Assembly: GCA_965205675.1 (NCBI GenBank)
Contig: OZ242186.1
Coordinates: forward strand, 1,632,001 to 1,696,000
Direction: 5' to 3'
DNA length: 64,000 bases
DNA from: Nitrosopumilus sp.
GTDB lineage: Archaea; Thermoproteota; Nitrososphaeria; Nitrososphaerales; Nitrosopumilaceae
Shown here: positions 1 to 64,000 of the stretch, one piece after another
Layout: every line of letters starts with the position of its first letter
Numbering within the stretch: the first letter of the stretch is position 1
Notes under the pieces: generated by a model
Databases searched by the model: none
Told to the model about the DNA's origin: nothing
Seen by the model: only the letters and a program-made list of their open reading frames with translations
Position numbers and translations under genes: made by a program

Positions 1-35
1 ACAATTCCGCATACGATATCACTTATTCCATCATA
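1..35 (-). mobile_element. Fragment of IS5-family transposase 3' region, cut by the window edge
   Basis: ACAATTCCGCATACGATATCACTTATTCCATCATA is near-identical to about 23315-23349 inside the IS5 element in this window. Confidence 0.6.
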
Positions 36-102
36 CTATATTTAATATGAAACTAATTTTATCCCCAAAAACAGTTCAAGCCTTTACGGATTCATCATGT
101 AA

Positions 103-1458
103 TTACTTTAGTTGTTGCATTATTTTTGGATGGCATAACATAGAACTATGTGCTGCAGAATCTGTACCTATTCCATAACTAATTGTTGAATCTCCCACAA
201 AATACAATCCTTTGATTTTTTTTACTTCATGTGGCATTTTTTGTTTCCACACTAATCCTGGCTCTTTGACTACTGCCTCCACAAGTTTCCATGCCATTGG
301 TCGCTCCCATAACAAAGATTTCTCAAAATCTGGATAAATTTCTGAAATCTCTTTTTTCATTTGTTGACTGATCTCTTTAATTTTTTCAGGATTTTCTGTG
401 TATTCTGCAGGTACAGGTGTTCCTGCCATTAGGAGATGTTCACTTTGTGGTGATACTTTGGATGTGATATTTGATATGAAAAAAATTCCTTTAGATGTGT
501 AATTTCCAATTGGAAATACCACTTGTCTTGAATCAATTTTTTTAGATGTACAAAAATGAGTTTCAATAACAGAAGTAGTTTTGTTTAACTTTTCAACTTT
601 GATTTTAAATTCTTTATCAAATACATCTTCATCAAACAATTCTTTTACCGCAATGTATGCAGGATATGAAACTACAACACTATTAGTTTCAATAAATTTA
701 TCATTGTTATCTATGATTCCTACCACTCTGTTATTTTTGACAGATATTTTTTTGATTGTAGAATTTAGTCTTAATTCATTTCCATTTTCTTGTACATATT
801 TTGCAAGAATTTCTGAAATTTTGTCATATCCTCCCTCATCTGGATATGCAAACTCGCTTGTACCTCCTTTGAATGGATTTGCTCTGATCATCGTTCTCAT
901 AAATTCTCCTAAAGATATTCGTTCAGGTATATCTGCAAATGCTAGCATACATACTGCATCAAAAAATGACTTTGTACTGTGATCTAATTTCTCTGTAATC
1001 TCTGTTAATTTCATATTGTCATGTTCTTCAGCTTTTTTCATTGATGAAAATGCCATTGGAAATAATATTTGCAATAATTTTATTCTGCTACTGATTGGTA
1101 TGATTGCTAGTTTGAGTATGTCAATGATGCCTCTTGGATATTTGAAGAATTTTTTATTTTGAAAAAATACAATATCATCTACTAAAGCTAATTTTAGCCT
1201 CGAAACAATTCCAATTTTTTTAAAAACTTGATACACTGCGGATGTCTTGTAAAATGGCATGATGTGAAATCCGTTGTCGAGAATGTGATTTCGAAATTTC
1301 ATACTTGTGGTTCTGCCTCCTACTTTGGATGATTTTTCAAAAATTTGGACTGAAATGTTCTCATTTGTTAGTAATGCGGCTGTTGATAGACCACTTATTC
1401 CTGCACCTATGATTATTACTTTTTTCTTTACACTAACATCAGTTGATTGTTGAGACAT
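103..1458 (-). CDS. FAD-dependent oxidoreductase, phytoene desaturase/amine oxidase-like
   Basis: N-terminal GAGISGL dinucleotide-binding motif, E..VGGR and DNGFH; C-terminal GLYFVGD. Confidence 0.85.
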   Translation of the reverse strand: MSQQSTDVSVKKKVIIIGAGISGLSTAALLTNENISVQIFEKSSKVGGRTTSMKFRNHILDNGFHIMPFYKTSAVYQVFKKIGIVSRLKLALVDDIVFFQNKKFFKYPRGIIDILKLAIIPISSRIKLLQILFPMAFSSMKKAEEHDNMKLTEITEKLDHSTKSFFDAVCMLAFADIPERISLGEFMRTMIRANPFKGGTSEFAYPDEGGYDKISEILAKYVQENGNELRLNSTIKKISVKNNRVVGIIDNNDKFIETNSVVVSYPAYIAVKELFDEDVFDKEFKIKVEKLNKTTSVIETHFCTSKKIDSRQVVFPIGNYTSKGIFFISNITSKVSPQSEHLLMAGTPVPAEYTENPEKIKEISQQMKKEISEIYPDFEKSLLWERPMAWKLVEAVVKEPGLVWKQKMPHEVKKIKGLYFVGDSTISYGIGTDSAAHSSMLCHPKIMQQLK

Positions 1459-2140
1459 TTTGTTTTATTCTCCTCTGCTTTCTAATTACCCATAATGCTG
1501 ACATGATAGGAATTGATGCTAAAATAAAAAATAAAATTCCGATTGAAGTATAATCATTTACAAATAATTTTGTATCAAGCCATGCCTTTGGTAGTATGGT
1601 AAAAAAATCTCCACCTGAAAAATCTTCAATTGTGCCTATTGCTAAACTATATTTTCCACTTTGATTATTTTCATCCATCACCACTACGAAATATTCTCCA
1701 TCAAGAACAATGTCTGTTCTAACTTCTTGTCTTTCCCAATAAGTTACCTGGCCAAATGGTTCATAAAATTCTCTACTGGGAAATTCTCCCAGATATGAAA
1801 ATTTTTCAGTACCCAATTCAGTTTCAAATGGAACAAGATCATTTCCAAAAATCCCTTTTCCTACAAGAACTAATGTTGGAGAATATTCTTCTAATCCATC
1901 AAGTTTTGGCACAACAATACTTGCATAAAATGAATCACCGTGTTTTGCATTAAATGAATAATATTTTGCTTCATTTGTACCCAAATTTTCGTAAATTGCC
2001 CATGAAATCTTGTGATCAGGAATTTTCAATGCAGAATCAAAACTCCTATGTAAATCATCATGACTGATCAATTTGTGTGCATATGCTGGGCTCACTGAAA
2101 TAATACTAATCAAAACAAATACAAGCATAATTTTTTTCAT
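1439..2140 (-). CDS. Conserved hypothetical secreted/membrane-anchored protein
   Basis: 233 aa ORF with a signal peptide (AYA|H) and a C-terminal TM helix followed by a basic tail. Confidence 0.7.
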   Translation of the reverse strand: MKKIMLVFVLISIISVSPAYAHKLISHDDLHRSFDSALKIPDHKISWAIYENLGTNEAKYYSFNAKHGDSFYASIVVPKLDGLEEYSPTLVLVGKGIFGNDLVPFETELGTEKFSYLGEFPSREFYEPFGQVTYWERQEVRTDIVLDGEYFVVVMDENNQSGKYSLAIGTIEDFSGGDFFTILPKAWLDTKLFVNDYTSIGILFFILASIPIMSALWVIRKQRRIKQNVSTIN

Positions 2141-2544
2141 ATTACTTTTTTGGAATTAGTATTTTAACAAAAATAATTATTTTTTTCTAGTGCTAACCAA
2201 TCATTTACTTTCGCCTCGAGTTAGCATCATGAAAAATTAGTAGAGATAGTTATAAGAGACGAAAATTTGAATTTGTTACTTGACTAAAATTCCTAAAATC
2301 AAAATTACAATTCCTTTAATGGTTCTAACAAGTATTTTTACAATTAGTTTGCTTTCTTACTATCCATCTGATGTTGGTGCTGAATATGGTGAATTTTCTA
2401 TTCCAGAAATTTCAGGAACTATTACTATTGCTGAAACATCTGATGATTATTCTGATGATGCAAAAATTGTACTCAGTGTAGCAATGGCAGTTGCAGAAAA
2501 TTCCGTTGAAAATGGAAAAGCAATGTGGGGAAAACTTGATGTTA

Positions 2545-3690
2545 TAGTTAAGGCATTAAATATTTGAACACTTTAACAACTCGAACCGCTCCATTATCTA
2601 GTCTCTTCTGCATGTGTTTTCTCATTTCAGTTCCATTTGCAAAGAATGTATTGGCATTACCATTTTTCTCTTCTCTCCACTGTATCTCAATTGGATTGAG
2701 TTCTGGAGTGTATGCAGGAAAATATCTAATTATTACTTTATTTTTTGGTGCTTTGAGAAATTCTTTTACTCGGACACTTTTGTGGTATGATGCATTATCT
2801 GCAAACAGTAACAATTTCTTACCAAATTGTTTTTGCAGTGATTCTAAAAAATCAAGAAATGAGTCTGTGTTTGATTTATCATAGAACCTGCAAAAAAATA
2901 CACCGTTATTGCCCAATGCACCAAATGATTGAAATTTTTCTCGAGTGTAATTAATTGGTGTGGTAATGTTATTGCCTGCAAGATACCATCCGCGCTTTAT
3001 GTTGGGTGCTACTTTATTTGTTGACTCGTCCAGACATAGTGTGGTGTATCCCAATTTGGAATATTTTTTGATACTCCTTTTTGCGTTTTTTTAAAACGGG
3101 TTTGTTCCTCTTTTGAGGCTGATTTGTGATGAGTCTGTCTTGGTTTTTTAGATGAGAATCCGATTCTGTGCAGCAATTCACGCATTCCTCTTGCAGAGTA
3201 TAGCGTGTTGTATTTTTTATTCACATGTGTAATTACCATTCTTGTACTCCACATGAATTGATTGAATCCAAACTTTTCTGGACCTGAAATTAGATCATCT
3301 CTTAATGACACTAGTTGTTTTTTATTTAAGAAACATCTAGAGCCAGAATATTCCTTACGGTGTGATGCAGTTATTCCCTCTTTATCCATTCGATTTAGCC
3401 AGTAGGACAGAGTTGATGGTATGACATCCAAACTGGCACATATCACAGAATACGGAATATCTTGTTTTCTTAGTATTGCAGCCTTTAATCTTATCTTCGC
3501 TTTTGCATTTTTTTCATTCTTGCATGTTTTTCTTAAAAAATTAATGCTTGTTCCTTTCATGAAATGGCTTCCTGAAGATACCATTAATGCTTTAGTTTGT
3601 TTTGACATGATTCTGTAAGTATAAACTATGATCTAGATCTTTTGGGTTAAAATAGTTGATAATTCGTTCAAAATTTATATGCCTAAACTA
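2545..3690 (-). mobile_element. IS630-family insertion sequence
   Basis: Imperfect TIRs TAGTTAAGGCATTAAATATTTGAAC / revcomp TAGTTTAGGCATATAAATTTTGAAC; duplicated TA at 2543-2544 and 3691-3692. Confidence 0.92.
2548..3608 (-). CDS. IS630 transposase in two ORFs (HTH 3009-3608, DDE 2548-3054), probably joined by a -1 frameshift
   Basis: DES...DNASYH...PAYTPELNPIE DDE motifs; slippery TTTTAAAAAAAC near 3085-3096 in the overlap region. Confidence 0.85.
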
Positions 3691-4131
3691 TACTCAAGGA
3701 TTTCTAGCTTACAAGATTGGGGTTTTGGCAAATGATGATATTTTTCATAAAGTTATAGTTGATGCTGGAAATGGAGAAGCGTTGTATGTTTCAGAAGGAG
3801 TTTCAAAAGATAACTGGAAACATTCCAAACACTCTGATAGTAAATCTCATAAAAAATGGAAAGATCATTATGCTGATTTAACTCCTCAAGAAAGAGAAAT
3901 TAAAAAACAACAATGGAGTGAAGTAAAAGATGCTTTCTTTGCATTATCTATTGATGAGAGAGCAAAGATGATAATGCATTTCATGTCTATGAAAATCCAA
4001 TTTGAACCAATGTCTGATCAAGAAAGAGCTGATAAAAAATTACAAATGAAATCAATGATGAATGAATTATTACCTCTATCTGTTGAAGAAAAAACTCTAA
4101 AACTACGTGAATTTGTAAATTCACTTTAATT

Positions 4132-4248
4132 TCCCATAATCCAAGTCCACTTTCATCCCCAAAATGATGACTAAATCCCCGTGGGCTCATTTTTGTACTC
4201 AAAAAGTGGCTGAATCCTAATGGATTCCATTTTAGCCTCAAAAATAGT
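4132..4248. repeat. Degenerate ~39-bp tandem repeat (2 clear units plus 1 weak); related copy at about 5161-5192
   Basis: CTAAATCCCCGTGGGCTCATTTTTGTACTCAAAAAGTGG vs CTGAATCCTAATGGATTCCATTTTAGCCTCAAAAATAGT. Confidence 0.45.
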
Positions 4249-4277
4249 AAGATATTGATTTTCAATTAAAAATTAGT

Positions 4278-5084
4278 TTATTCCAATAAATTTACGATTG
4301 TAATTTCTGGTGGATTAAAAAATCTTGGTGCGGGAGTTAGACCACATGTTGTATAGACATCAGCATCATTTACAATGTAATGTTTATAATCATAATCTCC
4401 TTCAAATCCTATAATTTTTGGTATAGATCCGACATATGGAAGTCTGACTTGTCCACAATGAGTATGTCCAAACAAGTACACATCTGCTGTTTCTTTACTA
4501 ATTTCTAAATTATTTTGATTATGTGTAAATAAAATTTTAAATTCGTCTGAAGTGTTTTCAAAAGCTTTGTCTAAATCTCTTAAACCTGCCCAGTAAGAAT
4601 CAAGACCAATTATTACAACATCATTAATTACAACATTTTCATTTCTAAGAATTTCTATTGGACCATTGGATTCAAGATATTCTATTACTGTTTCTGCTGT
4701 GAGAAAATTGGCATTATTAAGATTAAGAGAATATACATTATAATCATGATTTCCTAAAACCCCATATACTCCACTTTTTGTTTCTAAACTTCCTAATGGA
4801 TCTAGCGAAGGTAATTCATCTATACCTTTATCAATAAAATCCCCTGCAATAATTACTACATCAAGATCTTGTGCATTTAGTATGTTTACAACACGTTGAA
4901 CAAATGCAGGATCAGAATTTTGTCTTTGAAAATCAGAAATAAAACCAATCTTCATTTTAGTTCCAGTATCTAAAATATCTATCTCATTAACTTCAATCAT
5001 GTTAGGTTCAATTACAAATGCATCTAATCCTGATATTACAATAATTCCAACAAATACGCTGACAAAAATTCTCTTTTTCGTCAA
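4278..5084 (-). CDS. Metallophosphoesterase (calcineurin-like, YkuE type)
   Basis: SDFQ, GDFID, GNHD and GHTHCGQ motifs; N-terminal anchor. Confidence 0.9.
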   Translation of the reverse strand: MTKKRIFVSVFVGIIVISGLDAFVIEPNMIEVNEIDILDTGTKMKIGFISDFQRQNSDPAFVQRVVNILNAQDLDVVIIAGDFIDKGIDELPSLDPLGSLETKSGVYGVLGNHDYNVYSLNLNNANFLTAETVIEYLESNGPIEILRNENVVINDVVIIGLDSYWAGLRDLDKAFENTSDEFKILFTHNQNNLEISKETADVYLFGHTHCGQVRLPYVGSIPKIIGFEGDYDYKHYIVNDADVYTTCGLTPAPRFFNPPEITIVNLLE

Positions 5085-5397
5085 GGAATTTCTTCTAATT
5101 TTGTTGTTTAAAATGCATTTCTATGCCTATCTGCGTACTTTTTATCTCCAATTTAGTAGATGAATTCCCATGGAGTTCCATTTTAACTCTAATTTGGGTA
5201 CTGGTAAATTTATCTGATGTTAAAAATATTGTAGAGCAACAAGAGATAATCTCTGTACAAAACAATTCGACTATATTTACAATACTACCTACAAAATCTT
5301 AATTTTTTGCTTATTTTTGTTCAGAAATGTTCTAGTTTTCATAAAGTTAAACTAAAGATGAGAAATCTTTATCAGAGATAATCTTTGATTTGAAAAT

Positions 5398-6024
5398 GTG
5401 TCCAAGAAAGAATTTGACGATTTCAAAGAGCATTTCCCAGGATGGGATGATTACTATAAAGAAACAGATGTTGAGACAATGCCTTGGTATGAGAAAAATT
5501 TAGACCATGATGTGGAAAATGAAATTAAATATAATGATTACAATACTGGAAATTTTTTGGATCTGGGTACAGGTCCAGGAACACAAGCATTAGAATTATC
5601 AAAATATGACTTTAAAGTAACTGGAACAGATATTTCTCAAAGTGCAATCGAAAAAGCTGAAAAATTATCAAAAAAAATTAATTTTTTAGTAGATGATATT
5701 TTAAATTCTAAGCTTCCTGATAAAAAATTTGATTTTATTTTAGATAGAGGAATTTTTCATAACTTTGATGTTTCGCATAGACCTCAATACCTAAAACAAA
5801 TTAAGCGAATTTTAAATAATAATGGAATTTTATTTCTAAAATGTATGAGTGTAAACGAGAAAAATATAACAGATAATGATATGCCACATAAATTATCCAA
5901 TCAGGAGATAATTGATTCTTTTAATGATGATTTTGATATTTTAAAAATTAAAGATAGTGAGTTTCGTGGTACTCTTGAATTTCATCCCAAAGCTTTGTTT
6001 GCAGTTTTAAAGAAAAAATTATGA
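5398..6024 (+). CDS. Class I SAM-dependent methyltransferase
   Basis: LDLGTGPG motif I; FDFILDRG motif. Confidence 0.9.
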   Translation: MSKKEFDDFKEHFPGWDDYYKETDVETMPWYEKNLDHDVENEIKYNDYNTGNFLDLGTGPGTQALELSKYDFKVTGTDISQSAIEKAEKLSKKINFLVDDILNSKLPDKKFDFILDRGIFHNFDVSHRPQYLKQIKRILNNNGILFLKCMSVNEKNITDNDMPHKLSNQEIIDSFNDDFDILKIKDSEFRGTLEFHPKALFAVLKKKL

Positions 6025-6482
6025 TTGATAATGTATTAGTCAGACCAGCTTCTAACAAAGACATTCCTATGCTTCTTGGATTACTATATGATCTTGGACG
6101 TCCAAAACCTCAAAAAGATTCTGATGTTGAGTTGTTTCGTACATTATTTACAAAATATATTCAAGATTCTGATAAAACAGTTCTTGTTGCAGAACTTGAT
6201 GATGTGAAAATTGTTGGCATGGTAAGTATCATGTTTTTATCAAGATTAAATCAATCTACTTTGGAAATGTATATTCCAGAATTAGTTATTCTTGAAAAAT
6301 ATCAAAATCATGGAATGGGTAAAAAATTGGTCAATTCTTGTATAATTCTTGCAAAAGAGAAAAAATGTCATAGAATCCGATTGGAATCTGGAAATCAGAG
6401 AAAAGACTCTCATCAATTCTACAAACGTTTAGGGTTTGATCAACATGCACTTTCATTTACTAAAACAGATCTAGTTCTGTGA
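6021..6482 (+). CDS. GNAT-family N-acetyltransferase
   Basis: YQNHGMGKKL acetyl-CoA motif; FYKRLGF. Confidence 0.9.
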   Translation: MIDNVLVRPASNKDIPMLLGLLYDLGRPKPQKDSDVELFRTLFTKYIQDSDKTVLVAELDDVKIVGMVSIMFLSRLNQSTLEMYIPELVILEKYQNHGMGKKLVNSCIILAKEKKCHRIRLESGNQRKDSHQFYKRLGFDQHALSFTKTDLVL

Positions 6483-6514
6483 TCTCTTTTATACCTAAAA
6501 TGATTGTTCATATT

Positions 6515-6667
6515 AGACGTCTTGCGTAATTAGACGGATTTGACATGATTGCACAAATTCATTCATAATAAGATCCAAAGCTGGACAGAGCTACTCCATT
6601 TTATGTTCTCATCAGACAACTCCCCAAAAAATCAAAAGCATTTCTCTCATACACAGGAGTCACTAGG
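6515..6667 (+). mobile_element. Degenerate left end of an IS5-family element
   Basis: AGACGTCTTGCGTAATTAGAC...AAGATCCAAAGCT...GGAGTCACTAGG aligns to the reverse complement of about 24113-24267 (TIR plus transposase start). Confidence 0.75.
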
Positions 6668-6790
6668 TTTAGTGATTCGTAACATCAAAAAAGAGCAGGA
6701 TTGATGACTTGAAAGATTAAAAAAAATCTGTACTTATTGTGCAAGTGGATATAGAGGAAACATTGCAGCTAATGAGTTAAACAAGGATGC
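6663..6790 (+). pseudogene. Rhodanese-domain gene remnant
   Basis: Frameshifted fragment reading KICTYCASGYRGNIAANELNK (rhodanese active-loop region), abutting the IS5 end. Confidence 0.6.
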
Positions 6791-7143
6791 TCCCTTCGAT
6801 TGGATTTAATTTTATTGTTTGAAAAATTAATTTTAGATGTCTTGTATAGTTGCAATAAAGAGGAAAACTAAAAATTGAGATTTAATCATTCCAAGATATT
6901 TCTATAGAGATTTACAATGGGTTTAATCCTGAAAACTTGGAATCTTTGGAAAGCAGAACATGACCTCTTTCATGCAACTAGGAGATTGCATAGTTTGGCT
7001 GTGAAAAAAGATGTTGAGGTCTCATAGATGTTATACTGTCTGGTTATCTGAAAAGGCAGAGATTAGGCGTAAAAGTCATAAATCTATCAAATGAAAAAAG
7101 CGAAACTATGAGATTAAATATGCGTTCAAGGCATTTTTTATGA

Positions 7144-7217
7144 GGGTCTATGGCGCAGCCAGGTAGCGCACCGGACTTTTAATCCGGTTGTCAAGGGTCC
7201 GAATCCCTTTAGACCCG
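7144..7217 (+). tRNA. tRNA-Lys(TTT)
   Basis: Cloverleaf: GGGTCTA/TAGACCC acceptor stem, CCGGA-CTTTTAA-TCCGG anticodon arm. Confidence 0.95.
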
Positions 7218-7269
7218 CTCTCTTTTAGTGATAAAAATAAACTCAGCTGTATCTAATTACATGGATACC

Positions 7270-7664
7270 AAGATAGAGAATATGGCAATAATGCACACTC
7301 TAACTTTGTTGAATCCATCAAAAGCGATGCAACTAAGCGTGGATACTGAAAAGATCTGCATAAATTCTACCAAAGATTGATTCCGTTTCTGTGACTATTA
7401 TTTTTTGTTCAGAATGTGGAGGTATTTTTAACTCCAGTTCCTCTAATCTTGATTTTGGAATTTCTTTAAAGCGTAAGAGTATGATTTTCTGGTCCCCCCC
7501 CAACCGTGTTTATTCTGACTGATGTTCTTATAACTAATCTCGGAATATTGATCAAAAAAGTATTTTACTGATTCTAACTCTACAAATTCATTAAATGTGA
7601 GATGTTTGGTTTTTACCCTGTTTTCAGATCTCATATTCAAGGCAATATTGATAATAAAACTCAT
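7270..7664. pseudogene. Integrase N-terminal remnants downstream of tRNA-Lys
   Basis: + strand NFVESIKSDATKRGY*KDLHKF resembles FEESIKSQYTKKNY of the integrase at 60904; - strand ORF 7443-7664 ends TRKSYSYALKKF, typical of a tyrosine-recombinase N-domain. Confidence 0.5.
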
Positions 7665-7734
7665 GAGTATTATTGCTACATCAAGAATTGTAGATTAATA
7701 ATACATTAAATACACTACACAATCCAATCTATTC

Positions 7735-8244
7735 ATGTTTGGGAGAAAACCTACATTGAAAGAAGGTACTACTGTTTTCTCAATTAAAAAAAATGGTGAA
7801 TTTAATGACTTTATCTTTGGTGTGGTTACTGGTATTGATGGAAGGAAAGTTGGTATCAATGGGGTAATCGTAAATCCAATAGGATTGAAAAATAAGATTG
7901 CTCAAGGAAAGACCGGTGAACGTTCCCGAGAAATCCTTGAACACCCAAATCCTGACAATGTGGTACTTGCATTAGTGTATAGAGTCGAACATGAAAATTA
8001 TGCTGAAGTATTAGATCTTGATGTTGACAAGTGTGATATTCTTCCTCCAAAAATTTATGCAATGTTAGATGGTTGGATTCGTGAATCATTACCTGAATTT
8101 TTTAATGCTGTTTTATCCTTACCAGAAGGTTCTGAAAGAGATGAGGCAAAACGAGTTTTAAGACAAAGAAAGGATACTTTGAATGATCCTAATCTGAAAA
8201 GAACTGTGTATGCTGTTTGTAGAAGTCTAAAAATACTGAACTAA
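7735..8244 (+). CDS. Conserved hypothetical protein
   Basis: 169 aa ORF with backbone-like codon usage; no motif recognised. Confidence 0.7.
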   Translation: MFGRKPTLKEGTTVFSIKKNGEFNDFIFGVVTGIDGRKVGINGVIVNPIGLKNKIAQGKTGERSREILEHPNPDNVVLALVYRVEHENYAEVLDLDVDKCDILPPKIYAMLDGWIRESLPEFFNAVLSLPEGSERDEAKRVLRQRKDTLNDPNLKRTVYAVCRSLKILN

Positions 8245-8312
8245 ATTTTCCTACCGATTTTAGGTGTACTTCTCCATAGTTTTATATTATGCCCCAAGAA
8301 AATCTCGACATA

Positions 8313-8618
8313 ATGGAATATGTTTACGCTGCTTTACTTCTTCACAAACTAGACAAAGAAGTCAACGAGGCAAATCTCACATCAGTTGTTAAAGCATCTG
8401 GTGCTGAAGTTAATGAAGCCCAAGTTAAATCACTAGTTGCAGCCTTAGCCGATGTTAATATTGATGAGGCAGTTAAAGCCGCACCTGCAGCAGTTGCAGC
8501 AGACGCACCTGCAGCAGCCGATGCATCAACAAGTGGTGGCGAAAAGAAAGAAGAAAAGAAAGAAGAACCTAAAAACGAAGAAGCAGCCATGGAAGGACTA
8601 TCTTCCTTATTTGGCTAA
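8313..8618 (+). CDS. rpl12: 50S ribosomal protein P1 (L12p)
   Basis: [11 protein letters not shown] start, Ala-rich hinge, acidic C-terminus GLSSLFG. Confidence 0.95.
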
Positions 8619-8698
8619 GCAACTTTATTTTTATTCAATTTACACTTGATCTCTATTTTTATCAAATCTTAATTAATAATAGATATGTGTTGCATTAA

Positions 8699-9331
8699 AT
8701 GGTAGATTTTTCTTTTCCTATAGATGGGTTCGTTAGCATTCTTGATTATTTGGGTACCATATCTTTTGCTGTAACTGGTGCATCTAAAGCCATTATACAT
8801 AAGGCTGATATATTTGGAATTATTGTACTTGCCACTGTAGTTGGAGTGGCAGGTGGAATTACACGTGATGTGATATTTGGAAGATTTCCTATTGCTCTCT
8901 CTGATCCAATCTATGTTTCTCTAACTATTGTAGTTGGAATTGTGATGTTTTTTTTGTATATAAAATTTAAAAAACAAATGAACATTTGGTTAATTTTCGA
9001 TGCAATTGGGTTGGGAGTGTTTTCTATTCTTGGTGCATCTATTACATATCAAGTCATTGGATTACATTTCCTTCCAATGTTGTTTGGAGGAATGATCACT
9101 GCAATTGGTGGTGGAATTCTTAGAGATGTATTTGTAAGAGAGATCCCGCTGGTCTTTGTAAAAGAAGTTTATGCTATAGCTAGTCTTGTTGGAATTATAA
9201 TATTTTACATTATTTTGTCATCTGGTATTAACATTCAAATTTCGTCAATAGTTGGCATTGTGGTTACAACAACAATAAGATTACTTGCGATGAAGTATAA
9301 ATGGAATCTCCCTAAAGTTAGAGAGACTTAA
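8699..9331 (+). CDS. Trimeric intracellular cation channel (TRIC/YadS) family membrane protein
   Basis: Twice-repeated GGxxRD motifs (AGGITRD, GGGILRD); multiple TM helices. Confidence 0.9.
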   Translation: MVDFSFPIDGFVSILDYLGTISFAVTGASKAIIHKADIFGIIVLATVVGVAGGITRDVIFGRFPIALSDPIYVSLTIVVGIVMFFLYIKFKKQMNIWLIFDAIGLGVFSILGASITYQVIGLHFLPMLFGGMITAIGGGILRDVFVREIPLVFVKEVYAIASLVGIIIFYIILSSGINIQISSIVGIVVTTTIRLLAMKYKWNLPKVRET

Positions 9332-10194
9332 GATAGAGTGTAATCTTTTGCTTGACCTGCAACTGCTTTTGCTTGAGAATCTGCTTTTTGTAAAATTTGT
9401 TCCTTTGTTTCATCCGTCATGAATCCTGACTCAATAGACACAGAACGTGCAGATTGAGCAGCCTTACTAAGAATATGTGAAATGTTATCTGCAGTGATAT
9501 AGGCTGCCTCAATTGATAATGATACTGCTTCTTGATGTGCTTTGGAGAACTCTGCTCTGATTTTCTCGACATCAATAATCATTTCCTCTTCAGCATACAC
9601 TGTTCCTGCTTCTAATGCTGAAGAAAGTAAAATTCCTGCCTCAACTGGTTTAATGTCTAATTTACCTAAAATGGATGCTAATTTTTCATTAATTATTTTA
9701 CCTTTTAGAACTGGTGTACTGTCTTTTGCAATCCAAATTGTTCCTTGATCAATTTTGGTTGGAATTCCTGCCTCTTTGAATTCTGTAAGCATTGGTCCTG
9801 GTGCAATTCCTGTATTCTTTGCAGGTACGACAATATCAAAACTTGCAAGATCTCCACCTCTTGCTGCCATCATTATTTTATTTTTAGCGAGAAGAACATT
9901 TAGCTTGAATGGTGACATGTTTGTAAATAGAAACATACATTGTCCTGTTAGTTTATCTGCAATCTCTTTGATCCCTGGTACGTCAAGTGCCTCAAATGCT
10001 TTTTTTGCGATTTTATCTTTGATACTGAAAAATTCTACGTCTTCTGCCAAAGTTTTTCTTAATGGAAGAATTTGAGTGGAACGAACCTTTCTCATTTTAA
10101 CTATGGCTAAAACTTTGTATTTTTTTGGTAGCTCTTGCAACTGTTGATACATTTGAGCTTTTCTTTTAGGATACTTTGTTCTATTTTCATGCAT
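9328..10194 (-). CDS. rpl10: 50S ribosomal protein L10/P0
   Basis: NTGIAPGP, GIPTKIDQGTI and LGKLDIKP motifs; adjacent to rpl1. Confidence 0.95.
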   Translation of the reverse strand: MHENRTKYPKRKAQMYQQLQELPKKYKVLAIVKMRKVRSTQILPLRKTLAEDVEFFSIKDKIAKKAFEALDVPGIKEIADKLTGQCMFLFTNMSPFKLNVLLAKNKIMMAARGGDLASFDIVVPAKNTGIAPGPMLTEFKEAGIPTKIDQGTIWIAKDSTPVLKGKIINEKLASILGKLDIKPVEAGILLSSALEAGTVYAEEEMIIDVEKIRAEFSKAHQEAVSLSIEAAYITADNISHILSKAAQSARSVSIESGFMTDETKEQILQKADSQAKAVAGQAKDYTLS

Positions 10195-10849
10195 ATTTCT
10201 TTTTAACCTCTTGTGCTTGTTTTATTGGCTTGCCCATCGTAGTTTTAATTAAAATCTTTTTTATATTTTTCTCCCCGTTTGGTAATTTCTTTTCAATTGC
10301 ACTTAGAACTGTATGTGCATTAATTGTTAAATCTGAATCTTCCATAGTCACATCTCCAATTTTTGATGAAATTGATAATGATGCTCTTGTTCTTACTTTG
10401 ATACAAGTTCTGAATCTCTCTAGAAATGCTTCAATGGATGCATCAAAAGGAACTGGTGTTGGCATTTTTCCTCTTGGACCTAAAAGTTGACCTAATGTTT
10501 TACCTACAATTGGCATAACTTTTGTGTCTGCCAAAAAGAAATCATGTTTGTTAATGAATTTACGAGATTCTCTTTTGTTAGCTCCGAACTTTTCTAATTC
10601 TTCTGTTCCAATCACTGTATCTGCTTTTGCAGCTTTTGCCTTTTGGCTCATATCTCCTGTAGCTATAATGCAAACTGTTGCAGGAGAGCTTGTTTTTGGA
10701 AGCTGAACAACTTCGTTAATTGCAAATCCTTTTTTTACATCAATATCCTTGAAAGTGACGATTAGTTCTATGGATTGTTTAAATTTCCTCTCTTTTGTTG
10801 TAGCCTTTACCTTTTTTACCATTTCAGTAAGTTGAGTATCCGTAATCAT
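10187..10849 (-). CDS. rpl1: 50S ribosomal protein L1
   Basis: RKFKQSIEL, LGPRGKMP and KTTMG motifs. Confidence 0.95.
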   Translation of the reverse strand: MITDTQLTEMVKKVKATTKERKFKQSIELIVTFKDIDVKKGFAINEVVQLPKTSSPATVCIIATGDMSQKAKAAKADTVIGTEELEKFGANKRESRKFINKHDFFLADTKVMPIVGKTLGQLLGPRGKMPTPVPFDASIEAFLERFRTCIKVRTRASLSISSKIGDVTMEDSDLTINAHTVLSAIEKKLPNGEKNIKKILIKTTMGKPIKQAQEVKKKYA

Positions 10850-11182
10850 TACGAAACAATTTTTAGAAAACCTACTTAAAATCGTTTAGTGGGCATACAA
10901 GGTCTATTTAAAATACGAAATATTCTCTATCTAATTTAGTGAGTCTAGAAACCATGTCTCTCTGAATTGACGTGATTCTGCCACCTCCAAGCGCTGGATC
11001 GCACAACGTCAGATGAAAAATGATGATAAAATCATACCTGCAAAGACTAAGAAAGTAATGCATACTTGGATGATGTCTCAATACAACAAAATCTAGAATC
11101 AAAGTCATATTATATAATTTCAGTATTTACCCTGTTTTCAATATATTAAATGTATATGATTATACTGCATTATACATGGTAT

Positions 11183-11270
11183 AATGTCAACAACAATCAA
11201 AATATCAACTAAAACAAGAGAAATTCTTGCAGAGCAAAAATTGCATACTGATGAAACACTATACTCAATA
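11183..11270 (+). pseudogene. Possible truncated small antitoxin/DNA-binding protein
   Basis: MSTTIKISTKTREILAEQKLHTDET resembles archaeal TTIxISxxT antitoxin N-termini; the sequence degrades afterwards. Confidence 0.35.
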
Positions 11271-11507
11271 ACAAAAACTCGTCACCCTATTTTGAACTCT
11301 ATTTACGTACATTGTAGATTCAAGTTTAAATTTCAGGAATTAGTATAATTTGGAAGATTTTGGGTCATGAATATTTGTTAGACAGTATATGTAAGCCAAT
11401 ACGAAGGCATTCTCTCAAATAACAGTTCAGGTGATCATCTAGAAAAGTATGATTTTTGGAATTACAAAAATTCGAATCATTTTAAGCATAGTTCAAATGT
11501 ATAATCT

Positions 11508-12059
11508 TTGTTGAATAAGACCACATTGATAGGAATTGTACTTGCAGTGGTTGTTATAATTTTAATGATTGCAGGATTTGTTGTATATGAGACCAGACAA
11601 ACCCCTCTAGTAACACAACAAGATCTTGGACTAGAACCATTATCATTTGAAACTAAAATTTTGTATATTGATTCCAGTCTTGTAGATTGTGTAGGAGTAG
11701 GACCACAACAATGTATGTTGGTAAAAGAAAATCCTAATTCTGAATGGGAGCTGTTCTATGATAGTATAGAGGGATTTGAGTATCAAGAAGGAACCGAATA
11801 TAAGATTAGTGTCACAATTACAGAAATACAGAACCCTCCAGCGGATAGCTCTTCTTTGAAATATATTCTAGTGGAAATTTTAGAATCAGTTGCGGACAGT
11901 TGTCAATTGGAACCTGATCCTGGTTTGTGTAAGGCTTACATGCCAAAATATTATTTTGATAAGGTAACTAACTCTTGTCAGGAATTTATCTGGGGAGGTT
12001 GTGGAGGAGTAATTCCATTTGAGATGATGGAGAATTGTACGCAGCAATGTGAGAATTAA
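11508..12059 (+). CDS. Membrane-anchored DUF4377 + BPTI/Kunitz protease-inhibitor domain protein
   Basis: N-terminal TM; DCVGVGPQQC...IEGFEYQEG...PPADSSSLKY (DUF4377-like); C-terminal six-Cys Kunitz pattern with FIWGGC. Confidence 0.85.
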   Translation: MLNKTTLIGIVLAVVVIILMIAGFVVYETRQTPLVTQQDLGLEPLSFETKILYIDSSLVDCVGVGPQQCMLVKENPNSEWELFYDSIEGFEYQEGTEYKISVTITEIQNPPADSSSLKYILVEILESVADSCQLEPDPGLCKAYMPKYYFDKVTNSCQEFIWGGCGGVIPFEMMENCTQQCEN

Positions 12060-12323
12060 AAAATCACATACAAAATGACTAATCATACTATAAATCATAC
12101 AAGTCTTGACTATTAAGACAGGTCTCTATCAATAATCTTTTCATGAGATTCTGAATTTGATTTGTTCTCGTAACTACCATTACTAAGATCATTTAGAGAT
12201 TGAGTTTTTTGCCAATCATTTATTTTAAAAAATTACATATTTTTGTCTAAATTATTACAATTAAGATAAAAATTATGCTGAAAACCTACATATATTAAAT
12301 CAGAATCATATTTTTCAAATACG

Positions 12324-12779
12324 TTGCATCGTTTTGACGAATTAGATATGAAATTACTTTATGAATTGACTGCTGATGGTTCTATCTCTGTTCCTGTTTT
12401 ATCAAAAAAACTTGGGATTAATGCTTCAGTACTTTATAGTAGGATTAAGCGATTGATGAAGAAAAAACTCATCAAAAAATTTACCATTGAAATTGATGAT
12501 TCTCTGTTGGGAATAGGAGTCAAGGCTTCAGTTGGAATCAACAGAGATCCAAAATTCAAGGATGCCATTCATAAAAAATTCATGGAGACTGCAGAAGTGG
12601 TATCTATTTCTGAAGTAACTGGCAGATTCGATATCATAATTCATGTCTATGCCAAGAATTTAGAATTTCTTCATTCAGTTGTCATTGAAAAAATTGGAAA
12701 AGTTGAAGGTATTCAAAACACTGAAACATTTGTACAATTACAGAAAACCAACAAAGATCCTGTCTATTTGATCAAGTAA
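12324..12779 (+). CDS. Lrp/AsnC family transcriptional regulator
   Basis: DELDMKLL...HTH, VTGRFDII, TETFV. Confidence 0.9.
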   Translation: MHRFDELDMKLLYELTADGSISVPVLSKKLGINASVLYSRIKRLMKKKLIKKFTIEIDDSLLGIGVKASVGINRDPKFKDAIHKKFMETAEVVSISEVTGRFDIIIHVYAKNLEFLHSVVIEKIGKVEGIQNTETFVQLQKTNKDPVYLIK

Positions 12780-13259
12780 TTATTGGAATTTTTCATCCCA
12801 CTTGCCGTCATTAACTTCGGCAGTGATCTCTTTTGGAGTTTTTCCTTCTACTTTAATTCCTAATGCCAGACATGTTCCAATGATTGTTTTTGCAACTGCT
12901 TTTAATGACGAAGAATAAGACTTTTCAAGTTTTGTATTTGCTACTTTGACAATTGCATCCATTGTGACATCTCCTGCCCATTCGGTACCTGATGCTCCTG
13001 AGCCTTTTTGGACTCCTGCTTCTTTCATGATTAGTGCAGCAGCTGATGGAATTCCGATCTCAATTTCATATTTTTTAGTGTCTGTATCGACAATTACTGT
13101 TACTGGAACTTTCATTCCTTCAAAATCTTTTGTTTTATCGTTAATTGCTTGAATTACTTCCATGATGTTAACTCCTAGAGGGCCCAATGCTGGACCCAAC
13201 GGTGGGCCTGCTGATGCTCCTCCTCCTGTTACAAGTGATGATACTTTTTGTTCTCCCAT
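12780..13259 (-). CDS. rpl11: 50S ribosomal protein L11
   Basis: GPPLGPALGPLGVN motif. Confidence 0.96.
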   Translation of the reverse strand: MGEQKVSSLVTGGGASAGPPLGPALGPLGVNIMEVIQAINDKTKDFEGMKVPVTVIVDTDTKKYEIEIGIPSAAALIMKEAGVQKGSGASGTEWAGDVTMDAIVKVANTKLEKSYSSSLKAVAKTIIGTCLALGIKVEGKTPKEITAEVNDGKWDEKFQ

Positions 13260-13294
13260 GTTAAATCAAACTCAAATTCAAAATTTAATTCTTC

Positions 13295-13759
13295 CTAAGT
13301 CTCACTAGACAGCTTTAGGTAGTTTGCGTCTACTGTGACTGGTAATTGATATGATGCATCTAACAACACTACAGTTGCTTCTTCTTTCTCTACATCAATT
13401 CTGGTGATTGTTGCCTTCATTCCTTTGAATGGTCCACCTGTAATTTCTACTACATTATCTACTGTTAATTGTGATACTGTTGATTTCTTGATTAGATATC
13501 CTTCGATATCTTTGAATTCTAACTCTCCTCTTAATTGACCTCTGATGTGTCTCACTCCTTCTACTGCCATGTAAGCATCACTTGGATTGATTGCCTCAAT
13601 AACGACGTATCCTTTTAGATTATCTACTAGTAAAACTGATTGAATATTAATTTGATCTATGTTAGCTTTGGCTTCTAACAATCTCATTACAACTTTTTCT
13701 TGTCCCCCTGTAGTTCTTATTGCAAACAAGTGTGATTTTACTTCCTCAGACAATTTCAT
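13295..13759 (-). CDS. spt5: Transcription elongation factor Spt5 (NusG)
   Basis: RTTGGQE NGN domain; VEITGGPFKG KOW motif. Confidence 0.95.
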   Translation of the reverse strand: MKLSEEVKSHLFAIRTTGGQEKVVMRLLEAKANIDQINIQSVLLVDNLKGYVVIEAINPSDAYMAVEGVRHIRGQLRGELEFKDIEGYLIKKSTVSQLTVDNVVEITGGPFKGMKATITRIDVEKEEATVVLLDASYQLPVTVDANYLKLSSET

Positions 13760-13929
13760 CTACCATATGTAAGTACAGAAAAGACAAACTGAATTGTAAA
13801 ACCAATAGCTCCTACTCCTGCTATTCCTAACAAAACAAGTCTAAGATGTTGTTGATACTCGTCTTTGTCTGGCTTTTTGGCCATTTTCATGGTGTTGGCC
13901 ATATTTTTCAAAGTCTGCCTAGGGTTCAT
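13756..13929 (-). CDS. secE: Protein translocase subunit SecE/Sec61-gamma (not in the ORF track)
   Basis: Translated by hand: MNPRQTLKNMANTMKMAKKPDKDEYQQHLRLVLLGIAGVGAIGFTIQFVFSVLTYGR; KP motif plus TM; sits upstream of spt5. Confidence 0.9.
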   Translation of the reverse strand: MNPRQTLKNMANTMKMAKKPDKDEYQQHLRLVLLGIAGVGAIGFTIQFVFSVLTYGR

Positions 13930-13968
13930 TGTTGGAAATTAATAAGGTGTCTTTATATCTCTTATCTC

Positions 13969-14745
13969 ATGGAACTACTAATCGCGTATCAGGATGATCC
14001 TGCAGGTCATAATATGGCAAAATATCTTTCAAAAGATATGACTTTGAAAGATGATATTTTTTATGGGAAATATTATGATCTTGTTATTATTCCCACACCT
14101 ACAATTTCTGCAGATTGGTTAGAAGAAAAATATGATTATGATGGATTTATTTTTCTTTCAAAACATACTGCAGAATCTGGAGTTTTAGCTTTAACATGTC
14201 ATAGTACTGGAAATTTTTCTACTGCAAAATCTGGTGGAAATGATAGACAAATAGCAATCCCCAAGTCTGATCTTCAAAAAATATATCTTCAAACCTTGAA
14301 AAAGAATCAGTCAAAATTTTCTGATTTTCAAATTATCATAGAGGCAACACATCATGGTCCTACTGCATTAACAAAACCTTCAATATTTATCGAGATTGGC
14401 ACAACTGAGAAACAATGGAAGGATGAATCCTTATGCAATTCTGTTGCATCATTAGTTCATCAGGTATTGTCAGAGCCAATTCCTAAACACCCTGTGGCAA
14501 TTTGTTTTGGTGGAACTCATTATTCCTCAAAATTTACAAATGAGTTGTTGAATGGAAAATATGCCCTTGGAACAGTTGTTCCCAAACATGCTTTAGATGA
14601 TCTGGATGAAGAATTATTTTCTCATATTTTAGTTCAGAATAGTAGTGCAAAGGCTGCTCTTCTAGATTGGCGCGGGTTAGGTCCACACAAACAAAAAGTA
14701 TTTAATTTTCTTAAATCTACAAAACTTGAGGTTGTCAAACTTTGA
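13969..14745 (+). CDS. dtdA: D-aminoacyl-tRNA deacylase (archaeal DtdA)
   Basis: FLSKH, CHSTGN, EATHHGP, FIEIG and GGTHY motifs; start moved to the ATG downstream of secE. Confidence 0.9.
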   Translation: MELLIAYQDDPAGHNMAKYLSKDMTLKDDIFYGKYYDLVIIPTPTISADWLEEKYDYDGFIFLSKHTAESGVLALTCHSTGNFSTAKSGGNDRQIAIPKSDLQKIYLQTLKKNQSKFSDFQIIIEATHHGPTALTKPSIFIEIGTTEKQWKDESLCNSVASLVHQVLSEPIPKHPVAICFGGTHYSSKFTNELLNGKYALGTVVPKHALDDLDEELFSHILVQNSSAKAALLDWRGLGPHKQKVFNFLKSTKLEVVKL

Positions 14746-15041
14746 ATCTACAAGAAAAGATCTACAAAAAATTGCTTAAAGTACCTAAAGGACAAATCAC
14801 AACTTATGGTGAATTGGCAAAAGCTGTTGGATTAAAAAATGGTCAACGAGCAGTAGGAAAAATTATGAATAAAAATCCATATCCTGTGATTATACCTTGT
14901 CATAGAGTTGTAATGTCTACTGGTAAGATTGGTGGATATGCATATGGGGAGCATGTTAAGACTAAGATGTTAAACGATGAGGGAATTAACATTCAAAATG
15001 GTAAGATTGTAGATTTAGAAAATAAAATTTATCGATTCTAA
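14742..15041 (+). CDS. ogt: MGMT family (O6-methylguanine-DNA methyltransferase-like) protein
   Basis: TTYGELA, RAVG, IPCHRVV active-site motif. Confidence 0.9.
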   Translation: MNLQEKIYKKLLKVPKGQITTYGELAKAVGLKNGQRAVGKIMNKNPYPVIIPCHRVVMSTGKIGGYAYGEHVKTKMLNDEGINIQNGKIVDLENKIYRF

Positions 15042-15493
15042 TCTTTTCGTTTTTCTTTGATTTCTTCCATCAAAGTCCTAAGGTGGGCTTTGTTTCTAAC
15101 TGTGTTTCCACCTACTTTCTTGTAAAGGGCCCAAAACTCTGGATTGGTTAAATCTTTTCTATCTTTTGCAATTTTCAATAATCGCCTCAATGCTCTAACT
15201 TTGGCAACATAGACTTCTTTTTTACCGACTCTTGCACCTTTCCTTCCTTGTTTAGAACCTTGAGTAGTCCCTCTTTTATTTTTCTGGGCTTTCTTTTCAT
15301 GTGCTCTTCCTTTTGATGTCCCTGTAAATGATCTAATTTTGATTGTGTTTGCTGTGATTAGACTTCGTATGTTTTCTCTTGTAATTGCATCTGCAATGTC
15401 ATCTAAATGATCTGTATCAAATTTAATTCTATGAACTCCCACACCAGTAACTCTGGCTGCAAGTCTCTTCTTAGCTTTAAGATTTACTACCAC
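15038..15493 (-). CDS. rpl19e: 50S ribosomal protein L19e
   Basis: KRLAARV, AITRENIRSLI, GRKGAR, KVGGN. Confidence 0.95.
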   Translation of the reverse strand: MVVNLKAKKRLAARVTGVGVHRIKFDTDHLDDIADAITRENIRSLITANTIKIRSFTGTSKGRAHEKKAQKNKRGTTQGSKQGRKGARVGKKEVYVAKVRALRRLLKIAKDRKDLTNPEFWALYKKVGGNTVRNKAHLRTLMEEIKEKRKD

Positions 15494-15881
15494 TTGCACT
15501 CACTCTTGCATTAAAAATCTTGAATTTTTGTTCAATTGCTTTAACAATAATCTCTTTTCTTTTTTTAGTACCTACACTGTGTCCAAATCTAACTCCATCT
15601 TTTTTTGGGTCTAATTTTTCTAAATCAGCTAAGTTGAAAACTAAATTATCTGTAAATCCTGATGGGTGTAACCCTCTTGCACTTTTAGGTCCGCCATATC
15701 CTATTTTGACAAGACCCGGACGGCCTCTACTTTTTTGTTTTCTTTGATGGTGATCGATACCTTTTGGTTTCCTCCAATTAGTTTGAAGTCTAACATAACG
15801 CCAACTTTCTGGTCTAGTAAAATCTGGATTGTGTTCTTTTACTTCTTGTCTTTTTGCAATCTTTTCTTTGTTAATAGGCAT
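15477..15881 (-). CDS. rpl32e: 50S ribosomal protein L32e
   Basis: WRKPKGID and RGLHPSG motifs. Confidence 0.95.
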   Translation of the reverse strand: MPINKEKIAKRQEVKEHNPDFTRPESWRYVRLQTNWRKPKGIDHHQRKQKSRGRPGLVKIGYGGPKSARGLHPSGFTDNLVFNLADLEKLDPKKDGVRFGHSVGTKKRKEIIVKAIEQKFKIFNARVSASGSKS

Positions 15882-16027
15882 CAAATTGACTTTCGAATTT
15901 TGGAATAAATACGTTTAGATGATTTCACATTATCTATAAGAAAAAGATAATAAGGAAACTTAGGGCGGATCGAATATCTCATGAATCTACCTGGGATTGA
16001 TAACATTATTTCTGGAGGCACAATCCT

Positions 16028-17632
16028 CTGACTCAAGTACTTGGTACTGCAGTAACTGAGAAGTTTTCCTCTCAATTGATAACTTTTGGAATCAAACCTT
16101 CCAAAGTTCACAGAAATCTAAGTACTGATGAAATGGTAAAATTAGCAGTTGAGCGAAATGAAGGCGTTGTAAATTCGACGGGCTCACTTTCAGTAAATAC
16201 TGGAAAATATACAGGCAGATCTCCTGATGACCGCTTTATCGTATATGATGATAAAACTCATAATACTATTGATTGGGGAAAAATCAACCATCAATTTCCA
16301 AGTGGTAAATTTGAAAAACTATTTGAAAAAATGAAAAATTTTGTTGATAATAAAGAACTTTTTATTTTTGATGGTTTTGTAGGTGCAGATCCTGAAACTC
16401 GTTTGTCGATTAGAGTAATCAATGACCATGTTTGGCAAAATATGTTTTCTAGCAATTTGTTTATTCGTCCTACAAATGATGAATTAAAAAAACATGATCC
16501 TGAATTTACTATTTTATGTATTAATGATTTTGTAGCTGATCCAAAAACTGATGGTACGAGAACTGATATTTTTATTTTAATTGATTTGACAAGAAAAATT
16601 ATTTTGATTGGTGGCACAGAATATGCCGGCGAAATGAAAAAATCAATGTTTGGTGTAATGAATTTTCTCTTACCCGAACGTGGGATTTTTCCAATGCACT
16701 GTTCTGCAAATATTGGTGAGAAGGGCGACACAGTTTTGTTCTTTGGATTGTCTGGTACTGGTAAAACTACTCTTTCAGCAGACCCTAACAGAAAATTAAT
16801 TGGAGATGATGAGCATGGTTGGTCTGATACTGGCACATTTAATTTCGAAGGAGGATGTTATGCAAAATGTATTAATCTCAGCCAAGAAGCAGAACCTGAA
16901 ATTTGGAATGCAATCAAACCTGGTGCTCTCTTAGAAAATGTCGTGTTAAATGATAATGTTCCAGATTATGATGATAACTCTTTAACTGAAAATACTCGTG
17001 TTGGATATCCCTTAGATTACATTCCCGGAGCTGTAATTCCAAGTGTTGGCGGTAATCCTCATGTAATTGTATTTTTGACTGCCGATGCATTAGGTGTTTT
17101 ACCTCCTGTTTCTAGACTTACCAAGGAAGGAGCAATGTATCATTTCATGTCTGGATATACTAGTAAATTGGCTGGAACCGAAAGGGGTATCAAAGAACCG
17201 AAATCTGTATTCTCTCAATGTTTTGGAGCCCCATTCATGTCTAGACCTGCATCCGTTTATGCAAAACTTCTTGGTGAAAAAATTAATCAACATAATACTG
17301 TAGTTTATTTGGTTAACACTGGGTGGTCTGGTGGTCCTTATGGTGTTGGGAAACGAATCAAGATCAAATATAGTCGTGCTATGGTCACTGCTGCTCTTTC
17401 AGGTGCACTTGATATTGTAAAATATAGACATGATGATTTGTTCAATCTTGATATTCCTACAGAAATTGAAAATGTTCCCTCTGAAATTTTAGATCCAAAA
17501 AATACTTGGATTGACAAAGATTCGTACGATCTTTCTGCTAAAAAACTAGCACAAATGTTTACTGAAAACTTTAAAAAGTTTGAAAATGTTTCATCTGAAA
17601 TAGTTGATGCTGGTCCTAAAATTTCACAGTAA
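16028..17632 (+). CDS. pckA: Phosphoenolpyruvate carboxykinase (ATP); start is either CTG 16028 or TTG 16076
   Basis: TGRSP, YAGEMKK, MHCSAN, GLSGTGKTT, GDDEHGW, NFEGGCYAK. Confidence 0.95.
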   Translation: MTQVLGTAVTEKFSSQLITFGIKPSKVHRNLSTDEMVKLAVERNEGVVNSTGSLSVNTGKYTGRSPDDRFIVYDDKTHNTIDWGKINHQFPSGKFEKLFEKMKNFVDNKELFIFDGFVGADPETRLSIRVINDHVWQNMFSSNLFIRPTNDELKKHDPEFTILCINDFVADPKTDGTRTDIFILIDLTRKIILIGGTEYAGEMKKSMFGVMNFLLPERGIFPMHCSANIGEKGDTVLFFGLSGTGKTTLSADPNRKLIGDDEHGWSDTGTFNFEGGCYAKCINLSQEAEPEIWNAIKPGALLENVVLNDNVPDYDDNSLTENTRVGYPLDYIPGAVIPSVGGNPHVIVFLTADALGVLPPVSRLTKEGAMYHFMSGYTSKLAGTERGIKEPKSVFSQCFGAPFMSRPASVYAKLLGEKINQHNTVVYLVNTGWSGGPYGVGKRIKIKYSRAMVTAALSGALDIVKYRHDDLFNLDIPTEIENVPSEILDPKNTWIDKDSYDLSAKKLAQMFTENFKKFENVSSEIVDAGPKISQ

Positions 17633-17633
17633 A

Positions 17634-19661
17634 TTATTTTTTCTTTAGTATTCCAAATACTCCAATCCCAATTACGATTACGCTAATTATCATAATTTGT
17701 TTTTCTGGAATATCTAGCATGTTTACTCTCTCTTGATTTTCATCAAGCGAGTTAATTTCGATTGTATTAAATGCATTTGATGTAGTTCCGTTGACTCGGA
17801 TTTTGGCATCTATCCAATATTTTGAATTTTTATAAATTTCTATTGATGCGTTCTTATCTGGTGTGGCAGTAGTAGTAGTCGTCTTTCCATTTTTACTGTC
17901 TGTAACTAGAATTTTTGCAAAACTCCATTCTTCTGGATGATAAATATCCAAGTAAATCTTTTGTTCTTGTTGAGTTATGGAAATAGAACCTGGTGTATAT
18001 TGTAATAAGAATGGTATAACATAATGAATGTCCTCATGATTAATTCTTATTTTTCCTTCATGTTCCCCAAATTTATTTCCACTTACATTCATTTTAACAA
18101 CTAATGTGTTTTCTTCAAGAATGTATTCAAACTTGATAAATTCTGGACCTACAAATTTTACATCCAAATTCTCTAATGTCCCATCTAATAATTTTAATTC
18201 TAATTTTTGCTCTACAATTGATTTTTCTGATGATGCATTAACTACAAAATTTGGAGGAATTATGATTAATTTTGCATTATATGCATTTTCGATATCCAAC
18301 CTGCCTGCCCCTGCTTCATGAATTGAAAATTCTTGACCGTAGGCGTCTGATACATCTCTCACTGTAGTCAATAGCAGTGATTTTATCTCATAATTGTAAA
18401 GTTCTGGATTTTTTTGTAGTAATAATGCTGCTGCGCCACTTACATGAGGTGCAGCATAACTTGTTCCACTTGTAAAATTATATCCTGCATTGTTTTGTGT
18501 GGTATTGATGTATGCTCCAGGAGCTACTATTTCTGGTTTAATGTAGAATGGTGATACTGGACCTCTTGAACTAAAATGTGTTACAAAATCTGGATTGTAA
18601 AACAAATGCATTATTCCTGTACTGTTTTGTCTCAACGCTTCTCTAATTTCTATCCCTTCATCTCTATCCATTGATACTACTGGGATTTGTGGCAAGTATC
18701 CTGTTTCAACAAATTCAGAAATTAGTTCTCCCAAAAAAATTCCTGGCTTGTTATTGTAAACAATTAATGCTTTGGCACCTGCATTTGCAGCATTTTTTTC
18801 CTTAATTGAAAAATATAATAGTTCTCCTTCTATGTCACTACCTCTTTCTACAAGTACTATGGAATTTTCAACATCTATTTTTTCTAGATCTGTCGTTTTT
18901 CCATACTCTCCAAAAATTATTTTTCCAGTAATTGCATTGTCTAGTTTTGAAGATCCGACCATTGGAATTACAGTGTATGGTTTATTGTCTATTTCTAATG
19001 TTGCAACTAGACTTGATGTCAAATTATTATATGTTGCACCAACTGTTACAGATCCAAAATTTCTTCCAGGACTACCAATTGTTTTTGTTTCTGGTCCATC
19101 ATTTCCTGCAGCAGTCACTACAAAGATTTTTTTTTCTAATGCTAGATTTACTGCATGTTCAATTTTCGGGTTTGTTTTATTTACTCCTAAACTAATATTG
19201 ATAATATCTGCTTTATCTTCAATTGCTTTCTGAATTGCTCTTGTGATTAAATTTGATGAAACACCTTCTCCGTCTTCTGAAACCTTGTAAGCTAAAATTT
19301 TTGCTTTGGGTGCAATACCTGTTATTTGTCCATCTGCTGCGATTACTCCTGCTACTTGAGTACCGTGACCATTTGTATCTAATGGAGGTTGACCTTCTTG
19401 AATGAAATTGTATCCTCCCACCACTTTTCCGTCTTCTCCCCATCCTAAAAGATCTGGATGATTAAAATCAACTCCAGTATCTATCACAGCTATCTTGATT
19501 CCGGTACCATCAATCCCTTCCATTCTTGGAATATCTGTTCCAACAAATGGTACACTTTTCTGTAAATAAGTCTGAATTTCATTTTCAAATTCTAATGCTT
19601 GTGATAAAACAAAAATTCCTAATAATACTGTTGTTAATGAGAAAATTACTATTATTTTCAC
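17634..19661 (-). CDS. S8 subtilisin-like serine peptidase with PA domain and C-terminal membrane anchor
   Basis: Catalytic triad motifs IDTG, HGTQVAG and GTSYAAPHV; PA insert (KNAANAGAKALIVYN); start approximate. Confidence 0.92.
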   Translation of the reverse strand: MKIIVIFSLTTVLLGIFVLSQALEFENEIQTYLQKSVPFVGTDIPRMEGIDGTGIKIAVIDTGVDFNHPDLLGWGEDGKVVGGYNFIQEGQPPLDTNGHGTQVAGVIAADGQITGIAPKAKILAYKVSEDGEGVSSNLITRAIQKAIEDKADIINISLGVNKTNPKIEHAVNLALEKKIFVVTAAGNDGPETKTIGSPGRNFGSVTVGATYNNLTSSLVATLEIDNKPYTVIPMVGSSKLDNAITGKIIFGEYGKTTDLEKIDVENSIVLVERGSDIEGELLYFSIKEKNAANAGAKALIVYNNKPGIFLGELISEFVETGYLPQIPVVSMDRDEGIEIREALRQNSTGIMHLFYNPDFVTHFSSRGPVSPFYIKPEIVAPGAYINTTQNNAGYNFTSGTSYAAPHVSGAAALLLQKNPELYNYEIKSLLLTTVRDVSDAYGQEFSIHEAGAGRLDIENAYNAKLIIIPPNFVVNASSEKSIVEQKLELKLLDGTLENLDVKFVGPEFIKFEYILEENTLVVKMNVSGNKFGEHEGKIRINHEDIHYVIPFLLQYTPGSISITQQEQKIYLDIYHPEEWSFAKILVTDSKNGKTTTTTATPDKNASIEIYKNSKYWIDAKIRVNGTTSNAFNTIEINSLDENQERVNMLDIPEKQIMIISVIVIGIGVFGILKKK

Positions 19662-19739
19662 AAAATTTGTAACTAATCTAACAAGTAAAAATGAATTGCT
19701 TACTAAAGCAATAAATTGAATCAATTTTTAAAGTCATCT

Positions 19740-20360
19740 ATGGGAAAATACACTCTTCCTGAAATGCCATATGCTTATGATGCATTAGAACCTCACATTG
19801 ATGCAAAAACAATGGAGATTCATCATACAAAACATCATCAAACATACACTGACAAACTAAATGCAGCTCTTGAAACTTGTCCTTCTGAAATTCAAGACAA
19901 AGATATTCTAGACATCTTGTCTGATATCAAATCTGTTCCAGAAGACAAAAGAGGTGCAATTAACTTCAACGGTGGTGGTTATGATAACCATAGGCTATTC
20001 TGGAATAACATGAAACCAAATGGAGGTGGAGAACCTGGAGGATCTATTGCTGATGCAATCAATGATTCTTTTGGAAGCTTTTCTAACTTCAAAGAGAAAT
20101 TTTCATCTACAACAGCTGTAATTCAAGGCAGTGGTTGGGGATGGTTGGTATACAATCCTTCTTCTGGAAAGGTTGAATACAAATCAATGCCAAATCAAAC
20201 TAGTCCACGAACTGAAGGATTAGTACCTTTACTAGGCTGCGATGTATGGGAACATGCATACTATCTCAACTACCAAAACAAAAGACCTGTCTATATTGAG
20301 GCATGGTGGAATGTATTAAACTGGAATGAAGTAGAATCTAGATTCTCTAAAGCAAAATAA
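19740..20360 (+). CDS. sod: Fe/Mn superoxide dismutase
   Basis: HHTKHH, NHRLFW and DVWEHAYY motifs. Confidence 0.96.
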   Translation: MGKYTLPEMPYAYDALEPHIDAKTMEIHHTKHHQTYTDKLNAALETCPSEIQDKDILDILSDIKSVPEDKRGAINFNGGGYDNHRLFWNNMKPNGGGEPGGSIADAINDSFGSFSNFKEKFSSTTAVIQGSGWGWLVYNPSSGKVEYKSMPNQTSPRTEGLVPLLGCDVWEHAYYLNYQNKRPVYIEAWWNVLNWNEVESRFSKAK

Positions 20361-20458
20361 AGTTAAATCTTTATTTTTTTTATTTCTTAATTTGTTCTTA
20401 ATTGAATTTTTTAAATCTATGAATGAATTTATAACCATCAGTGGAATGTTTGATGTAC

Positions 20459-20896
20459 ATGAGTCAAGAAAAGGCAGAACAATTAATGCAACAAATGCAA
20501 ATGCTTGAAACTTATTTTTCTGATTTGTCTCAGAGAGAAGTCACTTTTATGAATATTTTAAGAGAAGCAACTGCATCCATTGAATCTATTCGATCCCTTA
20601 GTAAGAATCCTGAATCTGAAACACTAGTCCCAATGGGAATGGGCGCTTTTATCCCAACAAAAATATCTTCTACTTCTAAGATTGTTATGAATATTGGTGC
20701 TGGTATTGCAATCGAAAAAGATTTCCCTTCTGCTATTAACTATCTTGAAGCAAGAATTAAAGAAATTGAAGTTGCATTACAAGACACTGTTGCAAAAAAA
20801 CAAGATGCATCTGCTAGATTAGAACAAGGAAAAGCTCAGATGAATCAAATGATGCAAGCAATGCGATCTCCGTCCAAACCTACAACTACAGGATAA
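20459..20896 (+). CDS. pfdA: Prefoldin alpha subunit
   Basis: Coiled coils flanking LVPMG...NIGAGIAIEK beta-hairpins; upstream of ftsY. Confidence 0.92.
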   Translation: MSQEKAEQLMQQMQMLETYFSDLSQREVTFMNILREATASIESIRSLSKNPESETLVPMGMGAFIPTKISSTSKIVMNIGAGIAIEKDFPSAINYLEARIKEIEVALQDTVAKKQDASARLEQGKAQMNQMMQAMRSPSKPTTTG

Positions 20897-20898
20897 CC

Positions 20899-22149
20899 AT
20901 GTTTGATAAACTTCGTAGTGCATTTTCTAATGCTGCGAAAAGTCTTGGAGAAAAAGAACTTGGTGAAAAAGATGTTGAAGATGTTCTTTCTGAATTAGAA
21001 ATTTCTCTTTTAGAATCTGATGTTGCAACTGAAGTAATTGGTTCTATTAAATCTGATCTTAAAGAAAAACTAGTTGGTTCTAAAGTTGATAAACATGAAA
21101 TTGAAAAATTTGTCAAAGACAGTTTAATCTCTAGTATTTCTTCTTTATTTGATGCAGCAGGTGAGTATGATCTTCTCCAAAAAATTAATGAAAAAAAAAG
21201 CCAAGGACAGCCATTTCTGATTTTGTTTGTTGGAATTAATGGTACTGGAAAAACTACTTCTCTAGCCAAAATTGCACATTTGTTAAAAGAATCAAAATAT
21301 TCAGTTGTAATTGCCGCAGCTGATACTTTTAGAGCAGGTGCTATCGAACAATTACGTGAACACACTAATCGTTTGAATCTAAAACTTGTTGCACAAAACT
21401 ATAATTCAGATCCTGCTGCAGTTGCACGTGATGCTGTGCTATACGCAAAATCTCACAAAACTAATTGTGTTTTAATTGACACTGCTGGAAGAATGCAAAC
21501 AAGTGAAAACTTGATGCAGCAAATTGCAAAAATTACAAAAGTCGTCAACCCTGACATGAAAATTTTTGTAGGTGATTCTTTAGCTGGAAATGATACAGTG
21601 AATCAAGCCCGTGAATTTCATGAACATGTAAAGTTTGATGGTTCTATTTTGACAAAAAGTGATGCTGATGCACGAGGCGGTGCTGCCTTATCTATTGTTA
21701 AAGTCACATCTACTCCTGTACTCTATGTTGGAGTTGGTCAAGAATATTCTGATCTTAAACCCTTTGACAAAGATCTTTTCCTAGAGACTGTTTTTGGTTC
21801 TCTTGATGATGTTGATATTTCAAAACCTTCTAAACCAACACCAGAACCAGAACCAACACCAACACCAGAACCAACACCAGAACTGTCTTCTGATGATCCG
21901 TTTGACGGAATCAAAGATGATGATATTGCAACATATTCTGATCTGTTTGATATTCCTCCACCTGAAAATGATCACGATGCAATTAATTTAGGTAATAAAA
22001 TCCGCCAATGGATTAAAAATGGAAGACCTGAATCTGATGAATCTAATAATGATGTGAGTGTTGATGTTGAAGATGAAGAAATCCAAAAACATGATAAAGA
22101 AGACAAACCAGAAAAGAAACGAGGCCGATTCGGATTCTTTAAAAAATGA
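20899..22149 (+). CDS. ftsY: Signal recognition particle receptor FtsY
   Basis: GINGTGKTT, DTFRAGA, DTAGR, TKSD, GVGQ; acidic C-terminal extension. Confidence 0.95.
   Translation: MFDKLRSAFSNAAKSLGEKELGEKDVEDVLSELEISLLESDVATEVIGSIKSDLKEKLVGSKVDKHEIEKFVKDSLISSISSLFDAAGEYDLLQKINEKKSQGQPFLILFVGINGTGKTTSLAKIAHLLKESKYSVVIAAADTFRAGAIEQLREHTNRLNLKLVAQNYNSDPAAVARDAVLYAKSHKTNCVLIDTAGRMQTSENLMQQIAKITKVVNPDMKIFVGDSLAGNDTVNQAREFHEHVKFDGSILTKSDADARGGAALSIVKVTSTPVLYVGVGQEYSDLKPFDKDLFLETVFGSLDDVDISKPSKPTPEPEPTPTPEPTPELSSDDPFDGIKDDDIATYSDLFDIPPPENDHDAINLGNKIRQWIKNGRPESDESNNDVSVDVEDEEIQKHDKEDKPEKKRGRFGFFKK
21835..21882 (+). repeat. Coding hexamer repeat (CCAACA/CCAGAA; Pro-Thr/Pro-Glu linker)
   Basis: Eight tandem hexamers encoding PTPEPEPTPTPEPTPE. 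Confidence 0.85.
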
Positions 22150-23060
22150 AACTTAAAACTAAAAATCTACTCACATTAGCGGAATTATCTTCAAAAGAAT
22201 TTTTAGGATTAATTGATAATTCTATCAAACTAAAGAAAGAATTCAAAAAGAGTGGAAACAAATCTATCTTAAAAAATAAAACATTAACGATGATTTTTCA
22301 AAAACCATCTACTCGAACACGTGTTAGTTTTGAAGTTGGTATGTATCAATTAGGAGGTCATGCAGTTCATCTTTCATCTGATGACATGCAATTATCTCGT
22401 GGAGAATCTATAGAAGATACTGCCAAAACTCTTTCACGTTATTCTGATTGTATTATGGCACGTGTTTATGATCATGCATTACTTGAAACATTATCTAAAC
22501 ATGCAAGTATTCCTGTAATTAATGGACTTTCTAATACTTTTCATCCTTGTCAAATTTTAGCAGATTTTATGACTATTAAAGAAAAAAAGAAAAAACTCAA
22601 AGGATTAAAAATTGCATGGATTGGAGATGGTAATAATGTCTGTAATTCTATGATTTATGGTGCAGCATTATCTAAAGTAAATATGTCCATAGCAACTCCA
22701 AAAGGATTTGAACCAAAAAAAAACATTGTAAAACAAGTCAAAAAATCAATCAATATCGAATTAACAACTGATCCATTTGTTGCAACTAAAAATGCAGATG
22801 TTGTAGTCGCAGATACTTTTTCATCTATTCATAATCTTAATAAAAAAAGATTACAAAAATTCTTACCAAAATATCAAGTTGATGATAAATTAATGAAGTC
22901 TGCAAAAAAAGATGCGATCTTTTTACACTGTCTTCCAGCTAAAAGAGGAAAAGAAGTAACTTCTTCTGTAATTGATGGCCCTCAATCATCTGTTTGGGAT
23001 GAGGCAGAGAATCGATTACATACACAGAAAGCTCTGCTTGTTGCTCTAATTCATGCTTAA
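22146..23060 (+). CDS. argF: Ornithine carbamoyltransferase
   Basis: STRTR, HPCQ, HCLP and EAENR motifs. Confidence 0.95.
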   Translation: MKLKTKNLLTLAELSSKEFLGLIDNSIKLKKEFKKSGNKSILKNKTLTMIFQKPSTRTRVSFEVGMYQLGGHAVHLSSDDMQLSRGESIEDTAKTLSRYSDCIMARVYDHALLETLSKHASIPVINGLSNTFHPCQILADFMTIKEKKKKLKGLKIAWIGDGNNVCNSMIYGAALSKVNMSIATPKGFEPKKNIVKQVKKSINIELTTDPFVATKNADVVVADTFSSIHNLNKKRLQKFLPKYQVDDKLMKSAKKDAIFLHCLPAKRGKEVTSSVIDGPQSSVWDEAENRLHTQKALLVALIHA

Positions 23061-23201
23061 CGTCATTAAAACAAATCTTGTTTTGATCGCTTTCTTGTTC
23101 AGGAAATAAAATTGCTTGTGGTAGATTGCCTCCATCTTAATTTATGGTGTAGTAACTTGTCTTGTATACAATACCTATGGACATATGACTCCGAACATAT
23201 T

Positions 23202-24267
23202 AGACCTCTTGCGTAATTACAAACAAAATCTTATCTTTCATTGAATTTAATTTCAAATAATTTCTAATCTTATGGAATCACAACAAACTCTTGCTTCCAT
23301 CTTGTCTTGAAATTTACAATTCCACATACGATGTCACTTATTGCATCATATCTGCACAATCTATTCCTAAATGTCTCAGAATTAATCCTAAACTTTTTGA
23401 TTTGAGAGATAATATGTTCTACTTTTATTCGGATTCTTGACTGTATCTTGTTCCATTCCTTTTGATGTATGGTCAGTTTTTTTCCTTTCTTTTTCTTGTA
23501 TGGTAGAATGCTTGTCTGTTCTGGAAAATCTTTTTCCACTCCCAAATGCCCAAGGTCATAAGATATCATCACATCTTCGGGCAGTTCTGGATGTCTGATT
23601 TTCAGTATGGCATAATCATGTTACCTGGAGAATGTGGGGGTTTGTGGATTATCTCACCTTTCTGGTTTATGGTGATTTGGTTTTTTATTGTGTGTTTTTT
23701 TGCCTGAATAGTGAGTCTTTCTTTTCTTTTTGTTCTGGGGTCTTGGGATTGGTTGTTCAGTACCATCAGTCATTGCAATTAATTCAGGAAAGAACAGTTG
23801 GAGTTGCTGTACATCATTTTTTTGGAATCAGAGTATAGTTTTGCAGGAATAGGAACTGTTTTTCTTACTGCAGGCTCTAAATCTGATGTTTCTGTAGACG
23901 TTGCTCTGGTCTAATCCAAACAGATATCCTGTCAATTCACATGTCAGGTACATCCGATAGTAAACAAACAACATTACAAGCTGGTCTTCAAGACTCAAAT
24001 CAAACTTTCGCCCAGCTCCGATACTTCTTTTTCTCTTTGCTTTGGATAGTCTCTTCTTTTCTTCTATACGGTGATTCTTTCTGACATCCTTTAGAATCAC
24101 ATCAAACTGTTGCCTAGTCACTCCAGTAAAAGAGAGAAGGGATTTTGGCTTTTTTGAGAGTTGCTTGTATGTTAACATGAAATGTGTTAAGTTGTTCTTA
24201 GCTTTGGATCTTGCTGTGAAGGAATTTGTGTAATATGGTAAAATATGTCTAATTGCGCAAGAGGTCT
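23202..24267 (-). mobile_element. IS5-family (ISL2-like) insertion sequence
   Basis: TIR AGACCTCTTGCG(T/C)AATT at both ends; 3-bp ATT target duplication at 23199-23201 and 24268-24270. Confidence 0.9.
23270..24178 (-). pseudogene. IS5-family transposase, frameshifted
   Basis: HTH region (GAGRKFDLSLEDQL...GYLFGLDQSNV) and DDE region (DLG, RIKVEHII) lie in different frames. Confidence 0.85.
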
Positions 24268-24413
24268 ATTTTGTACATCTTGTCAAAAATGTGGGAATAA
24301 TCCCTACACATATTTCCATAATTTTGTACTTACTATCAAGTACGATATCCGTTAAGACATCGTTATCTACACGTTAACGTATATAAGAGCAGATTCAAAC
24401 TCGGTTTCTATAG

Positions 24414-24896
24414 ATGGCATATTCGAAAATACTGAGGAGATTAAGAGAAGAAAAGACCAATTATAAAAAACGTGGAACCATGTTGATGGGCAAACGTGAT
24501 TTTATCACTGTAAATATTACTAATGAAAATACTCAAGTCCAAATTCTAAAACCTGGCATGACTGGTGACAAAGTTGTTGCTTCTGCTCATTCTAGATATC
24601 TACTTGAAAAAGGATGGAAGGGTTCTAGAAAAAGTGTACCTGCTGCATATTTGACTGGTTATTTGGCTGGTAAGAAAGCATTAGGACATGGTGCTAAAGA
24701 TGCAATATTGTATACTGGTACTAAAAGATACACTCAAAGAATGGCAGCTGCTCTTAAAGGTGTTATTGATGCGGGAGTTGAAGTACCAGCTGATTCAGAA
24801 ACATTCCCATCTGATGAAAGAATTAACGGTGAGCACCTAACAGTAAAAAATGAAATTTCAAAAATAAAATCTTCTATTGATAGTGAGGTTAAATAA
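24414..24896 (+). CDS. rpl18: 50S ribosomal protein L18
   Basis: KTNY, PAAYLTG and ERINGEH motifs. Confidence 0.95.
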   Translation: MAYSKILRRLREEKTNYKKRGTMLMGKRDFITVNITNENTQVQILKPGMTGDKVVASAHSRYLLEKGWKGSRKSVPAAYLTGYLAGKKALGHGAKDAILYTGTKRYTQRMAAALKGVIDAGVEVPADSETFPSDERINGEHLTVKNEISKIKSSIDSEVK

Positions 24897-24898
24897 AT

Positions 24899-25609
24899 AT
24901 GAGTCAAACCGCACAATCTAAAGATTCTCGTGGACCTCGTGGCAAATCTGCACCTGTATATGGAAGAGGCCCTCCTAATGGTGGAGATCGACCAAGACGA
25001 CCAAGAAGAGAACCTGAAGAAGAAGTTTGGGTTCCAAAAACTATTTTGGGACAAAAAGTTGCATCTGGAGAAATTTCATCTCTAGAAGAAATTATTGAAT
25101 TAGGATTACGTATTCAAGAAGCTGGAATTATCAAAAAACTGCTACCTGATTTGAAAAGTGAAGTTGTAGATGTTGGTATAATCCAAAAAATGACTTCTAA
25201 TGGCCAATCAACTAGATTCAAAGCAATTGTTGCAGCAGGTAATGAAAATGGATATCTTGGTGTTGGTCAAGGAAAATCAAAACAAATGAGAATTGCTATT
25301 GAAAAAGCAACAAGCCAAGCTTATCTTAATGTTAATCCTATCAAAATGGGATGTGGTAGTTGGGAATGTAGGTGTGATCAAAAACATTCTGTTCCATTCA
25401 AAGTAAAGGGTAAAGGTGGTAGTGTTACCATTGAAATTATTCCTGCACCTCGTGGTTTAGGTCTTGTAGCAGGTGGTAAAATTAAACGATTGTTAGAATT
25501 AGCTGGTCTCAAAGATGCATGGACTACTGCAAAAGGATCTACTCCTACAATGAATTCGACTTCAAAAGCAATATTGGATTGTCTAAGACAGACATTTAGC
25601 CAGGGTTGA
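24899..25609 (+). CDS. rps5: 30S ribosomal protein S5
   Basis: WVPKT, GCGSWEC, PAPRGLG. Confidence 0.95.
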   Translation: MSQTAQSKDSRGPRGKSAPVYGRGPPNGGDRPRRPRREPEEEVWVPKTILGQKVASGEISSLEEIIELGLRIQEAGIIKKLLPDLKSEVVDVGIIQKMTSNGQSTRFKAIVAAGNENGYLGVGQGKSKQMRIAIEKATSQAYLNVNPIKMGCGSWECRCDQKHSVPFKVKGKGGSVTIEIIPAPRGLGLVAGGKIKRLLELAGLKDAWTTAKGSTPTMNSTSKAILDCLRQTFSQG

Positions 25610-25615
25610 TAAATT

Positions 25616-26083
25616 ATGGTAAATGCATATCTTGTTGTCAGAATAAAAGGTCAGGCAGATTGTCCTTATTGGGCAACTCATACTATGACTTTGCTAAAAT
25701 TGGATAAAAAATATCGTGCAACTATTCTTCCTGCAAAAGAAAATACGTTGGGCATGTTAAGAAAAATACAGCACTATGTATCTTGGATTGAACTTGATTC
25801 TTCCTTGGCAAAGGAATTGGTTGACAAAAAAGCAAGAAAGTCTGGTTATCAGAAAATTACTTCTGAAGATTTGAAAGAACTTGGTTTTGCAAATACTGAT
25901 GAATTAGCAACAGCATTGGCTGATGGAAAAGCAACGTTATCCAAATTAAAACCACTAAAACCTTGGTTTGCTTTAGCCCCACCAGTGCATGGATTTAAAA
26001 GAAGTACAAAGAAACTTTACGGACAAAAAGGTATCCTTGGACAAAATAAAGAACTTGATACTATTGTAAGGAGAATGATTTAA
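25616..26083 (+). CDS. rpl30: 50S ribosomal protein L30
   Basis: VVRIKG, GML, LAPP..GF; operon position. Confidence 0.93.
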   Translation: MVNAYLVVRIKGQADCPYWATHTMTLLKLDKKYRATILPAKENTLGMLRKIQHYVSWIELDSSLAKELVDKKARKSGYQKITSEDLKELGFANTDELATALADGKATLSKLKPLKPWFALAPPVHGFKRSTKKLYGQKGILGQNKELDTIVRRMI

Positions 26084-26084
26084 C

Positions 26085-26510
26085 ATGGCAAGTAGATTAC
26101 GAAAAACAAGACGACTTAGAGGTGGACGTCACATGGGATGGGGACAAGTAGGTCAACATCGTGCAAGCGGTCACAAAGGTGGTCTTGGAATTACTGGTAT
26201 GAAGAAACATCATAGAAGTACTATGATGAAAGAAGATCCAGATCATTATGGCCATGATATACCTAAAACACCTCACCCAAATATTATAAAAAAATGGACT
26301 AGCTTCAGGGATTTAGATGACTTGTTCATAAAGTTCGGTAAAGAAGAAGGAGGAAAAAAAGTCATAGACCTAGAAAGTGCAGGATATGATAAACTCCTTG
26401 GTGGTGGAAAACTTGTCAATGCTTATTCCATCAAAGTTCAACAATTTACCGCATCTGCTGCAGAAAAACTAAAAGCTGTTGGGGGAGAAGTGTTATCTGA
26501 TAATGGCTGA
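26085..26510 (+). CDS. rpl15: 50S ribosomal protein L15
   Basis: RGGRHMGWG...HR.SG.KGG and KLLGGG motifs. Confidence 0.93.
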   Translation: MASRLRKTRRLRGGRHMGWGQVGQHRASGHKGGLGITGMKKHHRSTMMKEDPDHYGHDIPKTPHPNIIKKWTSFRDLDDLFIKFGKEEGGKKVIDLESAGYDKLLGGGKLVNAYSIKVQQFTASAAEKLKAVGGEVLSDNG

Positions 26511-27936
26511 AGGTAGTATCACCACAATTATTCGAAAAATAGTCTTTAAAGCAGAGCCATATCTACCACAAGTTCCAAAACCTAAAAAGAAAATTCCTCT
26601 CCAAGTAAGATTACTTTGGTGTGGTATTGCATTACTTATCTATATGATAATGGGACAAACCCCATTATTTGGAGCTAGTGCACCTGCATTTGATTTCCTA
26701 GCCTTTGCTAGAGTTATTTTTGCATCTCAACAAGGTACTTTAGTTGAATTGGGGATTGGGCCGATAGTTACAGCTGGACTCTTGATGCAATTATTGAGAG
26801 GTTCAGATATTCTTAAATTTGATTTCAAAAAACCTGAAGAACGAGGAATTTTTCAGACTGCTACTAAAATAGTAACTTACATCGTAATTGTAGCTGAGTC
26901 AATCGTGTATGCTATTGCAGTTTACGGCCCTGGTGTTACTGAACCATACGTTCTGTATGTAATGATTGGCCAATTGATGGCAGCGTCTGTCATTATCATG
27001 TTCTTAGATGAATTGATTCAGAAAGGTTGGGGGCTTGGTAGTGGAATCAGTTTATTCATTATGGCAGGTGTTGCTCAGCAGATTCTTTGGAGTATGTTTA
27101 GTCCGCTGCCTGCAGGTGATGGTGGCATGATTGGTATTATTCCATATGTTGTTGAATCTTTGACTGGTAGTGGGGATATTACAAATATTCTGTTCCGTTC
27201 GAATCAATTACCAAGCATATTTGGTTTATGTCTGACGGCTGGAATTTTGTTGATTCTTGTATTTACACAAGGTATGAAAATTGAAATTCCAATTGTTTCT
27301 ACAAAATACAGGGGTTTCTCTGCTGTTTATCCAATCAAATTGATGTATGTCTCAAACATCCCAGTTATTTTGGCTTCAGCTCTTACTGCGAATGCTGTTT
27401 TCATATTCCAAATGCTGTGGGCAAACATGAATCCCAGCAATAATAATTTCTTTATGAACTTTATAGCGCAATTTGATCCTACTAGCCCTAGTACTCCAAT
27501 CGGCGGCATCATTTACTACATTACTCCTCCAAGAGGTCTAGATGTTGCAGCTTTAGATCCAATGCGTGCGGTAGGATATGTTTTGTTTATGATTGGAATT
27601 GTAGTTGTATTTGGCAGATTGTGGGTTGAACTTGGTGGTTTATCTCCAAAGAGTGCTGCACAAAACTTACTTGATGCAGATGTACAAATTCCTGGATTTA
27701 GAAGATCAAATAAACCAGTTGAAGCATTGCTAAACAAATACATTCCATCTGTTACAATTATTGGTTCTATGATTTTGGGAGCATTAGCAGGTATTTCTGA
27801 TGTGCTTGGTGTCTTTGGTTCTGGAATTGGAATTTTACTTATGGTGGATATTCTCATCAACTATTACACACAATTAGTTAGAGAACAAGTCGAAGTCGTT
27901 ATGCCGCGTTTAGGTGCTTTACTTGGCAGAAAATAA
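26503..27936 (+). CDS. secY: Preprotein translocase subunit SecY
   Basis: ELGIGPIVTAG, GLGSGISLFI, YVSNIPVI, IPGFR. Confidence 0.97.
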   Translation: MAEGSITTIIRKIVFKAEPYLPQVPKPKKKIPLQVRLLWCGIALLIYMIMGQTPLFGASAPAFDFLAFARVIFASQQGTLVELGIGPIVTAGLLMQLLRGSDILKFDFKKPEERGIFQTATKIVTYIVIVAESIVYAIAVYGPGVTEPYVLYVMIGQLMAASVIIMFLDELIQKGWGLGSGISLFIMAGVAQQILWSMFSPLPAGDGGMIGIIPYVVESLTGSGDITNILFRSNQLPSIFGLCLTAGILLILVFTQGMKIEIPIVSTKYRGFSAVYPIKLMYVSNIPVILASALTANAVFIFQMLWANMNPSNNNFFMNFIAQFDPTSPSTPIGGIIYYITPPRGLDVAALDPMRAVGYVLFMIGIVVVFGRLWVELGGLSPKSAAQNLLDADVQIPGFRRSNKPVEALLNKYIPSVTIIGSMILGALAGISDVLGVFGSGIGILLMVDILINYYTQLVREQVEVVMPRLGALLGRK

Positions 27937-28501
27937 AAAAATCATAATGATAGGTATTCCAGGTGTTGGAAAGACTACATTACTATCTAAGATCGTTGAA
28001 ATTCTAAAAAATCACGAAAAAAATGTTCACGTGGTTAGTTATGGAACATTGATGTATGAAGTTGCCAAAGAGAACTGTGTTACTGATAGAGATGATCTAA
28101 GAAAATTGCCTGTATCTGAACAACGACATCTTCAAAAAGTTGCAGCCGAAAAAATTGCCTCTCATACTGAAGAAATTATTATTATTGATACACATGCTTT
28201 TATCAACTCTCCAGAAGGCTATTATCCGGGTTTACCTGAACATGTTCTAAAAATTATTCAACCTGCAAACTTTGTATCTGTATCTGCAAAACCTGAAGAA
28301 ATTTACAATAGGCGTATGAAGGACGATACTCGAAATAGGGATAAAATTACTCTGGCTAATATTAAAAAAGAACTAGATGTTCAATCAGGCATGATCTCTG
28401 CATGTGCTGTGATTACTGGTGCACCAGTAAGGGTAATTCTTAATGGTGAGGGAAAGGTTGATGAAGCAGCTAATAAAATCATTAGTGCAATAGGACTGTA
28501 A
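27923..28501 (+). CDS. adk: Adenylate kinase (archaeal)
   Basis: GIPGVGKTT, DTH and GYYPGLP motifs. Confidence 0.93.
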   Translation: MAENKKIIMIGIPGVGKTTLLSKIVEILKNHEKNVHVVSYGTLMYEVAKENCVTDRDDLRKLPVSEQRHLQKVAAEKIASHTEEIIIIDTHAFINSPEGYYPGLPEHVLKIIQPANFVSVSAKPEEIYNRRMKDDTRNRDKITLANIKKELDVQSGMISACAVITGAPVRVILNGEGKVDEAANKIISAIGL

Positions 28502-28503
28502 AA

Positions 28504-29148
28504 ATGGATTTCAACTTTATACTACTCTTCATCGATTTTATACCTCTTTTTCTAGATTCAATTTCATTACAATTTGATATATTTGGTGGGGAGAGACAGG
28601 CTTTGGGAAGTGATGAACCAATTATTAAAGGATTAATTCTTTCAATGTTTGCCGTAACCGGATTTGGCATTTTATTAAATATCTTCAATTCTGCAGTACG
28701 AAAGAAGATGGTTGATCAAGTGAAACTCAAACGAATTATGAAAGAAACTCGTGGTTGGCAAAAAGAAAGAATGGCTGCAATGAGAGCTAAAGATCAAGCC
28801 AAAATTGCTGAATTAGGAAAAAAATCGTCCTACATGAACAAAATGTCTATGGAGATGATGCAGATGAATATGAGACCCATGCTGATTACTTTTGTACCTT
28901 TAATTTTGATATTTTATCTTGTATTGCCTCAACTATTTGCATACACTGTAGCTATCTCCCCTATTCCACTAAATGTAATTCCGGGAGATCTGTTCCAGTT
29001 AACATGTACAGCAGAACAAGCAGCAGATGTTGATCATGTTTGTACTGAAGAAAATGCATTATATCTTTGGGCTTGGTATTTCCTTTCATCTATTGCGTTT
29101 AGTGGCATAATTATGAGACTTACCAAAACATCAATGGATCTCAGTTGA
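28504..29148 (+). CDS. EMC3/TMCO1 (DUF106) family membrane protein
   Basis: TM-coiled coil-TM layout, RPMLITFVP, WYFL; canonical position after adk. Confidence 0.85.
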   Translation: MDFNFILLFIDFIPLFLDSISLQFDIFGGERQALGSDEPIIKGLILSMFAVTGFGILLNIFNSAVRKKMVDQVKLKRIMKETRGWQKERMAAMRAKDQAKIAELGKKSSYMNKMSMEMMQMNMRPMLITFVPLILIFYLVLPQLFAYTVAISPIPLNVIPGDLFQLTCTAEQAADVDHVCTEENALYLWAWYFLSSIAFSGIIMRLTKTSMDLS

Positions 29149-29705
29149 CCAAATCCATTGTTATTTCTGGTCCTCCTGCAGTGGGGAAAACAACTGTTGC
29201 TAAAGGACTGGCCAAAGAATTCAAACTACAATATCTTAGTGGGGGTGATGTTCTCAAAGAAATGGCAAATGAACGCGGTTTTGATTCTAAAGGTGATGAT
29301 TGGTGGGACACTGATGATGGGATGGAATTTCTTAATCAACGTGAAGAAAATTCTGATTTTGATAAAAAATTGGATGCAAAACTAATTACTCTCTTTAATC
29401 AAGGAGGCATGGTAATTACTAGCTATACTTTACCTTGGTTAATCAAAGATGGAATATGCATTTGGTTAGAAGGTTCTCATCAAAGTAGTACTAAACGAAT
29501 GCAGTCTCGTGATAATATGAGCCCTGAAGAGGCATATGAAATTACTAAAGAAAGATTTGATAAGAATAAAGCATTATACAAAAAATTATATAATTTTGAT
29601 TTTGGTGAAGATAAATCTGTATTTGATTTGCTAATAAATACAGATAACTTGACAGCACAACAAGTAATTGACGTTACAAAAGAAACGGTGAGAAAATTAT
29701 TATGA
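29145..29705 (+). CDS. cmk: Cytidylate kinase
   Basis: ISGPPAVGKTT P-loop; FDLLINTD. Confidence 0.9.
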   Translation: MTKSIVISGPPAVGKTTVAKGLAKEFKLQYLSGGDVLKEMANERGFDSKGDDWWDTDDGMEFLNQREENSDFDKKLDAKLITLFNQGGMVITSYTLPWLIKDGICIWLEGSHQSSTKRMQSRDNMSPEEAYEITKERFDKNKALYKKLYNFDFGEDKSVFDLLINTDNLTAQQVIDVTKETVRKLL

Positions 29706-30703
29706 CTTTAAAACAACTTGAAAACCTTGTTGAAATTGATCAAGATACTACTGATGATGCTTATGGAACTTATTATGATAAAAGAACTATTGAACAATTA
29801 TTAAACTATGGAATTATTCTTTTGGATAAACCGCCTGGTCCTACAAGTCATGAAACTGTAGCATGGACCAAACGTCTCTTGAAATTACCGAAAATTGGTC
29901 ACAGTGGAACTTTGGATCCTCAAGTATCTGGAGTTTTGCCTTTGGGTCTGGGTGAGGCAACTAAAGCATTAGGTGTATTGCTTTATGGTCCAAAAGAATA
30001 TCATGCATTAGGACGAATTCATTCTTTGCCCTCTAAAGAAAAACTAAATGAAATTGTAGAAATGTTTCAGGGCGAAATTTTTCAAAAACCTCCTCAGCGC
30101 TCAGCTGTTCTAAGACAAACTAGAACAAGAACTATCTATGAATTTGAAGTTATAGAACAAAAGGAAAGATTGCTTTTGACTCGAATTTTATGTGAAGCTG
30201 GTACATACATTAGGAAACTTTACTATGATATGGGTGAAATTTTAGGTCCTGGTGCTACTATGATTGAGCTTAGACGAACTAGAGTTGATCAATTTTATGA
30301 AAAAGATGGTTTGGTTACTCTGCATGAACTTGCAGATGCATTTGCATTATGGGAAGAGAAAAAAGATGATAGTAAATTGATGAAAATGATCAAACCTGTA
30401 GAATCTGCACTAAGTGAATTAAAATCTGTAATTATTCGCGATTCTGCAGTTGATGCAATGTGTCATGGTGCACAGCTTGCAATTCCTGGAATATTAAAAA
30501 TCTCTTCAAATATGAAAAAAGGTGACATCGTTGGAATTTATACACAAAAAGGAGAGGCAGTAGCTTTAGCAGAATCTACAATGTCTGAAGAAGAAATTCA
30601 TGATGCAACAAAAGGATATGCATTTGAGACAAAACGAATAATCATGGCTCCAAATACATATCCAAAAAAATGGAGAACTAAACCTGCTCCTCCAAAGGAT
30701 TAA
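29702..30703 (+). CDS. cbf5: H/ACA RNA-guided pseudouridine synthase Cbf5
   Basis: DKPPGPTSHE, GHSGTLDP, GTYIR; PUA domain. Confidence 0.95.
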   Translation: MTLKQLENLVEIDQDTTDDAYGTYYDKRTIEQLLNYGIILLDKPPGPTSHETVAWTKRLLKLPKIGHSGTLDPQVSGVLPLGLGEATKALGVLLYGPKEYHALGRIHSLPSKEKLNEIVEMFQGEIFQKPPQRSAVLRQTRTRTIYEFEVIEQKERLLLTRILCEAGTYIRKLYYDMGEILGPGATMIELRRTRVDQFYEKDGLVTLHELADAFALWEEKKDDSKLMKMIKPVESALSELKSVIIRDSAVDAMCHGAQLAIPGILKISSNMKKGDIVGIYTQKGEAVALAESTMSEEEIHDATKGYAFETKRIIMAPNTYPKKWRTKPAPPKD

Positions 30704-30715
30704 AAAATAAAGAAA

Positions 30716-31162
30716 TTGCTAACACAAAGTCTTGTAATCTTTATTGGAGTTGGTGTAATTGCAGGGCTTGCGTTTGGCGTATATCTAATTGATGTCAAAA
30801 ACCCCAGCCAACTAGTTTTTGTTGATGGTCCTTCAATTTCTATTGTTACTGAAAAATCTGATTTTAAAAAAGGTGAAGAAATAACTATTCGAATTATAAA
30901 TTCTGGAACTACTCCGATCACTTTTTCTGATGATTCGTATGGACTTCGAATAACTGGCTTGTCTGGAATTTTGATGTTTGTTCCTGATCCTTTTGAAGTA
31001 ATTCCAACACTTGATCCTGGTAGTGAAATTAGTTTTTCATGGAATCAAATAAAAAATGATGGTGATGCTGCTTTGGAAGGTCTTTACAAAATATCTGCAA
31101 AAGGAATTGATAATAATGGAAATTATGTAGAAGAATTTACAACCATAACAATTTGGAAATAG
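30716..31162 (+). CDS. Conserved hypothetical membrane-anchored Ig-like protein
   Basis: N-terminal TM; beta-rich domain (TEK..F..GE, W.Q, G.Y). Confidence 0.7.
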   Translation: MLTQSLVIFIGVGVIAGLAFGVYLIDVKNPSQLVFVDGPSISIVTEKSDFKKGEEITIRIINSGTTPITFSDDSYGLRITGLSGILMFVPDPFEVIPTLDPGSEISFSWNQIKNDGDAALEGLYKISAKGIDNNGNYVEEFTTITIWK

Positions 31163-31222
31163 TTTCACAGTAACATAATTTATAATCACATTTTACAAGA
31201 ATATCTTTGTCGCAAGACTTGT

Positions 31223-31323
31223 GCCGGGGTCGCCTAGCCTGGTAGGGCGCGCGCCTGGAAATAATTAACCATAAAGCGCGTTCTCGCAAGGGAACGGGAG
31301 TTCAAATCTCCCTCCCGGCGCCA
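31223..31323 (+). tRNA. tRNA-Ser(GGA) with a 14-nt intron at 37/38 (31261-31274) and encoded CCA
   Basis: GCCGGGG/TCCCGGC acceptor stem; CGCGC-CTGGAA[intron]A-GCGCG; long variable arm. Confidence 0.92.
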
Positions 31324-31336
31324 CTATACCTTCGTA

Positions 31337-32420
31337 TACCTCGGAGCATAATTCTTTGCAATTTTTCAAAACAAATAGCAATACTTTTTGATCAGTAGTT
31401 AGAAATAATTTCATGGACATCACAAATGACGAGTTACTCCAGGCCTACAAAAAAGAAAAAAATATTCACAAAAAAACAAGATTACATGCAATGTGTAAGA
31501 TTAAAATCAACGAATCCACAATTGCTGAAACTGCCAACCAAATGTTTTGTACCTACAATTCTGTAAGGAATTGGCTTGATTCATTTGAAAAATATGGATT
31601 GGAGGATCTCCCTCGTTCTGGCCGTCCGCCATTAATCTCACACAAAAAATTACAAAAGATAGAGCGTGCATTTAAGAAAATTTCAGACGGCATGACTCCA
31701 AAGAAACTGATACAATTCATATTTTACAGAACACGCATTACATATCATATCACTCATGTGCGTCGTTTGATGCACAAATGGAATCTAAAACCAAAGGTTC
31801 CACAAAAACTACATGTACGAGCAGCATCCAAGGATACATGCCGCAAGTGGAAAAACCGCATCATTTCACGCATAGAAAAGGCAAAAAAGAAAGGTTTTAC
31901 AGTATTTATCCAAGACGAGTCTGTATTTGTAGACGATGTGCGTCTTGGCAAAAAATACTGGACAGATGCACACCAAAGATTAATTGTATGTTGGAGAGGA
32001 TCGCACCAAAGATTTTTGGTTTATGGAATGGTGACAGATGGCAATCAAAGTTTTTTTAGATCGTATGAAAAATTTAATTCAATTGCATTTATGGATTATT
32101 TGGAAGCAGCTCGTAGAAAATTTGGAAAAATATTTGTTATCGTCGATAGAGCACCGCAACACAAAGCTAATGATGTAAAAAAATATCTGCGTAAAAACAA
32201 AGATGTCAAACTGGCATATCTTCCGAGAGGTTCCCCGCATTTGAGTATGATTGAAGAGGTTTGGAGACAGTGCAAACATGTTAATGTTGAATCAGAATTT
32301 TATGAATCTATTCATGAGATGAGGCATACAGTTATGGAATATTTTAGAACGCACAAATTTAATTTGAATATGTATTATTTTGCAAGAACAGTAAATTGAA
32401 AAGACTTATGATCTGGGGTA
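31337..32420 (+). mobile_element. IS630-family insertion sequence immediately 3' of tRNA-Ser
   Basis: TIRs TACCTCGGAGCATAATTCTTT / revcomp TACCCCAGATCATAAGTCTTT; flanking TA duplication. Confidence 0.9.
31413..32399 (+). CDS. IS630 transposase (single intact ORF)
   Basis: DLPRSGRP HTH; QDES, DRAPQH and IEEVW DDE motifs. Confidence 0.92.
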   Translation: MDITNDELLQAYKKEKNIHKKTRLHAMCKIKINESTIAETANQMFCTYNSVRNWLDSFEKYGLEDLPRSGRPPLISHKKLQKIERAFKKISDGMTPKKLIQFIFYRTRITYHITHVRRLMHKWNLKPKVPQKLHVRAASKDTCRKWKNRIISRIEKAKKKGFTVFIQDESVFVDDVRLGKKYWTDAHQRLIVCWRGSHQRFLVYGMVTDGNQSFFRSYEKFNSIAFMDYLEAARRKFGKIFVIVDRAPQHKANDVKKYLRKNKDVKLAYLPRGSPHLSMIEEVWRQCKHVNVESEFYESIHEMRHTVMEYFRTHKFNLNMYYFARTVN

Positions 32421-32430
32421 TATATGGTAC

Positions 32431-32646
32431 ATGGTAACTATACACTCCGCTCTTTTTTATTTTAGACTAATTTTTGGATTTGTAGGAATTATTATCTTAG
32501 GTGTAGGTTCTATATTTTTAGCCTGGCAATTATTTGAAAATCGCTTCTTTGATCTCGATTTGGTTGTGTTGGGGTTATTTATTGCCAACACATCCATACT
32601 TTGTGCAATTATTTGGAAATTATTAAAAAAATCCAGAGCAAAATAA
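32431..32646 (+). CDS. Small hypothetical 2-TM protein
   Basis: 71 aa with two hydrophobic helices and a basic tail. Confidence 0.55.
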   Translation: MVTIHSALFYFRLIFGFVGIIILGVGSIFLAWQLFENRFFDLDLVVLGLFIANTSILCAIIWKLLKKSRAK

Positions 32647-32940
32647 ATATGACATTATGATATTATTTACATCCATCACAAAGTTAAGGATATTTTAAAA
32701 AATTAACCTTTGTTTATGCGATCATCATCATTTCTAAAATCTTTATAAAATATTCAGTACTTGGGAAAGTAACTACCTGACATCTTCCAAATAGTATTGG
32801 GATTTTATTCCACTAAAGAAATCAATGATGACAATCTCAAAGATGCACTTGAGAATTTCAATTGTAATTATCCATGTGAATTGTTTTTATACATTTCCTC
32901 TCTTTCTATACATCAGGGCATGGCTTTCGCTAGAGAATGG

Positions 32941-33081
32941 TTTCAATCAAAAGATGGCAGACATGTATCCATACGAGACTATTCTCTCAATGCTATCTTC
33001 ATCCTAGTTAGGATTGTTCGCAGTTATTAGACGAGGCCTTGTCCCTCAATAATTACAACGCGACTTGCAGTCCTAACTATA
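32941..33081 (-). ncRNA. Putative bridge/seek RNA of IS110-A
   Basis: Stems TAGTTAGGA/TCCTAACTA and GAGG/CCTC frame loop segments TTGTAATTAT and TCTAATA, which match the target TTGTAAT-TAT-TGGA; donor loop carries ATGGATA; RNA ends approximate. Confidence 0.8.
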
Positions 33082-34186
33082 ATTTTGTACAAATTCTCTC
33101 CTCTCCTTTAACATCCAATAAATCACCCTCAGGATCTTTGATGCACCAGCTACTGCAGCTTTGGATGATCCTCTTTTCTTTTTAATGCGATTGTAAAATT
33201 TTGTAATGTCACTATCCTTGGCATGAATTGCATGAGTGTGTATGCATTCTGTTAGAACCCATCTCAATGTCATGCTTCCCCTTTTTGTTATTCTGCCATG
33301 GTGTATTGTATCTGCAGAGTTTCTAACTGATGGTACAACTCCTGCATATGCACACAGTTTGTGGGAATCATTGAATCTCTCAATATCTGCAATCTCTGAT
33401 GCAATGACAAGCGAAGAATAATGCCCAATTCCCGGAATCGAGTTTATCAAAATTGCATCAGGATTAACTTTTACAGCAGCATACACTTTGGAATTAATCT
33501 CTGCAATCTGTAAATTAAGGTGGCTGATTTGTTGCAAGAATCCGTCTATTCTGTAATCTCCTAGTGCCTTGAGTCTTCTGTTGTATGTTTCAGTGAATGT
33601 AACTCCTGGAATCCTGATTCCTTCCTGTAACAATATTCCATGAACTGAATTCTTGACAGATGTTCTCCATTGGATTAGTTTTTTCCTATATCTTACAAGC
33701 TGTCTTTGTTGTACAATCTTTTTGTCTGGAACATAACATGTGGCAATGTATCCTCCTCGTAAAAGATCTGCCAATATCTTGGCATCAATCTTGTCTGTTT
33801 TCTTTTTTGATGTAGCAATTGCCTTTGTCAAATATGGGTTTGAGAGTGTGACGTTTTTGTATCCCAAAGTATCTGTGAGAAATCGATACGTGTCATACCA
33901 GACTGATGAGGATTCCATTACAATATTTGCAGAAATTGGTATTTTTGCAAAATGCTTTTTTATGGATTCATGCGTGTTATCCACTTTGTCGTTTTGTAAT
34001 ACTTTGCCTGCATCATCCATTTATTACTTGAAGAAACTTCTTGTGCAGGTCAATGCCCACAAACATGCCTTTCTTTGGATTTTTTCTAATCTGTTTGTTT
34101 GTAATCTTTTTTGGAGCCGAGTATTTACGAACCTTGGAACTAGATTCATTTTTTATGCTATCTGATTTCCTTGCTTTCTTATTCAC
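33073..34186 (-). pseudogene. IS110 DEDD recombinase of element A, one frameshift near 34022
   Basis: VGIDLHK, VMES and KTDKIDA (DEDD); IPGIG, AYAGVVPSVRNSA, GRITKRG; GTG start inside the subterminal IR. Confidence 0.88.
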
Positions 34187-34263
34187 ATATCCATGTGAAT
34201 CCCTTTTAACTATTGTCGGTATTTTTGCCATATTAATTACAGCTTACGCTAATACACTCATAC

Positions 34264-34408
34264 TTTCAATCACAGATGAAACCAGACACATATCCATTCG
34301 GGGTTCTCCCCCAGTACCATCTTCATCCATTTATTAGGTGAAACCGCGGTTATAGTTTCGAGGTATTATGCATCCTCAATGTGAAAACGCGGCCAAACTC
34401 CTAACTGT
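34264..34408 (-). ncRNA. Putative bridge/seek RNA of IS110-B
   Basis: Same scaffold as the A RNA; loop segments TTTTCACAT and AACTATA match the target TATTCACA-TAT-AGTT; donor loop ATGGT / ATGGATA; RNA ends approximate. Confidence 0.8.
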
Positions 34409-34421
34409 AATGTTTTACAAA

Positions 34422-35514
34422 TTATTGATGACATTGAATAAATTCTCTCCTCTCTTTTAGCATCCAATAAATGACACGCAATAACTTTGATGCAGCAGCA
34501 ACTGCTGCCTTTGAGGTCCCTCTCTTTTTCTTAATGCGATTATAAAATTTTGTAATGTCGCTATCTGGTGCGTATCTAACATGTGCATGAATTGCCTCCA
34601 CTAGCAACCATCTTAGCATGGTGCTTCCTCTCTTTGTAATTCTTCCGTGATGTATTGTATCTGCAGAATTTCTCACCGATGGAACAATCCCTGCATATGC
34701 ACATAACTTGTGAGAATTTGAAAATCTACTAATCTCTGCAATTTCTGAGAATATGCTCAATGCAGTGTATGGTCCAACTCCAGGTATTGATGTCAAAATA
34801 CACACATCAGGATTATCATTTACCATGCGACGTATCATGGAATCTATCTTTGCAACCTCCTTTTTGTGAAATTTTATGCTTTGTAGGTACGAATCTATTC
34901 TATAACTCTCCAATTTTCCAAGTGCACGTATGTGTTCTGAGGAAAATGGTGTTGCTTTGATATGGATTCCCTCCTGTAGTGTAATACCATGTATGGAATT
35001 CTTCATCTTTACAATGATGCGCACAATCTTGTGTCGATGTCTTACAAGCTGTCTGTATTGCACAATTGTGTGATCTGGCACAAATGATTCTGCAATGTAT
35101 CCCTCCTCGTAGCAAATTTGCAAGATGGTACGCATCAATTTTATCAGTCTTTTTGAGTGATGATGCTATTATCTTTGTGTTGTATGGATTAGATAGTATA
35201 ACATCAAGATGTAATTTGTCTGTCATGTGTCTATAAAGGCCATACCAGACAGATGATGACTCTAAAACATATTTTGCGTTCTTTGGAATTTTGGATGTAA
35301 TTTTGCTAATAGCAGAAAAATCACTGGAAATCTTTTTGTTAAATAATAATTTGCCAATCTCATCTACTGCTGCCACCTGTACAGAGTTCTTGTGAACATC
35401 CAATCCTACAAACATCAAATATTTTTTTTCAGGAAGGGTAGTGTGTTTGTTTGCATTTCTTACTTTCTTGATACGAATGCAAGTACCATCTAATTTCCTA
35501 GCTGATTTTGGCAC
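34422..35514 (-). pseudogene. IS110 DEDD recombinase of element B, +1 G frameshift near 35100
   Basis: VGLDVHK, VLES, KTDKIDA; IPGVG, AYAGIVPSVRNSA. Confidence 0.88.
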
Positions 35515-36768
35515 ATATGGTTATAGTTATTGGATTTGTGTGATTAATAGAACAAATATTTCCCAACGTACAATTTGCAATAATCCATGTGTTAAACAAA
35601 ATCAAAGGATAGAAAAAATACAAAAACAGGACAGTCGGATTGACACTGCATGTCCTTGGTCTGAATTTACCAACACATGCATAACCTGTCTCTATTCCCA
35701 CCTTCTGCGATACTGGTCCTAGATTTGCCAAATGTTTTTTGATATCTCTGCGCTTTTGATATTTGTTGCAAAAACCAGATACTGGTCTGTGGGATTTGAT
35801 TTTGTAGGTTTTGGATTTGGCAAGATAACTAGATTAAATGATTCAACATGACCAGACCCTGAATGAATCCTGTACTCAGATATTGATTTACGGTTCCCCT
35901 CAACATATTGTATTATTGCCTTTTTGATTTCAGGTGTCTTTCTTGCCGGCATGATGAAATGTGTGTTGGTTTTGCTTTAGTTCATGAATTGTTCCAGTTG
36001 AGAAAAACTCTCTATCCAACAGAACTTGTTTTGTTGCAATGTTGTTTCTGGTGACATCGCCAAATAATTTACGCACGATATCTGCTTTAGAGTTGTTTTT
36101 TCTAATTGGTACACGCCAATTTGTGCCCTACATGATTTCTCTACACATTGAATTGTTCCATACCCTTCAAACGTATCAGTGCCATTTTTGGGTCTTGATT
36201 TTATCAGATATTGTGAATCTGTTTTGTCATACCTTGGGATAATGTGTTTGTCAATTGCAACAGTTACTGGATGATTCAGCATTCCCAATTTCTTTAGGTG
36301 TGTAATTGTTTGGTCAATTCCATCAGATAATGCAACAATCATTTTCTCTTGTGGTATTTTTGCAATCTGCTTTCTAATCCAAGAGCCTGATGAAATGACA
36401 CATTCAGTCCTTATCTTCAGTTTATTTGCAGTTGATTCAGAATAACAGTTACCAAGACAACATTCCATGATGAAATGATGAATGTCCTCTGAATTGTATA
36501 TGGCATTACTTTTTTGTGAGCAAGAAAACAACAATGTTGTGCACATTATTTTAGCAATATTTGCAAATACTTGAATTGTTGAATTTCTAATGTGTGCAAA
36601 ATCAAAATTATGATTCACATTTGATGGAGCAGCATGCCTCCATCAAGCTTTTTCTATCCAAATTTGTGGCGTTGTTGATCAAATGATTGTTAGTTTGTGA
36701 TCTAAATTGGATTATTTTCCCAAGTACTGGTATAGAATATGGGACAAGATAAAGGCTCAGTTGGGGTA

Positions 36769-36842
36769 TGGGCCCGAAGGGCTTCGATCCCTTGGCTCAC
36801 CGGTTATGAGCCGGTTACTCTACCAAGCTGAGTTACGGGCCC
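36769..36842 (-). tRNA. tRNA with CAT anticodon, most likely tRNA-Ile2 (agmatidine-modified)
   Basis: Cloverleaf; CCGG-CTCATAA-CCGG anticodon arm; GGGCCC acceptor stem typical of archaeal tRNA-Ile rather than Met. Confidence 0.85.
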
Positions 36843-36883
36843 TAAAGAAAGGAATTCTTTCTCAAGTATAAAATGTTATGAGA

Positions 36884-37516
36884 TCAACAATATTCTTCGT
36901 AGCAACTATCAAGCAACAAATTTTGTGCTGACATTGATTTATCTGCAATTGCAATCAAGTTACTAGAATCAACAGAAGATTGTTCCAAGATATTTCTCCA
37001 AGACGCTGCATGTCTAATGTCAGCTTCTGTGTGAAGTTTAAAGTATTCTGTAGCTTCATTATTTGTCATTCCATAAAATTCTGCCAAACCGTCAAGTTTT
37101 GTTTGGCTAATTTTTGGGATTTCTTTTTCAAATGCATACATGGCACATGCGCCACCATCAAAAGTATTCATTAGTTGAGTTAGATCATATACAGCTTTTT
37201 GAGTTTTAGCCGTTCCAGCATATGAAGTCAATTCTTCTTCAGGTATTCCAAGCTTACAAGCAAAATTAATCCATGGTTTGATATGATCAGATTCTTCTTG
37301 TTGATTTTCAACTAGTTCACTAGTTACTGTTTCAGGAGATTTTGCAATAATTGGAATCATAAAAGAAGGAACTGCTTTTACAAGTTGAAAGTATTCTTTA
37401 GAATAACCTCCAAGAGATTCCTGAGTTAATTTTCCACCAGACCACATTTGGTAAAATGGATGTTTTAGTAAACTTTTTTCTTCAATCATTTCATCAATTT
37501 TCTGTATTATATTCAT
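36884..37516 (-). CDS. TenA/PqqC/CADD-like heme-oxygenase-fold diiron protein
   Basis: HPFY..W, EESDH, YAFEKEIP..S..K, FKLHTEADIRH metal ligands. Confidence 0.85.
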   Translation of the reverse strand: MNIIQKIDEMIEEKSLLKHPFYQMWSGGKLTQESLGGYSKEYFQLVKAVPSFMIPIIAKSPETVTSELVENQQEESDHIKPWINFACKLGIPEEELTSYAGTAKTQKAVYDLTQLMNTFDGGACAMYAFEKEIPKISQTKLDGLAEFYGMTNNEATEYFKLHTEADIRHAASWRNILEQSSVDSSNLIAIADKSMSAQNLLLDSCYEEYC

Positions 37517-37595
37517 GATTCATCTCAAGTATGCCAATAAAAAAATCTTTGTGGTTTACAAAAGATTTTATGGTCATAAAAAATAATTTTCGTGG

Positions 37596-37671
37596 GTTCC
37601 AGTGGTGTAGACCGGTCAAGCATTTTGCCCTTTCAAGGCAAAGATCCCGGGTTCAAATCCCGGCTGGAGCA
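37596..37671 (+). tRNA. tRNA-Glu(TTC)
   Basis: Cloverleaf; TTGCC-CTTTCAA-GGCAA anticodon arm; GGTTCAAATCC T arm. Confidence 0.95.
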
Positions 37672-37701
37672 CTAAGATTTATTTACTTATGATAAAGTTT
37701 T

Positions 37702-38568
37702 TTGATCAAGCTCATCTTGGACCGTAAAAATATCGAGATTAATCCTTTACTTGAAACATATGGCAAATATATTCAACGAATCGATCAAGCTTTAGAAAAT
37801 GAACTTGGAATCTATTCTGAATCCGAGTTTATTGAACCTCTAAAATACTCCTTAGAAGGAGGAAAACGAATTAGACCAATTATTTTGAATTTAGCAGCTG
37901 AAAGTGTAGGTAAAATTGATGAAAATATACTTTCAGCTTCATGTGCTGTTGAATTTCTTCATATGGAATCAATTATTCATGATGATATTATCGATGACGA
38001 AATCATGAGAAGACAGAAAGAACCATTTCATATCAAATACGGGTACAACACAAGTGTATTAACAGGAGATTTTGTTTTAGGATTAATTCTTGCAATATCA
38101 TCCAGATTAGATAATGCTAGAATCACAAAAGATCTGGCAACTACGGCAATGCTAATGAGTGAGGGTGAAATGATTGAGGGCAGATTAGAAACAAGTGAAG
38201 ATGTAACATTTGATGATTATCTAAAAGTAATTGAATACAAGACTGCTGTAGCATTTCAAGTTGCAGCTAGAATAGGTGCAATAATTGCAAATGGGACTGA
38301 AGAACAAATTGAAGCATTAACTGAATATGGGAAAAATCTTGGAATTGCATATCAAATAAGAGATGACTTGTTAGATTGGAAAAATGAAGATAAATTATTT
38401 AATCTATTGATAAAGAAAAGTTCTGATCCTAGAGATGTCTTTAACAAGATGGAAGAATTACTAAAAGAGTATTCAGAAAAAGCAAGAACAGGTTTGAGAA
38501 AAATTCCAGACAGTGATGCAAAGATAAATCTGGATAATCTAATTAAATTTACTTTGTTTAAGGCATAA
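37702..38568 (+). CDS. Polyprenyl diphosphate synthase
   Basis: GGKRIRP, HDDIIDD (FARM), KTA, YQIRDDLLD (SARM). Confidence 0.93.
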   Translation: MIKLILDRKNIEINPLLETYGKYIQRIDQALENELGIYSESEFIEPLKYSLEGGKRIRPIILNLAAESVGKIDENILSASCAVEFLHMESIIHDDIIDDEIMRRQKEPFHIKYGYNTSVLTGDFVLGLILAISSRLDNARITKDLATTAMLMSEGEMIEGRLETSEDVTFDDYLKVIEYKTAVAFQVAARIGAIIANGTEEQIEALTEYGKNLGIAYQIRDDLLDWKNEDKLFNLLIKKSSDPRDVFNKMEELLKEYSEKARTGLRKIPDSDAKINLDNLIKFTLFKA

Positions 38569-40042
38569 GACCTAAACTAATTACTGGAGTTGCAAATTCT
38601 ACAAATTTGAGTAATGGTTCTGGATAAACACCAAATCCTACCAAGAAGATTGTGGAGAAAATCATTACAGCGATGATGGATTTTGGTTCTGTAACTCTCT
38701 TTTCGGTTTCTCCTTCAAAGTACATCTTTCTAGTAATCCAACCATAGTAAGCAAGAGATAGTGCACTGTTAAGAACACCTGCAATTGCCAGCCATGGTGC
38801 CCACCATAAAGCAGAGCTAGCATCTAAAGCACTTCCAAATAACATCAATTTACTCCAGAATCCGGAAAGTGGAGGTACGCCAGCTAGTGCAAAGAGAGTA
38901 ATAACTAGACCCAAAGCAGTGATTGGCATTCGTCTACCCAAACCTTTGAGTTTGTCAATGTGAGTAACTGCAAGAGTGGTAACAATGCCTGCAATTGCAA
39001 TAAATGCGGCACCTTTCATTACGGCGTGATTCATTATTTGATAGAGAGAACCTTGTAAACCTAAAGAACTGTGTGGTGCTACTGCAAGTCCAATCAAAAT
39101 GTATCCTGCATGTGCAATACTAGAATACGCCAACATTCTAGAAATGTTCTTTTGCATAATGGCTGCAACATTTCCAATTGTCATTGTCATTACAGCAATA
39201 ATACCAAGTGCCAATGTCCAATCAAGATTTAGTACAACCATACCAAGAACCACAATTCTAATTGTTGCTGCAAATCCTGCTTTCTTTGTTGCAGCAGCTA
39301 ATAATGCCGTAATTGTAGGTGGTGCTCCCTCATATGTATCAGGCAACCACTGGTGAAAAGGAACAAGTCCCATTTTAAATCCAAATCCTGCAATAAACAT
39401 TCCAACTGAAAGTAATGCAAGAGGTAACAGAGAAGGATCAAGTGTAGAGTATCCTTGAATGACTTCACCGATATTTGTAGAGCCTGTTAATCCATAAGAA
39501 AGTGAAATGCCATAAACGATTATTGCAGAAGATAGTGCACCAAACAAGAAATATTTCAGAGCTGCTTCATTAGAACTTGGATTCCTTTTCATGTAACCAA
39601 CTAAGATGTATGTTGGAATGCTCATGAGTTCCCATGCAACAAATAGCATTATCAAATCAGTAGAATATGCAACAAGAACCATACCGATAGTTGCAAGTAA
39701 AATCAGTGAATAGTAAACAGCAGGAGAATTATGCTTTCTCATATAATTGAAAGAGCCAACAGTTGTGAAAACGGCTACAATTAGCATTGCAATAGCAAAA
39801 AAGCCACCAAATGCATCATCTACAATTACATCTTCTGAGAATAGAGCAGATGAAGCAATATTATTAGCATAGAACTGATATCCAACATATCCCATAGATA
39901 CGATTAATGCTGCAAATGCAATTATAGCATAAAATGAATTAGAGCCTTGTTCTTTTCTTGCAATACTGATTATTGGAAGAAGTATTCCAACAGTACCCAA
40001 GATAGCAATTATGATTAATGGAGTAGAGGTAATTTCTAACAT
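38558..40042 (-). CDS. nuoN: NADH-quinone oxidoreductase subunit N
   Basis: EAALKYF, FKMGLVPFHQWLPD, RMLAYSSIAHAG. Confidence 0.95.
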   Translation of the reverse strand: MLEITSTPLIIIAILGTVGILLPIISIARKEQGSNSFYAIIAFAALIVSMGYVGYQFYANNIASSALFSEDVIVDDAFGGFFAIAMLIVAVFTTVGSFNYMRKHNSPAVYYSLILLATIGMVLVAYSTDLIMLFVAWELMSIPTYILVGYMKRNPSSNEAALKYFLFGALSSAIIVYGISLSYGLTGSTNIGEVIQGYSTLDPSLLPLALLSVGMFIAGFGFKMGLVPFHQWLPDTYEGAPPTITALLAAATKKAGFAATIRIVVLGMVVLNLDWTLALGIIAVMTMTIGNVAAIMQKNISRMLAYSSIAHAGYILIGLAVAPHSSLGLQGSLYQIMNHAVMKGAAFIAIAGIVTTLAVTHIDKLKGLGRRMPITALGLVITLFALAGVPPLSGFWSKLMLFGSALDASSALWWAPWLAIAGVLNSALSLAYYGWITRKMYFEGETEKRVTEPKSIIAVMIFSTIFLVGFGVYPEPLLKFVEFATPVISLGLMP

Positions 40043-40054
40043 TTCATCATTCTC

Positions 40055-42133
40055 CTATATCAACAATATCAGGACTATGAATAGTAACCCTGCTCCAAAT
40101 ACGAATAGATATGATTGTGAGACACCTGTCTGAGTTCCTTGAACAACTTTGGCACTCCATCCAACTGCTTTTTGAACTCCAGCATTCATTCCGTAATCGA
40201 TAGCTGTTTTTTCAAAGTATCGGAAGATTCCTCTTGCTAACCATAAAGGTGCTACTACGAAACACCAGTAGATTATTGCATTTAGATACCATCTGTTTAA
40301 GATAAGTTTGTGAAGTGAATAAAAGAAAATATTTGAATTGACAAATTTAACTGGATCAACCCATCTTCCAATGTAGAAGATATAACCTAGTCCAATACCT
40401 GTAGCAAATGCTACAAGAGATGAACCAAGTGCAACTGGATTAAGTCCTTGTAAGAATTCTGGCAAGATTGATGCTTCATCTGGAACATGTACAGTGTGTA
40501 TGCCAAAGGAGTGTTCAAGATATTCGGTGAATAAATGATGCAAGCCTTCTTCAGCAGATAATCCGATGAGTCCAATACCGATTGTAAGAACTGCGAGAAT
40601 TCCGTATGGGACCCACATTGATAGTGATGCTTCATGAATGTGGTATCCTTTCTCCTCCATCTTTTCAATGTGTTTGCTCTTCTTTCCAAAGAAGACCATT
40701 CCAATCATTCTTGTTGTATAAAATGCAGTGATTACGGCAGTCAAAACTGCAATTATGTATAATGGCAAAGCCCATTCATTTCCAGATTCATAAACTGCAG
40801 CAAATATTGCATCCTTACTCCAGAAACCTGTGGTGATAAATGGCGCACCCATCAAACCAAGACCCGCAGCCCACATGAATGCATAAGTTTTCTTCATTTG
40901 TTTTCTCAAACCACCCATATCAGTCATAAATCTAGAACCGACTATATGTAACAGAGAGCCTGCGGCCATGAATAATGATGCTTTAAACATTGCATGAGAG
41001 ATTAAATGGAAAAATCCTGCAGTGTAACCATCAACATATTGATGTGATAATCCTGCAACACCTAATGCCATCATCATATAGCCAATTTGAGAGCCAGTAG
41101 AATATGCAAGAACTTTCTTAATTTCTGGATTAACCATACCTTGTGTTGCAAGTAGTAATGCAGTAATTGCACCAACCCAAGCAACAATCTCAAAGAATTG
41201 ATCGGCCATAATTCCTGCAGCTCCTAGTGCAAATACAAGTGGGCCAATTCTTGCAACTAAGAACACACCAGCTTTAACCATTGTTGCTGCGTGAATTAAT
41301 GCAGATACAGCAGTAGGGCCCGTCATTGCTTCTAAGAGCCATTCATTTAGTGGGAACTGTGCAGATTTTCCTATGGCACCTCCAAACAGCAAAACAAATG
41401 CAGGTACTAACAACCCTTGAGCTTGCATAGCAATTGCCCAATCATGAGATCCCATTAATTCTCTAAATCCAAATGTTCCTGCAAACAAGAATATCAAAAG
41501 CATACCTGCAATCATCATTACATCACCAACTTTGGTCATGATGAATGCCTTCATTCCGGCATGTGTTGGTGCATAGTAATCTAGCATTCCAAGAACTGTA
41601 CGTCCTTCTGTACCAACATGATCTTTCTTTTTATCACGATACCAAAAGCTAATCAGAGCATATGACGCAAGTCCTACTCCTTCCCATCCAAAGAATACTT
41701 GTAACAAGTTGTCAGATAACACAATTAATTGCATAGAACCAATAAAGAACATCATCCAGAACCAAAATCTTGTAATGTCTTTGTCACCTTTCATGTAACC
41801 AGTGCTGTAAATCATAATCAAAAATGAAATCCAGCCAACTACATTTGCCATAATTATTGAAAGCGGATCAGCTAATACGCCTGCTTTGAGACCTATTGCC
41901 TCTATCCACATTACTTGATCATGAATTTCATGAGCTTCCAAAGCTATTGGAAGCATTGATGCTGCAGATAATGCACTCATTAATGCAAATCCGACTGCAA
42001 CAAATCCCGTTGCATTCTTTGATAGTTTTCCAATACCAGGCATAATTAACGCAGCAGCAAATGGCAGTATCCAAACTAACCAAGCACTTGCTGCTCCAAC
42101 TTCAAATGGTAATCCGATAGCTTCTGTTGCCAT
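40055..42133 (-). CDS. nuoL: NADH-quinone oxidoreductase subunit L
   Basis: GKSAQFP, AMTGPTAVSALIHAATMV, HAMFKA. Confidence 0.95.
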   Translation of the reverse strand: MATEAIGLPFEVGAASAWLVWILPFAAALIMPGIGKLSKNATGFVAVGFALMSALSAASMLPIALEAHEIHDQVMWIEAIGLKAGVLADPLSIIMANVVGWISFLIMIYSTGYMKGDKDITRFWFWMMFFIGSMQLIVLSDNLLQVFFGWEGVGLASYALISFWYRDKKKDHVGTEGRTVLGMLDYYAPTHAGMKAFIMTKVGDVMMIAGMLLIFLFAGTFGFRELMGSHDWAIAMQAQGLLVPAFVLLFGGAIGKSAQFPLNEWLLEAMTGPTAVSALIHAATMVKAGVFLVARIGPLVFALGAAGIMADQFFEIVAWVGAITALLLATQGMVNPEIKKVLAYSTGSQIGYMMMALGVAGLSHQYVDGYTAGFFHLISHAMFKASLFMAAGSLLHIVGSRFMTDMGGLRKQMKKTYAFMWAAGLGLMGAPFITTGFWSKDAIFAAVYESGNEWALPLYIIAVLTAVITAFYTTRMIGMVFFGKKSKHIEKMEEKGYHIHEASLSMWVPYGILAVLTIGIGLIGLSAEEGLHHLFTEYLEHSFGIHTVHVPDEASILPEFLQGLNPVALGSSLVAFATGIGLGYIFYIGRWVDPVKFVNSNIFFYSLHKLILNRWYLNAIIYWCFVVAPLWLARGIFRYFEKTAIDYGMNAGVQKAVGWSAKVVQGTQTGVSQSYLFVFGAGLLFIVLILLI

Positions 42134-42136
42134 AAT

Positions 42137-43690
42137 CTATACCCCCAGCACTCCATTCATGTATGGAATGATTGTCTTCAAGAAAATATCTGGATAAATA
42201 CCAACTACAATTGAGAATCCTGCTAATACCATCATTGGAGCAGTCATGTACCAACTTCCTTCTTTTACATTTTCAAGATGTTGAGGCGTCTTTCCAAAGA
42301 ATACACGTTTTAGCATCCAAAGCATGTAAGACATTGTTAGTGCAGTTGCAACAAGACCCAAACCAAATGTTACAGCTCTTAGTGTTGAACCTTCTTCAAT
42401 TGCAGTCTCTAATGCACCAAAGAAGAGAGGCCATTCGCCCATAAAACCACCTGTTGGTGGAATTCCCATGATAGTTAATGCGCCAATTACTGCACATACT
42501 GCAGTGATTGGCATCTTTCCTGCCAATCCACCTAATTTTGAAATGCTTCTAGTTCCAACTTTAACAATAATAATTCCTGCCATCATGAAGAGAATGCCTT
42601 TTCCAATTGCATGTGTTACATACATCATCTCTGCACCTGCAAGACCAAGTACCGAGATTGAACCAATGCCAAATAGGATATAACCCATCTGACTAATACT
42701 AGAATAAGCAAGCATACGTTTTAGATCATCTTGCATCAATGCCATGGCACCGCCATAAATCATTGTAACAAGACCCCAGATGTGTAACCATATCGAGAGT
42801 TCTGCAAATGTCAAGGGTAAGAATTCTACAATTAATCTGAAAATACCATAAGCTCCAATTCCGATCATGGCAGGAGATAACAGTGCACTGATTGGCGTGG
42901 GAGCTGAACCGTGGACATATGGTAGCCAAACATGGAACATAAAAACTGCCAGTTTAACTCCAAGTCCTATTACAATTGCAACTGCAGAATACATTACAAT
43001 GTCTGCAGGAATTTCAGATTCTCGGATATCAGCAAAATCAAAACTGCCAAGTGTAAGACCAATCATTAAAAATCCCAATAGTAAAACTACAGCACCTGCA
43101 TGAGTCCAAAACAAGAACATTAAACCAATCTTTCTTCTTGGACCATCACCCCAAAGTGCAACTAAAAAGAAACCAGGAATCAGCATAACCTCAAAGAAGA
43201 TATAAAATTCAATCAAATTTGTTGAAAGAACTGTTCCAAGCATACCCATTGCAAAGACAAGGTATAGTGCAAAGTAAAGTCCAGATTTTGCATTTACATA
43301 ATTTGTAAGAGAAGATGATTCAATGATAGATGTTTGGCCCCCAGAAGATGAAACCATTCTTTTCTCTTCTTCAAATTGCTCATGGAATTTATGAATCATG
43401 TATGGCTTTGAATAAATTGCCAAGATAGTAGACAAAACATAAATCATTATTGCAAACGGTGATGCTAATCCATCTAATAGGAATCCGAATTCTCCAAACT
43501 GGCTAGTCCACGGATAGTGTTCCTCTACGGTTCCAGATAGGGCTGCATTAATTACAAGAATTGTAGTGTATAATAGAATTGCAAATGTAAACCACATTGC
43601 AGGAGTTGGTCCCATTTTTCTTCCGAGAATATAGGCTATGGGAGATAAAAGCAGTGGCAAGAAAACTGCCTGCAATAAGGCATATTCCAT
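42137..43690 (-). CDS. nuoM: NADH-quinone oxidoreductase subunit M
   Basis: FYIFFE, HVWLP, DLKRMLAYSS. Confidence 0.95.
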   Translation of the reverse strand: MEYALLQAVFLPLLLSPIAYILGRKMGPTPAMWFTFAILLYTTILVINAALSGTVEEHYPWTSQFGEFGFLLDGLASPFAIMIYVLSTILAIYSKPYMIHKFHEQFEEEKRMVSSSGGQTSIIESSSLTNYVNAKSGLYFALYLVFAMGMLGTVLSTNLIEFYIFFEVMLIPGFFLVALWGDGPRRKIGLMFLFWTHAGAVVLLLGFLMIGLTLGSFDFADIRESEIPADIVMYSAVAIVIGLGVKLAVFMFHVWLPYVHGSAPTPISALLSPAMIGIGAYGIFRLIVEFLPLTFAELSIWLHIWGLVTMIYGGAMALMQDDLKRMLAYSSISQMGYILFGIGSISVLGLAGAEMMYVTHAIGKGILFMMAGIIIVKVGTRSISKLGGLAGKMPITAVCAVIGALTIMGIPPTGGFMGEWPLFFGALETAIEEGSTLRAVTFGLGLVATALTMSYMLWMLKRVFFGKTPQHLENVKEGSWYMTAPMMVLAGFSIVVGIYPDIFLKTIIPYMNGVLGV

Positions 43691-43995
43691 TATCCTTTCA
43701 AACTCCTAAAGTCTGCAATATCGACATTTTGATACATACGGTAAGCTACAATAATTAAAGACAGCCCAACTGCAACTTCTGCTGCTGCAATTGCAATAGA
43801 GAATAATGCCATTGTTTGACCTCCACTATGGGGTAAAAATCTACCAAAAGCAACAATATTCAAATTTGCAGCATTGATAATAATTTCAACTGCAAATAAC
43901 ATTCGGATAAAATTACGTTTAACTGCAAGGCCATAGATTCCTATGCCCAACATAGCAACAGATACTAGTGTAAAATCAATTAACTCGCTGGTCAT
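43690..43995 (-). CDS. nuoK: NADH-quinone oxidoreductase subunit K
   Basis: VEIIINA, IAAAEVAVGL. Confidence 0.95.
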   Translation of the reverse strand: MTSELIDFTLVSVAMLGIGIYGLAVKRNFIRMLFAVEIIINAANLNIVAFGRFLPHSGGQTMALFSIAIAAAEVAVGLSLIIVAYRMYQNVDIADFRSLKG

Positions 43996-44488
43996 TTTCC
44001 ACGTCCTCTCGTTTGGCTAAAACTAATGCTCCTGTAACAGAACCTGCTAAAATTAATCCCATTAAAATTAATGCAGGCCAATAATATGTTACAAAGTCAA
44101 TACCTATATCTCTAAAGTTAGTTGCAGGTTCATCAGTAGTTATTGTTTTGATACCTGAATCTAAGAATATTGCACCTAGTGCAACCATCACTACAAGCAT
44201 CAAACCAATACCTGCAAATCTCCTTCTCTTGTCTTCAATTTTTTTGAAGATTAATTCTCGTTTTACTAACATGACAGTAAACAAAATTAAAACTGCAATA
44301 GATCCTACATAAACTGCTAATTGAAATAATGCGACAAATGGTGCATCCAACAAGAAAAAGAATCCTGCAACACCACCTAAAGTTCCCATTAAAGCAATTG
44401 AACCATAAATTAATGATCTTAATTCAAGTGCAGCAATTGCTGAACCTATTGTAATTACAGTTAATGCAAGAAATGCTGCATCAGCCAT
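43976..44488 (-). CDS. nuoJ: NADH-quinone oxidoreductase subunit J
   Basis: QLAVYVGSIAVLILF motif. Confidence 0.93.
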   Translation of the reverse strand: MADAAFLALTVITIGSAIAALELRSLIYGSIALMGTLGGVAGFFFLLDAPFVALFQLAVYVGSIAVLILFTVMLVKRELIFKKIEDKRRRFAGIGLMLVVMVALGAIFLDSGIKTITTDEPATNFRDIGIDFVTYYWPALILMGLILAGSVTGALVLAKREDVENDQRVN

Positions 44489-44978
44489 GTGTCGCACCTC
44501 TATCTGATATTTGGATTTCACTATCTTGTGCAACGTATGGTTTAACCTGAAGCTGAGCAGGAGTGTAAATCAAACCTTCTTTAGAAAATGAAGATAATTC
44601 ATAATCATTTGTCATGTAAAGAGCATAGAAAGGACATGCATCAACACAAAGACCACAAAAAACACATTTTCCATAATCGATTTGTGGCATTATTGATTTT
44701 TTATTTTGTTTTTGTTCTTCTGGAACTTTAACCATAGCAATTGCTTCAGCAACTCCCTCACATGCAATTGAACATAATTGGCAACCAGTACAATGATCAT
44801 GAAATAGCATGTGCCGTCCCTTTAATCCAGCAATTCCAACACCTGTAGATGGATCAAATTGATAACCATCCCCAACAAACTTTAGTTTTTCTTCAGGATA
44901 GCGAAGAGTAAATCTCTTTGTGGCAATATGTTTAATTCCAGAATTTAATGCACGAATAATGCCAGTTGCAGTTCCCAT
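44481..44978 (-). CDS. nuoI: NADH-quinone oxidoreductase subunit I
   Basis: Two CxxCxxCxxxC 4Fe-4S motifs. Confidence 0.95.
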   Translation of the reverse strand: MGTATGIIRALNSGIKHIATKRFTLRYPEEKLKFVGDGYQFDPSTGVGIAGLKGRHMLFHDHCTGCQLCSIACEGVAEAIAMVKVPEEQKQNKKSIMPQIDYGKCVFCGLCVDACPFYALYMTNDYELSSFSKEGLIYTPAQLQVKPYVAQDSEIQISDRGATHG

Positions 44979-46276
44979 TATTGTAGTCCTCCTGGTCCTA
45001 GCACGCCAGCGTAAAGCAAGCCTAGTGCAATAAAGATGTTAACGAAAGCTAACCCAATTAGTTTAGTCCATCCAAGATTCAATAACATATCAACTCTGAT
45101 TCTTGGGAAAACCCCTCGAGGTAATAATATGAAGAATATTACAGCAACGGTTTTTAAAACAAACCAGAATGTGCCATTAAGCATTGCTTGATCAAATAAT
45201 GGCAATCCCGGGAATGGTCCTACAGTAACAGGACCCATTTCAATTCCAGTTAAAAGTTCCGCGGGGAATGGAGGTACAACCATTGGACCATTCCAACCAC
45301 CTAAGAATAACACAACAAACAATCCGGCAAATGCATAAAGTTTCAGATATGTTCCTAGTTGAACAAGTCCATACATCATTCCAGATAATTCAGTCAACCA
45401 TCCCGCTACAATTTCACTTTCTGCTTCTGGTAAATCAAATGGAATTCTTTCCAACTCTGCAAGCATTGTAATAAAGAAAACAATTGCGCCCACAGGTAAA
45501 AATACAATCCATGGAAAACTGGATTGACTAGCAGCAATTTCAGATAAATCAAGAGAGCCAGTTAACATTACAACACCCAATAAAGATAAGATTAATGGAA
45601 TTTCAAATGAAACCATTTGGAATAAAGCCCTGATACCACCAATGAATGGGAATTTACTATTTGCAGACCATGCAGAAAGAATAGTGATGATTGGGAAAAA
45701 CCCAATCACAGCAAATACTCCAAGTAATCCAATTTCAACATCAGCAACTACCCAACCGGGTGCAACAGGAATGAATGCAACAAAAGCTGCAGCAGTTGCA
45801 ACAAAGAGTACCGGAGCTGCCCAGAAAATAGGTTTATCTGCTTTTGCAGGAATAATAATTTCTTTTGAAATTAATTTTAGACCATCACCCATTAATTGTA
45901 AAATTCCTTCAAATTTCCCACAATAGAAAGGACCAACTCTTAGTTGTAATTTTGCAAGCATCTTTCTTTCAACAAAAATCGTACCAGCAGCTATTAGTGC
46001 TGCAAATCCAAATCCTGGAAATGCCATAACTCTAAAGATATCAGTAGCCATGAATGCATGAACAATTGGAAGAATACGAGACGGGTCAGCCAGCCATGTA
46101 AACGCAAGGAATGGTGTAAGTAGCTCTCCATCAATTACAGGCATTTCAATGACAAATAGAATCATCATTATTGCTGGAAGACCAACTAAAACTACAATTA
46201 AGATAATCCAGAAAATGTTATCAAGTAAAGACTTGATAAATTCACTTAGTTTGAATTGTGGTGCAATAACTGACAT
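44978..46276 (-). CDS. nuoH: NADH-quinone oxidoreductase subunit H
   Basis: ERK...QLRVGP, RIPFDLPEAESE. Confidence 0.95.
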   Translation of the reverse strand: MSVIAPQFKLSEFIKSLLDNIFWIILIVVLVGLPAIMMILFVIEMPVIDGELLTPFLAFTWLADPSRILPIVHAFMATDIFRVMAFPGFGFAALIAAGTIFVERKMLAKLQLRVGPFYCGKFEGILQLMGDGLKLISKEIIIPAKADKPIFWAAPVLFVATAAAFVAFIPVAPGWVVADVEIGLLGVFAVIGFFPIITILSAWSANSKFPFIGGIRALFQMVSFEIPLILSLLGVVMLTGSLDLSEIAASQSSFPWIVFLPVGAIVFFITMLAELERIPFDLPEAESEIVAGWLTELSGMMYGLVQLGTYLKLYAFAGLFVVLFLGGWNGPMVVPPFPAELLTGIEMGPVTVGPFPGLPLFDQAMLNGTFWFVLKTVAVIFFILLPRGVFPRIRVDMLLNLGWTKLIGLAFVNIFIALGLLYAGVLGPGGLQ

Positions 46277-47413
46277 TTATCTGTCTGCCTCCACTGGCCA
46301 ATAGTTGAGACTCCAATAAACAGATGGCATGTTTCCAAGTTTTTCACCCCTGAGAAGATTTGGTAATGCAATCAAATTTCTAAAAGAAGGAACACTTAGT
46401 TTTACCCTATACGGTTCTGCTTTTGCATCTGAGACAATATAACAACCTAAAGAACCTCTGCCTGATTCTACACGTTTGTAAACAGATTCTAATCCTTTGG
46501 TTTTTGGATTTGGTTTTAGTTTAACTCTAACAGAACCAGACTTTGGCATTTTTTGTAATGCTTGTCTTATAATGTTACAACTTTCAATCATATCAAGCCA
46601 TGGAATTCTAGATCTTGCATAAGAATCCCCTTCCTTCATTACATTAGTATGAACATCTAGTTCATCATAGACATCATATGGTTCTTTTACTCTAAGATCA
46701 TAATCTACACCACTTGCACGAAGTACAGAACCTGTTGTTCCATATCTAATTGCATCTTGTCTTGATAAAACACCAGTATCCCTAGTTCTTGAAATTAGAA
46801 TCGGGTTGTCATAAAAGACTGCAGCATATTCTTTGATACGTTTTTCAAAATAGTTAACCTGACGTAGACAAACATCTTCAAAGTTTGGCGGTAAGTCATT
46901 TCTAACTCCGCCTGGAACAAAGTGAGCATGTGTTACTCTGGCACCTGTCATTTTCTCCATCAAATCAATTAAGAGTTCACGATCACCAGCAGGCCACATA
47001 AACATTGTAGAGTGTCCCAAAAAGATTCCATAGATTGCTAACCAATACATGATGTAGATACATCGGTTTAGTTCAGATGCAATTACTCTAACATATTTTG
47101 CACGTTCTGGAACTTCAATACCGAGAAGTTCTTCTGCTCCCAAAACATATGGATACAATACATTACAAGAATCATGAATTACAGGTCTTTCTAAATGAGG
47201 AATATTTGTAATATAATTTCTATACTCTGCCATTTTTTCCTCTCCCCGATGAACATATCCCGGATCTGGATCACACGCAACAATATAATCGCCATCAATT
47301 TGTACAATAATTCTCATATGGCCTGAGCCGGGATGTTGTGGTCCTACATTTAGAGTCATGATTCTCTCATCAACTTTTTGGAGTGCTAATCCAGGTGGCA
47401 ATCCTGCAGTCAT
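46277..47413 (-). CDS. nuoD: NADH-quinone oxidoreductase subunit D
   Basis: GPQHP, GYVHRGEEK, C-terminal EADR. Confidence 0.95.
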   Translation of the reverse strand: MTAGLPPGLALQKVDERIMTLNVGPQHPGSGHMRIIVQIDGDYIVACDPDPGYVHRGEEKMAEYRNYITNIPHLERPVIHDSCNVLYPYVLGAEELLGIEVPERAKYVRVIASELNRCIYIMYWLAIYGIFLGHSTMFMWPAGDRELLIDLMEKMTGARVTHAHFVPGGVRNDLPPNFEDVCLRQVNYFEKRIKEYAAVFYDNPILISRTRDTGVLSRQDAIRYGTTGSVLRASGVDYDLRVKEPYDVYDELDVHTNVMKEGDSYARSRIPWLDMIESCNIIRQALQKMPKSGSVRVKLKPNPKTKGLESVYKRVESGRGSLGCYIVSDAKAEPYRVKLSVPSFRNLIALPNLLRGEKLGNMPSVYWSLNYWPVEADR

Positions 47414-47519
47414 CTCTATCTACCTTTTATTGTAAAGTCCTTTCTAAGTGGTGGCAAGTCTGCAGTCATCTCTATCTACCTTTTATTGCAAAGTCCTTTC
47501 TAAGTGGTGGCAAGTCTGC
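47404..47519. repeat. 56-bp tandem duplication of the nuoC/nuoD junction
   Basis: 47404-47459 and 47460-47515 differ at one base; both are bounded by CTGC microhomology. Confidence 0.95.
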
Positions 47520-48068
47520 CCAATCTTCTGGCAAAAGTAATCGTCTATTATCAGGGTGACCTTCAAAGAAAACTCCAAACATTTCAAAAACTTCTCTCTC
47601 ATGAAATTCGACACTGTAAAAAACATCTCTAAGAGTTGGAAGCTTTGTTGCATCATTTCCAGGGATTGGATTTGTTTCTCGTTGAGCTCTAGTAGCTAAA
47701 ACCAGAATCTGTCTTGCCAATGAAGATTCAGTATAAGATCCTATATGATAAACAACTTCAATTTCATTATCTTGAGGATAATCCACACCTGAAACAGATT
47801 CTACATGATCATAATTTAGTCCATCACGAATGAATTCGGCAACATCATGAACATTTTCTCGTCCAACATTAATTCTAACGCGGTCTTCTTTTACAAATCC
47901 AACTTTAACTTTATCACCAAATTTTTCAATAATCTTATCAGAAATACTTTTTTCAAAAACAGGTAATTCAACTGGTGTCGGTTCCGGTTTCTTTGCTGCA
48001 GGTTTGGGCGGAGGCGTTTCAACTTTAGGTGAGACATCTGCAGAAGAATTTTCAGTTTTAGTACTCAT
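47472..48068 (-). CDS. nuoC: NADH-quinone oxidoreductase subunit C
   Basis: EREVFEMFG..F.GHP, PLRKDF. Confidence 0.95.
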   Translation of the reverse strand: MSTKTENSSADVSPKVETPPPKPAAKKPEPTPVELPVFEKSISDKIIEKFGDKVKVGFVKEDRVRINVGRENVHDVAEFIRDGLNYDHVESVSGVDYPQDNEIEVVYHIGSYTESSLARQILVLATRAQRETNPIPGNDATKLPTLRDVFYSVEFHEREVFEMFGVFFEGHPDNRRLLLPEDWADLPPLRKDFAIKGR

Positions 48069-48592
48069 TATACAAACTTCCTAGCCTTCATCCTCTTAAT
48101 TTTTTCTTGCAATAACATACATCCTTGGATGAGAGTTTCAGGTCTAGGTGGACAACCTGGAACATAGACATCAACTGGAATTACTCCATCAATTCCTGGA
48201 AGTACATTGTATGAATCAAAATACAAACCTCCAGTAATTGCACAAGCACCCATAGCAATTACATACTTTGGTTCTGGCATTTGATCATAAACTAATCTGA
48301 GACGTGGTGCCATTTTTCTTGTAATAGTTCCTTGAACAACTACAAGATCACATTGTCTTAATGATCCAAATGCTTCAATGATGCCAAATCTTTCAACATC
48401 ATATCTAGGACTTGATGCTGCCCCAAATTCTACACTGCAACAAGCTGTTTCAATGTGAACAGGCCAGAGTGACCAAATTCTACCCCAGTTAATGGCATAG
48501 CCTAATGGTTTATCAATTGCTTTTTCTAAAATATCTCCTAACTTTCCTACAAAGACATTTGCATTTTCTGGTGTGACTAAATCTTTAAGCAA
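48068..48592 (-). CDS. nuoB: NADH-quinone oxidoreductase subunit B
   Basis: ACCSVE, MGACA, VPGCPPRPE. Confidence 0.95.
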   Translation of the reverse strand: MLKDLVTPENANVFVGKLGDILEKAIDKPLGYAINWGRIWSLWPVHIETACCSVEFGAASSPRYDVERFGIIEAFGSLRQCDLVVVQGTITRKMAPRLRLVYDQMPEPKYVIAMGACAITGGLYFDSYNVLPGIDGVIPVDVYVPGCPPRPETLIQGCMLLQEKIKRMKARKFV

Positions 48593-48632
48593 TTTTATCC
48601 CCTATCCCCGTAAATGTGATTTATATAAAAAA

Positions 48633-49007
48633 CTACCATATCCTTCTTTTCCCTGATTGATACAATGCAAAAGCCATTGCACCAAACATTATTGCTAAAA
48701 ATCCCATCATTGGCAAAGTTGCCATCTTTGGAATTTCTAAAAGTGCACTACCCCACGCATACAAGAAAATTGCCATTACATCAAAAACAACAAACATGAG
48801 AATGTATGGATAATACTGCATCATGAAATGAGTTCTTCCCTCACCTGTTGGAACTTGACCACATTCCATCGGCAAGAACTTTACAGGATTACTTCTTTTT
48901 CGAGGAGAAACCATTCTTGAAATAAAAAGAGCTGGAGCCATCGCTATTATACCAAACGCAAACATCAATACAACGGTACTGTAATTGCCCGCTAATTCCC
49001 CGACCAA
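48633..49007 (-). CDS. nuoA: NADH-quinone oxidoreductase subunit A
   Basis: ECG, FVVFDV; three TM helices. Confidence 0.93.
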   Translation of the reverse strand: MVGELAGNYSTVVLMFAFGIIAMAPALFISRMVSPRKRSNPVKFLPMECGQVPTGEGRTHFMMQYYPYILMFVVFDVMAIFLYAWGSALLEIPKMATLPMMGFLAIMFGAMAFALYQSGKRRIW

Positions 49008-49088
49008 TTTAGCTTTTCACCCTAATTTTTGTATATAATTCAATCGTTTTAGGCACATTTTTAAGGTATAATGGTAGATATTAAGTAA

Positions 49089-50039
49089 ATGTCTACCTTT
49101 CTTTCAAAAACCAAAAATCGAGTCAGTTTTGAGGAGAGAATACAGACAAAAGCAGTCAATACTCAAAAAACATCCCAGTCAGCAATAAGAAACTTTGAGA
49201 GATTTTGCAAGGAAAACTATGGCAAATCAATGGAGGAGACAATATCAGAATATCAGAGAGTTGAGATGGAACTAGTCTATGAATCTCTTCAAGAGTGGAT
49301 AAACTGGAACCATACAAAGATCCACTCAAACAGCATTCCCACACTGTTTTCATACCTCAAAACATATCTGAGATATCACAAGATAAGAATTACAAAGGAA
49401 GATGTGGCAGAACAGTTGAGTTTTCCTCACAAGGTCAGAGAGGAGAAACATCCATTGACAAAAGAAGAGATAAGAAAGATAATTCTAGTCAGCAACAAAA
49501 ATAACATGATCAAGTTTTTGGCACAGTTGTCAAGCGGTATGAGAAGGGGGGAATTGCTCCAATTGCGTAAAAAAGACCTTGATACTACTCAAAAGAGAAT
49601 CATGGTAAAGATTCCTGCAAGCATCACAAAGACAAAAAAGTCAAGGGTGACTTTTTTTAGCAAGGAGGTAAGGCCTTTGCTTATGCCAATTCTGAGAAAA
49701 CTATCTGATGAGGATGACAGGGTGTTTTTTCGTGGAAAGGCAAATCCTGCAAATATAAGCAATCACTACCAGTTGATTCTCACAAAGTATCTAAAAAAAG
49801 CAGGACTGGATCAAAAATATGAATCAGGACTGCACAAGATAACAACACACAGTTTTAGGGCATATTTTATCACAAAGGTATCGCGACACGATCCAAACTT
49901 GGCAAAATACTTTGCAGGACAAGAACAGGCAAGGGATTTGTTGATGTATGACAGATTGACAACAGATGAAAGGTTGGAAAATTATATCAAATTTGAGCCT
50001 GATTTGCTAATATATGACAACAATAGACGACAGAATTAG
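49089..50039 (+). CDS. Tyrosine recombinase/integrase
   Basis: SGMRRGEL (R), TKTKKSR (K), HSFR, C-terminal Y. Confidence 0.9.
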   Translation: MSTFLSKTKNRVSFEERIQTKAVNTQKTSQSAIRNFERFCKENYGKSMEETISEYQRVEMELVYESLQEWINWNHTKIHSNSIPTLFSYLKTYLRYHKIRITKEDVAEQLSFPHKVREEKHPLTKEEIRKIILVSNKNNMIKFLAQLSSGMRRGELLQLRKKDLDTTQKRIMVKIPASITKTKKSRVTFFSKEVRPLLMPILRKLSDEDDRVFFRGKANPANISNHYQLILTKYLKKAGLDQKYESGLHKITTHSFRAYFITKVSRHDPNLAKYFAGQEQARDLLMYDRLTTDERLENYIKFEPDLLIYDNNRRQN

Positions 50040-50162
50040 AAGGGGATGTTTTAGGGTTGCAAAAGCAAATAAAAATCTGTCATCAAGATTTTATCAAAAA
50101 ATTATTATAACAAATATGAAAAATGTATGTTATGAATACAGCACTCCAATATAGAAAAATTA

Positions 50163-51552
50163 GTAACTGTCTAGAGTTTTGAAGTAAAATCTCCAAGATA
50201 TTCTAAAGAATAATCATGAAAGTTTAATCCTCGTAATCTGCATGTCTCCTTTATACTCATCAGTATCTTATGAGAATCAGCACCATGAATGGTTCTATGA
50301 CCGTTTGTAATTTTACGAATTATCACATTTGGTCTGATTGCCCTCTCTGCTGTGTTATTGTGTGAATCAGTTCCAGTAATTAGGAATGTAAAAAGCATTT
50401 TTCTCTCACGTTTCAATCTTTTTACAAACCTGATACAGTTTTTCTCTGTGTATTTTTTTGATATGATGTGATTAATTCTCCTTTCAAGATTCTTTTTTGC
50501 ATGGATTCTTTCTGATTCTGATTTTATTTTTGCCACACCATGAGAGTCATAAATTATTTTCTTGAGATTCTTGGCAAATGGTGCAAATTCTGGTCCGGGA
50601 TTCTTGTGATTAATGGTATCATTAACCTCTCTGAGATAATGGATGTGACATTTCTGGTGAGTGCTTCCAACATGGTTCCATGCAGGGTACGAATCACTTG
50701 TAATGTTGCCATCATATCCCTTGAGAATTCTCTTGGGAACATCCATTGAACGTGATTTGTCAATCTCGTAAATTACAGTCCATTTACTCACAAATGCCCA
50801 CAACCAGTGGTTCTGGCCATCTACCCTCCAACTTGTCTCATCACCATGTATGTTTAGATCTTCTTTTAACTCCACAATCATTGTATCATATCTGCTCCCA
50901 AATGCTTTTGATACTATTGATACTGCATGATTAATTGCAGATTCTGTAATGTGCAGTGAGAAGAGCATCTGCAAAAGATGAGATATTTTACCATACGATA
51001 ATCCGATAGTTTTTAGTGATGTGATTAGCACCATGAGCCTAATTCCAAACCTTTCATTTGACAGTACAGTGTGAATGTTACCCGAGATTTGTTTTTTGCA
51101 GTTTGTGCAGTATCGTCTAACTATCGTATATTTTGTCACAACTGCTTTTGCAGGAATGATGTCTTCTACTATTCTGGTGTATGAATCAGTTGGTTCTGAG
51201 AGTGATTTGCCACATGTGTTGCACTCTTTTTGGTCAACTGTAATGGCATCATCAATGTGTGCCCGTCTGCTTCTGCTTTTTCTAGGATGTCTTGATGTTT
51301 TCTTCTTTTTTGCAGTTTCAGTCTTGTTTGGTTTTGCTTTGATATTTCTTGCAACAAGTGTAGACACTGTTTGTTTTAGTTCTGCAATTTCTCTGTGTAA
51401 CTGACGGTTTTCTTGCTCCAACGAGTGACATCTGTTGCGATAATATTCCAGCTCATCATATACTGACAATTGTATATTGTAATTTGTCACTGATCAGAAA
51501 AGATATAGATAAAAAATATTAAAGAAAGTACTTCAAAACTCTAGACAGTTAC
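50163..51552 (-). mobile_element. IS66-family (single-ORF, ISBst12-like) element
   Basis: Perfect 24-bp TIR GTAACTGTCTAGAGTTTTGAAGTA; no 8-bp target duplication seen. Confidence 0.92.
50171..51490 (-). CDS. IS66 transposase
   Basis: Coiled coil, CxxC...CxxC zinc finger, DETSW, SDSY, QKCHIHYLRE, NNTAERAIR. Confidence 0.93.
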   Translation of the reverse strand: MTNYNIQLSVYDELEYYRNRCHSLEQENRQLHREIAELKQTVSTLVARNIKAKPNKTETAKKKKTSRHPRKSRSRRAHIDDAITVDQKECNTCGKSLSEPTDSYTRIVEDIIPAKAVVTKYTIVRRYCTNCKKQISGNIHTVLSNERFGIRLMVLITSLKTIGLSYGKISHLLQMLFSLHITESAINHAVSIVSKAFGSRYDTMIVELKEDLNIHGDETSWRVDGQNHWLWAFVSKWTVIYEIDKSRSMDVPKRILKGYDGNITSDSYPAWNHVGSTHQKCHIHYLREVNDTINHKNPGPEFAPFAKNLKKIIYDSHGVAKIKSESERIHAKKNLERRINHIISKKYTEKNCIRFVKRLKRERKMLFTFLITGTDSHNNTAERAIRPNVIIRKITNGHRTIHGADSHKILMSIKETCRLRGLNFHDYSLEYLGDFTSKL

Positions 51553-51767
51553 AATAGAATTTCTAATCTAATTTGTCTATCATTTATAATTATGATTTGT
51601 AATGTATATTAATAAATAAATTATTTCTTTTCCATCTCGTAAAAACAATTAGAACATAAATATTCATAATCTAGATATTCATCAAATGTGAAAACCCATT
51701 TCTCTTTTCCACAAGAATCACAAATTCCTACAGTTCTATTTGTACCATCATGCATTATTCTAATTAT

Positions 51768-52451
51768 TCAAGACTGTTTTATATCATCTACGTTATAATC
51801 CAGTCTATTTATCATGTTTACAGTAAGATCAAGATTGTTCATCAGTGCTTGGTCTTTGTCTGGATGAAGATTCTTTTTTATCTCATTTATACCTGATTCT
51901 ACCAGTACGCTTGCCATGTCGCGATAGTATCTTTTGTGGGAATCTCTGTATCTTGTATCTGCAATATCATCTGCATTACTGTAGGTTTTATGTCCTCCAA
52001 TATTTTGAGACGTGATACCCTGAGGATGGAATGTAAAGATAGCATCAAGCAAATGTTTTATTGTATCTGGACTAAATATGTCAGAGGCAAGCTCCCTTTG
52101 AAGAGCTTTGAAATATTGCAAAACATACTCTTCTCCCACCAGATTAAAACTCAGAGTAGATTTTATTATTTCAGGACTTAGGTTTGAATAGATTTCCCTG
52201 ATGTATTTTTTGTCCTTGTGGTTGGAGGTTCCGGTAATTTTATCAGGTGTTGTATTGGAGATTTTAATCATATCAGATAACAGGACAAATCCCTGCATAG
52301 AATTTGTTATTCTTGATATAATGTCATTTTTTGCCTTGGAGAGCCTCTTTGTCTCAGTCTTTGAGCGGTTCCCAACTCCAAATTCTTGATTGTAGTGGCC
52401 CTTTAGAAAGTCAAGTATCTTTCTTTCAAACTGGGTAATTTCATCAGGCAT
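51768..52451 (-). CDS. Hypothetical protein (island cargo)
   Basis: 227 aa ORF; no family recognised. Confidence 0.6.
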   Translation of the reverse strand: MPDEITQFERKILDFLKGHYNQEFGVGNRSKTETKRLSKAKNDIISRITNSMQGFVLLSDMIKISNTTPDKITGTSNHKDKKYIREIYSNLSPEIIKSTLSFNLVGEEYVLQYFKALQRELASDIFSPDTIKHLLDAIFTFHPQGITSQNIGGHKTYSNADDIADTRYRDSHKRYYRDMASVLVESGINEIKKNLHPDKDQALMNNLDLTVNMINRLDYNVDDIKQS

Positions 52452-52508
52452 TGCTTAAAATTGGTAGAAGTTTTATTAAAATCTACTTTAATTCACATCT
52501 TTGCAGAG

Positions 52509-52658
52509 TTATGCTTTTACACATATCTTTCCAGTCAGTAATTTTTGCATCAGACCTTTCTTTAGAATTTCTAGCTTTTTCTTGTATTCCTGGTTTTTCT
52601 GAATGTATGCATCAACTCCAGACAGGATTGACGCAATTTGCTTTTGTTCTTTAATCAT
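52509..52658 (-). pseudogene. hsdS: Orphan C-terminal conserved tail of a second HsdS type
   Basis: MIKEQKQIASILSGVDAYIQKNQEYKKKLEILKKGLMQKLLTGKICVKA*, a classic HsdS C-terminal helix. Confidence 0.8.
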
Positions 52659-53460
52659 TGATACACAGTTAATATTGAATGATTTAGGTAAAAATAGAAA
52701 TTATGACTCTGGAAGCATGGATATGAAAGAGAACCTTCCAAAAGGATGGGTAAAAACAAAGATAGAATTGATTTGTGATCTCATAGGTGGTGGCACTCCT
52801 TCAAGGAAAAATTTAGAATATTTTAAAGACGGTCAAATAATTTGGTTAACACCAACTGAAATCAATAAAGAGAAAATATTAAAAATTAATTCTTCTAAAG
52901 AAAATATTACAGAATTAGGATTAACAAAAAGTTCCGCTAAATTAATACCTAGAAATGCAGTTTTATTAACATCTAGAGCTAGTATAGGATATGTTGCAAT
53001 AGCAGAAACAACAGTTACAACAAATCAAGGGATTTGCTTCATTCATATGCTCTAAAATTATCCATAATTATTTTTTAGCTTATTGGTTAAAGAGTAATAA
53101 AAATGTCTTAGAAGAAAATGCAACAGGAACAACATTTAAGGAAATTCCCAAATCTGTGATCAAAAAACTATCTATTGAAATTCCACCATTTTCTGAACAA
53201 AGAAGAATCGTCTCAAAAATTGAATCAATCTTCACACAGATTGATGCAGCAAAGGTGCAGCTTGAAAAACTTGCATTACAAACAAAGTCTACATCGGGAA
53301 GTTTATCTGCACTAAAGAGCAGTGTGCTAAAACAAGCCTTTGAAGGTAAGCTTGTTCCACAGGATCCCGATGATGAACCAGCAGAAATCTTGTTGAAGAA
53401 AATTCATGGCGATTCAAAAGAATTAGTCTTTGAGAAAGAGAATCTTCCAAAGGGATGGAT
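52607..53460. repeat. Left arm of the ~853-bp inverted repeat (partner 58758-59610)
   Basis: Near-identical reverse complement covering the upstream region, TRD1 and the central conserved region of hsdS. Confidence 0.95.
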
Positions 53461-54064
53461 TCATGTTAGAATTAAAGATGTAGTTAATGATTCAAAACAA
53501 GATATTGTAGATGGTCCTTTTGGTTCTAATCTTAAATCATCTGAATATGTAAATAATGGTATTCCTTTAATCAGATTACAAAATATTGAACGAAATTATT
53601 TCATTAATAAAAATACAAAATATATTACAAAAGAAAAAGCTGAACAGTTGAAAAGACATAATTTTATTCAAAACGATATTGTAATAACAAAATTGGGTTT
53701 TCCTGTAGGAAAAGCATGTATTGTACCTCACATCCTAAAAACAGGAATAATTGTTGCAGATATTATAAGAATTAGAATGGATGAAGAATTTGTGTTAAGA
53801 AAATTTCTCATACATATAATAAATTCTGAAATAATCATAAAACAATTTAATGAACATACTAAAGGAACAACAAGACCAAGAGTAAATTTGACCAAATTTC
53901 GTAATTTTCAAATTCTCCTTCCACCACTCTCCGAACAAAAACGCATCGTCTCTAAAATTGAATCAATCTTTGATAGGATTGATGCAAGTATAGTATCTAT
54001 GAGAGATAAAATAATTTATAAAACATATCATTCATTTTCTCAAATTTATGGACATAATATTTGA
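52675..54064 (+). pseudogene. hsdS: Silent hsdS copy: TRD-a (+1 A frameshift near 53028) plus TRD-b, lacking the C-terminal tail
   Basis: CAAGGGATTT here vs CAGGGATTT in the other copy; HsdS homology ends exactly at ...DRIDA (53986). Confidence 0.88.
53932..53987. repeat. Left arm of a perfect 56-bp inverted repeat (partner 58285-58340)
   Basis: CGAACAAAAACGCATCGTCTCTAAAATTGAATCAATCTTTGATAGGATTGATGCAA. Confidence 0.95.
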
Positions 54065-54179
54065 TTTATATTATATTTTTCATTAAATCATCTAAAATAT
54101 TTTTAGGATGTCACAAATATGTTGTATTAATAATGATTTATTTTATAACCATCATAAATCTAAAAATTAGGAGTATAAA

Positions 54180-56546
54180 TTGAGCAACGAAAAGATTTCA
54201 GAATCAACTACTTGTATGCGTTTTATTGATCCAAAATTGAAAGATACTGGATGGGAATTAGATAAAATCGTTCGTGAATATTATATTAATAAAGGAAAAA
54301 TCATTCCAGAGGGTCGTACAGGAAAACGGAATGATCCAAATAAAGCAGATTATATTTTAAAACTAGGACTTGATTTTAAAATTGCAGTGATCGAAGCAAA
54401 GGCATGGGATAAACCTCATGATGAAGGAATGCAACAAGCTTTGATATATGCAGAAAAACTAAACCTACAATTTGCATATGCAACTAATGGACAAAAAATT
54501 GAAGAATATGATGTTACAACAAAACAACAAAGAACAATTGATAAATTCCCAACACCCGAAGAGTTACAAAAAAGATATAACGGACATAAGAATTTTGATG
54601 AAAAACAAATGAATGTTCTGTTGGAACCATTAGATAGAAGCTCAAAAGATCCTGGTGGGTCACCTATGGAACCAAGATATTATCAAGAAATTGCAATCAA
54701 TGCAGCATTAACATCAATCTTTGCAGGAAAGAAACGAATTTTGTTGAATCTTGCAACAGGAACAGGCAAGACCTTCATTGCTTATCAAATTGCACAAAAA
54801 TTATGGAATAAAGATAAACCACATCCAAAAATCTTATTTTTAGCAGATAGAACTATTTTATTGGATCAAGCAAGAAATAATGCATTTGCAAATTTTGGTG
54901 AAGCAAGACATAAAATCCAAAGAGTTGTACAAACTGCATTTGGAATGTATTTTGCATTATATCAAGCACTTGATGTAGAAAAAGAAAACGGTGAATTATA
55001 CAAACAATATCCAACAGATTTTTTTGATTATGTTATAATAGATGAATGTCATCGTGGAAGCTCAAATGAATCTGGGAATTGGAGGAAGATACTGGATCAT
55101 TTTTCTAATGCAATCCACATAGGTATGACTGCAACACCTAAACGAAATGATGAAAGCAAAGATACCTATGATTATTTTGGCACACCTGTATACACGTACA
55201 GCCTTAAACAAGGAATTGAGGATGGCTTTTTAGCACCATACATGATTCATAGAGTAAATCTTGAAATTGATATACAAGGATACAAACCAAAACCAGGTGA
55301 AAAAGATCTTGATGGAAAAATATTGGAAGATAGATTGTATACATACAAAGATTTTGACAGAATTTTAAGAGTAAATGAAAGACGAAAAGCAGTTGCAATG
55401 CATCTGGTAAACTTTTTAGAAAAAAATAATCAAAAATATAATAAAACAATTCTATTTTGCCAGAATTCTGAACATGCACTTGAAATGACTAAATTGATCA
55501 GAAATTATTCTGGAGAAAAACATGATTATTGTGTTAGAATAGTCTCTGCTGAAGGAGAAATAGGTCGTGAACATTTAGATCATTTTCAAGAACCTAATAG
55601 AGATTTTCCAGTTGTTGCAGTAACATCTAGATTGATGTCTACTGGTGTAGATGTACCTACATGTAAAATAATTGCATTAGACAAAAGCATTAACTCTATG
55701 ACCGAATTTAAACAGATAATAGGACGTGGCACACGTGTGTATGAACCGAAGGACAAGATGTGGTTTTCTATTATAGATTATAGGAAAACAACTCGATTAT
55801 TTGAAGATGTAGAATGGGATGGTCCACCTGCTGCTGAAACAGATGAAGATCGAGGAAGAATTACCAGAGAAAAAGAAGACAGGATGAAGGAAAAAGTAAA
55901 AAAGAGAATAGAAGAAGAAAGAAGGAAGATAGAAGAAGGAATATCATCTACATCCAGAGATCCAACAAATATTGAAACTTATCATATTGAAGGACATGAA
56001 GTTAAGATTATAGGTGAATCTGTATTGATATTTGATCAATCAATAGATGGTAACAGATTAATTACTTATCAGAATTATACAAAAGAGACTGTACGTCGTT
56101 TGATTAATGATGATCAAACAGAACTATACAAACTTTGGACGAATCCTGAAAATCGAAAACATTTTGTCGAAAAATTAAAAACTAGAGGAATAAATTTTGA
56201 ACATCTAAGAGAAATTACACAGATGTTTAAAGCAGATGCATTTGATTTGTTACTTCATTTTGCATTTAATGCAGATGCAAAAACTCGTTTAGAAAGAGTA
56301 AATTCTGTGCGTAAAAAACCTTTTTTGGAGAAATATCCAGATAAGGCACGAGAAGTTCTTGAGATAATTTTAGATCATTATGCTGATCATGGATATCAAG
56401 AATTAGAAGAAAGAGATATTTTGAAATTGCCACAATTCAAACAGTTTGGAGGTCCAGTAGAAATTATTAATGATAGATTCAAAGATGGTGATCAATATGA
56501 TGATGCCATAGTACAATTAACAAAAGAATTGTACTTGAATAATTGA
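54180..56546 (+). CDS. hsdR: Type I restriction endonuclease subunit R (EcoAI/EcoEI-like)
   Basis: ADY...IEAK nuclease motif; LATGTGKT, DECHR, MTATP, QIIGRGTR helicase motifs. Confidence 0.95.
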   Translation: MSNEKISESTTCMRFIDPKLKDTGWELDKIVREYYINKGKIIPEGRTGKRNDPNKADYILKLGLDFKIAVIEAKAWDKPHDEGMQQALIYAEKLNLQFAYATNGQKIEEYDVTTKQQRTIDKFPTPEELQKRYNGHKNFDEKQMNVLLEPLDRSSKDPGGSPMEPRYYQEIAINAALTSIFAGKKRILLNLATGTGKTFIAYQIAQKLWNKDKPHPKILFLADRTILLDQARNNAFANFGEARHKIQRVVQTAFGMYFALYQALDVEKENGELYKQYPTDFFDYVIIDECHRGSSNESGNWRKILDHFSNAIHIGMTATPKRNDESKDTYDYFGTPVYTYSLKQGIEDGFLAPYMIHRVNLEIDIQGYKPKPGEKDLDGKILEDRLYTYKDFDRILRVNERRKAVAMHLVNFLEKNNQKYNKTILFCQNSEHALEMTKLIRNYSGEKHDYCVRIVSAEGEIGREHLDHFQEPNRDFPVVAVTSRLMSTGVDVPTCKIIALDKSINSMTEFKQIIGRGTRVYEPKDKMWFSIIDYRKTTRLFEDVEWDGPPAAETDEDRGRITREKEDRMKEKVKKRIEEERRKIEEGISSTSRDPTNIETYHIEGHEVKIIGESVLIFDQSIDGNRLITYQNYTKETVRRLINDDQTELYKLWTNPENRKHFVEKLKTRGINFEHLREITQMFKADAFDLLLHFAFNADAKTRLERVNSVRKKPFLEKYPDKAREVLEIILDHYADHGYQELEERDILKLPQFKQFGGPVEIINDRFKDGDQYDDAIVQLTKELYLNN

Positions 56547-56580
56547 ATCATATTTAATGAGGATATAGGAAATATCACTA

Positions 56581-58059
56581 ATGGATGCACAATCACTTCG
56601 TTCTATAATAAAATCTGCAAGAGATCTAATGAGAAAAGATGCAGGTCTTAATACGGATGTCGATAGAATCCCTCAAATTGCATGGATTTTATTTTTAAAG
56701 AGTTTTGATGATTTTGAAAAAGAAAGAACAGCATTGAATAAAAAATATGTCGAGGCAATTCCCAAAGGATTACGATGGAGAGATTGGGCTGAAGATAAAA
56801 GTAAATCTTTGACAGGTCCGGATCTAATTTCTTTTGTCAATAATGAATTATTTCCTAAACTTGCAAAATTGGTAGGAGGAGAGGGTTTTGAACAAAGAGA
56901 TGTACTTGCATCAATCTTTAAAGAATTAAACAACAGGATATTAAGTGGATATGTTCTTAGACAAATTCTAAATCTGATAGACAAAGTAAATTTTGTAAAT
57001 ACTGATGATATTCACACAATGGCAAAACTCTATGAAGATATGTTAGTAGAAATGAGAGATGCTGCTGGTTCTAATGGCGAATTTTATACACCAAGACCTG
57101 TGATTAGATTTATTGTCAATCAAATTAACCCAAGTCTCAAAAAATCTGAAAAAATATTGGATCCTGCATGTGGCACAGGAGGATTTTTGATAGAATCTCT
57201 AGAATTTCTAAGAAATGAACAAAAGACAAAACATGACTTGAAAAAATTAACAACCAAGACATTATTTGGAATTGAGAAAAAACCAATGCCATATCTATTG
57301 GGGATGATGAATTCATTATTACATGAACTTGACAAACCAAACATTATCAGAACTAATACACTAGCTAAACCATTAAGAGAAATATCTGTAAACAATCAAT
57401 ATGATATCATCATCACAAATCCTCCATTTGGTGGAGAAGAAGAAGAAGGAATATCATCTAATTTACCTGTTGGTTTTCAAACATCAGACACTGCACTTGC
57501 ATTTTTGTTGTATATCATGTATTCATTAAAAGATGGAGGGCGTTGTGGGATTATTCTTCCAGATGGTCCAATGTTTGCAGGAGGAATGGCTGCCAAGATC
57601 AAGAAAAAATTAATTGAAGAATTTAACTTGCATACAATAATTAGACTTCCTAGAACCGTTTTCGAACCATATACAACAATTGCCACAAATATTTTATTTT
57701 TTGATAAAACCACTCCTACCAAAGAAATATGGTATTATCAGATGCATGTAAATGAGCGATTAAGAGGAGTTACCCGTGCAAAAAATCCAAAATATACTAA
57801 ATCAAATCCAATTGCATATGAGGATTTTTCAGAGATTGAAAAATGGTTTAAAAATAAAAAGACAAATAAAAATGCATGGAAAGTAAATATCAAAGATATT
57901 CAAGATTATAATCTTGATTCCAATAACCCAAAAGATGTGACAGAAACAATTGTACTGCCACCAGATGAATTGATAGATTCATTCATCAGTATAAGAAAAG
58001 ATATGATCAAAGCGTTTGAGGATGTAAAGAATATCATATCTAAAGAAATTCCAAAATAA
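56581..58059 (+). CDS. hsdM: Type I N6-adenine DNA methyltransferase subunit M
   Basis: GEFYTPR, DPACGTGGF and NPPF motifs. Confidence 0.95.
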   Translation: MDAQSLRSIIKSARDLMRKDAGLNTDVDRIPQIAWILFLKSFDDFEKERTALNKKYVEAIPKGLRWRDWAEDKSKSLTGPDLISFVNNELFPKLAKLVGGEGFEQRDVLASIFKELNNRILSGYVLRQILNLIDKVNFVNTDDIHTMAKLYEDMLVEMRDAAGSNGEFYTPRPVIRFIVNQINPSLKKSEKILDPACGTGGFLIESLEFLRNEQKTKHDLKKLTTKTLFGIEKKPMPYLLGMMNSLLHELDKPNIIRTNTLAKPLREISVNNQYDIIITNPPFGGEEEEGISSNLPVGFQTSDTALAFLLYIMYSLKDGGRCGIILPDGPMFAGGMAAKIKKKLIEEFNLHTIIRLPRTVFEPYTTIATNILFFDKTTPTKEIWYYQMHVNERLRGVTRAKNPKYTKSNPIAYEDFSEIEKWFKNKKTNKNAWKVNIKDIQDYNLDSNNPKDVTETIVLPPDELIDSFISIRKDMIKAFEDVKNIISKEIPK

Positions 58060-58105
58060 TTATTTATTCAAAAATTACCATCAATTATTTCAGTAGTAAT
58101 TATAT

Positions 58106-59542
58106 TTATGATCTACATTTTTGAGATTTTATTTTTTCTAATAGAATTGATGCGGGTTCATCATTTGGATCTTGTGGAACTAATTTTCCCTCAAAAGCTT
58201 GCTTCAAAATACTACTTTTTATAGCATTTATACTATCGGGTATATTTTTTAATTTAGATTCTAAAATTGTAATCTCTTGTTGTTTTGCATCAATCCTATC
58301 AAAGATTGATTCAATTTTAGAGACGATGCGTTTTTGTTCGTTTAGCGGTGGGAGAGGAATTAAAAATTCAGATATTTTTTTAAAATTAATACGAGGATGT
58401 TGCACTCCAGTCATATTTGCATTTGCATATGTAACAAAATTATTAGTACGTAAAAATAACGATATGAACATATTTGAAAAATTAGTTATATTTTGGAAGA
58501 CCAAAATATCTGTAGAGCATACACCATCAAAGATAGGAATACATACTTTGTTAAGATAAGGACGCAATCTACCATACAAAATATCACCTGATTTGAATAT
58601 TGTTTTTGTACTAGTGAGTTCTTTCGAATCACCTCTGCCAATAATTTTTCCTGTGTTACTTTCAACATGTTCTAATCCAAGAAATATTCTATTTGTATTG
58701 CTAGTTGGATCAAATCTTTCCTTAGAAGGTTCGATCATATGTCCAATTTTTGTTCTGATCCATCCTTTTGGAAGATTATCTTTCTTAAATTTTAATTCCT
58801 TTGAATCGCCATGAATTTTCTTCAACAAGATTTCTGCTGGTTCATCATCGGGATCCTGTGGAACAAGCTTACCTTCAAAGGCTTGTTTTAGCACACTGCT
58901 CTTTAATGCAGATAAACTTCCCGATGTAGACTTTGTTTGTAATGCAAGTTTTTCAAGCTGCACCTTTGCTGCATCAATCTGTGTGAAGATTGATTCAATT
59001 TTTGAGACGATTCTTCTTTGTTCAGAAAATGGTGGAATTTCAATAGATAGTTTTTTGATCACAGATTTGGGAATTTCCTTAAATGTTGTTCCTGTTGCAT
59101 TTTCTTCTAAGACATTTTTATTACTCTTTAACCAATAAGCTAAAAAATAATTATGGATAATTTTAGAGCATATGAATGAAGCAAATCCCTGATTTGTTGT
59201 AACTGTTGTTTCTGCTATTGCAACATATCCTATACTAGCTCTAGATGTTAATAAAACTGCATTTCTAGGTATTAATTTAGCGGAACTTTTTGTTAATCCT
59301 AATTCTGTAATATTTTCTTTAGAAGAATTAATTTTTAATATTTTCTCTTTATTGATTTCAGTTGGTGTTAACCAAATTATTTGACCGTCTTTAAAATATT
59401 CTAAATTTTTCCTTGAAGGAGTGCCACCACCTATGAGATCACAAATCAATTCTATCTTTGTTTTTACCCATCCTTTTGGAAGGTTCTCTTTCATATCCAT
59501 GCTTCCAGAGTCATAATTTCTATTTTTACCTAAATTATTCAA
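58106..59542 (-). CDS. hsdS: Type I specificity subunit S, complete copy (TRD-a + TRD-c + tail)
   Basis: Two LPKGW...PP..EQ.RIV repeats and two KQAFEGKLVPQDP helices. Confidence 0.95.
   Translation of the reverse strand: MNNLGKNRNYDSGSMDMKENLPKGWVKTKIELICDLIGGGTPSRKNLEYFKDGQIIWLTPTEINKEKILKINSSKENITELGLTKSSAKLIPRNAVLLTSRASIGYVAIAETTVTTNQGFASFICSKIIHNYFLAYWLKSNKNVLEENATGTTFKEIPKSVIKKLSIEIPPFSEQRRIVSKIESIFTQIDAAKVQLEKLALQTKSTSGSLSALKSSVLKQAFEGKLVPQDPDDEPAEILLKKIHGDSKELKFKKDNLPKGWIRTKIGHMIEPSKERFDPTSNTNRIFLGLEHVESNTGKIIGRGDSKELTSTKTIFKSGDILYGRLRPYLNKVCIPIFDGVCSTDILVFQNITNFSNMFISLFLRTNNFVTYANANMTGVQHPRINFKKISEFLIPLPPLNEQKRIVSKIESIFDRIDAKQQEITILESKLKNIPDSINAIKSSILKQAFEGKLVPQDPNDEPASILLEKIKSQKCRS
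58285..58340. repeat. Right arm of the 56-bp inverted repeat
   Basis: Exact reverse complement of 53932-53987. Confidence 0.95.
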
Positions 59543-59610
59543 TATTAACTGTGTATCAATGATTAAAGAACAAAAGCAAATTGAATCAATCCTGTCTGGA
59601 GTTGACGCAT
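58758..59610. repeat. Right arm of the ~853-bp inverted repeat
   Basis: Reverse complement of 52607-53460; identity stops at GTTGACGCAT. Confidence 0.95.
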
Positions 59611-59649
59611 CACATTATGCACAATTCATAGTCATTACAAGTTTACGTA

Positions 59650-59688
59650 TGAGAGTAACAATACTTTTAATACTTTTTACAAGAGTTT
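59650..59688 (+). promoter_or_regulatory. 39-bp direct repeat, copy 1 (probable promoter/operator)
   Basis: TGAGAGTAACAATACTTTTAATACTTTTTACAAGAGTTT is identical to 60291-60329 and contains TATA-like TTTAATA. Confidence 0.6.
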
Positions 59689-59797
59689 AGGAAAGTTGTA
59701 CATGAATTGGAAATCTAATTCGTAAGGTAGACACAAATTATTTCTCTTTATTTCATATTGTCAGATTTTTATACCAAATACACACAATAAGAAATAC

Positions 59798-60010
59798 ATG
59801 AAATTTAGAATATTCATAAAACAGGATGATGATGGAATATTTGTCTCAGAAGTTCCAGAACTTCCTGGATGTATATCTCAAGGAGATACGAGAGAAGATG
59901 CAGTAATTAACATCAAAGATGCAATTTCAGGGTACATCACAAGTCTAAAAAAACATGATGAACCAATACCTTTCTCAATTGATGAAGAGACTGTAGAGAT
60001 ACATGTCTAA
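59798..60010 (+). CDS. hicB: HicB-family antitoxin
   Basis: VPELPGCISQGDTREDA motif. Confidence 0.9.
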   Translation: MKFRIFIKQDDDGIFVSEVPELPGCISQGDTREDAVINIKDAISGYITSLKKHDEPIPFSIDEETVEIHV

Positions 60011-60227
60011 ACTACCCATTACTTCTGCAAGAGATTTACTCAAGATATTACATAAAATTGGGTATGATGTTGACCATCAAACAGGAAGTCACATAATATT
60101 GAGAAACAAAGATTATCCTCACAGAAGAATAACTGTTCCAAATCATAAAGAAATAGCAAGAGGTACATTACGTTCCATAATAAAACAGTCAGGATTAACT
60201 CTGGAAGAATTTTTGAAAATGTCCTAA
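60003..60227 (+). CDS. hicA: HicA-family mRNA interferase toxin
   Basis: QTGSH...TVPNH..IARGTLRSIIKQ. Confidence 0.9.
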   Translation: MSKLPITSARDLLKILHKIGYDVDHQTGSHIILRNKDYPHRRITVPNHKEIARGTLRSIIKQSGLTLEEFLKMS

Positions 60228-60290
60228 GTTGATTTTTTCTTGATATGTGATTTTTCTTATTTGATTTTCTCCAATAGGATCGATGCTGGC

Positions 60291-60329
60291 TGAGAGTAAC
60301 AATACTTTTAATACTTTTTACAAGAGTTT
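60291..60329 (+). promoter_or_regulatory. 39-bp direct repeat, copy 2 (probable promoter of a leaderless hicB2)
   Basis: TTTAATA lies about 25 nt upstream of ATG 60336. Confidence 0.65.
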
Positions 60330-60335
60330 TACATC

Positions 60336-60551
60336 ATGAGTTTTACAGTACAAAAAAAGACATACACTGTAATCATAACACCTGATGAAATTGACGGTGG
60401 TTTTGTTGGTAGATGTGATGAATTACATGCTTATTCGCAGGGTGAAACATATGGGGAGATCATGGAGAATATGAAAGAAGCAATAGAAGTATCAATAGAG
60501 GATGGGAACATGCATGAATTTAACATGCTCATTGTTCAAAGCCACAAATGA
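60336..60551 (+). CDS. hicB: HicB-family antitoxin
   Basis: GGFVGRCDELHAYSQGET...NMKEAI. Confidence 0.85.
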   Translation: MSFTVQKKTYTVIITPDEIDGGFVGRCDELHAYSQGETYGEIMENMKEAIEVSIEDGNMHEFNMLIVQSHK

Positions 60552-60766
60552 CAAGGATTCTCAAGATTTCAGGTAATGCAATGATAAGATATTGTACCAA
60601 AAAGAGATTCACCATACTTAGACAGAGAGGGAGTCACGTAAGGCTAAGAAAAGAGAGTATGTTTGTAACTGTTCTAGCTGGAAACAACACACTAAAAACT
60701 GGAACACTTTTGGGATTGTTAGAAGAGATTAACATTAATAGAGATGAGTTCATCCAAATGAAATGA
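60548..60766 (+). CDS. hicA: HicA-family toxin
   Basis: RQRGSHV...LKTGTL. Confidence 0.82.
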   Translation: MTRILKISGNAMIRYCTKKRFTILRQRGSHVRLRKESMFVTVLAGNNTLKTGTLLGLLEEININRDEFIQMK

Positions 60767-60903
60767 AAATAGACTTGTAAAATAATACAATCTAAAAATT
60801 ATGATTATTACATTTTAGAATTTCAATATGAAAATAAAATAATCCACATTCATAAACACATGTACAGAAATAGCAACATTGTAAAAAGATCACATACTTG
60901 GTA

Positions 60904-61836
60904 ATGACAATAACAAAACAACGAAGCATGGTATTATTTGAAGAGTCAATAAAATCACAATATACTAAAAAGAATTACACATCACACATGAATCAATTTA
61001 TGAAATTTCTAAATATCAATAATATGAATCAGTTACTGTTAATTCCAAAGCCAAACTTGCAGAATTCATTAGAAGATTACCTGATAGAATTAAAACAAAA
61101 CATGAATCCAAATACAATACCATCAAAATTTCAAGGAATAAAGCATTTTTGTGTCATGAATCAAATCGATTTGAACTGGAACATAATACATAAAATGTTT
61201 CCACAAAAACAAAAACCTCAAAATTTAAGATCCTACACCACGCAAGAAGTTGGAGAAATATTATCCAATACAACAAGTCTTAGAAACAAGGCTTTGATTC
61301 ATTTTTTGGCATCAACTGGAGCCAGAATAGGAGTATTTGATCATAAATTATCAATGAATCATATTAAAAAAATGCCTCATGGCTGTAATGCAGTAAAACT
61401 CTATGCAGGGCATGTAGAGGAATATTGGAGTTTTCTTACCCCTCAGGCCTCAAAGGCATTGAATGCTTATCACCAATATCGCAAACAATGCGGTGAAATA
61501 TTTTCTGAAAATGCTCCAGTCTTTGCTACAATGAAAACAGACTGTGGGCAACTTGGATGGAGTGGGGCAAGATCAACGATATACAGAATACTCTCAAAGA
61601 GCGACGTCAAGAGAAACAAGATTGAATATAGATATGATGTGCAGACAGACCACGGATTTAGAAAGAGATTCAACACCATACTCAAGATTAACAATTCTGT
61701 AAACTATAACATTGCAGAAAAGCTGATGGGTCACAAGAACGGCCTTGATGGAGTATATCTGACACCCACTCTAGATGAACTGTTTGTAGAATTTAAAAAA
61801 ATTATAAAGAAACTGGAGACAAGTCCAGAGAAATAA
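60904..61836 (+). CDS. Tyrosine recombinase/integrase
   Basis: STGARIG (R), HGFRKRF, LMGH and GVY catalytic residues. Confidence 0.92.
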   Translation: MTITKQRSMVLFEESIKSQYTKKNYTSHMNQFMKFLNINNMNQLLLIPKPNLQNSLEDYLIELKQNMNPNTIPSKFQGIKHFCVMNQIDLNWNIIHKMFPQKQKPQNLRSYTTQEVGEILSNTTSLRNKALIHFLASTGARIGVFDHKLSMNHIKKMPHGCNAVKLYAGHVEEYWSFLTPQASKALNAYHQYRKQCGEIFSENAPVFATMKTDCGQLGWSGARSTIYRILSKSDVKRNKIEYRYDVQTDHGFRKRFNTILKINNSVNYNIAEKLMGHKNGLDGVYLTPTLDELFVEFKKIIKKLETSPEK

Positions 61837-61997
61837 CAGAGATAATGACTAGTTAGATTATGATTATTTTTCAACTAGAAAATTTTAATTTAGTTGATAT
61901 CAGAAAATAATAAAACATCTATCAATGTCACTTGCAATATTCAATGTTAGAATACAATAATTTACAACATGTTGAGAATATACGGAGATGAGTTTAG

Positions 61998-62237
61998 ATG
62001 GAAAATGTTGGAAACCCACTAGCTCTTTTTTCCACGCATGAAAAATATCCAATCCCACGCATGGGAAAAGAGTTCAATCCGTCTAAAACACACATTCAAC
62101 GTTTTCCAATGAGTAGAGCAGGTGTTGGAATGACTTTATCTGATTCTGTCAATCATATACAAGCCAACGTTTTACAACGCATGGAATTAATTCATGATCC
62201 AAGATGTTCCAACAAAAAGCTAATCATAGCCAACTGA
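61998..62237 (+). CDS. Hypothetical protein (dubious)
   Basis: 79 aa ATG-initiated ORF with GGAGA upstream; no motif. Confidence 0.3.
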   Translation: MENVGNPLALFSTHEKYPIPRMGKEFNPSKTHIQRFPMSRAGVGMTLSDSVNHIQANVLQRMELIHDPRCSNKKLIIAN

Positions 62238-62471
62238 AAGAAAATTATACTCGCTAACCAATTGAAACAATTCAGCTATAAAGTACAAACAGTTGCAATG
62301 TGTTCTTGATTAATTATGTCATTTTATTTTTAAATCTGAATCCAAAAACGATCAACAAAAACCTTCATTGTACTTTATAATCAATTTGTACAATATAGCA
62401 CAAGTATGACCTGCAATATTGTTTAAAATCATCATTACGCAATCAATAAATTATACTAGTTATACTATCTA

Positions 62472-63569
62472 TACTTCCTAACATAAGTTCGTCAACCATC
62501 CTCTCGTTGCATATACTTGAGAATGTCTAAATTGAATCGTCTGGTTCTGTAATATTTGGAGATGTTATTTTTCAGATTACTTAGAGATGGTTGATACTGT
62601 GACACCAACAAATTGTATTTTCCTTGCTTCCATACTTCCTCAACTGCATTGAACTGTGGTGAGCCTTTTGGAAACCAATTCAATAGAACATCATCTGCAT
62701 TCTCATCAAGATATTTTTGTACTAGTTTTGATCTGTGTTGTGGTGCTCGGTCTACATAGACTAGAATCTTGCCAAACTTTCTGTGCAATTCCTTTAGATA
62801 ATCCAAAAAACAGTACTGATCAAATTTTTCATATTGTCTGAATAATTGCCTGCCGTCATGAGTCAGTGCACCAAAAATGATTGTTTTTTGATGTGACCCG
62901 TTTACTAGAATAATTGGACGGGTTCCTTTCTTTACCCACATCTTTTTTCTAAATATCGCATCAGCAGTAAAGATGGACTCATCTTGTGCAAGAACTGTAA
63001 AGCCTTTTGCTATTTTTGAGGCTATTTGTTCTTTGGAGTTTTTTTAAACCAGAGTTTTTCCTCAACACTAGCTGAATTTACAAATCTCTTTGCTGCAACC
63101 TTTGGAACAAATCCCCATTTGTGTAATAATCTGTACACATGAACCTCATGATATTTTACACCTGATTTTTGATAAATCAGATTCATCACTTGCTTTGCAC
63201 TCCAGCCGGATTGTTTTTCTGCAATTTGTAGTTGAATGCTGACTAGTTTCTTTTTTGGTATACTAGTTGGTCTGCCAGTTCTAGGCAAGTCTTGCAGTCC
63301 TGCAATTCCATATTCTGCAAATCTATCTAACCATTTGTATGCCCATGAACGTACACGTCCAAGATTCTTTGCAACATGTGATGCAATTTGGTTCTCAAGT
63401 AATACTCGCTTTATCAAAAATAGCCTTTCTTTTACCTTGACGTTCTTTTCATCTTTGTATGCTTGAATTAATTTTTGATTATTCATGGTTTGATGTGTAA
63501 TGTTTTGATCAATATGGCATTTGGTAAAATAAATCAGATCAACAGATCATAAAATTTTGTTAGAGAGTA
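62472..63569 (-). mobile_element. IS630-family insertion sequence
   Basis: Imperfect TIRs TACTTCCTAACATAAGTT / revcomp TACTCTCTAACAAAATTT; flanking TA duplication. Confidence 0.88.
62492..63486 (-). CDS. IS630 transposase in two frames, probably joined by a -1 frameshift
   Basis: DLPRTGRP HTH; QDES, DRAPQH, NAVEEVW; slippery TTTAAAAAAAC near 63038-63048. Confidence 0.85.
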
Positions 63570-63763
63570 TAATGTAACATGCAATCAAAAAATTCTATTA
63601 TAATTTCTAATAATGTCTACCAGTTTTTATCAACAATACAAGTTAATTTTTTTGTAACTAGCAGAAGTTGTTTTGTATAAAAAGGTATGTTTCATTTTGG
63701 ATCAAAATCTGAAAAAAATTATTTTTGTAAAAGACTTAATAGGATAACGTCAAAAAAACGATC

Positions 63764-64000
63764 ATGTCATTGAATGTAGGAGATACAGCTCCAGATTTTG
63801 AACTTCCAGATACTGAATTAAAGTTGAGGACTTTGGATGAATTCAAAGGCGGAAAAATAGTTATATCATTTATCGTGGCAGCAAGTTCTCCAGTTTGTGA
63901 AGTAGAACTTTGTACATTTAGAGACTCTTGGAAAGAAATTTCAGATACAGGTGCTAAAGTCATTGCAATTAGTAATGATGGTCCATTTGCAAACAAAGCA
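63764..64000 (+). CDS. Peroxiredoxin (AhpC/TSA, Bcp-like), 5' part; runs off the window
   Basis: MSLNVGDTAPDFELPD...SSPVCEVELCTFRD...VIAISND. Confidence 0.88.
   Translation, partial: MSLNVGDTAPDFELPDTELKLRTLDEFKGGKIVISFIVAASSPVCEVELCTFRDSWKEISDTGAKVIAISNDGPFANKA

What the first reader, a model, noticed from the sequence alone, without database searches (positions are those of the whole stretch)
32869..33081. Archaeal IS110 bridge/seek RNA whose guides match its actual target, the ISH3 transposase gene
Seen: the empty site is ATTGTAAT-TAT-TGGA. The non-coding region 3' of recombinase A (minus strand) folds as a stem with an internal loop. One loop strand is UUGUAAUUAU (33049-33058; 10/10 identical to left flank plus core). 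The other is UCUAAUA (33025-33031; complementary to TATTGGA with one G-U pair). A second loop carries AUGGAUA (32966-32972), complementary to the element end TATCCAT. Known: IS110/IS1111 recombinases use such bispecific RNAs, located downstream of the gene in the IS1111 group. Inference: a natural archaeal RNA-guided recombinase with a 3-nt TAT core, programmed against another transposon as a multi-copy safe harbour.
Basis: partly seen in the sequence, partly recalled or inferred. Interest (0 to 1): 0.85.

Follow-up and report, generated by a model that had tools for sequence, protein, structure and literature searches.

The report
Archaeal IS1111-type bridge RNA gene
The stretch encodes the guide ("bridge" or "seek") RNA of an IS110/IS1111-family jumping gene in an ammonia-oxidising archaeon, and its loops match the DNA on both sides of where the element sits; it is a real and clean example of a mechanism already known from bacteria.

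Summary
Window 32943-33084 (minus strand), just 3' of a DEDD recombinase gene, encodes a two-module RNA, each module a stem, an internal loop and a stem.

The decisive evidence is comparative:
- A covariance model finds the same RNA beside 65 further related recombinase genes in Nitrosopumilaceae genomes.
- Its helices covary.
- The loop strands track each element's own flanks. In two separate sets, 0 of 100,000 shuffled guide-flank pairings reached the observed score on either side.
- The donor loop tracks each element's own ends.

This is an IS1111-type bridge/seek RNA, a new archaeal member of a known kind.

- The shared core is TA, not TAT.
- The target is a short motif (about 5 nt, TA, 7 nt), not the ISH3-like gene as such. 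Only 2 of 10 near-identical copies sit in it.
- The window copy is a composite. A second element, B (34190-35521), with its own RNA, sits in A's left end. B's guides are aimed at the left ends of sibling elements.

I found no RNA-seq data. Expression and activity are inferred.

The parts
32943..33084 (-). Core of element A's bridge/seek RNA: target-binding module followed by donor-binding module. The first helix overlaps the recombinase stop codon (33073-33075).
   Evidence: Covariance model R1 scores it 118 bits, E 1.2e-28. Helices covary across 25 distinct sequences.
33049..33058 (-). 5' strand of the target loop, UUGUAAUUAU. It is complementary, in the element's coding orientation, to ATA plus ATTACAA, the DNA just downstream of the right end.
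   Evidence: Cognate score 10.0, rank 1 of 23 flanks.
33023..33031 (-). 3' strand of the target loop, UCUAAUAAC. In sense it equals the upstream flank TCCA(A), the TA core and the first bases of the left end (one U for C, i.e. a G-U pair with the bottom strand).
   Evidence: Cognate score 5.0, rank 1 of 13.
32990..32999 (-). 5' strand of the donor loop. AUAG (32993-32996) is complementary to left-end bases CTAT.
   Evidence: 4 of 5 paired in A. The three variant left ends in the set each have a matching RNA change.
32966..32972 (-). 3' strand of the donor loop, AUGGAUA. In sense it equals the right end ATGGA plus TA.
   Evidence: 7 of 7 identical here and in 18 of 23 elements. By my reading of that table, the G/A difference agrees between right end and RNA in all 22 elements where the RNA strand could be read; the 23rd (L009) could not be parsed and looks discordant.
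32869..32870 (.). TA core copy at A's right-end junction. 32862-32868 is the target half-site TTGTAAT.
   Evidence: Junctions of 10 copies and empty sites.
32874..32891 (-). Right-end subterminal inverted repeat (32874-32881) and a TATA-like box (32884-32891, TATAAAAA in coding sense) facing outward.
   Evidence: Exact TATAAA stands at this place in 13 of 23 right ends, and an A/T-rich variant in the other 10.
33073..34187 (-). Recombinase gene of A. It starts at a GTG at 34187 inside the left-end inverted repeat. In this copy the frame breaks near 34013-34024.
   Evidence: Pfam DEDD_Tnp_IS110 and Transposase_20; NF033542. The in-frame variant stands at 4 of 13 places matched in the genome, and two full copies have open frames of 373 aa.
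34190..35521 (-). Element B, a second IS of the same family (about 70% identical to A), inserted at a TA in A's left end. Its own RNA is at 34266-34412 and its recombinase GTG start at 35514.
   Evidence: (108.5 bits).
35524..35529 (-). Tip of A's left end (ACTA in coding sense), cut off from the rest of A by B, followed by A's left-side TA copy. The flank TTGGA follows at 35530-35534.
   Evidence: Solo A copies end ...CACATATAGTTAT before the flank.
35530..36618 (-). Upstream part of the interrupted, decayed ISH3-like transposase gene. Its continuation lies left of 32869.
   Evidence: NF033541: 27.4 bits for 35977-36618 and 137 bits for an intact 398-aa relative, both below the 225-bit cut-off. 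DDE_Tnp_1 E 2.7e-8.

Best explanation
Window 32869-35529 holds a composite of two IS1111-type members of the IS110 family, both coding on the minus strand. Element A carries, directly after its DEDD recombinase gene, a gene for a bridge (seek) RNA with two internal loops.

Target loop. In the element's coding orientation, the 5' strand pairs with the top strand just downstream of the insertion point (TA plus about 7 nt). The 3' strand pairs with the bottom strand just upstream (about 4-5 nt plus TA).

Donor loop. It reads the element's own two ends in the same two-strand manner: AUAG pairs with left-end CTAT, and AUGGAUA matches the right end ATGGA plus TA.

The recombinase-RNA complex then exchanges strands at the shared TA, as shown for IS621 and for IS1111-family seekRNAs.

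The outer junctions of the window copy fit A's guides. The inner junction fits B's guides. B's target is the left end of sibling elements.

Shown here: the RNA's conservation and structure, and the covariation of all four guide strands with their DNA partners.

Inferred: that the RNA is made, binds the recombinase and directs recombination. Also inferred: that expression comes from a promoter completed at the circle junction, with a TATA box in the right end placed 22 nt before the GTG start codon in the left end.
For: Protein:
- DEDD_Tnp_IS110 and Transposase_20.
- NF033542 'IS110 family RNA-guided transposase', 202 bits against a cut-off of 140.
- An intact paralogue aligns over its full length to the solved bridge recombinases ISCro4 (E 1.6e-12) and IS621 (E 2.3e-12). 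The Asp, Glu, Asp..Asp and Ser motif positions are kept in the printed ISCro4 alignment.

RNA:
- Model R1 found 26 matches in 38 sources, 25 distinct places, and 40 matches in 60 further loci. Nearly all lie just 3' of the recombinase gene, on its strand.
- 85.3% of cells are paired, against 36-47% when partners are slid by 1-3 columns.
- 19 of 23 pairs have changes on both sides. 0 of 500 shuffles reach any measure.

Target guides, first set:
- Downstream side, 23 elements: 146.5 against 106.5 +/- 5.2.
- Upstream side, 13 elements: 52.5 against 25.7 +/- 4.0.
- 0 of 100,000 permutations reach either value.

Target guides, second set, fetched after the rule was fixed:
- 12 guide families: 91.0 against 58.3 +/- 4.9, with 8 of 12 ranked first.
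- 11 families: 39.5 against 24.7 +/- 3.2, with 8 of 11 ranked first.
- 0 of 100,000 permutations reach either value.

A natural retargeting case: A and a 96.6%-identical copy at genome position 754384 differ in the guide (GUAAU against GAAAU). Their flanks differ correspondingly (ATTAC against ATTTC).

Donor guides:
- Right end against RNA: identical 7 of 7 in 18 of 23 elements.
- Left end against RNA: 5 of 5 paired in 10 of 13 and 4 of 5 in 3 of 13. 25 of 20,000 permutations reach the observed value.

IS1111 hallmarks:
- an 8-bp subterminal inverted repeat;
- 7 bp beyond it on the left and 3 bp on the right;
- the long non-coding end downstream of the gene;
- the top-strand complement placed 5' of the bottom-strand match.
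These are compared with passages of PMC11187229 and PMC11208160.
Against: - No RNA evidence. No listed sequencing run is on record as RNA.
- Folding energies of A's and B's RNAs are no better than shuffles (z -0.33 and +0.33).
- No Rfam family matches the region.
- Some elements break the rule. Old relic copies in this genome fit poorly on the downstream side (L007 ranks 17 of 23; by hand, L006 matches 3 of 7 flank bases). L028 ranks 8 of 23.
- On the upstream side L018, L019 and L026 score 2-2.5 of 6. In the second set L088 (both sides) and L047 (upstream) fail.
- The register between the 5' guide strand and the core shifts by 0-2 nt between elements, so my score allowed offsets.
- The alignment used for pair counts was fitted to the model's structure, and related sequences inflate shuffle tests.
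- The window copy has a broken recombinase frame and a left end interrupted by B, so it may not move by itself.
- No right-end-to-left-end abutment (circle or tandem) was found in the genome.
Confidence: 0.9

Rival explanations
1. One reading: A's guides are programmed against the ISH3-like transposase gene, using that multi-copy element as a safe harbour.
For: The window copy and the copy at genome 816403 sit at the same place in two copies of the ISH3-like element. Two more copies of that element carry the perfect empty site. About half of the A insertions lie in repeated DNA.
Against: Only 2 of 10 near-identical A copies are in that IS. Three are in a different repeat. Three have a left flank that is single-copy at my threshold, and for two of them the right flank is single-copy too. 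The exact 13-14-nt site also stands unoccupied at 517376 and 50574, outside that element. Only the closest subfamily of the ISH3-like element showed the site: in the BLAST the other copies are about 65% identical. By my hand reading of one such copy the site differs, and I did not scan them all. Enrichment in repeats can be survivorship: insertions there are harmless.
Confidence: 0.12
2. The window copy is a dead fossil. The RNA gene is intact in sequence but no longer used, because the recombinase frame is broken and B splits the left end.
For: The frame breaks at 34013-34024. B separates the left-end tip from the rest of A.
Against: The 2662-bp composite stands at 4 or more different sites with target-like flanks on both sides. 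Composite A copies are 99-100% identical and share private variants, which points to recent movement as a unit. The composite's first 8 nt equal A's left end, so the donor guide's site is kept. Two intact A genes could supply protein in trans. Contigs of one public run carry an empty-site form of the 816403 locus. This is a weak hint from 2 records with about 18 loose letters (table 7).
Confidence: 0.25
3. No RNA is involved. The matches are DNA-level: internal copies of junction sequences that serve as protein-binding sites for a conventional site-specific recombinase.
For: Expression has not been shown. Single-sequence folding energy is unremarkable.
Against: Compensatory changes in four helices have no explanation at the DNA level. 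The two strands of each loop match opposite DNA strands in the order known for IS1111 seekRNAs. The protein is homologous along its length to recombinases solved in complex with bridge RNA.
Confidence: 0.03

Closest known systems
IS1111-family elements with seekRNA (ISEc11, ISPa11, ISKpn4, ISPst6; Siddiquee et al. 2024, PMC11187229; abstract and passages read)
   Same: DEDD recombinase. Subterminal inverted repeats with 7 bp beyond them on the left and 3 bp on the right. Long non-coding end downstream of the gene. RNA with a top-strand complement placed 5' of a bottom-strand match. Close relatives retargeted by a few base changes.
   Different: The host is an archaeon. The inverted repeat is 7-8 bp, against the usual 11-13 bp. 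The outward promoter element looks like an archaeal TATA box feeding a GTG start 10 nt inside the left end, instead of a -35/-10 pair split across the junction. That last point is inferred and not tested. The donor-reading part here is a simple internal loop.
IS621 / ISCro4 bridge recombinases and bridge RNA (Durrant et al. 2024, PMC11208160; Hiraizumi et al. 2024, PMC11208158; passages read)
   Same: Two internal loops, one for the target and one for the donor. Each loop has two strands that pair with opposite DNA strands around a shared 2-nt core. The protein is homologous over its full length.
   Different: The RNA is 3' of the gene, not 5'. The core is TA, not CT. Guide order is reversed. 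Sequence similarity is low (E about 1e-12). Handshake guides could not be shown: the bases next to the core in the target loop fit the left end but are nearly invariant, and those in the donor loop fit the flank only in B and C.
[quoted passage not shown]
   Same: Element B, like them, inserts at one fixed position in the end of another mobile element.
   Different: B's prey are its own sibling elements (A, C and other B copies), at a TA between the left-end tip and the recombinase start codon.

Membership tests
IS110 family (DEDD recombinase elements) | Recombinase with an N-terminal DEDD/RuvC-like domain and a C-terminal Transposase_20 domain | tested here: met
   PF01548 E 3.8e-19 and PF02371 E 3.5e-21 for 33073-34020. 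NF033542 scores 202.3 bits against a cut-off of 140.
IS110 family (DEDD recombinase elements) | Catalytic Asp, Glu, Asp, Asp and Ser retained | tested here: met
   In the alignment of the intact paralogue C to ISCro4, the motifs GID, ME, TDxxDA and the Ser of the P....S motif are aligned and kept. A has the same motifs in its translation. Residue numbers of IS621 were not mapped.
IS110 family (DEDD recombinase elements) | No target duplication beyond a short shared core; site-specific insertion | tested here: met
   The empty site has one TA and occupied sites have TA at both junctions. Flanks are conserved at 10 copies.
IS1111 group | Subterminal inverted repeats with asymmetric terminal extensions (7 bp left, 3 bp right) | tested here: met
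   The left end reads TAACTAT then ATGTGAAT. The right end reads ATTCACAT then GGA. Relatives have the same geometry. The repeat is 7-8 bp, the low end of the 7-17 bp quoted in PMC11208160.
IS1111 group | Long non-coding end, carrying the guide RNA, downstream of the recombinase gene | tested here: met
   201 nt lie between the stop codon and the right end in A, against 10 nt from the left end to the GTG.
IS1111 group | [quoted passage not shown] | tested here: met
   The 5' loop strand is complementary to the coding-orientation top strand. The 3' loop strand is identical to it. Rule taken from the passage.
IS1111 group | Recombinase falls in the IS1111 clade of ISfinder proteins | not tested
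   No ISfinder sequences were on hand. The PDB relatives are both of the IS110 group and do not discriminate.
Bridge / seek RNA | Conserved structured RNA next to the recombinase gene | tested here: met
   66 model matches in all. Helix covariation.
Bridge / seek RNA | Loop strands covary with target flanks and with element ends | tested here: met
   with the misses listed in the Against line.
Bridge / seek RNA | RNA is transcribed, binds the recombinase and is required for movement | not testable with these tools
   No RNA run is listed.
Bridge / seek RNA | Handshake guides next to the core that pair with the non-cognate DNA after strand exchange | tested here: inconclusive
   The target-loop bases after UA fit the left end (AAC against TA-AAC...), but they are almost invariant and could equally close the helix. 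Donor-loop bases after GAUA fit the flank in B (4 of 4) and C, and not in most others. This is a hand comparison.
Bridge / seek RNA | Match to a curated Rfam family | tested here: not met
   The E-value-mode scan of 30000-38000 gave only 3 tRNAs and 2 chance hits. I do not know whether Rfam 15 holds an IS1111-type model.
ISH3 family (the interrupted host gene) | Transposase reaches the curated family score | tested here: inconclusive
   NF033541 is the best family, but it scores 137.1 bits (intact relative) and 27.4 bits (window fragment) against a cut-off of 225.

The most novel reading that the evidence does not exclude
Nitrosopumilaceae carry a radiating family of RNA-guided IS1111-type elements that has adapted to archaeal gene expression. 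A right-end TATA box would, only at the circle junction, sit 22 nt before a GTG start codon in the left end and so give a leaderless recombinase mRNA. The family also includes a hyperparasitic lineage (B). B's guide RNA is programmed against the left end of its own sibling elements. It splits their end from their start codon, and it can then travel with them as a composite.
Probability: 0.45. Interest if true: 0.65.

Novelty: new member of a known kind. Interest (0 to 1): 0.5.

Why it matters
RNA-guided recombination by IS110/IS1111 elements was established in bacteria in 2024. The papers I read state that such elements occur in archaea, but I found no worked archaeal example.

Searches behind that statement:
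- terms IS1111, bridge RNA, IS110, seekRNA, Nitrosopumil, insertion sequence, archaea, TATA box.
- Passages read in PMC11208160, PMC11187229, 10.1101/2024.06.21.599552, PMC13343696 and 10.64898/2026.10.21.760802.
- Supplementary tables, which may list archaeal predictions, were closed.

This locus and its relatives give dozens of natural guide-target pairs in ammonia-oxidising archaea, including near-identical elements retargeted by one or two base changes. That is a ready-made specificity data set, and a source of small recombinases from mesophilic archaea.

The finding also explains part of the heavy IS load of some Nitrosopumilus genomes. Finally, it shows one guided element preying on the ends of another.

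Tried and rejected
- Rfam scan of 30000-38000 at E up to 1: nothing for the region.
- Expression: the look-up of sequencing runs listed no RNA holder, so expression is untested.
- Read laying on contigs of 4 DNA runs gave no joints. It cannot show RNA ends.
- Circle or tandem junctions: a regular-expression search of the genome for right-end-to-left-end abutments found none.
- Handshake guide in the donor loop: B's 11 of 11 match to its left junction looked striking. The same bases are shared with C and do not track flanks in other elements, so I dropped it as a general feature.
- Programmed +1 frameshift in B: all B copies in this genome need a +1 shift at the same codon. However, contigs of 3 of 3 runs with cover there have one C fewer at 35101, which restores the frame (table 4). 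B-like genes in another assembly also align without a break. I rejected the idea in favour of a homopolymer assembly error or a strain variant.
- MAFFT alignments (A1, A2) misplace loops of 9 against 10 nt. The model-based alignments A3 and A4 still do so for the apical helix of the target module, which lowers its paired share to 74%. I did not model the outer helix of the donor module or a further conserved GNRA-type hairpin.
- L023 has a 17-bp direct repeat on both sides that I could not explain.
- One search gave a wrong left end for L011 through a fault in my script. One search stopped on a script error after printing its table, so the G/A count was made by eye from that table. The rest was rerun.

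Full report
WHAT IS THERE

The window lies in a 2.01-Mb, 33.7% G+C, single-contig genome. The genome has an archaeal SSU rRNA (1467 bits) and an archaeal amoA. Its relatives in a named collection are Nitrosopumilus, Cenarchaeum and other Nitrosopumilaceae assemblies.

Between 32869 and 35529 lie two elements of the IS110 family, both coding on the minus strand.
- Element A occupies 32871-34187, plus a 4-nt tip at 35524-35527.
- Element B occupies 34190-35521 and sits inside A's left end.
- Solo copies of A elsewhere end ...CACATATAGTTAT before the flank. In composites the same sequence is split at its internal TA by B.
- The whole composite interrupts the C-terminal part of a decayed DDE transposase gene. 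That gene's best family is ISH3, below the curated score.

THE OBSERVATION

The empty site it deduced stands unoccupied at three genomic places, two of them in sister copies of the host element. The fold places UUGUAAUUAU and UCUAAUAAC on the two sides of one internal loop. AUGGAUA lies in a second loop.

For this copy alone, only the first match is beyond chance: 12 nt, reached by 0 of 5000 shuffles. The second is not (6 nt, 3887 of 5000). Folding energy is ordinary.

COMPARATIVE TEST

A has 10 near-identical copies and 6 older relics. B has about 9 full copies. A third family, C, has 4 copies with an intact 369-codon gene.

Homologues at E of 1e-20 or better occur in 27 of 150 other genomes of the same taxonomic family, and in 9 of 27 genera counting the window's own.

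I built a covariance model from 15 of these 3' ends. It found 26 matches in 38 sources, and later 40 matches in 60 newly fetched loci.

On the first alignment:
- 85.3% of cells pair, against 36-47% with slid partners.
- 19 of 23 pairs show changes on both sides.
- No shuffle of 500 reaches any measure.
The caveats are that the alignment was fitted to the structure and that the sequences are related.

I then took, for each element, two things. The first was the bases after the inner helix (5' strand) and before the conserved UAA (3' strand). The second was the flanks at junctions located by patterns that do not use the guides. I compared cognate pairings with shuffled pairings.

| Set | Side | Elements | Observed | Shuffled mean +/- sd | Permutations reaching it |
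|---|---|---|---|---|---|
| First | downstream | 23 | 146.5 | 106.5 +/- 5.2 | 0 of 100,000 |
| First | upstream | 13 | 52.5 | 25.7 +/- 4.0 | 0 of 100,000 |
| Second | downstream | 12 guide families | 91.0 | 58.3 +/- 4.9 | 0 of 100,000 |
| Second | upstream | 11 guide families | 39.5 | 24.7 +/- 3.2 | 0 of 100,000 |

The second set was fetched afterwards. From it I dropped L052 (the same sequence as L017), repeated guides and one truncated match.

Failures are real and are listed in the Against line. They are mostly decayed single relics, plus L018, L019, L026, L028, L047 and L088.

In a 14-copy family of another genome, the three flank bases next to TA are invariant (T, G, C in 14 of 14). They equal the guide's UGC.

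DONOR LOOP

The right ends read ATGGATA or ATAGATA, and once ATGGGTA. The RNA carries the same variant. 18 of 23 elements are identical over 7 nt. By my reading of the table, the G/A position agrees in all 22 elements where the RNA strand could be read; the 23rd (L009) could not be parsed and looks discordant. These agreements probably reflect few independent changes.

The 5' strand pairs with left-end bases 3-7. It is 5 of 5 in 10 of 13 elements. The three deviant left ends (ACTAT, GTCAT, ATTAC) each have a fitting RNA change. 25 of 20,000 permutations reach the observed value.

THE CORE

At left-end junctions the base before TA varies: A in 4, C in 4, G in 3 and T in 2 elements. It equals the guide base in 13 of 13 in the first set and, by my reading of the rows, in 10 of 11 in the second set. 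Right-end junctions read A-TA in 22 of 23. The overlap shared by target and donor is therefore TA. In A the neighbouring bases happen to agree, which made it look like TAT.

FAMILY ASSIGNMENT

The features are those of the IS1111 group as described in passages of PMC11187229 and PMC11208160:
- subterminal inverted repeats;
- 7 + 3 bp terminal extensions;
- a downstream non-coding end;
- guide order top-strand complement first.
The protein is a full-length homologue of the structurally solved bridge recombinases. The phylogenetic placement was not tested.

TARGET CHOICE

A's flanks are T(G/A)TAAT-TA-T on one side in 10 of 10 copies. The other side is looser: TGGA in 4 copies, TCCC in 2, and TCAT, TAGA and TAGT once each. 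For the copy at 440473 my script found no far end, so its right flank was not read.

Only 2 of 10 copies lie in the ISH3-like element. The safe-harbour reading is therefore not supported as a specific programme. Enrichment in repeats may be survivorship.

ELEMENT B

All 9 right-end junctions of B are followed by TA-TGTGAATAA. This is the left-end repeat of A in 8 cases and of C in 1. All 17 left-end junctions are preceded by a sibling's tip, TAAC(T/C)A-TA. Three are nests of B in B in A.

B's guides fit this site: UUCACAU, and AACUA-UA. B-like elements with the same guides and prey occur in other Nitrosopumilus assemblies.

The 2662-bp A::B composite stands at 4 or more sites with A-type target flanks. 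Its A parts share private variants. It therefore probably moves as a unit under A's RNA.

EXPRESSION (INFERRED)

In 11 of 12 rows the long recombinase frame starts at a GTG 9 nt after the left-end TA. The 12th row was a script fault, and C's GTG is shown.

Right ends carry TATAAA (13 of 23) or an A/T-rich variant (10 of 23) 13-14 nt before the TA. Joined in a circle, the end of the box would lie 22 nt from the GTG. From general knowledge of archaeal promoters (TATA box centred near -26), this suggests a junction-dependent, leaderless mRNA with the guide RNA in its 3' part. No start-site data exist.

FRAMES

A's frame break is present at 9 of 13 places matched in the genome. The in-frame variant is at 4, of which 2 are full copies.

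B's break may be an assembly error. Contigs of 3 of 3 public runs with cover lack one C at 35101.

VERDICT

This is a real IS1111-type bridge/seek RNA gene in an archaeon, well supported by covariation and untested for expression. It is a new member of a known kind.

Noticed in passing
window 34190-35521 (element B) and genome-wide B junctions: B inserts only into the left ends of sibling IS elements (A, C and other B copies), at the TA between the end tip and the GTG start. 9 of 9 right junctions and 17 of 17 left junctions fit this, including triple nests. It is a guided element that preys on its own family.
   Followed up: partly
window 32869-35529; genome 927345, 999100, 1501181: The 2662-bp A::B composite occurs at 4 or more different sites. 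Its A parts share variants that solo A copies lack, which suggests the composite transposes as one unit using A's RNA and A's left-end tip.
   Followed up: partly
window 32884-32891 and 34185-34187; the same places in 23 related elements: An outward-facing TATA-like box stands 13-14 nt from the right end, and a GTG start codon 9 nt inside the left end. At a circle junction the spacing would be 22 nt, as expected for an archaeal promoter giving a leaderless mRNA.
   Followed up: partly
window 35101-35103: The CCC run that breaks B's recombinase frame is one C shorter in contigs of all 3 public runs that cover it. This could be a homopolymer assembly error repeated in every B copy of this genome.
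   Followed up: partly
window about 32905-32925 (minus strand) and the same place in L020, L021, L022, L023, L025: A further conserved small hairpin with a GNRA-like loop (CUAGCGAAAGCUAUG type) lies between the donor module and the TATA-like box. It was not included in my model.
   Followed up: no
window 33028 and 33030: In public-run contigs, variant letters within the A RNA core (32943-33084) fall at only three places: 32959, and these two bases in the 3' strand of the target loop (table 3). This fits guide positions being the variable part among related copies. Paralogues cannot be separated in contigs.
   Followed up: no
window 31413-32399 (+) and 31223-31320 (+): An intact IS630-family transposase gene (NF033545, 150.9 bits against a cut-off of 100) lies next to a tRNA gene with an intron in the anticodon loop. 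The region is an IS-rich patch.
   Followed up: no
L023 (another genome): The element is flanked on both sides by the same 17-bp sequence, with 12 extra bases on the right. The simple TA-exchange model does not explain this.
   Followed up: no
genome 203872, 1108054, 999100, 1994501: A second repeated sequence (...TTTTATGTAAT-TAT-TGGAAAAAACTATCAAT...) is hit by A three times and stands empty once. Its right flank has up to 30 copies. I did not identify what it is.
   Followed up: no

Follow-up and report, generated by a model that had tools for sequence, protein, structure and literature searches.

What leads one insertion sequence to settle inside the end of its own sister? The question arises in a 64,000-nucleotide stretch of a contig from Nitrosopumilus sp., an ammonia-oxidizing archaeon (the whole stretch analysed, here called the window), where an element of the IS110 family, B, lies within the left end of a related element, A, and both interrupt an ISH3-like element. 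RNA-guided IS110/IS1111 recombinases are under development as programmable genome-writing tools and, to our knowledge, little is known about the natural evolution of their guides. A reading made from the sequence alone (the sequence-only reading) had proposed that B is programmed by its RNA to attack A, and A to attack the ISH3-like element. The nested elements and their parts are on the minus strand.

Anatomy of the nested elements

Element B (34191..35521) is an IS1111-type insertion sequence of the IS110 family, 1331 bp long without its core. Its left end starts ACCATATGTGCC (35521-35510) and its right end finishes TTCACATGG (34199-34191), boundaries that were set by comparing eight full copies and the empty sites at A-only copies. 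B is located six bases within the left end of sister A, at ACT-ATA|TGTGAAT, with ATA duplicated. Upstream of its left end are ATA (35524-35522), ACT (35527-35525) and ATA (35530-35528); downstream of its right end are ATA (34190-34188) and TGTGAAT (34187-34181). The filled site reads ATA-ACT-ATA-[B]-ATA-TGTGAAT. The left (35522..35524) and right (34188..34190) core copies were assigned by comparing filled sites, which hold ATA twice, with empty sites, which hold it once. The empty form, ATAACT-ATA-TGTGAATAAG, was seen at six A copies or fragments without B, and one of them (genome 815086) is inserted in a paralogue of the window's ISH3-like host, at the matching position. Uninterrupted and filled targets were found for both A and B, with a short duplicated core and sequence-specific insertion. 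The sequence-only reading had described B as a discrete IS110 element in the left end of A; the empty and filled sites agree with it, and its coordinates hold when read on the minus strand.

The B proteins matched Pfam DEDD_Tnp_IS110 and Transposase_20 and the NCBIfam IS110 family RNA-guided transposase. PF01548 and PF02371 were present in both B frames and in A, and NF033542 scored 172.9 and 202.3 bits against a cut-off of 140. In the translations, the C-terminal-domain motif G--P----S(G/A) reads GVVPSVRNSA in A and GIVPSVRNSA in B. As the IS1111 motif has been defined with SG, TG and occasionally TA (PMC11187229), the SA of A and B is a close but not an exact match. In A, B and a third sister, D, about 230 nt of noncoding sequence separate the stop codon from the right end, versus 7-8 nt between the left end and the GTG. 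The two ends of B have only ATGTG / CACAT in common as a subterminal inverted repeat, and A carries ATGTGAAT 7 nt from its left tip and ATTCACAT 2 nt from its right end; these repeats are short beside the 7-17 bp range quoted in PMC11208160.

The body of A (32872..34187) is that of a sister IS1111-type element severed by B from its three-base left tip, ACT (35525..35527). The displaced tip was recognized from A-only copies, which read ATA-ACT-ATA-TGTGAAT, and from the empty host site, which lacks ACT. A has a GTG start at 34186-34184 and the right end TTCACATGG (32880-32872). Its main transposase frame encodes 315 aa (33073..34020), with the N-terminal 57 codons, including that for the first catalytic Asp, in another frame; two of the ten full A copies are intact (373-aa frame in the open-frame column, 371-aa product). 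A and B are approximately 70% identical in DNA, and D is 57% identical to A in amino acid sequence.

The ISH3-like host (32755..36729) has terminal inverted repeats CAGTACTTGGGAAAG, measures approximately 1316 bp without the A+B insert, and is interrupted between 32868 and 35531. The best model for an intact paralogue was NF033541 (ISH3 family; E 7e-40, 137 bits), below the cut-off of 225, and Pfam yielded only DDE_Tnp_1. A neighboring ORF at 31413-32399, taken in the sequence-only reading for ISH3-like, is instead IS630-like. The empty A site in ISH3-like paralogues is CACAAATCCA-ATA-ATTACAATTG, and the same site appears in the read joint 32867->35527. In the target-binding loop of A (33022..33058), the 5' guide UUGUAAUUAU (33058-33049) is antisense to ATA-ATTACAA, whereas the 3' guide UCUAAUAACU (33031-33022) reads in the sense direction through the left flank, ATA and ACT. 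The resulting specificity is xxA-ATA-ATTA(C/T)A: ATA-ATTA(C/T)A directly follows all ten full A copies, and the genome holds 101 occurrences of the 9-mer ATAATTACA. Only two of these ten copies are in an ISH3-like element. The three-tier nest is real as a structure, but the claim that its ISH3 tier is programmed is not supported; the target of A is a short AT-rich motif rather than ISH3 itself.

Target sites of B and its relatives

Genome-wide, each of the nine intact B right ends adjoins a sister left end, eight of the A type and one of D, and is followed by ATA-TGTGAATAA. Behind these ends are five full A elements, three A fragments (118, 252 and 179 nt) and a D stretch of 206 nt that is 98-99% identical to D-only copies. 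Upstream of the D-hosted B is D's own tip, GTA-ACC-ATA. The empty-site word AAC[TC]ATATGTGAA occurs ten times in the 2.01 Mb genome, every time in a sister left end (six A, four D), and the B-filled junction occurs nine times. In this genome, the targets of B are only other IS1111-type elements (A and D), because the guides appear to be programmed for the sister left tip.

Relatives of B in two other Nitrosopumilus genomes, G061 and G062, occupy the same kind of site. G061 holds three copies with 96% nucleotide identity and an intact 365-aa frame, all of them in A-like left ends, which come in two sequence variants. The single relative in G062, at 88-89% nucleotide identity, is in a D-like left end. 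The expectation that B would always be flanked by A-type ends, in this and related assemblies, was thereby borne out, with D-type ends to be added. The G061 form of B combines the target loop of the window's B with a donor loop and right end of the D type (AAUAGAUA with CACATAG), and its target is unchanged; a contig from public run X4 likewise has a D-type right end joined to the left end of A. B itself was not found in the 60 relatives sampled, in which only relatives at 64-79% were found (G015, G018, G031, G036 and G056); the G061 and G062 copies came from a search for related loci, not from that sample.

Predicted noncoding RNA and its guides

The noncoding region of B folds into two domains. 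Domain 1, the target-binding loop (34333..34405), comprises helices P1, P2 and P3 around an internal loop, as in the consensus fold. Its 5'-side guide, UUUUCACAU (34379..34387), is complementary at eight of nine positions to the final base of the core followed by TGTGAATA in the left end of the sister. Its 3'-side guide, AACUAUAACC (34348..34357), is the sense of target AACT, core ATA and ACC. The AACUAUA portion (34357-34351) corresponds to AACT-ATA, and the match reaches 10/10 when B's own first three bases, ACC, are counted; this is the value at A-type sites, versus 9/10 at D-type sites (AACC-ATA). The ACC part may be handshake-like. Both guide stretches had been picked out in the sequence-only reading, the second in its shorter form, together with the observation, which we can confirm, that B has the RNA scaffold of A with different guides; the two-loop fold is common to A, B and D.

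Domain 2, the donor-binding loop (34274..34328), covaries with the element ends across the family. In B, AUGGU of this loop is predicted to pair with the left end ACCAT, and AAUGG-AUA-UGUG is the sense of the right-end ATGG, the core and the first four target bases. Rfam searches of 32700-35700 at E <= 1 identified no known RNA family; two chance matches (an lncRNA fragment and U6) were far below the gathering score.

Within the B lineage the target is constant, so B-specific covariation is limited to one guide position. This position is U in the present genome and in G061 and A in G062, whose 5' guide, UAUUCACAU, matches its site at 9/9. Support for RNA guidance of B comes mainly from the family as a whole.

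Covariation across the family

The consensus fold, based on 27 sequences, contains 24 pairs, with 98.3% of cells paired and compensatory changes at eight pairs. When the partners were slid by 1-3 columns as a control, pairing dropped to 29-55%. For 26 distinct 5' guides, the match to the element's own flank was 6.87 of 9, versus 4.69 for permuted flanks; for 16 distinct 3' guides, it was 7.52 of 10 versus 5.88. In neither case did any of 20,000 permutations score as high. Imperfect matches occur: eight of 62 rows had at most five of nine bases, and one subtype (L080, L108) of the chimeras B', described below, matches its own flank poorly. These cases count against the RNA-guided reading, as does the 5' guide of B, which covers one core base where that of A covers three.

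The donor loop follows the element ends in a similar fashion. Loops with AG accompany the right end CATAG in all six types with a readable right end, and loops with GG accompany CATGG in 24 of 25 types, such that loop and right-end G/A variant agree in 30 of the 31 readable types. At the left tip, 15 types with AUAG can be read, and in 14 of them (11 plain, 3 composite) the tip is ACT; AUGG goes with ACC in six types, to which are added two that are B itself behind a host tip. The agreement with the left-tip T/C variant is 20 of 21, plus these two B-in-host cases. The modules are found in various combinations: one transposase lineage (95-99% identical DNA) is paired with at least four different target loops, and one target loop is paired with two different donor loops and right ends. 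These data extend the documented bridge-RNA architecture, with covariation support, to Nitrosopumilus-group archaea.

The break in the B reading frame

The frames are not as they had been read from the sequence: in the assembly, the B transposase is split (204 + 238 aa), and the A frame is also broken. The N-terminal B frame (34900..35514, GTG at 35514-35512) encodes the DEDD/RuvC-like domain and the C-terminal frame (34422..35138) the Transposase_20 domain. The break is at GGAGGGATAC, where there is an extra G at 35101-35103. Leaving the break aside, the N-terminal product matches the intact G061 product (363 aa, from a 365-aa open frame) at 100% identity over 137 aa, and the C-terminal product matches it at 99.1% over 225 aa.

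The extra G is present in nine of the ten B copies that hold the GGAGGGATAC site. The tenth, which is cut at this point by an IS630-like element, reads GGAGGATA and lacks it, as do contigs from public runs X1, X2 and X4, which are otherwise identical over 333-520 nt. In the corrected frame, substitutions among B copies were 13 synonymous to 13 non-synonymous, against an expectation of approximately 22% synonymous (p = 0.0015; 0.026 at 30%). Based on these contigs, the IS630-cut copy, the substitution ratio and the intact G061 copies, the break is probably an artefact of the assembly consensus or very recent. If it were real, B would be unable to act alone in this genome. Mobilization in trans of a non-autonomous B had been considered for the break in nine of ten copies, and was set aside with this assessment. 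A programmed frameshift is unlikely, as it would have to be a +1 shift and the sequence has no slippery motif.

Proposed mechanism and alternatives

The analysis makes it very probable that B is an IS1111-type element with a downstream structured RNA, of the bridge RNA or seekRNA type, in which the first loop is programmed for sister left tips. The sequences show directly how the elements are nested, what the sites look like with and without the insert, that these sites are exclusively sister left ends, how the RNA folds, and that guides covary with flanks and loops with element ends. We infer further that this RNA is transcribed, is bound by the transposase and guides the reaction, and that B passes through a circular form. 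The 5' side of the loop, UUUUCACAU, would pair with the top strand of A-TGTGAATA, and the 3' side, AACUAUAACC, with the bottom strand of AACT-ATA, its last three bases matching B's ACC in the fashion of a handshake guide. The second loop would match the two ends of B itself (ATGG-ATA and ACCAT). In circular form, B would have the junction ...CACATGG-ATA-ACCATATG... and would recombine at the ATA three bases inside a sister left end. The product would be ACT-ATA-[B]-ATA-TGTGAAT, with B and its host in every case arranged head to tail. In such a circle, a TATA-like box in the right end, noted by eye, would be 22-23 nt before the GTG.

The same sites could have arisen if the protein, not the RNA, read the subterminal repeat of the sister (ATGTGAAT / ATTCACAT) as a pseudo-end, with the RNA complementarity incidental. 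Indeed, the target overlaps this repeat, which resembles the ends of B (CACATGG, ATATGTG), and end recognition in IS1111-type elements is said to be unsettled (PMC11187229). However, in A, D and approximately 20 other members of the family, this pair of loop positions specifies very different targets that are not IS elements; B's own left end (TGTGCC) is not a target despite having the same ATATGTG; and the G062 relative has a changed guide base that gives a perfect match. Protein recognition is a very unlikely basis for the choice of site. False collapse or tandem duplication of similar IS110 copies during assembly has a negligible probability. The genome is extremely rich in IS copies, and the frameshift in B, contradicted by contigs of three public runs, indicates that the consensus is not flawless, but A and B share only about 70% of their DNA sequence, and the junction recurs at nine loci with different outer flanks, in the separate assemblies of G061 and G062 and in the X4 contig. 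The misassembled-tandem reading was rejected on this basis.

A historical account would start from a single ancestral insertion of B into an A-type left end, after which hitch-hiking of the composite with the ends and RNA of A, gene conversion and segmental duplication, and not repeated RNA-guided targeting, would have produced the recurrent B-A adjacency. The five B-carrying A copies share SNPs at A positions 106, 109, 112, 232 and 233 that occur in none of the five A-only copies, and several B-A loci may therefore descend from one insertion rather than from repeated targeting. All of the shared SNPs are within 233 nt of B. In addition, the left and right flanks are the same at two B-A loci and recombinant at a third, and the chimeras B' display a mobile left end with ACT-ATA before B's own left end. 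Against this account, B is also found in D, with D's tip GTA-ACC upstream and D-specific sequence downstream, and in A variants without the shared SNPs (39251, 62324); the G061 copies are in two A variants and the G062 copy is in a D-like element; and the guides match the site. Hitch-hiking may add to targeting, but it cannot be the sole cause, and descent from one insertion is very unlikely to explain the pattern.

Relation to known systems

That an IS1111-type element can target the end of a transposon is, in principle, already known: IS4321 and IS5075, which are of this type, reportedly target the inverted repeats of Tn21 (Partridge and Hall 2003). Like them, B uses another transposon's end as its target, in one orientation and at one position. 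Their victims are unrelated Tn3-family transposons, whereas that of B is a sister IS of the same family, and the target of B includes the tip that the victim's own RNA reads.

B resembles the IS1111 seekRNA elements ISEc11, ISKpn4 and ISPa11 in its long noncoding region downstream of tnp and in an RNA internal loop that has the top-strand match 5' of the bottom-strand match, the two overlapping at the core (PMC11187229). It also has their DEDD and Transposase_20 domains, their short subterminal inverted repeats and a short core that is repeated on either side of the insert. Handshake-like bases, and a second loop that matches the ends of the element itself, are features of bridge-RNA elements (PMC11208160, PMC11208158), handshake guides having been described for IS621 (PMC11208158). 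B departs from the IS1111 seekRNA and IS621 elements in its host, a Nitrosopumilus-group archaeon, in its core, (N)TA/ATA, and in matching no Rfam family. Its natural target, as read from the genomes, is a sister left tip rather than a REP, an attC or a chromosomal site. Literature searches yielded no IS110/IS1111 element that targets a sister; archaeal elements or elements aimed at an IS may nevertheless be listed among the supplementary target logos and bridge-RNA tables of PMC11187229 and PMC11208160.

The ISPpu9 + ssr9 module of Pseudomonas putida forms several kinds of circles, containing the modules alone or together, and one module has been read as a selfish passenger that uses the transposase (PMC12288879). 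In these respects it resembles the proposed B-A composite and the chimeras B'. Unlike B, which is a complete IS in its own right, its passenger is a gene for a small RNA, and the partner's end is not targeted; the ISPpu9 circles were shown experimentally, whereas that of B is a prediction.

If the preferred reading is correct, B exemplifies how guides are reprogrammed in nature within a single family of transposons, and transposon-on-transposon targeting can arise by guide change alone. The family offers natural experiments on guide evolution within a few closely related archaeal genomes. Questions that it makes testable are whether target and donor loops are freely exchangeable in IS1111-type elements, how many left-tip bases the donor loop needs at minimum, and whether one transposase serves a foreign RNA.

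Possible mobility of the B-A composite

Insertion of B had been expected to immobilize A. The data do not support this: the mobile chimeras B' keep the split tip, and the five B-carrying A copies with the shared diagnostic SNPs occupy three different A-type target contexts in this genome. The latter pattern fits movement of B-A as one unit, or gene conversion. As the host tip ACTATA, which is read by the host's own RNA, is kept, B-A can probably still move as a composite. No circle-junction word was found in the assembly, and contigs of public runs (Logan) contained neither a joint that skips B alone nor a circle joint; as repeats interrupt such contigs and rare forms are lost from them, this result is no evidence against excision or circles.

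The chimeras B', into which the B-A composite may recombine, combine the split tip ACT-ATA-ACC-ATA-TGTGCC with an RNA and a right end of the A type. Their frames are intact in another genome (365 aa), and the three full loci examined have three different flank pairs. It is conceivable, if rather doubtful, that B is both a dedicated hyperparasite of its family and a hitch-hiker, which keeps the sister's tip by landing three bases plus the core inside the left end, sits directly behind the sister's junction, rides as a two-gene, two-RNA composite to the sister's targets and spawns B' by recombination. B' would in that case pair one transposase with the RNA and ends of another element, and nesting would give bridge-RNA elements a natural means of recombining their transposases with new target and donor loops. 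As a separate observation, the SNP tables of the B and A copies, inspected by eye for phylogenetic congruence, display homoplasy and recombination.

Structure of the nest and its empty sites

All elements of the nest are carried by the minus strand of the window. The ISH3-like host element starts at 36729 and is followed inward by ATA (35530-35528), ACT (35527-35525) and a second ATA (35524-35522). Element B then runs from ACCATATGTGCC at 35521 to TTCACATGG at 34191. To its right lie an ATA (34190-34188), the body of element A, from TGTGAATAAG at 34187 to TTCACATGG at 32872, another ATA (32871-32869) and the remainder of the ISH3-like element, to 32755. The coordinates and both RNA stretches proposed in the sequence-only reading are correct on the minus strand.

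The transposases of A and B both contain DEDD_Tnp_IS110 and Transposase_20 domains and score above the cut-off of the NCBIfam model 'IS110 family RNA-guided transposase'. In each element, the left end lies just 7-8 nt from the GTG start, and a non-coding stretch of ~230 nt is found 3' of the gene. This arrangement matches the IS1111-type layout (PMC11187229; PMC11208160). Adjoining the nest is an intact gene for a 328-aa IS630-like transposase with DDE_3 and HTH domains (31413-32399, plus strand); the end of a related element lies directly 5' of a truncated A at position 1838968 of the genome. On the other side, a tRNA-Met gene (CAT; 36769-36842, minus strand) is 40 nt off the end of the ISH3-like element, and a tRNA-Glu gene (TTC; 37596-37672, plus strand) lies farther out.

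The host genome, G000, is a single contig of 2.01 Mb crowded with insertion sequences, and it contains empty sites for both insertions. Two ISH3-like paralogues are uninterrupted and read CACAAATCCA-ATA-ATTACAATTG, the empty site for A. Similarly, contigs of two public sequencing runs join 32867 straight to 35527. Based on these sites and this joint, A is ACT-ATA-TGTGAAT...TTCACATGG with a duplicated ATA at both flanks. B is absent from five full copies of A and one 196-nt fragment, which read ATA-ACT-ATA-TGTGAATAAG; a further pair of A fragments differs immediately upstream. The A-only copy at 815086 occupies the same position in a paralogous ISH3-like element as the B-A pair of the window, and is thus a direct empty site for B. 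Comparison with the A-only sites places B inside the left end of A by three bases plus the core, with duplication of ATA, and 4 nt upstream of A's GTG.

B occupies the left ends of sister elements

BLAST searches of G000 identified eight full copies of B, a further copy into which a 1102-bp IS630-like element has inserted, a chimera and several fragments. All nine intact B right ends are followed by ATA-TGTGAATAA. Downstream of B is a full A in five of the nine cases and an A fragment in three (118, 252 and 179 nt; another IS cuts the 179-nt fragment). In the ninth, the downstream sequence is a 206-nt stretch with 98-99% identity to the left end of D, a third sister. D-only copies read GTA-ACC-ATA-TGTGAATAAAC and the D-hosted B has GTAACC-ATA upstream, so B sits inside D exactly as it does inside A. 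The proteins of A, B and D share 57-59% pairwise identity, which identifies them as three distinct elements of one family. Upstream, the B loci have at least seven contexts, with differing outer flanks. The genome has 10 instances of the word AAC[TC]ATATGTGAA, each of them an unoccupied sister left end (six of A, four of D). The sequence-only reading had suggested testing whether the flanks of B are always A-type ends; a sister left end was found at every intact right end.

Extra ACC-ATA units precede the B left end (ATAACT-ATA-ACC-ATA-ACC-ATA-TGTGCC) at G000 63665 and 1407688, and at locus L145 of another Nitrosopumilus genome, G061. These units may have been left behind when B was excised at the second ATA within its left end and then inserted again.

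B was not found among the 60 relatives sampled. Fetching 77 loci with the A protein, mostly from Nitrosopumilus MAGs, provided further genomes. In G061 there are three B copies (96% nucleotide identity), whose open frame of 365 aa is intact and gives a 363-aa product; each occupies an A-like left end, and these ends fall into two sequence variants. A second Nitrosopumilus genome, G062, has one B relative (88-89% nucleotide identity) in a D-like left end. Finally, in a contig of public run X4, an A left end is joined to a right end of D type, like that of the G061 form of B. The recurrence of the same junctions in G061, G062 and this contig excludes misassembly and indicates that the habit is conserved. 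A contig of run X6 ending at window position 34187 carries a B-type right end and ATA-TG followed by ACTGAATATT, not TGAATAAG; this junction may be the left end of yet another sister variant or, in a different organism, a different target.

RNA scaffold and guides

We aligned the 175 nt 3' of the gene for 27 distinct family members, among them A, B and D. The scaffold is constant across the 27-member alignment and contains two hypervariable stretches. RNAalifold predicted two domains, each comprising a helix, an internal loop and a hairpin. For the 24 pairs kept, 98.3% of cells are paired and eight pairs have changed on both sides. For pairing, two-sided pair changes and the covariation score, no shuffle was as high as the observed value; further pair types were no more numerous than in the shuffles (298/500). 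Sliding the partners by 1-3 columns reduced pairing to 29-55%. No Rfam family matches this RNA.

The 5' side of the first loop is antisense to the last core base(s) and the right flank. Specifically, the 5' guide of A is UUGUAAUUAU versus ATA-ATTACAA, and all 10 full A copies have the right flank ATA-ATTA(C/T)A. The corresponding guide of D is UUAAACAUAU versus ATA-TGTT..., and that of B is UUUUCACAU versus A-TGTGAATA, with 8/9 positions matched; the G062 relative of B has UAUUCACAU, with 9/9 matched. The 3' side of the loop reads, in the sense direction, through the left flank and the core into the first three bases of the element itself (A, UCUAAUAACU; B, AACUAUAACC, 10/10 matched). The last triplet of this guide behaves like the IS621 handshake guides (PMC11208158).

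We collected 76 distinct guide/flank rows for a family-wide evaluation. The 26 distinct 5' guides matched their own right flanks at a mean of 6.87/9 positions versus 4.69 for permuted guide types, and the 16 distinct 3' guides at 7.52/10 versus 5.88; none of 20,000 permutations scored as high in either case. Guide misses are real: five or fewer bases matched in 8 of 62 rows. In the donor loop, AAUAGAUA accompanies the right end CACATAG in all six types with a readable right end, and AUGGAUA accompanies CACATGG in 24 of 25 types. Similarly, AUAG accompanies the left tip ACT (14 of 15 types with a readable tip) and AUGG the tip ACC (six, plus two that are B itself behind a host tip). The RNA of this family thus shares the two-loop logic of bridge RNAs, and its matches follow the order reported for IS1111 seekRNAs (PMC11187229), with the top-strand match 5' of the bottom-strand one.

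From sequence, we infer RNA production, protein binding, circles and activity. A circular B with the junction ...CACATGG-ATA-ACCATATG... would be the intermediate. By eye, TATA-like boxes occur on the minus strand in the right ends of A (TATAAAAA, 32885-32900) and B (TTAAAAGG, 34203-34212). If the circle junction formed, these boxes would lie 22-23 nt before the GTG start, which would fit an archaeal junction promoter and leaderless mRNA. In the tandem of B and A, the B box precedes the A GTG by 17 nt.

Module exchange and guide reprogramming

The G061 copies of B share their target loop with the B of the window, and their donor loop and right end are of D type; they nevertheless occupy the same target. 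Chimeric elements, B', join the left end and gene of B (95-99% nucleotide identity) to an RNA and a right end of A type. Six full copies and two partial ones occur in G061, and one degenerate copy in G000. The loci include G061 L140, L145, L150, L080, L081 and L108, and G000:C1:754596-755696 (L009). The reading frame is intact at L140, L145 and L150 and broken in G000.

At least four different 5' guides were found among the B' loci examined, and several agree with their own flanks: UUGAAAUUUA with ATA-ATTTCAG, UUGUAAUUUA with ATA-ATTACAA and UUAGAGUUUU with ATA-ACTCTTG. Guide reprogramming, the core of the earlier inference, is borne out by this variation of guides on a nearly constant protein background.

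Fate of A and the ISH3 tier

The sequence-only reading further held that B immobilises A. This does not necessarily follow, as the split tip of B' looks mobile and B-bearing A copies occur at three target contexts. B' starts with ATA-ACT-ATA-ACC-ATA-TGTGCC, the A tip followed by the B left end, as would be expected from recombination between the two genes of a B-in-A nest. Of the G061 B' loci, three were examined in full; their frames are intact and no two of them share a flank pair, which indicates that a left end split by B is functional when combined with an A-type RNA. Of the tip, the A-type donor loop reads only about CTAT, which is kept after B insertion.

The five B-bearing A copies share SNPs at 106, 109, 112, 232 and 233 that are absent from the five A-only copies, and occur at three different A-type target contexts plus one recombinant. 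This distribution is compatible with joint movement of B and A, as a single unit bounded by A's ends, and also with gene conversion that carried B along with the neighbouring 233 nt.

The last link of the proposed chain, A aimed at ISH3, did not hold: only two of the 10 full A copies lie in an ISH3-like element, and the A guides read a short AT-rich motif.

Reading frames

By open-frame count, two of the 10 full A copies in G000 are intact (617129 and 1109374; 373-aa frame, 371-aa product). The other eight, including the window's, have a common 2-nt deletion and two neighbouring substitutions (window 34016-34030); the deletion splits the first catalytic Asp from the remainder of the protein. 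Both forms occur in contigs from public runs. Three of four D copies are intact.

In this assembly, no full copy of B has an open frame throughout; the frame is broken by the extra G of GGAGGGATAC or by a variant of this site. Four observations argue against a real or old break, and we treat it as unconfirmed. The extra G is missing from contigs of three runs that are otherwise exact to B over 333-520 nt, and from the B copy cut at that spot by an IS630-like element. Moreover, half of the substitutions among B copies are synonymous in the corrected frame, and the G061 copies have no frame break. A non-autonomous B was accordingly not built upon. The interrupting 1102-bp IS630/Tc1-like element (G000:C1:442702-443801) has a TA duplication and enters B at GGAGGA-TA, the exact site of the extra G in other copies; at least seven further near-identical copies occur in G000.

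Relation to known systems

RNA-guided target choice is established for IS110/IS1111 elements (PMC11187229, PMC11208160 and PMC11208158). IS4321/IS5075, of the IS1111 type, target Tn21 inverted repeats, as cited in the first two of these, and composite and modular circles are described for ISPpu9 (PMC12288879). A full-text literature search of main texts returned neither an IS110/IS1111 element aimed at a sister element nor such elements in Nitrosopumilus. We rate the mechanism as the known one, and as new the RNA-read tip of sisters as target, the archaeal setting and the natural module swaps.

For an archaeal genome of 2.0 Mb, G000 carries a very high IS load, and many copies are nested or truncated. 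The genome contains dozens of ISH3-like copies (65-94% identical), ~15 copies each of a 1245-bp and a 1150-bp IS, and 29 matches to each of two IS110-family domains.

Follow-up and report, generated by a model that had tools for sequence, protein, structure and literature searches.

Can the two hsdS genes of a type I restriction–modification locus in Nitrosopumilus sp. exchange their parts by DNA inversion, and thereby switch the specificity of the enzyme? The question is raised by a stretch of 64 kb (hereafter the window), in which hsdR and hsdM are bracketed by two hsdS genes that face each other.

Anatomy of the hsd locus

The genes of the locus are arranged as follows.

52717..54064, + strand: left hsdS body, start codon about 52717
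54180..56546, + strand: hsdR, EcoAI/type IB family (NF046051, ResIII, EcoEI_R_C)
56581..58059, + strand: hsdM (N6_Mtase, HsdM_N)
58106..59500, − strand: right hsdS, complete, with recognition domain (TRD) a, central region, TRD c (58341-58757) and tail
58106..58284, − strand: sole C-terminal tail (distal conserved helix of HsdS), now joined to TRD c

By its profile matches, the locus is a type I (EcoAI-like) restriction–modification system. HsdR reaches 901.8 bits against NF046051 (EcoAI/FtnUII family; cut-off 550), and HsdM matches N6_Mtase (PF02384) at 2e-64 and HsdM_N (PF12161) at 2.1e-8; its score against TIGR00497 is 85, below the cut-off of 242.75. The right hsdS gene, for which the ATG at 59500 is the likely start and whose mechanical ORF runs to a TTG at 59542, encodes 464 residues that comprise two Methylase_S stretches and the tail, i.e. 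the type I arrangement of two recognition domains and two conserved helices. Residues 6-462 align to EcoKI HsdS (2y7c_A), and the best match of HsdS among solved structures is M. jannaschii HsdS (1yf2_A, 1.1e-52). The left gene consists of TRD a*, the central region, TRD b (53461-53931), the inner site, 25 unrelated codons and a stop, and it lacks the C-terminal conserved helix. A frameshift at 53027/53028 in TRD a* cuts it into two ORFs (52603-53055 and 53156-54064), both of which match Methylase_S in profile searches.

Two pairs of inverted repeats connect the hsdS genes.

52607..53460, + strand: long inverted repeat, left arm, with upstream region, start codon, TRD a* and central conserved region
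58758..59610, − strand: long inverted repeat, right arm, with a CCR-type core at 58971-58996 and a relic core at 59583-59608
53932..53987, + strand: inner inverted repeat, left, perfect over 56 nt, with an inner-type core at 53960-53985
58285..58340, − strand: inner inverted repeat, right, perfect over 56 nt, with an inner-type core at 58287-58312

The outer arms are about 99% identical; they differ by 12 mismatches and by one indel of 1 nt, the left copy having an additional A at 53027/53028. Only 6 of the mismatches, along with the indel, lie in the part up to 53425. An 854-nt repeat of this identity is far beyond chance. The initial annotation had proposed an hsdS–hsdR–hsdM–inverted hsdS layout with a single tail, an outer inverted repeat of about 853 bp, and a perfect inner repeat of 56 bp ending where the silent copy loses HsdS homology. 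ORFs and profile matches bear out the layout, the repeats measure 854/853 nt and 56 nt, and left/right similarity collapses 2 nt past the inner repeat, where the C-terminal helix of the left copy is lost.

Paired core sites and linked recombinases

Every repeat contains a dyad-symmetric core, GAATCAATC-N8-GATTGATGC, which occurs in two spacer classes.

53222..53247, + strand: central (CCR-type) core, left, GAATCAATC TTCACACA GATTGATGC
53960..53985, + strand: inner-type core, left, GAATCAATC TTTGATAG GATTGATGC
52609..52634, − strand: relic core, degenerate, spacer CTGTCTGG, at the outer end of the left arm and inverted relative to the gene

The relic, which has its mirror copy at 59583-59608, resembles GCATCAATY-CTGTCAGG-AGTTGATGC, the core of hsdS pairs in other genera. 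In the whole 2.01-Mb genome the 26-nt core pattern is confined to hsdS, with four exact sites and a single relic; its reversed form, used as a control, has 0 occurrences. An arm-spacer-arm form is typical of tyrosine-recombinase sites (lox, FRT, dif), and the cores share with heterospecific lox/FRT-type sites a pair of inverted putative binding arms separated by a spacer of 8 nt. In contrast to those sites, the putative sites of the window lie within protein-coding DNA: both classes are found inside the conserved SKIESIFxxIDA motif, 3′ of each recognition domain. Part of the conservation of the cores is therefore due to coding constraint.

Two genes for tyrosine recombinases are located near the locus.

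60898..61836, + strand: tyrosine recombinase 2 (PF00589), candidate invertase
49089..50039, + strand: tyrosine recombinase 1 (PF00589, 60.2 bits; weak match to XerA-like NF040815)

Recombinase 2 scores 29.9 bits against PF00589 (cut-off 27.1), and its catalytic residues, which were identified by eye according to the usual order of the motifs, namely R (STGAR), HxxR (HGFRKR), H (GHK) and Y, are conserved in 10/10 aligned homologues. In the window its gene lies 1.3 kb from hsdS and outside the putative invertible segment. Recombinase 1, which directly follows the nuo operon (38558-49007), is probably an island integrase; a homologue is present beside the locus in L018 (75% at the amino acid level), in L130 in two fragments and in L017 in three.

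Predicted isomers of the locus

We are moderately confident that the locus is an invertible, site-specific hsdS switch in which recombinase 2 acts at the paired cores. What makes this likely is the combination of the dyad cores, the linked tyrosine recombinase, the single tail in all nine loci compared below and the purifying selection on a tail-less recognition domain. Two facing hsdS bodies, both of which have an upstream region of their own and a pair of recognition domains, share one tail, which is carried, along with hsdR and hsdM, by the segment between them. According to this model, recombinase 2 would act on matching core pairs, and the differing spacers, TTCACACA in the central and TTTGATAG in the inner class, would prevent recombination between the two classes. 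Inversion at the inner pair would flip hsdR, hsdM and the tail, so that the tail passes from TRD c to TRD b, whereas inversion at the central pair would exchange TRD b and TRD c. Four isomers are predicted. Besides a+c, the present form, these are a+b, which requires both inversions, and two OFF forms, in which the frameshift of the left TRD a would leave no complete HsdS intact. The isomers that the initial annotation had derived from inner and central inversion are thus correct, given this anatomy. Some cells of a clone would methylate and restrict two bipartite targets that share one half-site, and other cells would be without a complete specificity subunit. Inversion probably occurs at present and at a useful frequency, and we infer that the locus may switch the methylome, have an antiviral effect and function as a phasevarion.

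Programmed inversion versus rare shuffling

The most serious competing explanation, albeit in our view an unlikely one, is that hsdS genes are shuffled only rarely in the course of evolution, that the left copy is a decaying duplicate, and that no programmed switching takes place within a clone, the recombinases being island-borne. The frameshift in the left TRD a speaks for it, as does L018, where an IS is inserted between the left hsdS and hsdR and one copy is truncated at its 5′ end; frameshift and IS could be signs of decay. Likewise, no contig contains an alternative junction: among the Logan contigs of four runs, the sole joint between opposite strands is that of the reference, and none of these contigs bridges either repeat. 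Type I systems and XerC/D-type integrases are described as cargo of thaumarchaeal integrated elements (PMC6563490), and the wider recombinase family is common without type I systems (89/201 family genomes, versus 12/201 for type I hsdM). A search for recombinase 2 homologues yielded 1107 sequences. In favour of the switch, the closest homologues in other genera have inverted hsdS genes alongside in three of the five genomes tested, and these hsdS pairs carry inverted repeats at the same motif as in the window. Two of the closest homologues tested (G189 and G080) have no hsdS nearby; the clade is therefore not exclusive to hsdS loci, and recombinase 2 could be an island integrase.

These points have to be weighed against the conservation of the design. 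We scanned 401 family genomes for at least two reverse plus two forward cores and found the pattern in seven, all of genus g1 and G000 included; together with L017 and L018, these loci form the mapped set (n = 9). In all nine, a pair of inverted hsdS bodies comes with paired cores and an intact tyrosine recombinase, and exactly one inner core leads into a full tail. This one-tail, two-body, paired-core design, which argues against mere shuffling, has been kept although the loci are only 70-88% identical to one another (the window/L018 segment excepted) and serve two enzyme sets: six loci carry a different type I set, 25-30% identical to HsdR and HsdM of the window. The conserved regions of the window's HsdS are 57-77% identical to the HsdS of that other Nitrosopumilus set, but just 27-42% identical to the HsdS of canonical relatives of the window's hsdM. 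At this level of divergence, there is no pair of near-identical genomes among the mapped loci that differ by a simple flip. The recombinase genes, the core sites and the recognition of a family-wide rather than one-off design go beyond the initial annotation.

The tail-less copies, too, argue against a decaying duplicate. Except in the window, they are open two-domain reading frames (8/9 loci; seen as ORFs in some and by tblastn in the rest). TRD b, which belongs to the tail-less copy in L131 as it does in the window, has a dN/dS of 0.15 at a dS of 0.71, a simple Nei-Gojobori estimate for one pair, similar to the 0.12 of hsdR. By this measure, the recognition domain of a tail-less copy is under purifying selection.

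Further evidence came from L018, which, like L017 and several G genomes, is metagenome-assembled, so that the assembler may have oriented repeat-bounded segments arbitrarily. As assembled, L018 has no complete hsdS, since the left copy is without the tail and the right one without its 5′ half; a complete gene would therefore exist only after inversion. TRD a is near-identical in the window and L018 (dS 0.03), yet one of them has it at position 1, the other at position 2. Moreover, the hsdR-hsdM-tail segment is 99.3% identical between the two, despite nuo genes that are 89% identical (84-89% for the window against the genomes of the two closest loci). The different position of TRD a and the high identity of the segment suggest that recombination took place recently, at the cores or close to them.

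Site-specific versus homologous recombination

Inversion could also proceed by homologous recombination (RadA) across the 854-nt and 56-nt repeats, with recombinase 2 acting as an island integrase only, but we regard this route as very unlikely. The arms in the window are certainly long and similar enough for homologous recombination, and three loci (L018, L127 and L131) have perfect blocks, 108-273 nt long, that run past the central core. However, in five of the nine loci left/right identity stops 0-1 nt beyond the central core, with perfect runs of 35-56 nt, and the shared block at this site, which ends at the core edge, spans just 43-60 nt. At the inner core, identity stops 2-10 nt beyond in 9/9 loci and gives way to at least six unrelated sequences. 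Identity blocks that end exactly at cores are likewise at odds with shuffling alone. In view of these sharp common endpoints, site-specific recombination fits better than gene conversion or protein constraint. Central-core spacers are the same on the left and right in all nine genomes, though five variants exist between genomes; inner-core spacers agree in six, the remaining three differing solely at the outermost spacer base. Recombinase 2 accompanies the hsdS pair in 9/9 loci, and in three of them it is encoded inside the segment, between the two inner cores. Its constant presence and the arm-spacer-arm shape of the cores, a likeness to known tyrosine-recombinase sites, also disfavour the RadA route.

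Although repeats this long assemble poorly, an assembly artefact, i.e. a collapsed or duplicated repeat in a genome with one hsdS, can practically be dismissed, as the two arms are distinguished by 12 mismatches and an indel and lie in different flanking sequence, and eight other genomes show the double-hsdS layout. Low-depth Logan contigs from two runs match TRD b and TRD c, each at 100% identity; these runs may stem from the source sample and thus lend no independent support. One contig joins a repeat arm to TRD b, another joins TRD c to an arm. Both hsdS copies are therefore real, which contradicts the assembly duplication that had been considered at the outset.

A possible dock for cassette exchange

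Returning to the site-specific switch, one may extend it to a broader role, which we deem quite unlikely at present: the module may be a family-wide platform of the Nitrosopumilaceae that combines specificity flipping with a dock for cassette exchange between species. In this role, the site-specific reaction that flips the segment would also exchange whole segments, bounded by inverted inner cores, from one species to another. The contents observed in such segments are an EcoAI-type hsdR-hsdM pair, the second type I enzyme set, and a recombinase with HicAB. Exchange of this kind would explain why hsdR, hsdM and the tail are so much more similar between the window and L018 than the nuo genes, why this high identity stops at the inner cores, and how one HsdS family can serve two such divergent enzyme sets.

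Relation to known hsdS inversion systems

Inversion of hsdS is well known in bacteria; what is new here is a probable switch in an ammonia-oxidising archaeal group, with a single tail end shared by two genes. In Mycoplasma pulmonis, according to Dybvig et al. in 1998, inverted hsdS genes reportedly flank hsdR and hsdM, with recombination sites inside hsdS; the hsd recombinase is HvsR. Six invertase clades are known: PsrA, TvrR, BfiA, EfiA, MfiA and HvsR. The initial annotation had already named this likeness, inverted hsdS genes on either side of the enzyme genes. In contrast to M. pulmonis, the recombinase gene is linked to the locus in all nine Nitrosopumilus cases, and we know of no single shared tail in M. 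pulmonis.

The SpnIII (ivr/cod) locus of Streptococcus pneumoniae inverts hsdS with the tyrosine recombinase PsrA/CreX (PMC7672463, PMC4948785). As described there, it shares with the window a type I system in which one hsdS is expressed and partial copies are inverted, several classes of inverted repeats inside hsdS, a locus-encoded tyrosine recombinase and inversions, in the window predicted ones, that produce alternative HsdS proteins (PMC7672463). It differs in that its silent copy misses the 5′ end, whereas that of the window misses the 3′ tail; furthermore, in the window hsdR and hsdM ride on the putative invertible segment, the recombinase gene lies outside, and the host is archaeal.

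At least two hsdS genes, an inverted-repeat pair and an invertase homologue with the locus are among the features by which Huang et al. 2020 recognise hsdS invertons, and the window has these three. Their survey of 'epigenetic invertons' gives 4 (REBASE) and 11 (NCBI) Euryarchaeota loci (PMC7672463, tables 1-2); archaeal candidates are therefore already in print. Tables 1-2 of that survey contain no Thaumarchaeota/Nitrososphaerota locus, though its supplementary tables may hold more (PMC7672463), and we found no predicted hsdS inverton for Thaumarchaeota in the published literature. According to the survey, 91.9% of the species are host-associated (PMC7672463), whereas the window belongs to a free-living marine nitrifier lineage.

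Neighbouring genes

Three further features adjoin the locus.

50163..51552, − strand: IS66-family insertion sequence between recombinase 1 and the hsd locus
51768..52451, − strand: orfX, conserved neighbour gene
59798..60766, + strand: HicB/HicA pair (59798-60227) and a second small pair (60336-60766)

The insertion sequence, which is missing from this place in L018, has terminal inverted repeats of 43 nt (50163-50205 and 51510-51552, 81%) and a transposase ORF (50171-51490) that matches DDE_Tnp_IS66 and zf-IS66. Searches of Pfam and NCBIfam profiles gave no match for orfX, a 64%-identical homologue of which adjoins recombinase 2 in L018 and L130. The second gene of the second small pair is HicA-like, and each pair is preceded by a copy of a perfect 39-nt direct repeat (59650 and 60291). 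HicAB adjoins recombinase 2 also in L127, L129, L131, L132 and L134.

Two facing hsdS genes share one tail

The hsd locus of the window is made up of two hsdS genes that face each other across hsdR and hsdM:

52603-53055 and 53156-54064, + strand: left hsdS (target-recognition domains, TRDs, a* and b; no tail), two ORFs split by a 1-nt insertion, from ORF reading
54180-56546, + strand: hsdR, EcoAI-family model (901.8 bits, cut-off 550)
56581-58059, + strand: hsdM, following hsdR in the gene order
58106-59542, - strand: right hsdS (TRDs a and c, with tail), complete, likely ATG at 59500, from ORF reading

Re-reading of the ORFs and repeats confirmed the description in the initial annotation, i.e. 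facing hsdS genes with inverted repeats of about 853 bp and 56 bp. The long repeat (52607-53460 versus 58758-59610) contains 12 mismatches and a single indel, an extra A in the left copy at 53027/53028, and the inner repeat (53932-53987 versus 58285-58340) is perfect over its 56 nt. Past the inner repeat, the left copy ends with a stop after 25 unrelated codons; in the right copy the tail follows. The closest solved structure to the complete HsdS is the M. jannaschii S subunit (1yf2_A, 1.1e-52). Since residues 6-462 align with EcoKI HsdS, the last ~60 residues correspond to the distal conserved helix, here called the tail. The annotation had read this layout as a phase-variable switch. Its anatomical part (repeats, single tail) stands, and the mechanism can be called probable: judged from sequence, the locus is probably an invertible specificity switch that operates by site-specific recombination. 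The frameshift at 53027/53028 may be real or an assembly error; if real, it would render two of the four predicted isomers non-functional.

Two classes of core sites lie within the hsdS genes

Every TRD is followed by the motif SKIESIFxxIDA, inside which we found the dyad GAATCAATC-N8-GATTGATGC. Two classes of this core are present in the window in two copies each, the central core with the spacer TTCACACA and the inner core with the spacer TTTGATAG. Both arms of the long repeat have a degenerate core at their outer end:

52609-52634 and 59583-59608: degenerate core, spacer CTGTCTGG, inverted relative to the genes

A role of the upstream degenerate core as an ON/OFF switch for the promoter and TRD a was considered and set aside, because its spacer is unlike both classes and its arms are degenerate.

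When the whole genome was scanned with up to 2 mismatches, the core pattern matched only the hsdS sites and a relic, and a control pattern gave 0 matches. With up to 1 mismatch, 20 of 401 genomes of the family have at least one match. In 7 of the 401, all of them from the genus of the window, two forward cores occur together with at least two reverse ones. The pattern was also detected in 12 viral contigs, once in each, none of which encodes relatives of HsdS, HsdM, HsdR or recombinase 2, the tyrosine recombinase that is the candidate invertase.

Double-hsdS loci recur in related genomes

From the core scan we retrieved the loci of six of the 7 genomes together with three single-hsdS loci, and nine double-hsdS loci were mapped (the window and the comparison loci L018, L017 and L127-L132). 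In each of the nine, two hsdS bodies stand in inverted orientation, a full tail comes behind exactly one inner core, and recombinase 2 is encoded inside the retrieved stretch; the inner cores flank its gene in L127, L128 and L131, and in six loci it is found outside the segment that they bound. The layout of the window recurs in L018 (HsdM 99% identical) and L017 (86%), where hsdR and hsdM are likewise set between a tail-less hsdS and a facing copy that has the tail, and recombinase 2 is nearby. The remaining six of the nine loci have a second type I enzyme set, HsdM'/HsdR', which is 25-30% identical to that of the window. Segment content varies: the inner cores enclose hsdR, hsdM and tail in the clade of the window, and elsewhere recombinase, HicAB and tail, or hsdM' and tail, or tail, hsdM' and hsdR'. 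In L130, where the segment comprises hsdM' and tail, a complete hsdS followed by hsdM' is present at the moment; a flip would place hsdR', the other hsdS and hsdM' in one co-directional set. A TATA-binding-protein paralogue is found by the hsd loci of L017 (3620-4159; within the segment, with the left hsdS on one side and hsdR on the other), L132 (4397-4936) and L128 (about 17665-18122).

Relatives of the window's hsdM itself are infrequent. At E<=1e-30 they were found in 12 of 201 sampled family genomes, the genome of the window included, and the single close relative among these (79% identity) is on a 2-kb contig. Distant relatives (62-79% identity) show the canonical gene order. Of 43 metagenome loci found, 21 were mapped (L060-L077, L082, L098 and L101); an S-like match on the hsdM strand is present in 11 and absent from 10. 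No inverted hsdS pair was seen in these 21, many of which are contigs of only 1.6-7 kb.

Sequence signatures favour recombination at fixed sites

The spacers of the left and right central cores are identical in 9/9 genomes, although five variants exist among the genomes. Left and right inner-core spacers agree in 6/9; in the other three the sole difference is at the first or last base of the spacer, which leaves the central six bases matching in all nine. As the dyad is embedded in a coding motif, core conservation must owe part to coding constraint. In five genomes (L017, L128, L129, L130 and L132) the central regions are otherwise unrelated and differ in helix type, yet the block of left/right identity (43-60 nt, with perfect runs of 35-56 nt) ends 0-1 nt past the central core. 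At the inner site identity ends 2-10 nt past the core in 9/9 genomes, after which at least six unrelated sequences follow. Such sharp common endpoints at the dyad fit fixed-site recombination better than gene conversion or protein constraint. No near-identical pair differing by a single flip was found among the genomes compared, several of which are metagenome-assembled, where the orientation of repeat-bounded segments may be arbitrary.

Selection on the tail-less copy is in keeping with a domain in use. TRD b, which lies in the tail-less copy of both the window and L131, has a dN/dS of 0.15 (dS 0.71, 162 codons), compared with 0.12 for hsdR (window versus L017) and 0.15 for TRD c. This is not what would be expected of a domain that never enters a working protein.

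The enclosed segment has apparently been exchanged

Comparison with L018 revealed that the stretch from hsdR through hsdM to the tail (window 54018-58339, L018 4438-8759; right inner repeat included) is 99.3% identical. Outside this segment identity amounts to 89% for the nuo genes, 71-76% (DNA) for the recombinase genes and 69-76% for the flanking island genes. TRD a is likewise nearly unchanged (dS 0.03), but adjoins the upstream region in the window and the tail in L018. The near-identical segment and the shifted TRD a together point to recent exchange with repositioning at or near the cores. The contrast in identity between the hsdR-hsdM-tail segment and the rest indicates that this segment was exchanged horizontally, and recently, in exactly the extent bounded by the inner repeats.

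The enzyme genes may also have been replaced. The two enzyme sets are served by a single HsdS family. The conserved regions of the window's HsdS are 57-77% identical to HsdS proteins of the other enzyme set (L127-L132), as against 27-42% to those of the canonical relatives of its own hsdM (L060-L101), which suggests that enzyme genes were swapped under a pre-existing hsdS pair.

L018 as assembled contains no complete hsdS. Its left gene has the upstream region and one TRD in two copies and lacks the tail; its right gene has the tail and lacks the first half of the first TRD as well as a start. Inversion at either site class would restore a complete gene. Between the left hsdS and hsdR, L018 has an insertion sequence with a DDE_Tnp_1 transposase (3467-4437), whose 9-nt target duplication corresponds to window positions 54018-54026.

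We also inspected Logan contigs of public sequencing runs over 53440-59800, in which the short word size causes breaks at exact repeats of 56 nt or longer; no contig shows the window's segment flipped. Runs X1 and X3 are dominated by an L018-like organism, with the strain of the window as a minor component (depth about 15). Three features of these contigs have no bearing on inversion. An 'opposite strands' joint at 53440/58779 proved to be the left arm as it stands in the reference. The loose ends at 54018/54026 correspond to the ends of the insertion sequence, with its 9-nt target duplication, in the dominant L018-like strain. A joint at 58359/59458 with double depth is best explained by TRD p, which that strain has in duplicate. 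The uncovered parts of runs X4 and X5 are uninformative.

Recombinase 2 is often, but not exclusively, linked to facing hsdS genes

The catalytic residues R, HxxR, H and Y are kept in 10/10 aligned homologues of recombinase 2. A protein homologue search gave 1107 matches, and at E<=1e-10 the wider family is present in 89/201 genomes, a tally that takes in three genomes flagged unpublished (G077, G092 and G093). So wide a spread is expected for the integrases of integrated elements in thaumarchaea, elements known to have type I systems as cargo (PMC6563490). Neighbourhoods were compared for the five homologues closest to recombinase 2 among the complete genomes in the 201-genome sample. In three of them (G100, G037 and G001, each from another genus) the homologue lies beside or between inverted Methylase_S genes, and in G189 and G080 such adjoining genes are absent (2/5). 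Facing hsdS genes thus accompany this recombinase clade broadly but not exclusively. The three linked loci have inverted repeats of 41-57 nt at the same coding motif, with the core GCATCAATY-CTGTCAGG-AGTTGATGC. The degenerate cores at both extremities of the window's long repeat resemble this working-type core and may be left over from an older arrangement.

Relation to known inversion systems

As a kind, hsdS inversion switches that include a tyrosine recombinase are well known. Huang et al. (2020) predicted 827 and 1140 hsdS invertons, of which 4 and 11 are from Euryarchaeota; their main tables list none from Thaumarchaeota, and 91.9% of their species are host-associated (PMC7672463). The word 'archaea' is absent from the main text of Atack et al. 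(2020) (PMC7394358), and Milman et al. (2023) describe a scan of bacteria only, with archaea excluded (PMC9881135). Chanin et al., who call archaeal invertons minimally investigated, list 42 archaeal long-read sets, 36 euryarchaeal and 6 crenarchaeal, none thaumarchaeal (PMC10028968). Term searches found inversion in neither of two archaeal R-M surveys (PMC11033074, PMC10609329), and we found no report of specificity switching in the literature on Thaumarchaeota hsdS or Nitrosopumilus restriction-modification. What is new is that the design is conserved across Nitrosopumilaceae, that a single tail shared by both genes rides on the putative invertible segment, that two core classes are defined, and that the segment content is exchangeable.

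How ammonia-oxidising archaea, some of the most abundant microbes in the sea, withstand viruses is poorly understood. If the locus is switchable, clonal populations would have mixed methylation patterns and mixed resistance, which would matter for the interplay of viruses and hosts in the nitrogen cycle and for efforts to do genetics in this group. Archaea have barely been studied for programmed inversions, and the 26-nt cores with a small linked recombinase offer a directly testable candidate for an archaeal site-specific recombination system.

The locus resides in an island with mobile elements

The genome is a single contig of 2.01 Mb. The island carrying the hsd locus starts directly past the nuo operon and also contains a conserved gene of unknown function and two HicB/HicA-like pairs:

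49089-50039: tyrosine recombinase 1, probable island integrase
50163-51552: IS66-family element, 43-nt terminal inverted repeats
60898-61836: tyrosine recombinase 2
62492-63486: split IS630-like transposase (DDE_3 and HTH ORFs)

The IS66-family and IS630-like elements identify the island as a mobile-DNA hotspot. The sole further trace of hsdS in the genome is a 56-codon relic ~140 nt from a tRNA-Lys gene, which may be what an earlier integrated element with hsdS left behind:

7144-7218: tRNA-Lys gene
7333-7503, - strand: hsdS conserved-region relic, 56 codons, KIPPHSEQKIIVTETESIFGRIYA
7358-7383: degenerate core inside the relic

Two small gene pairs, one HicB/HicA and the other containing a HicA-like gene, are each preceded by a copy of a perfect 39-nt direct repeat (59650-59688 and 60291-60329), which has the look of a promoter or operator region that was duplicated.
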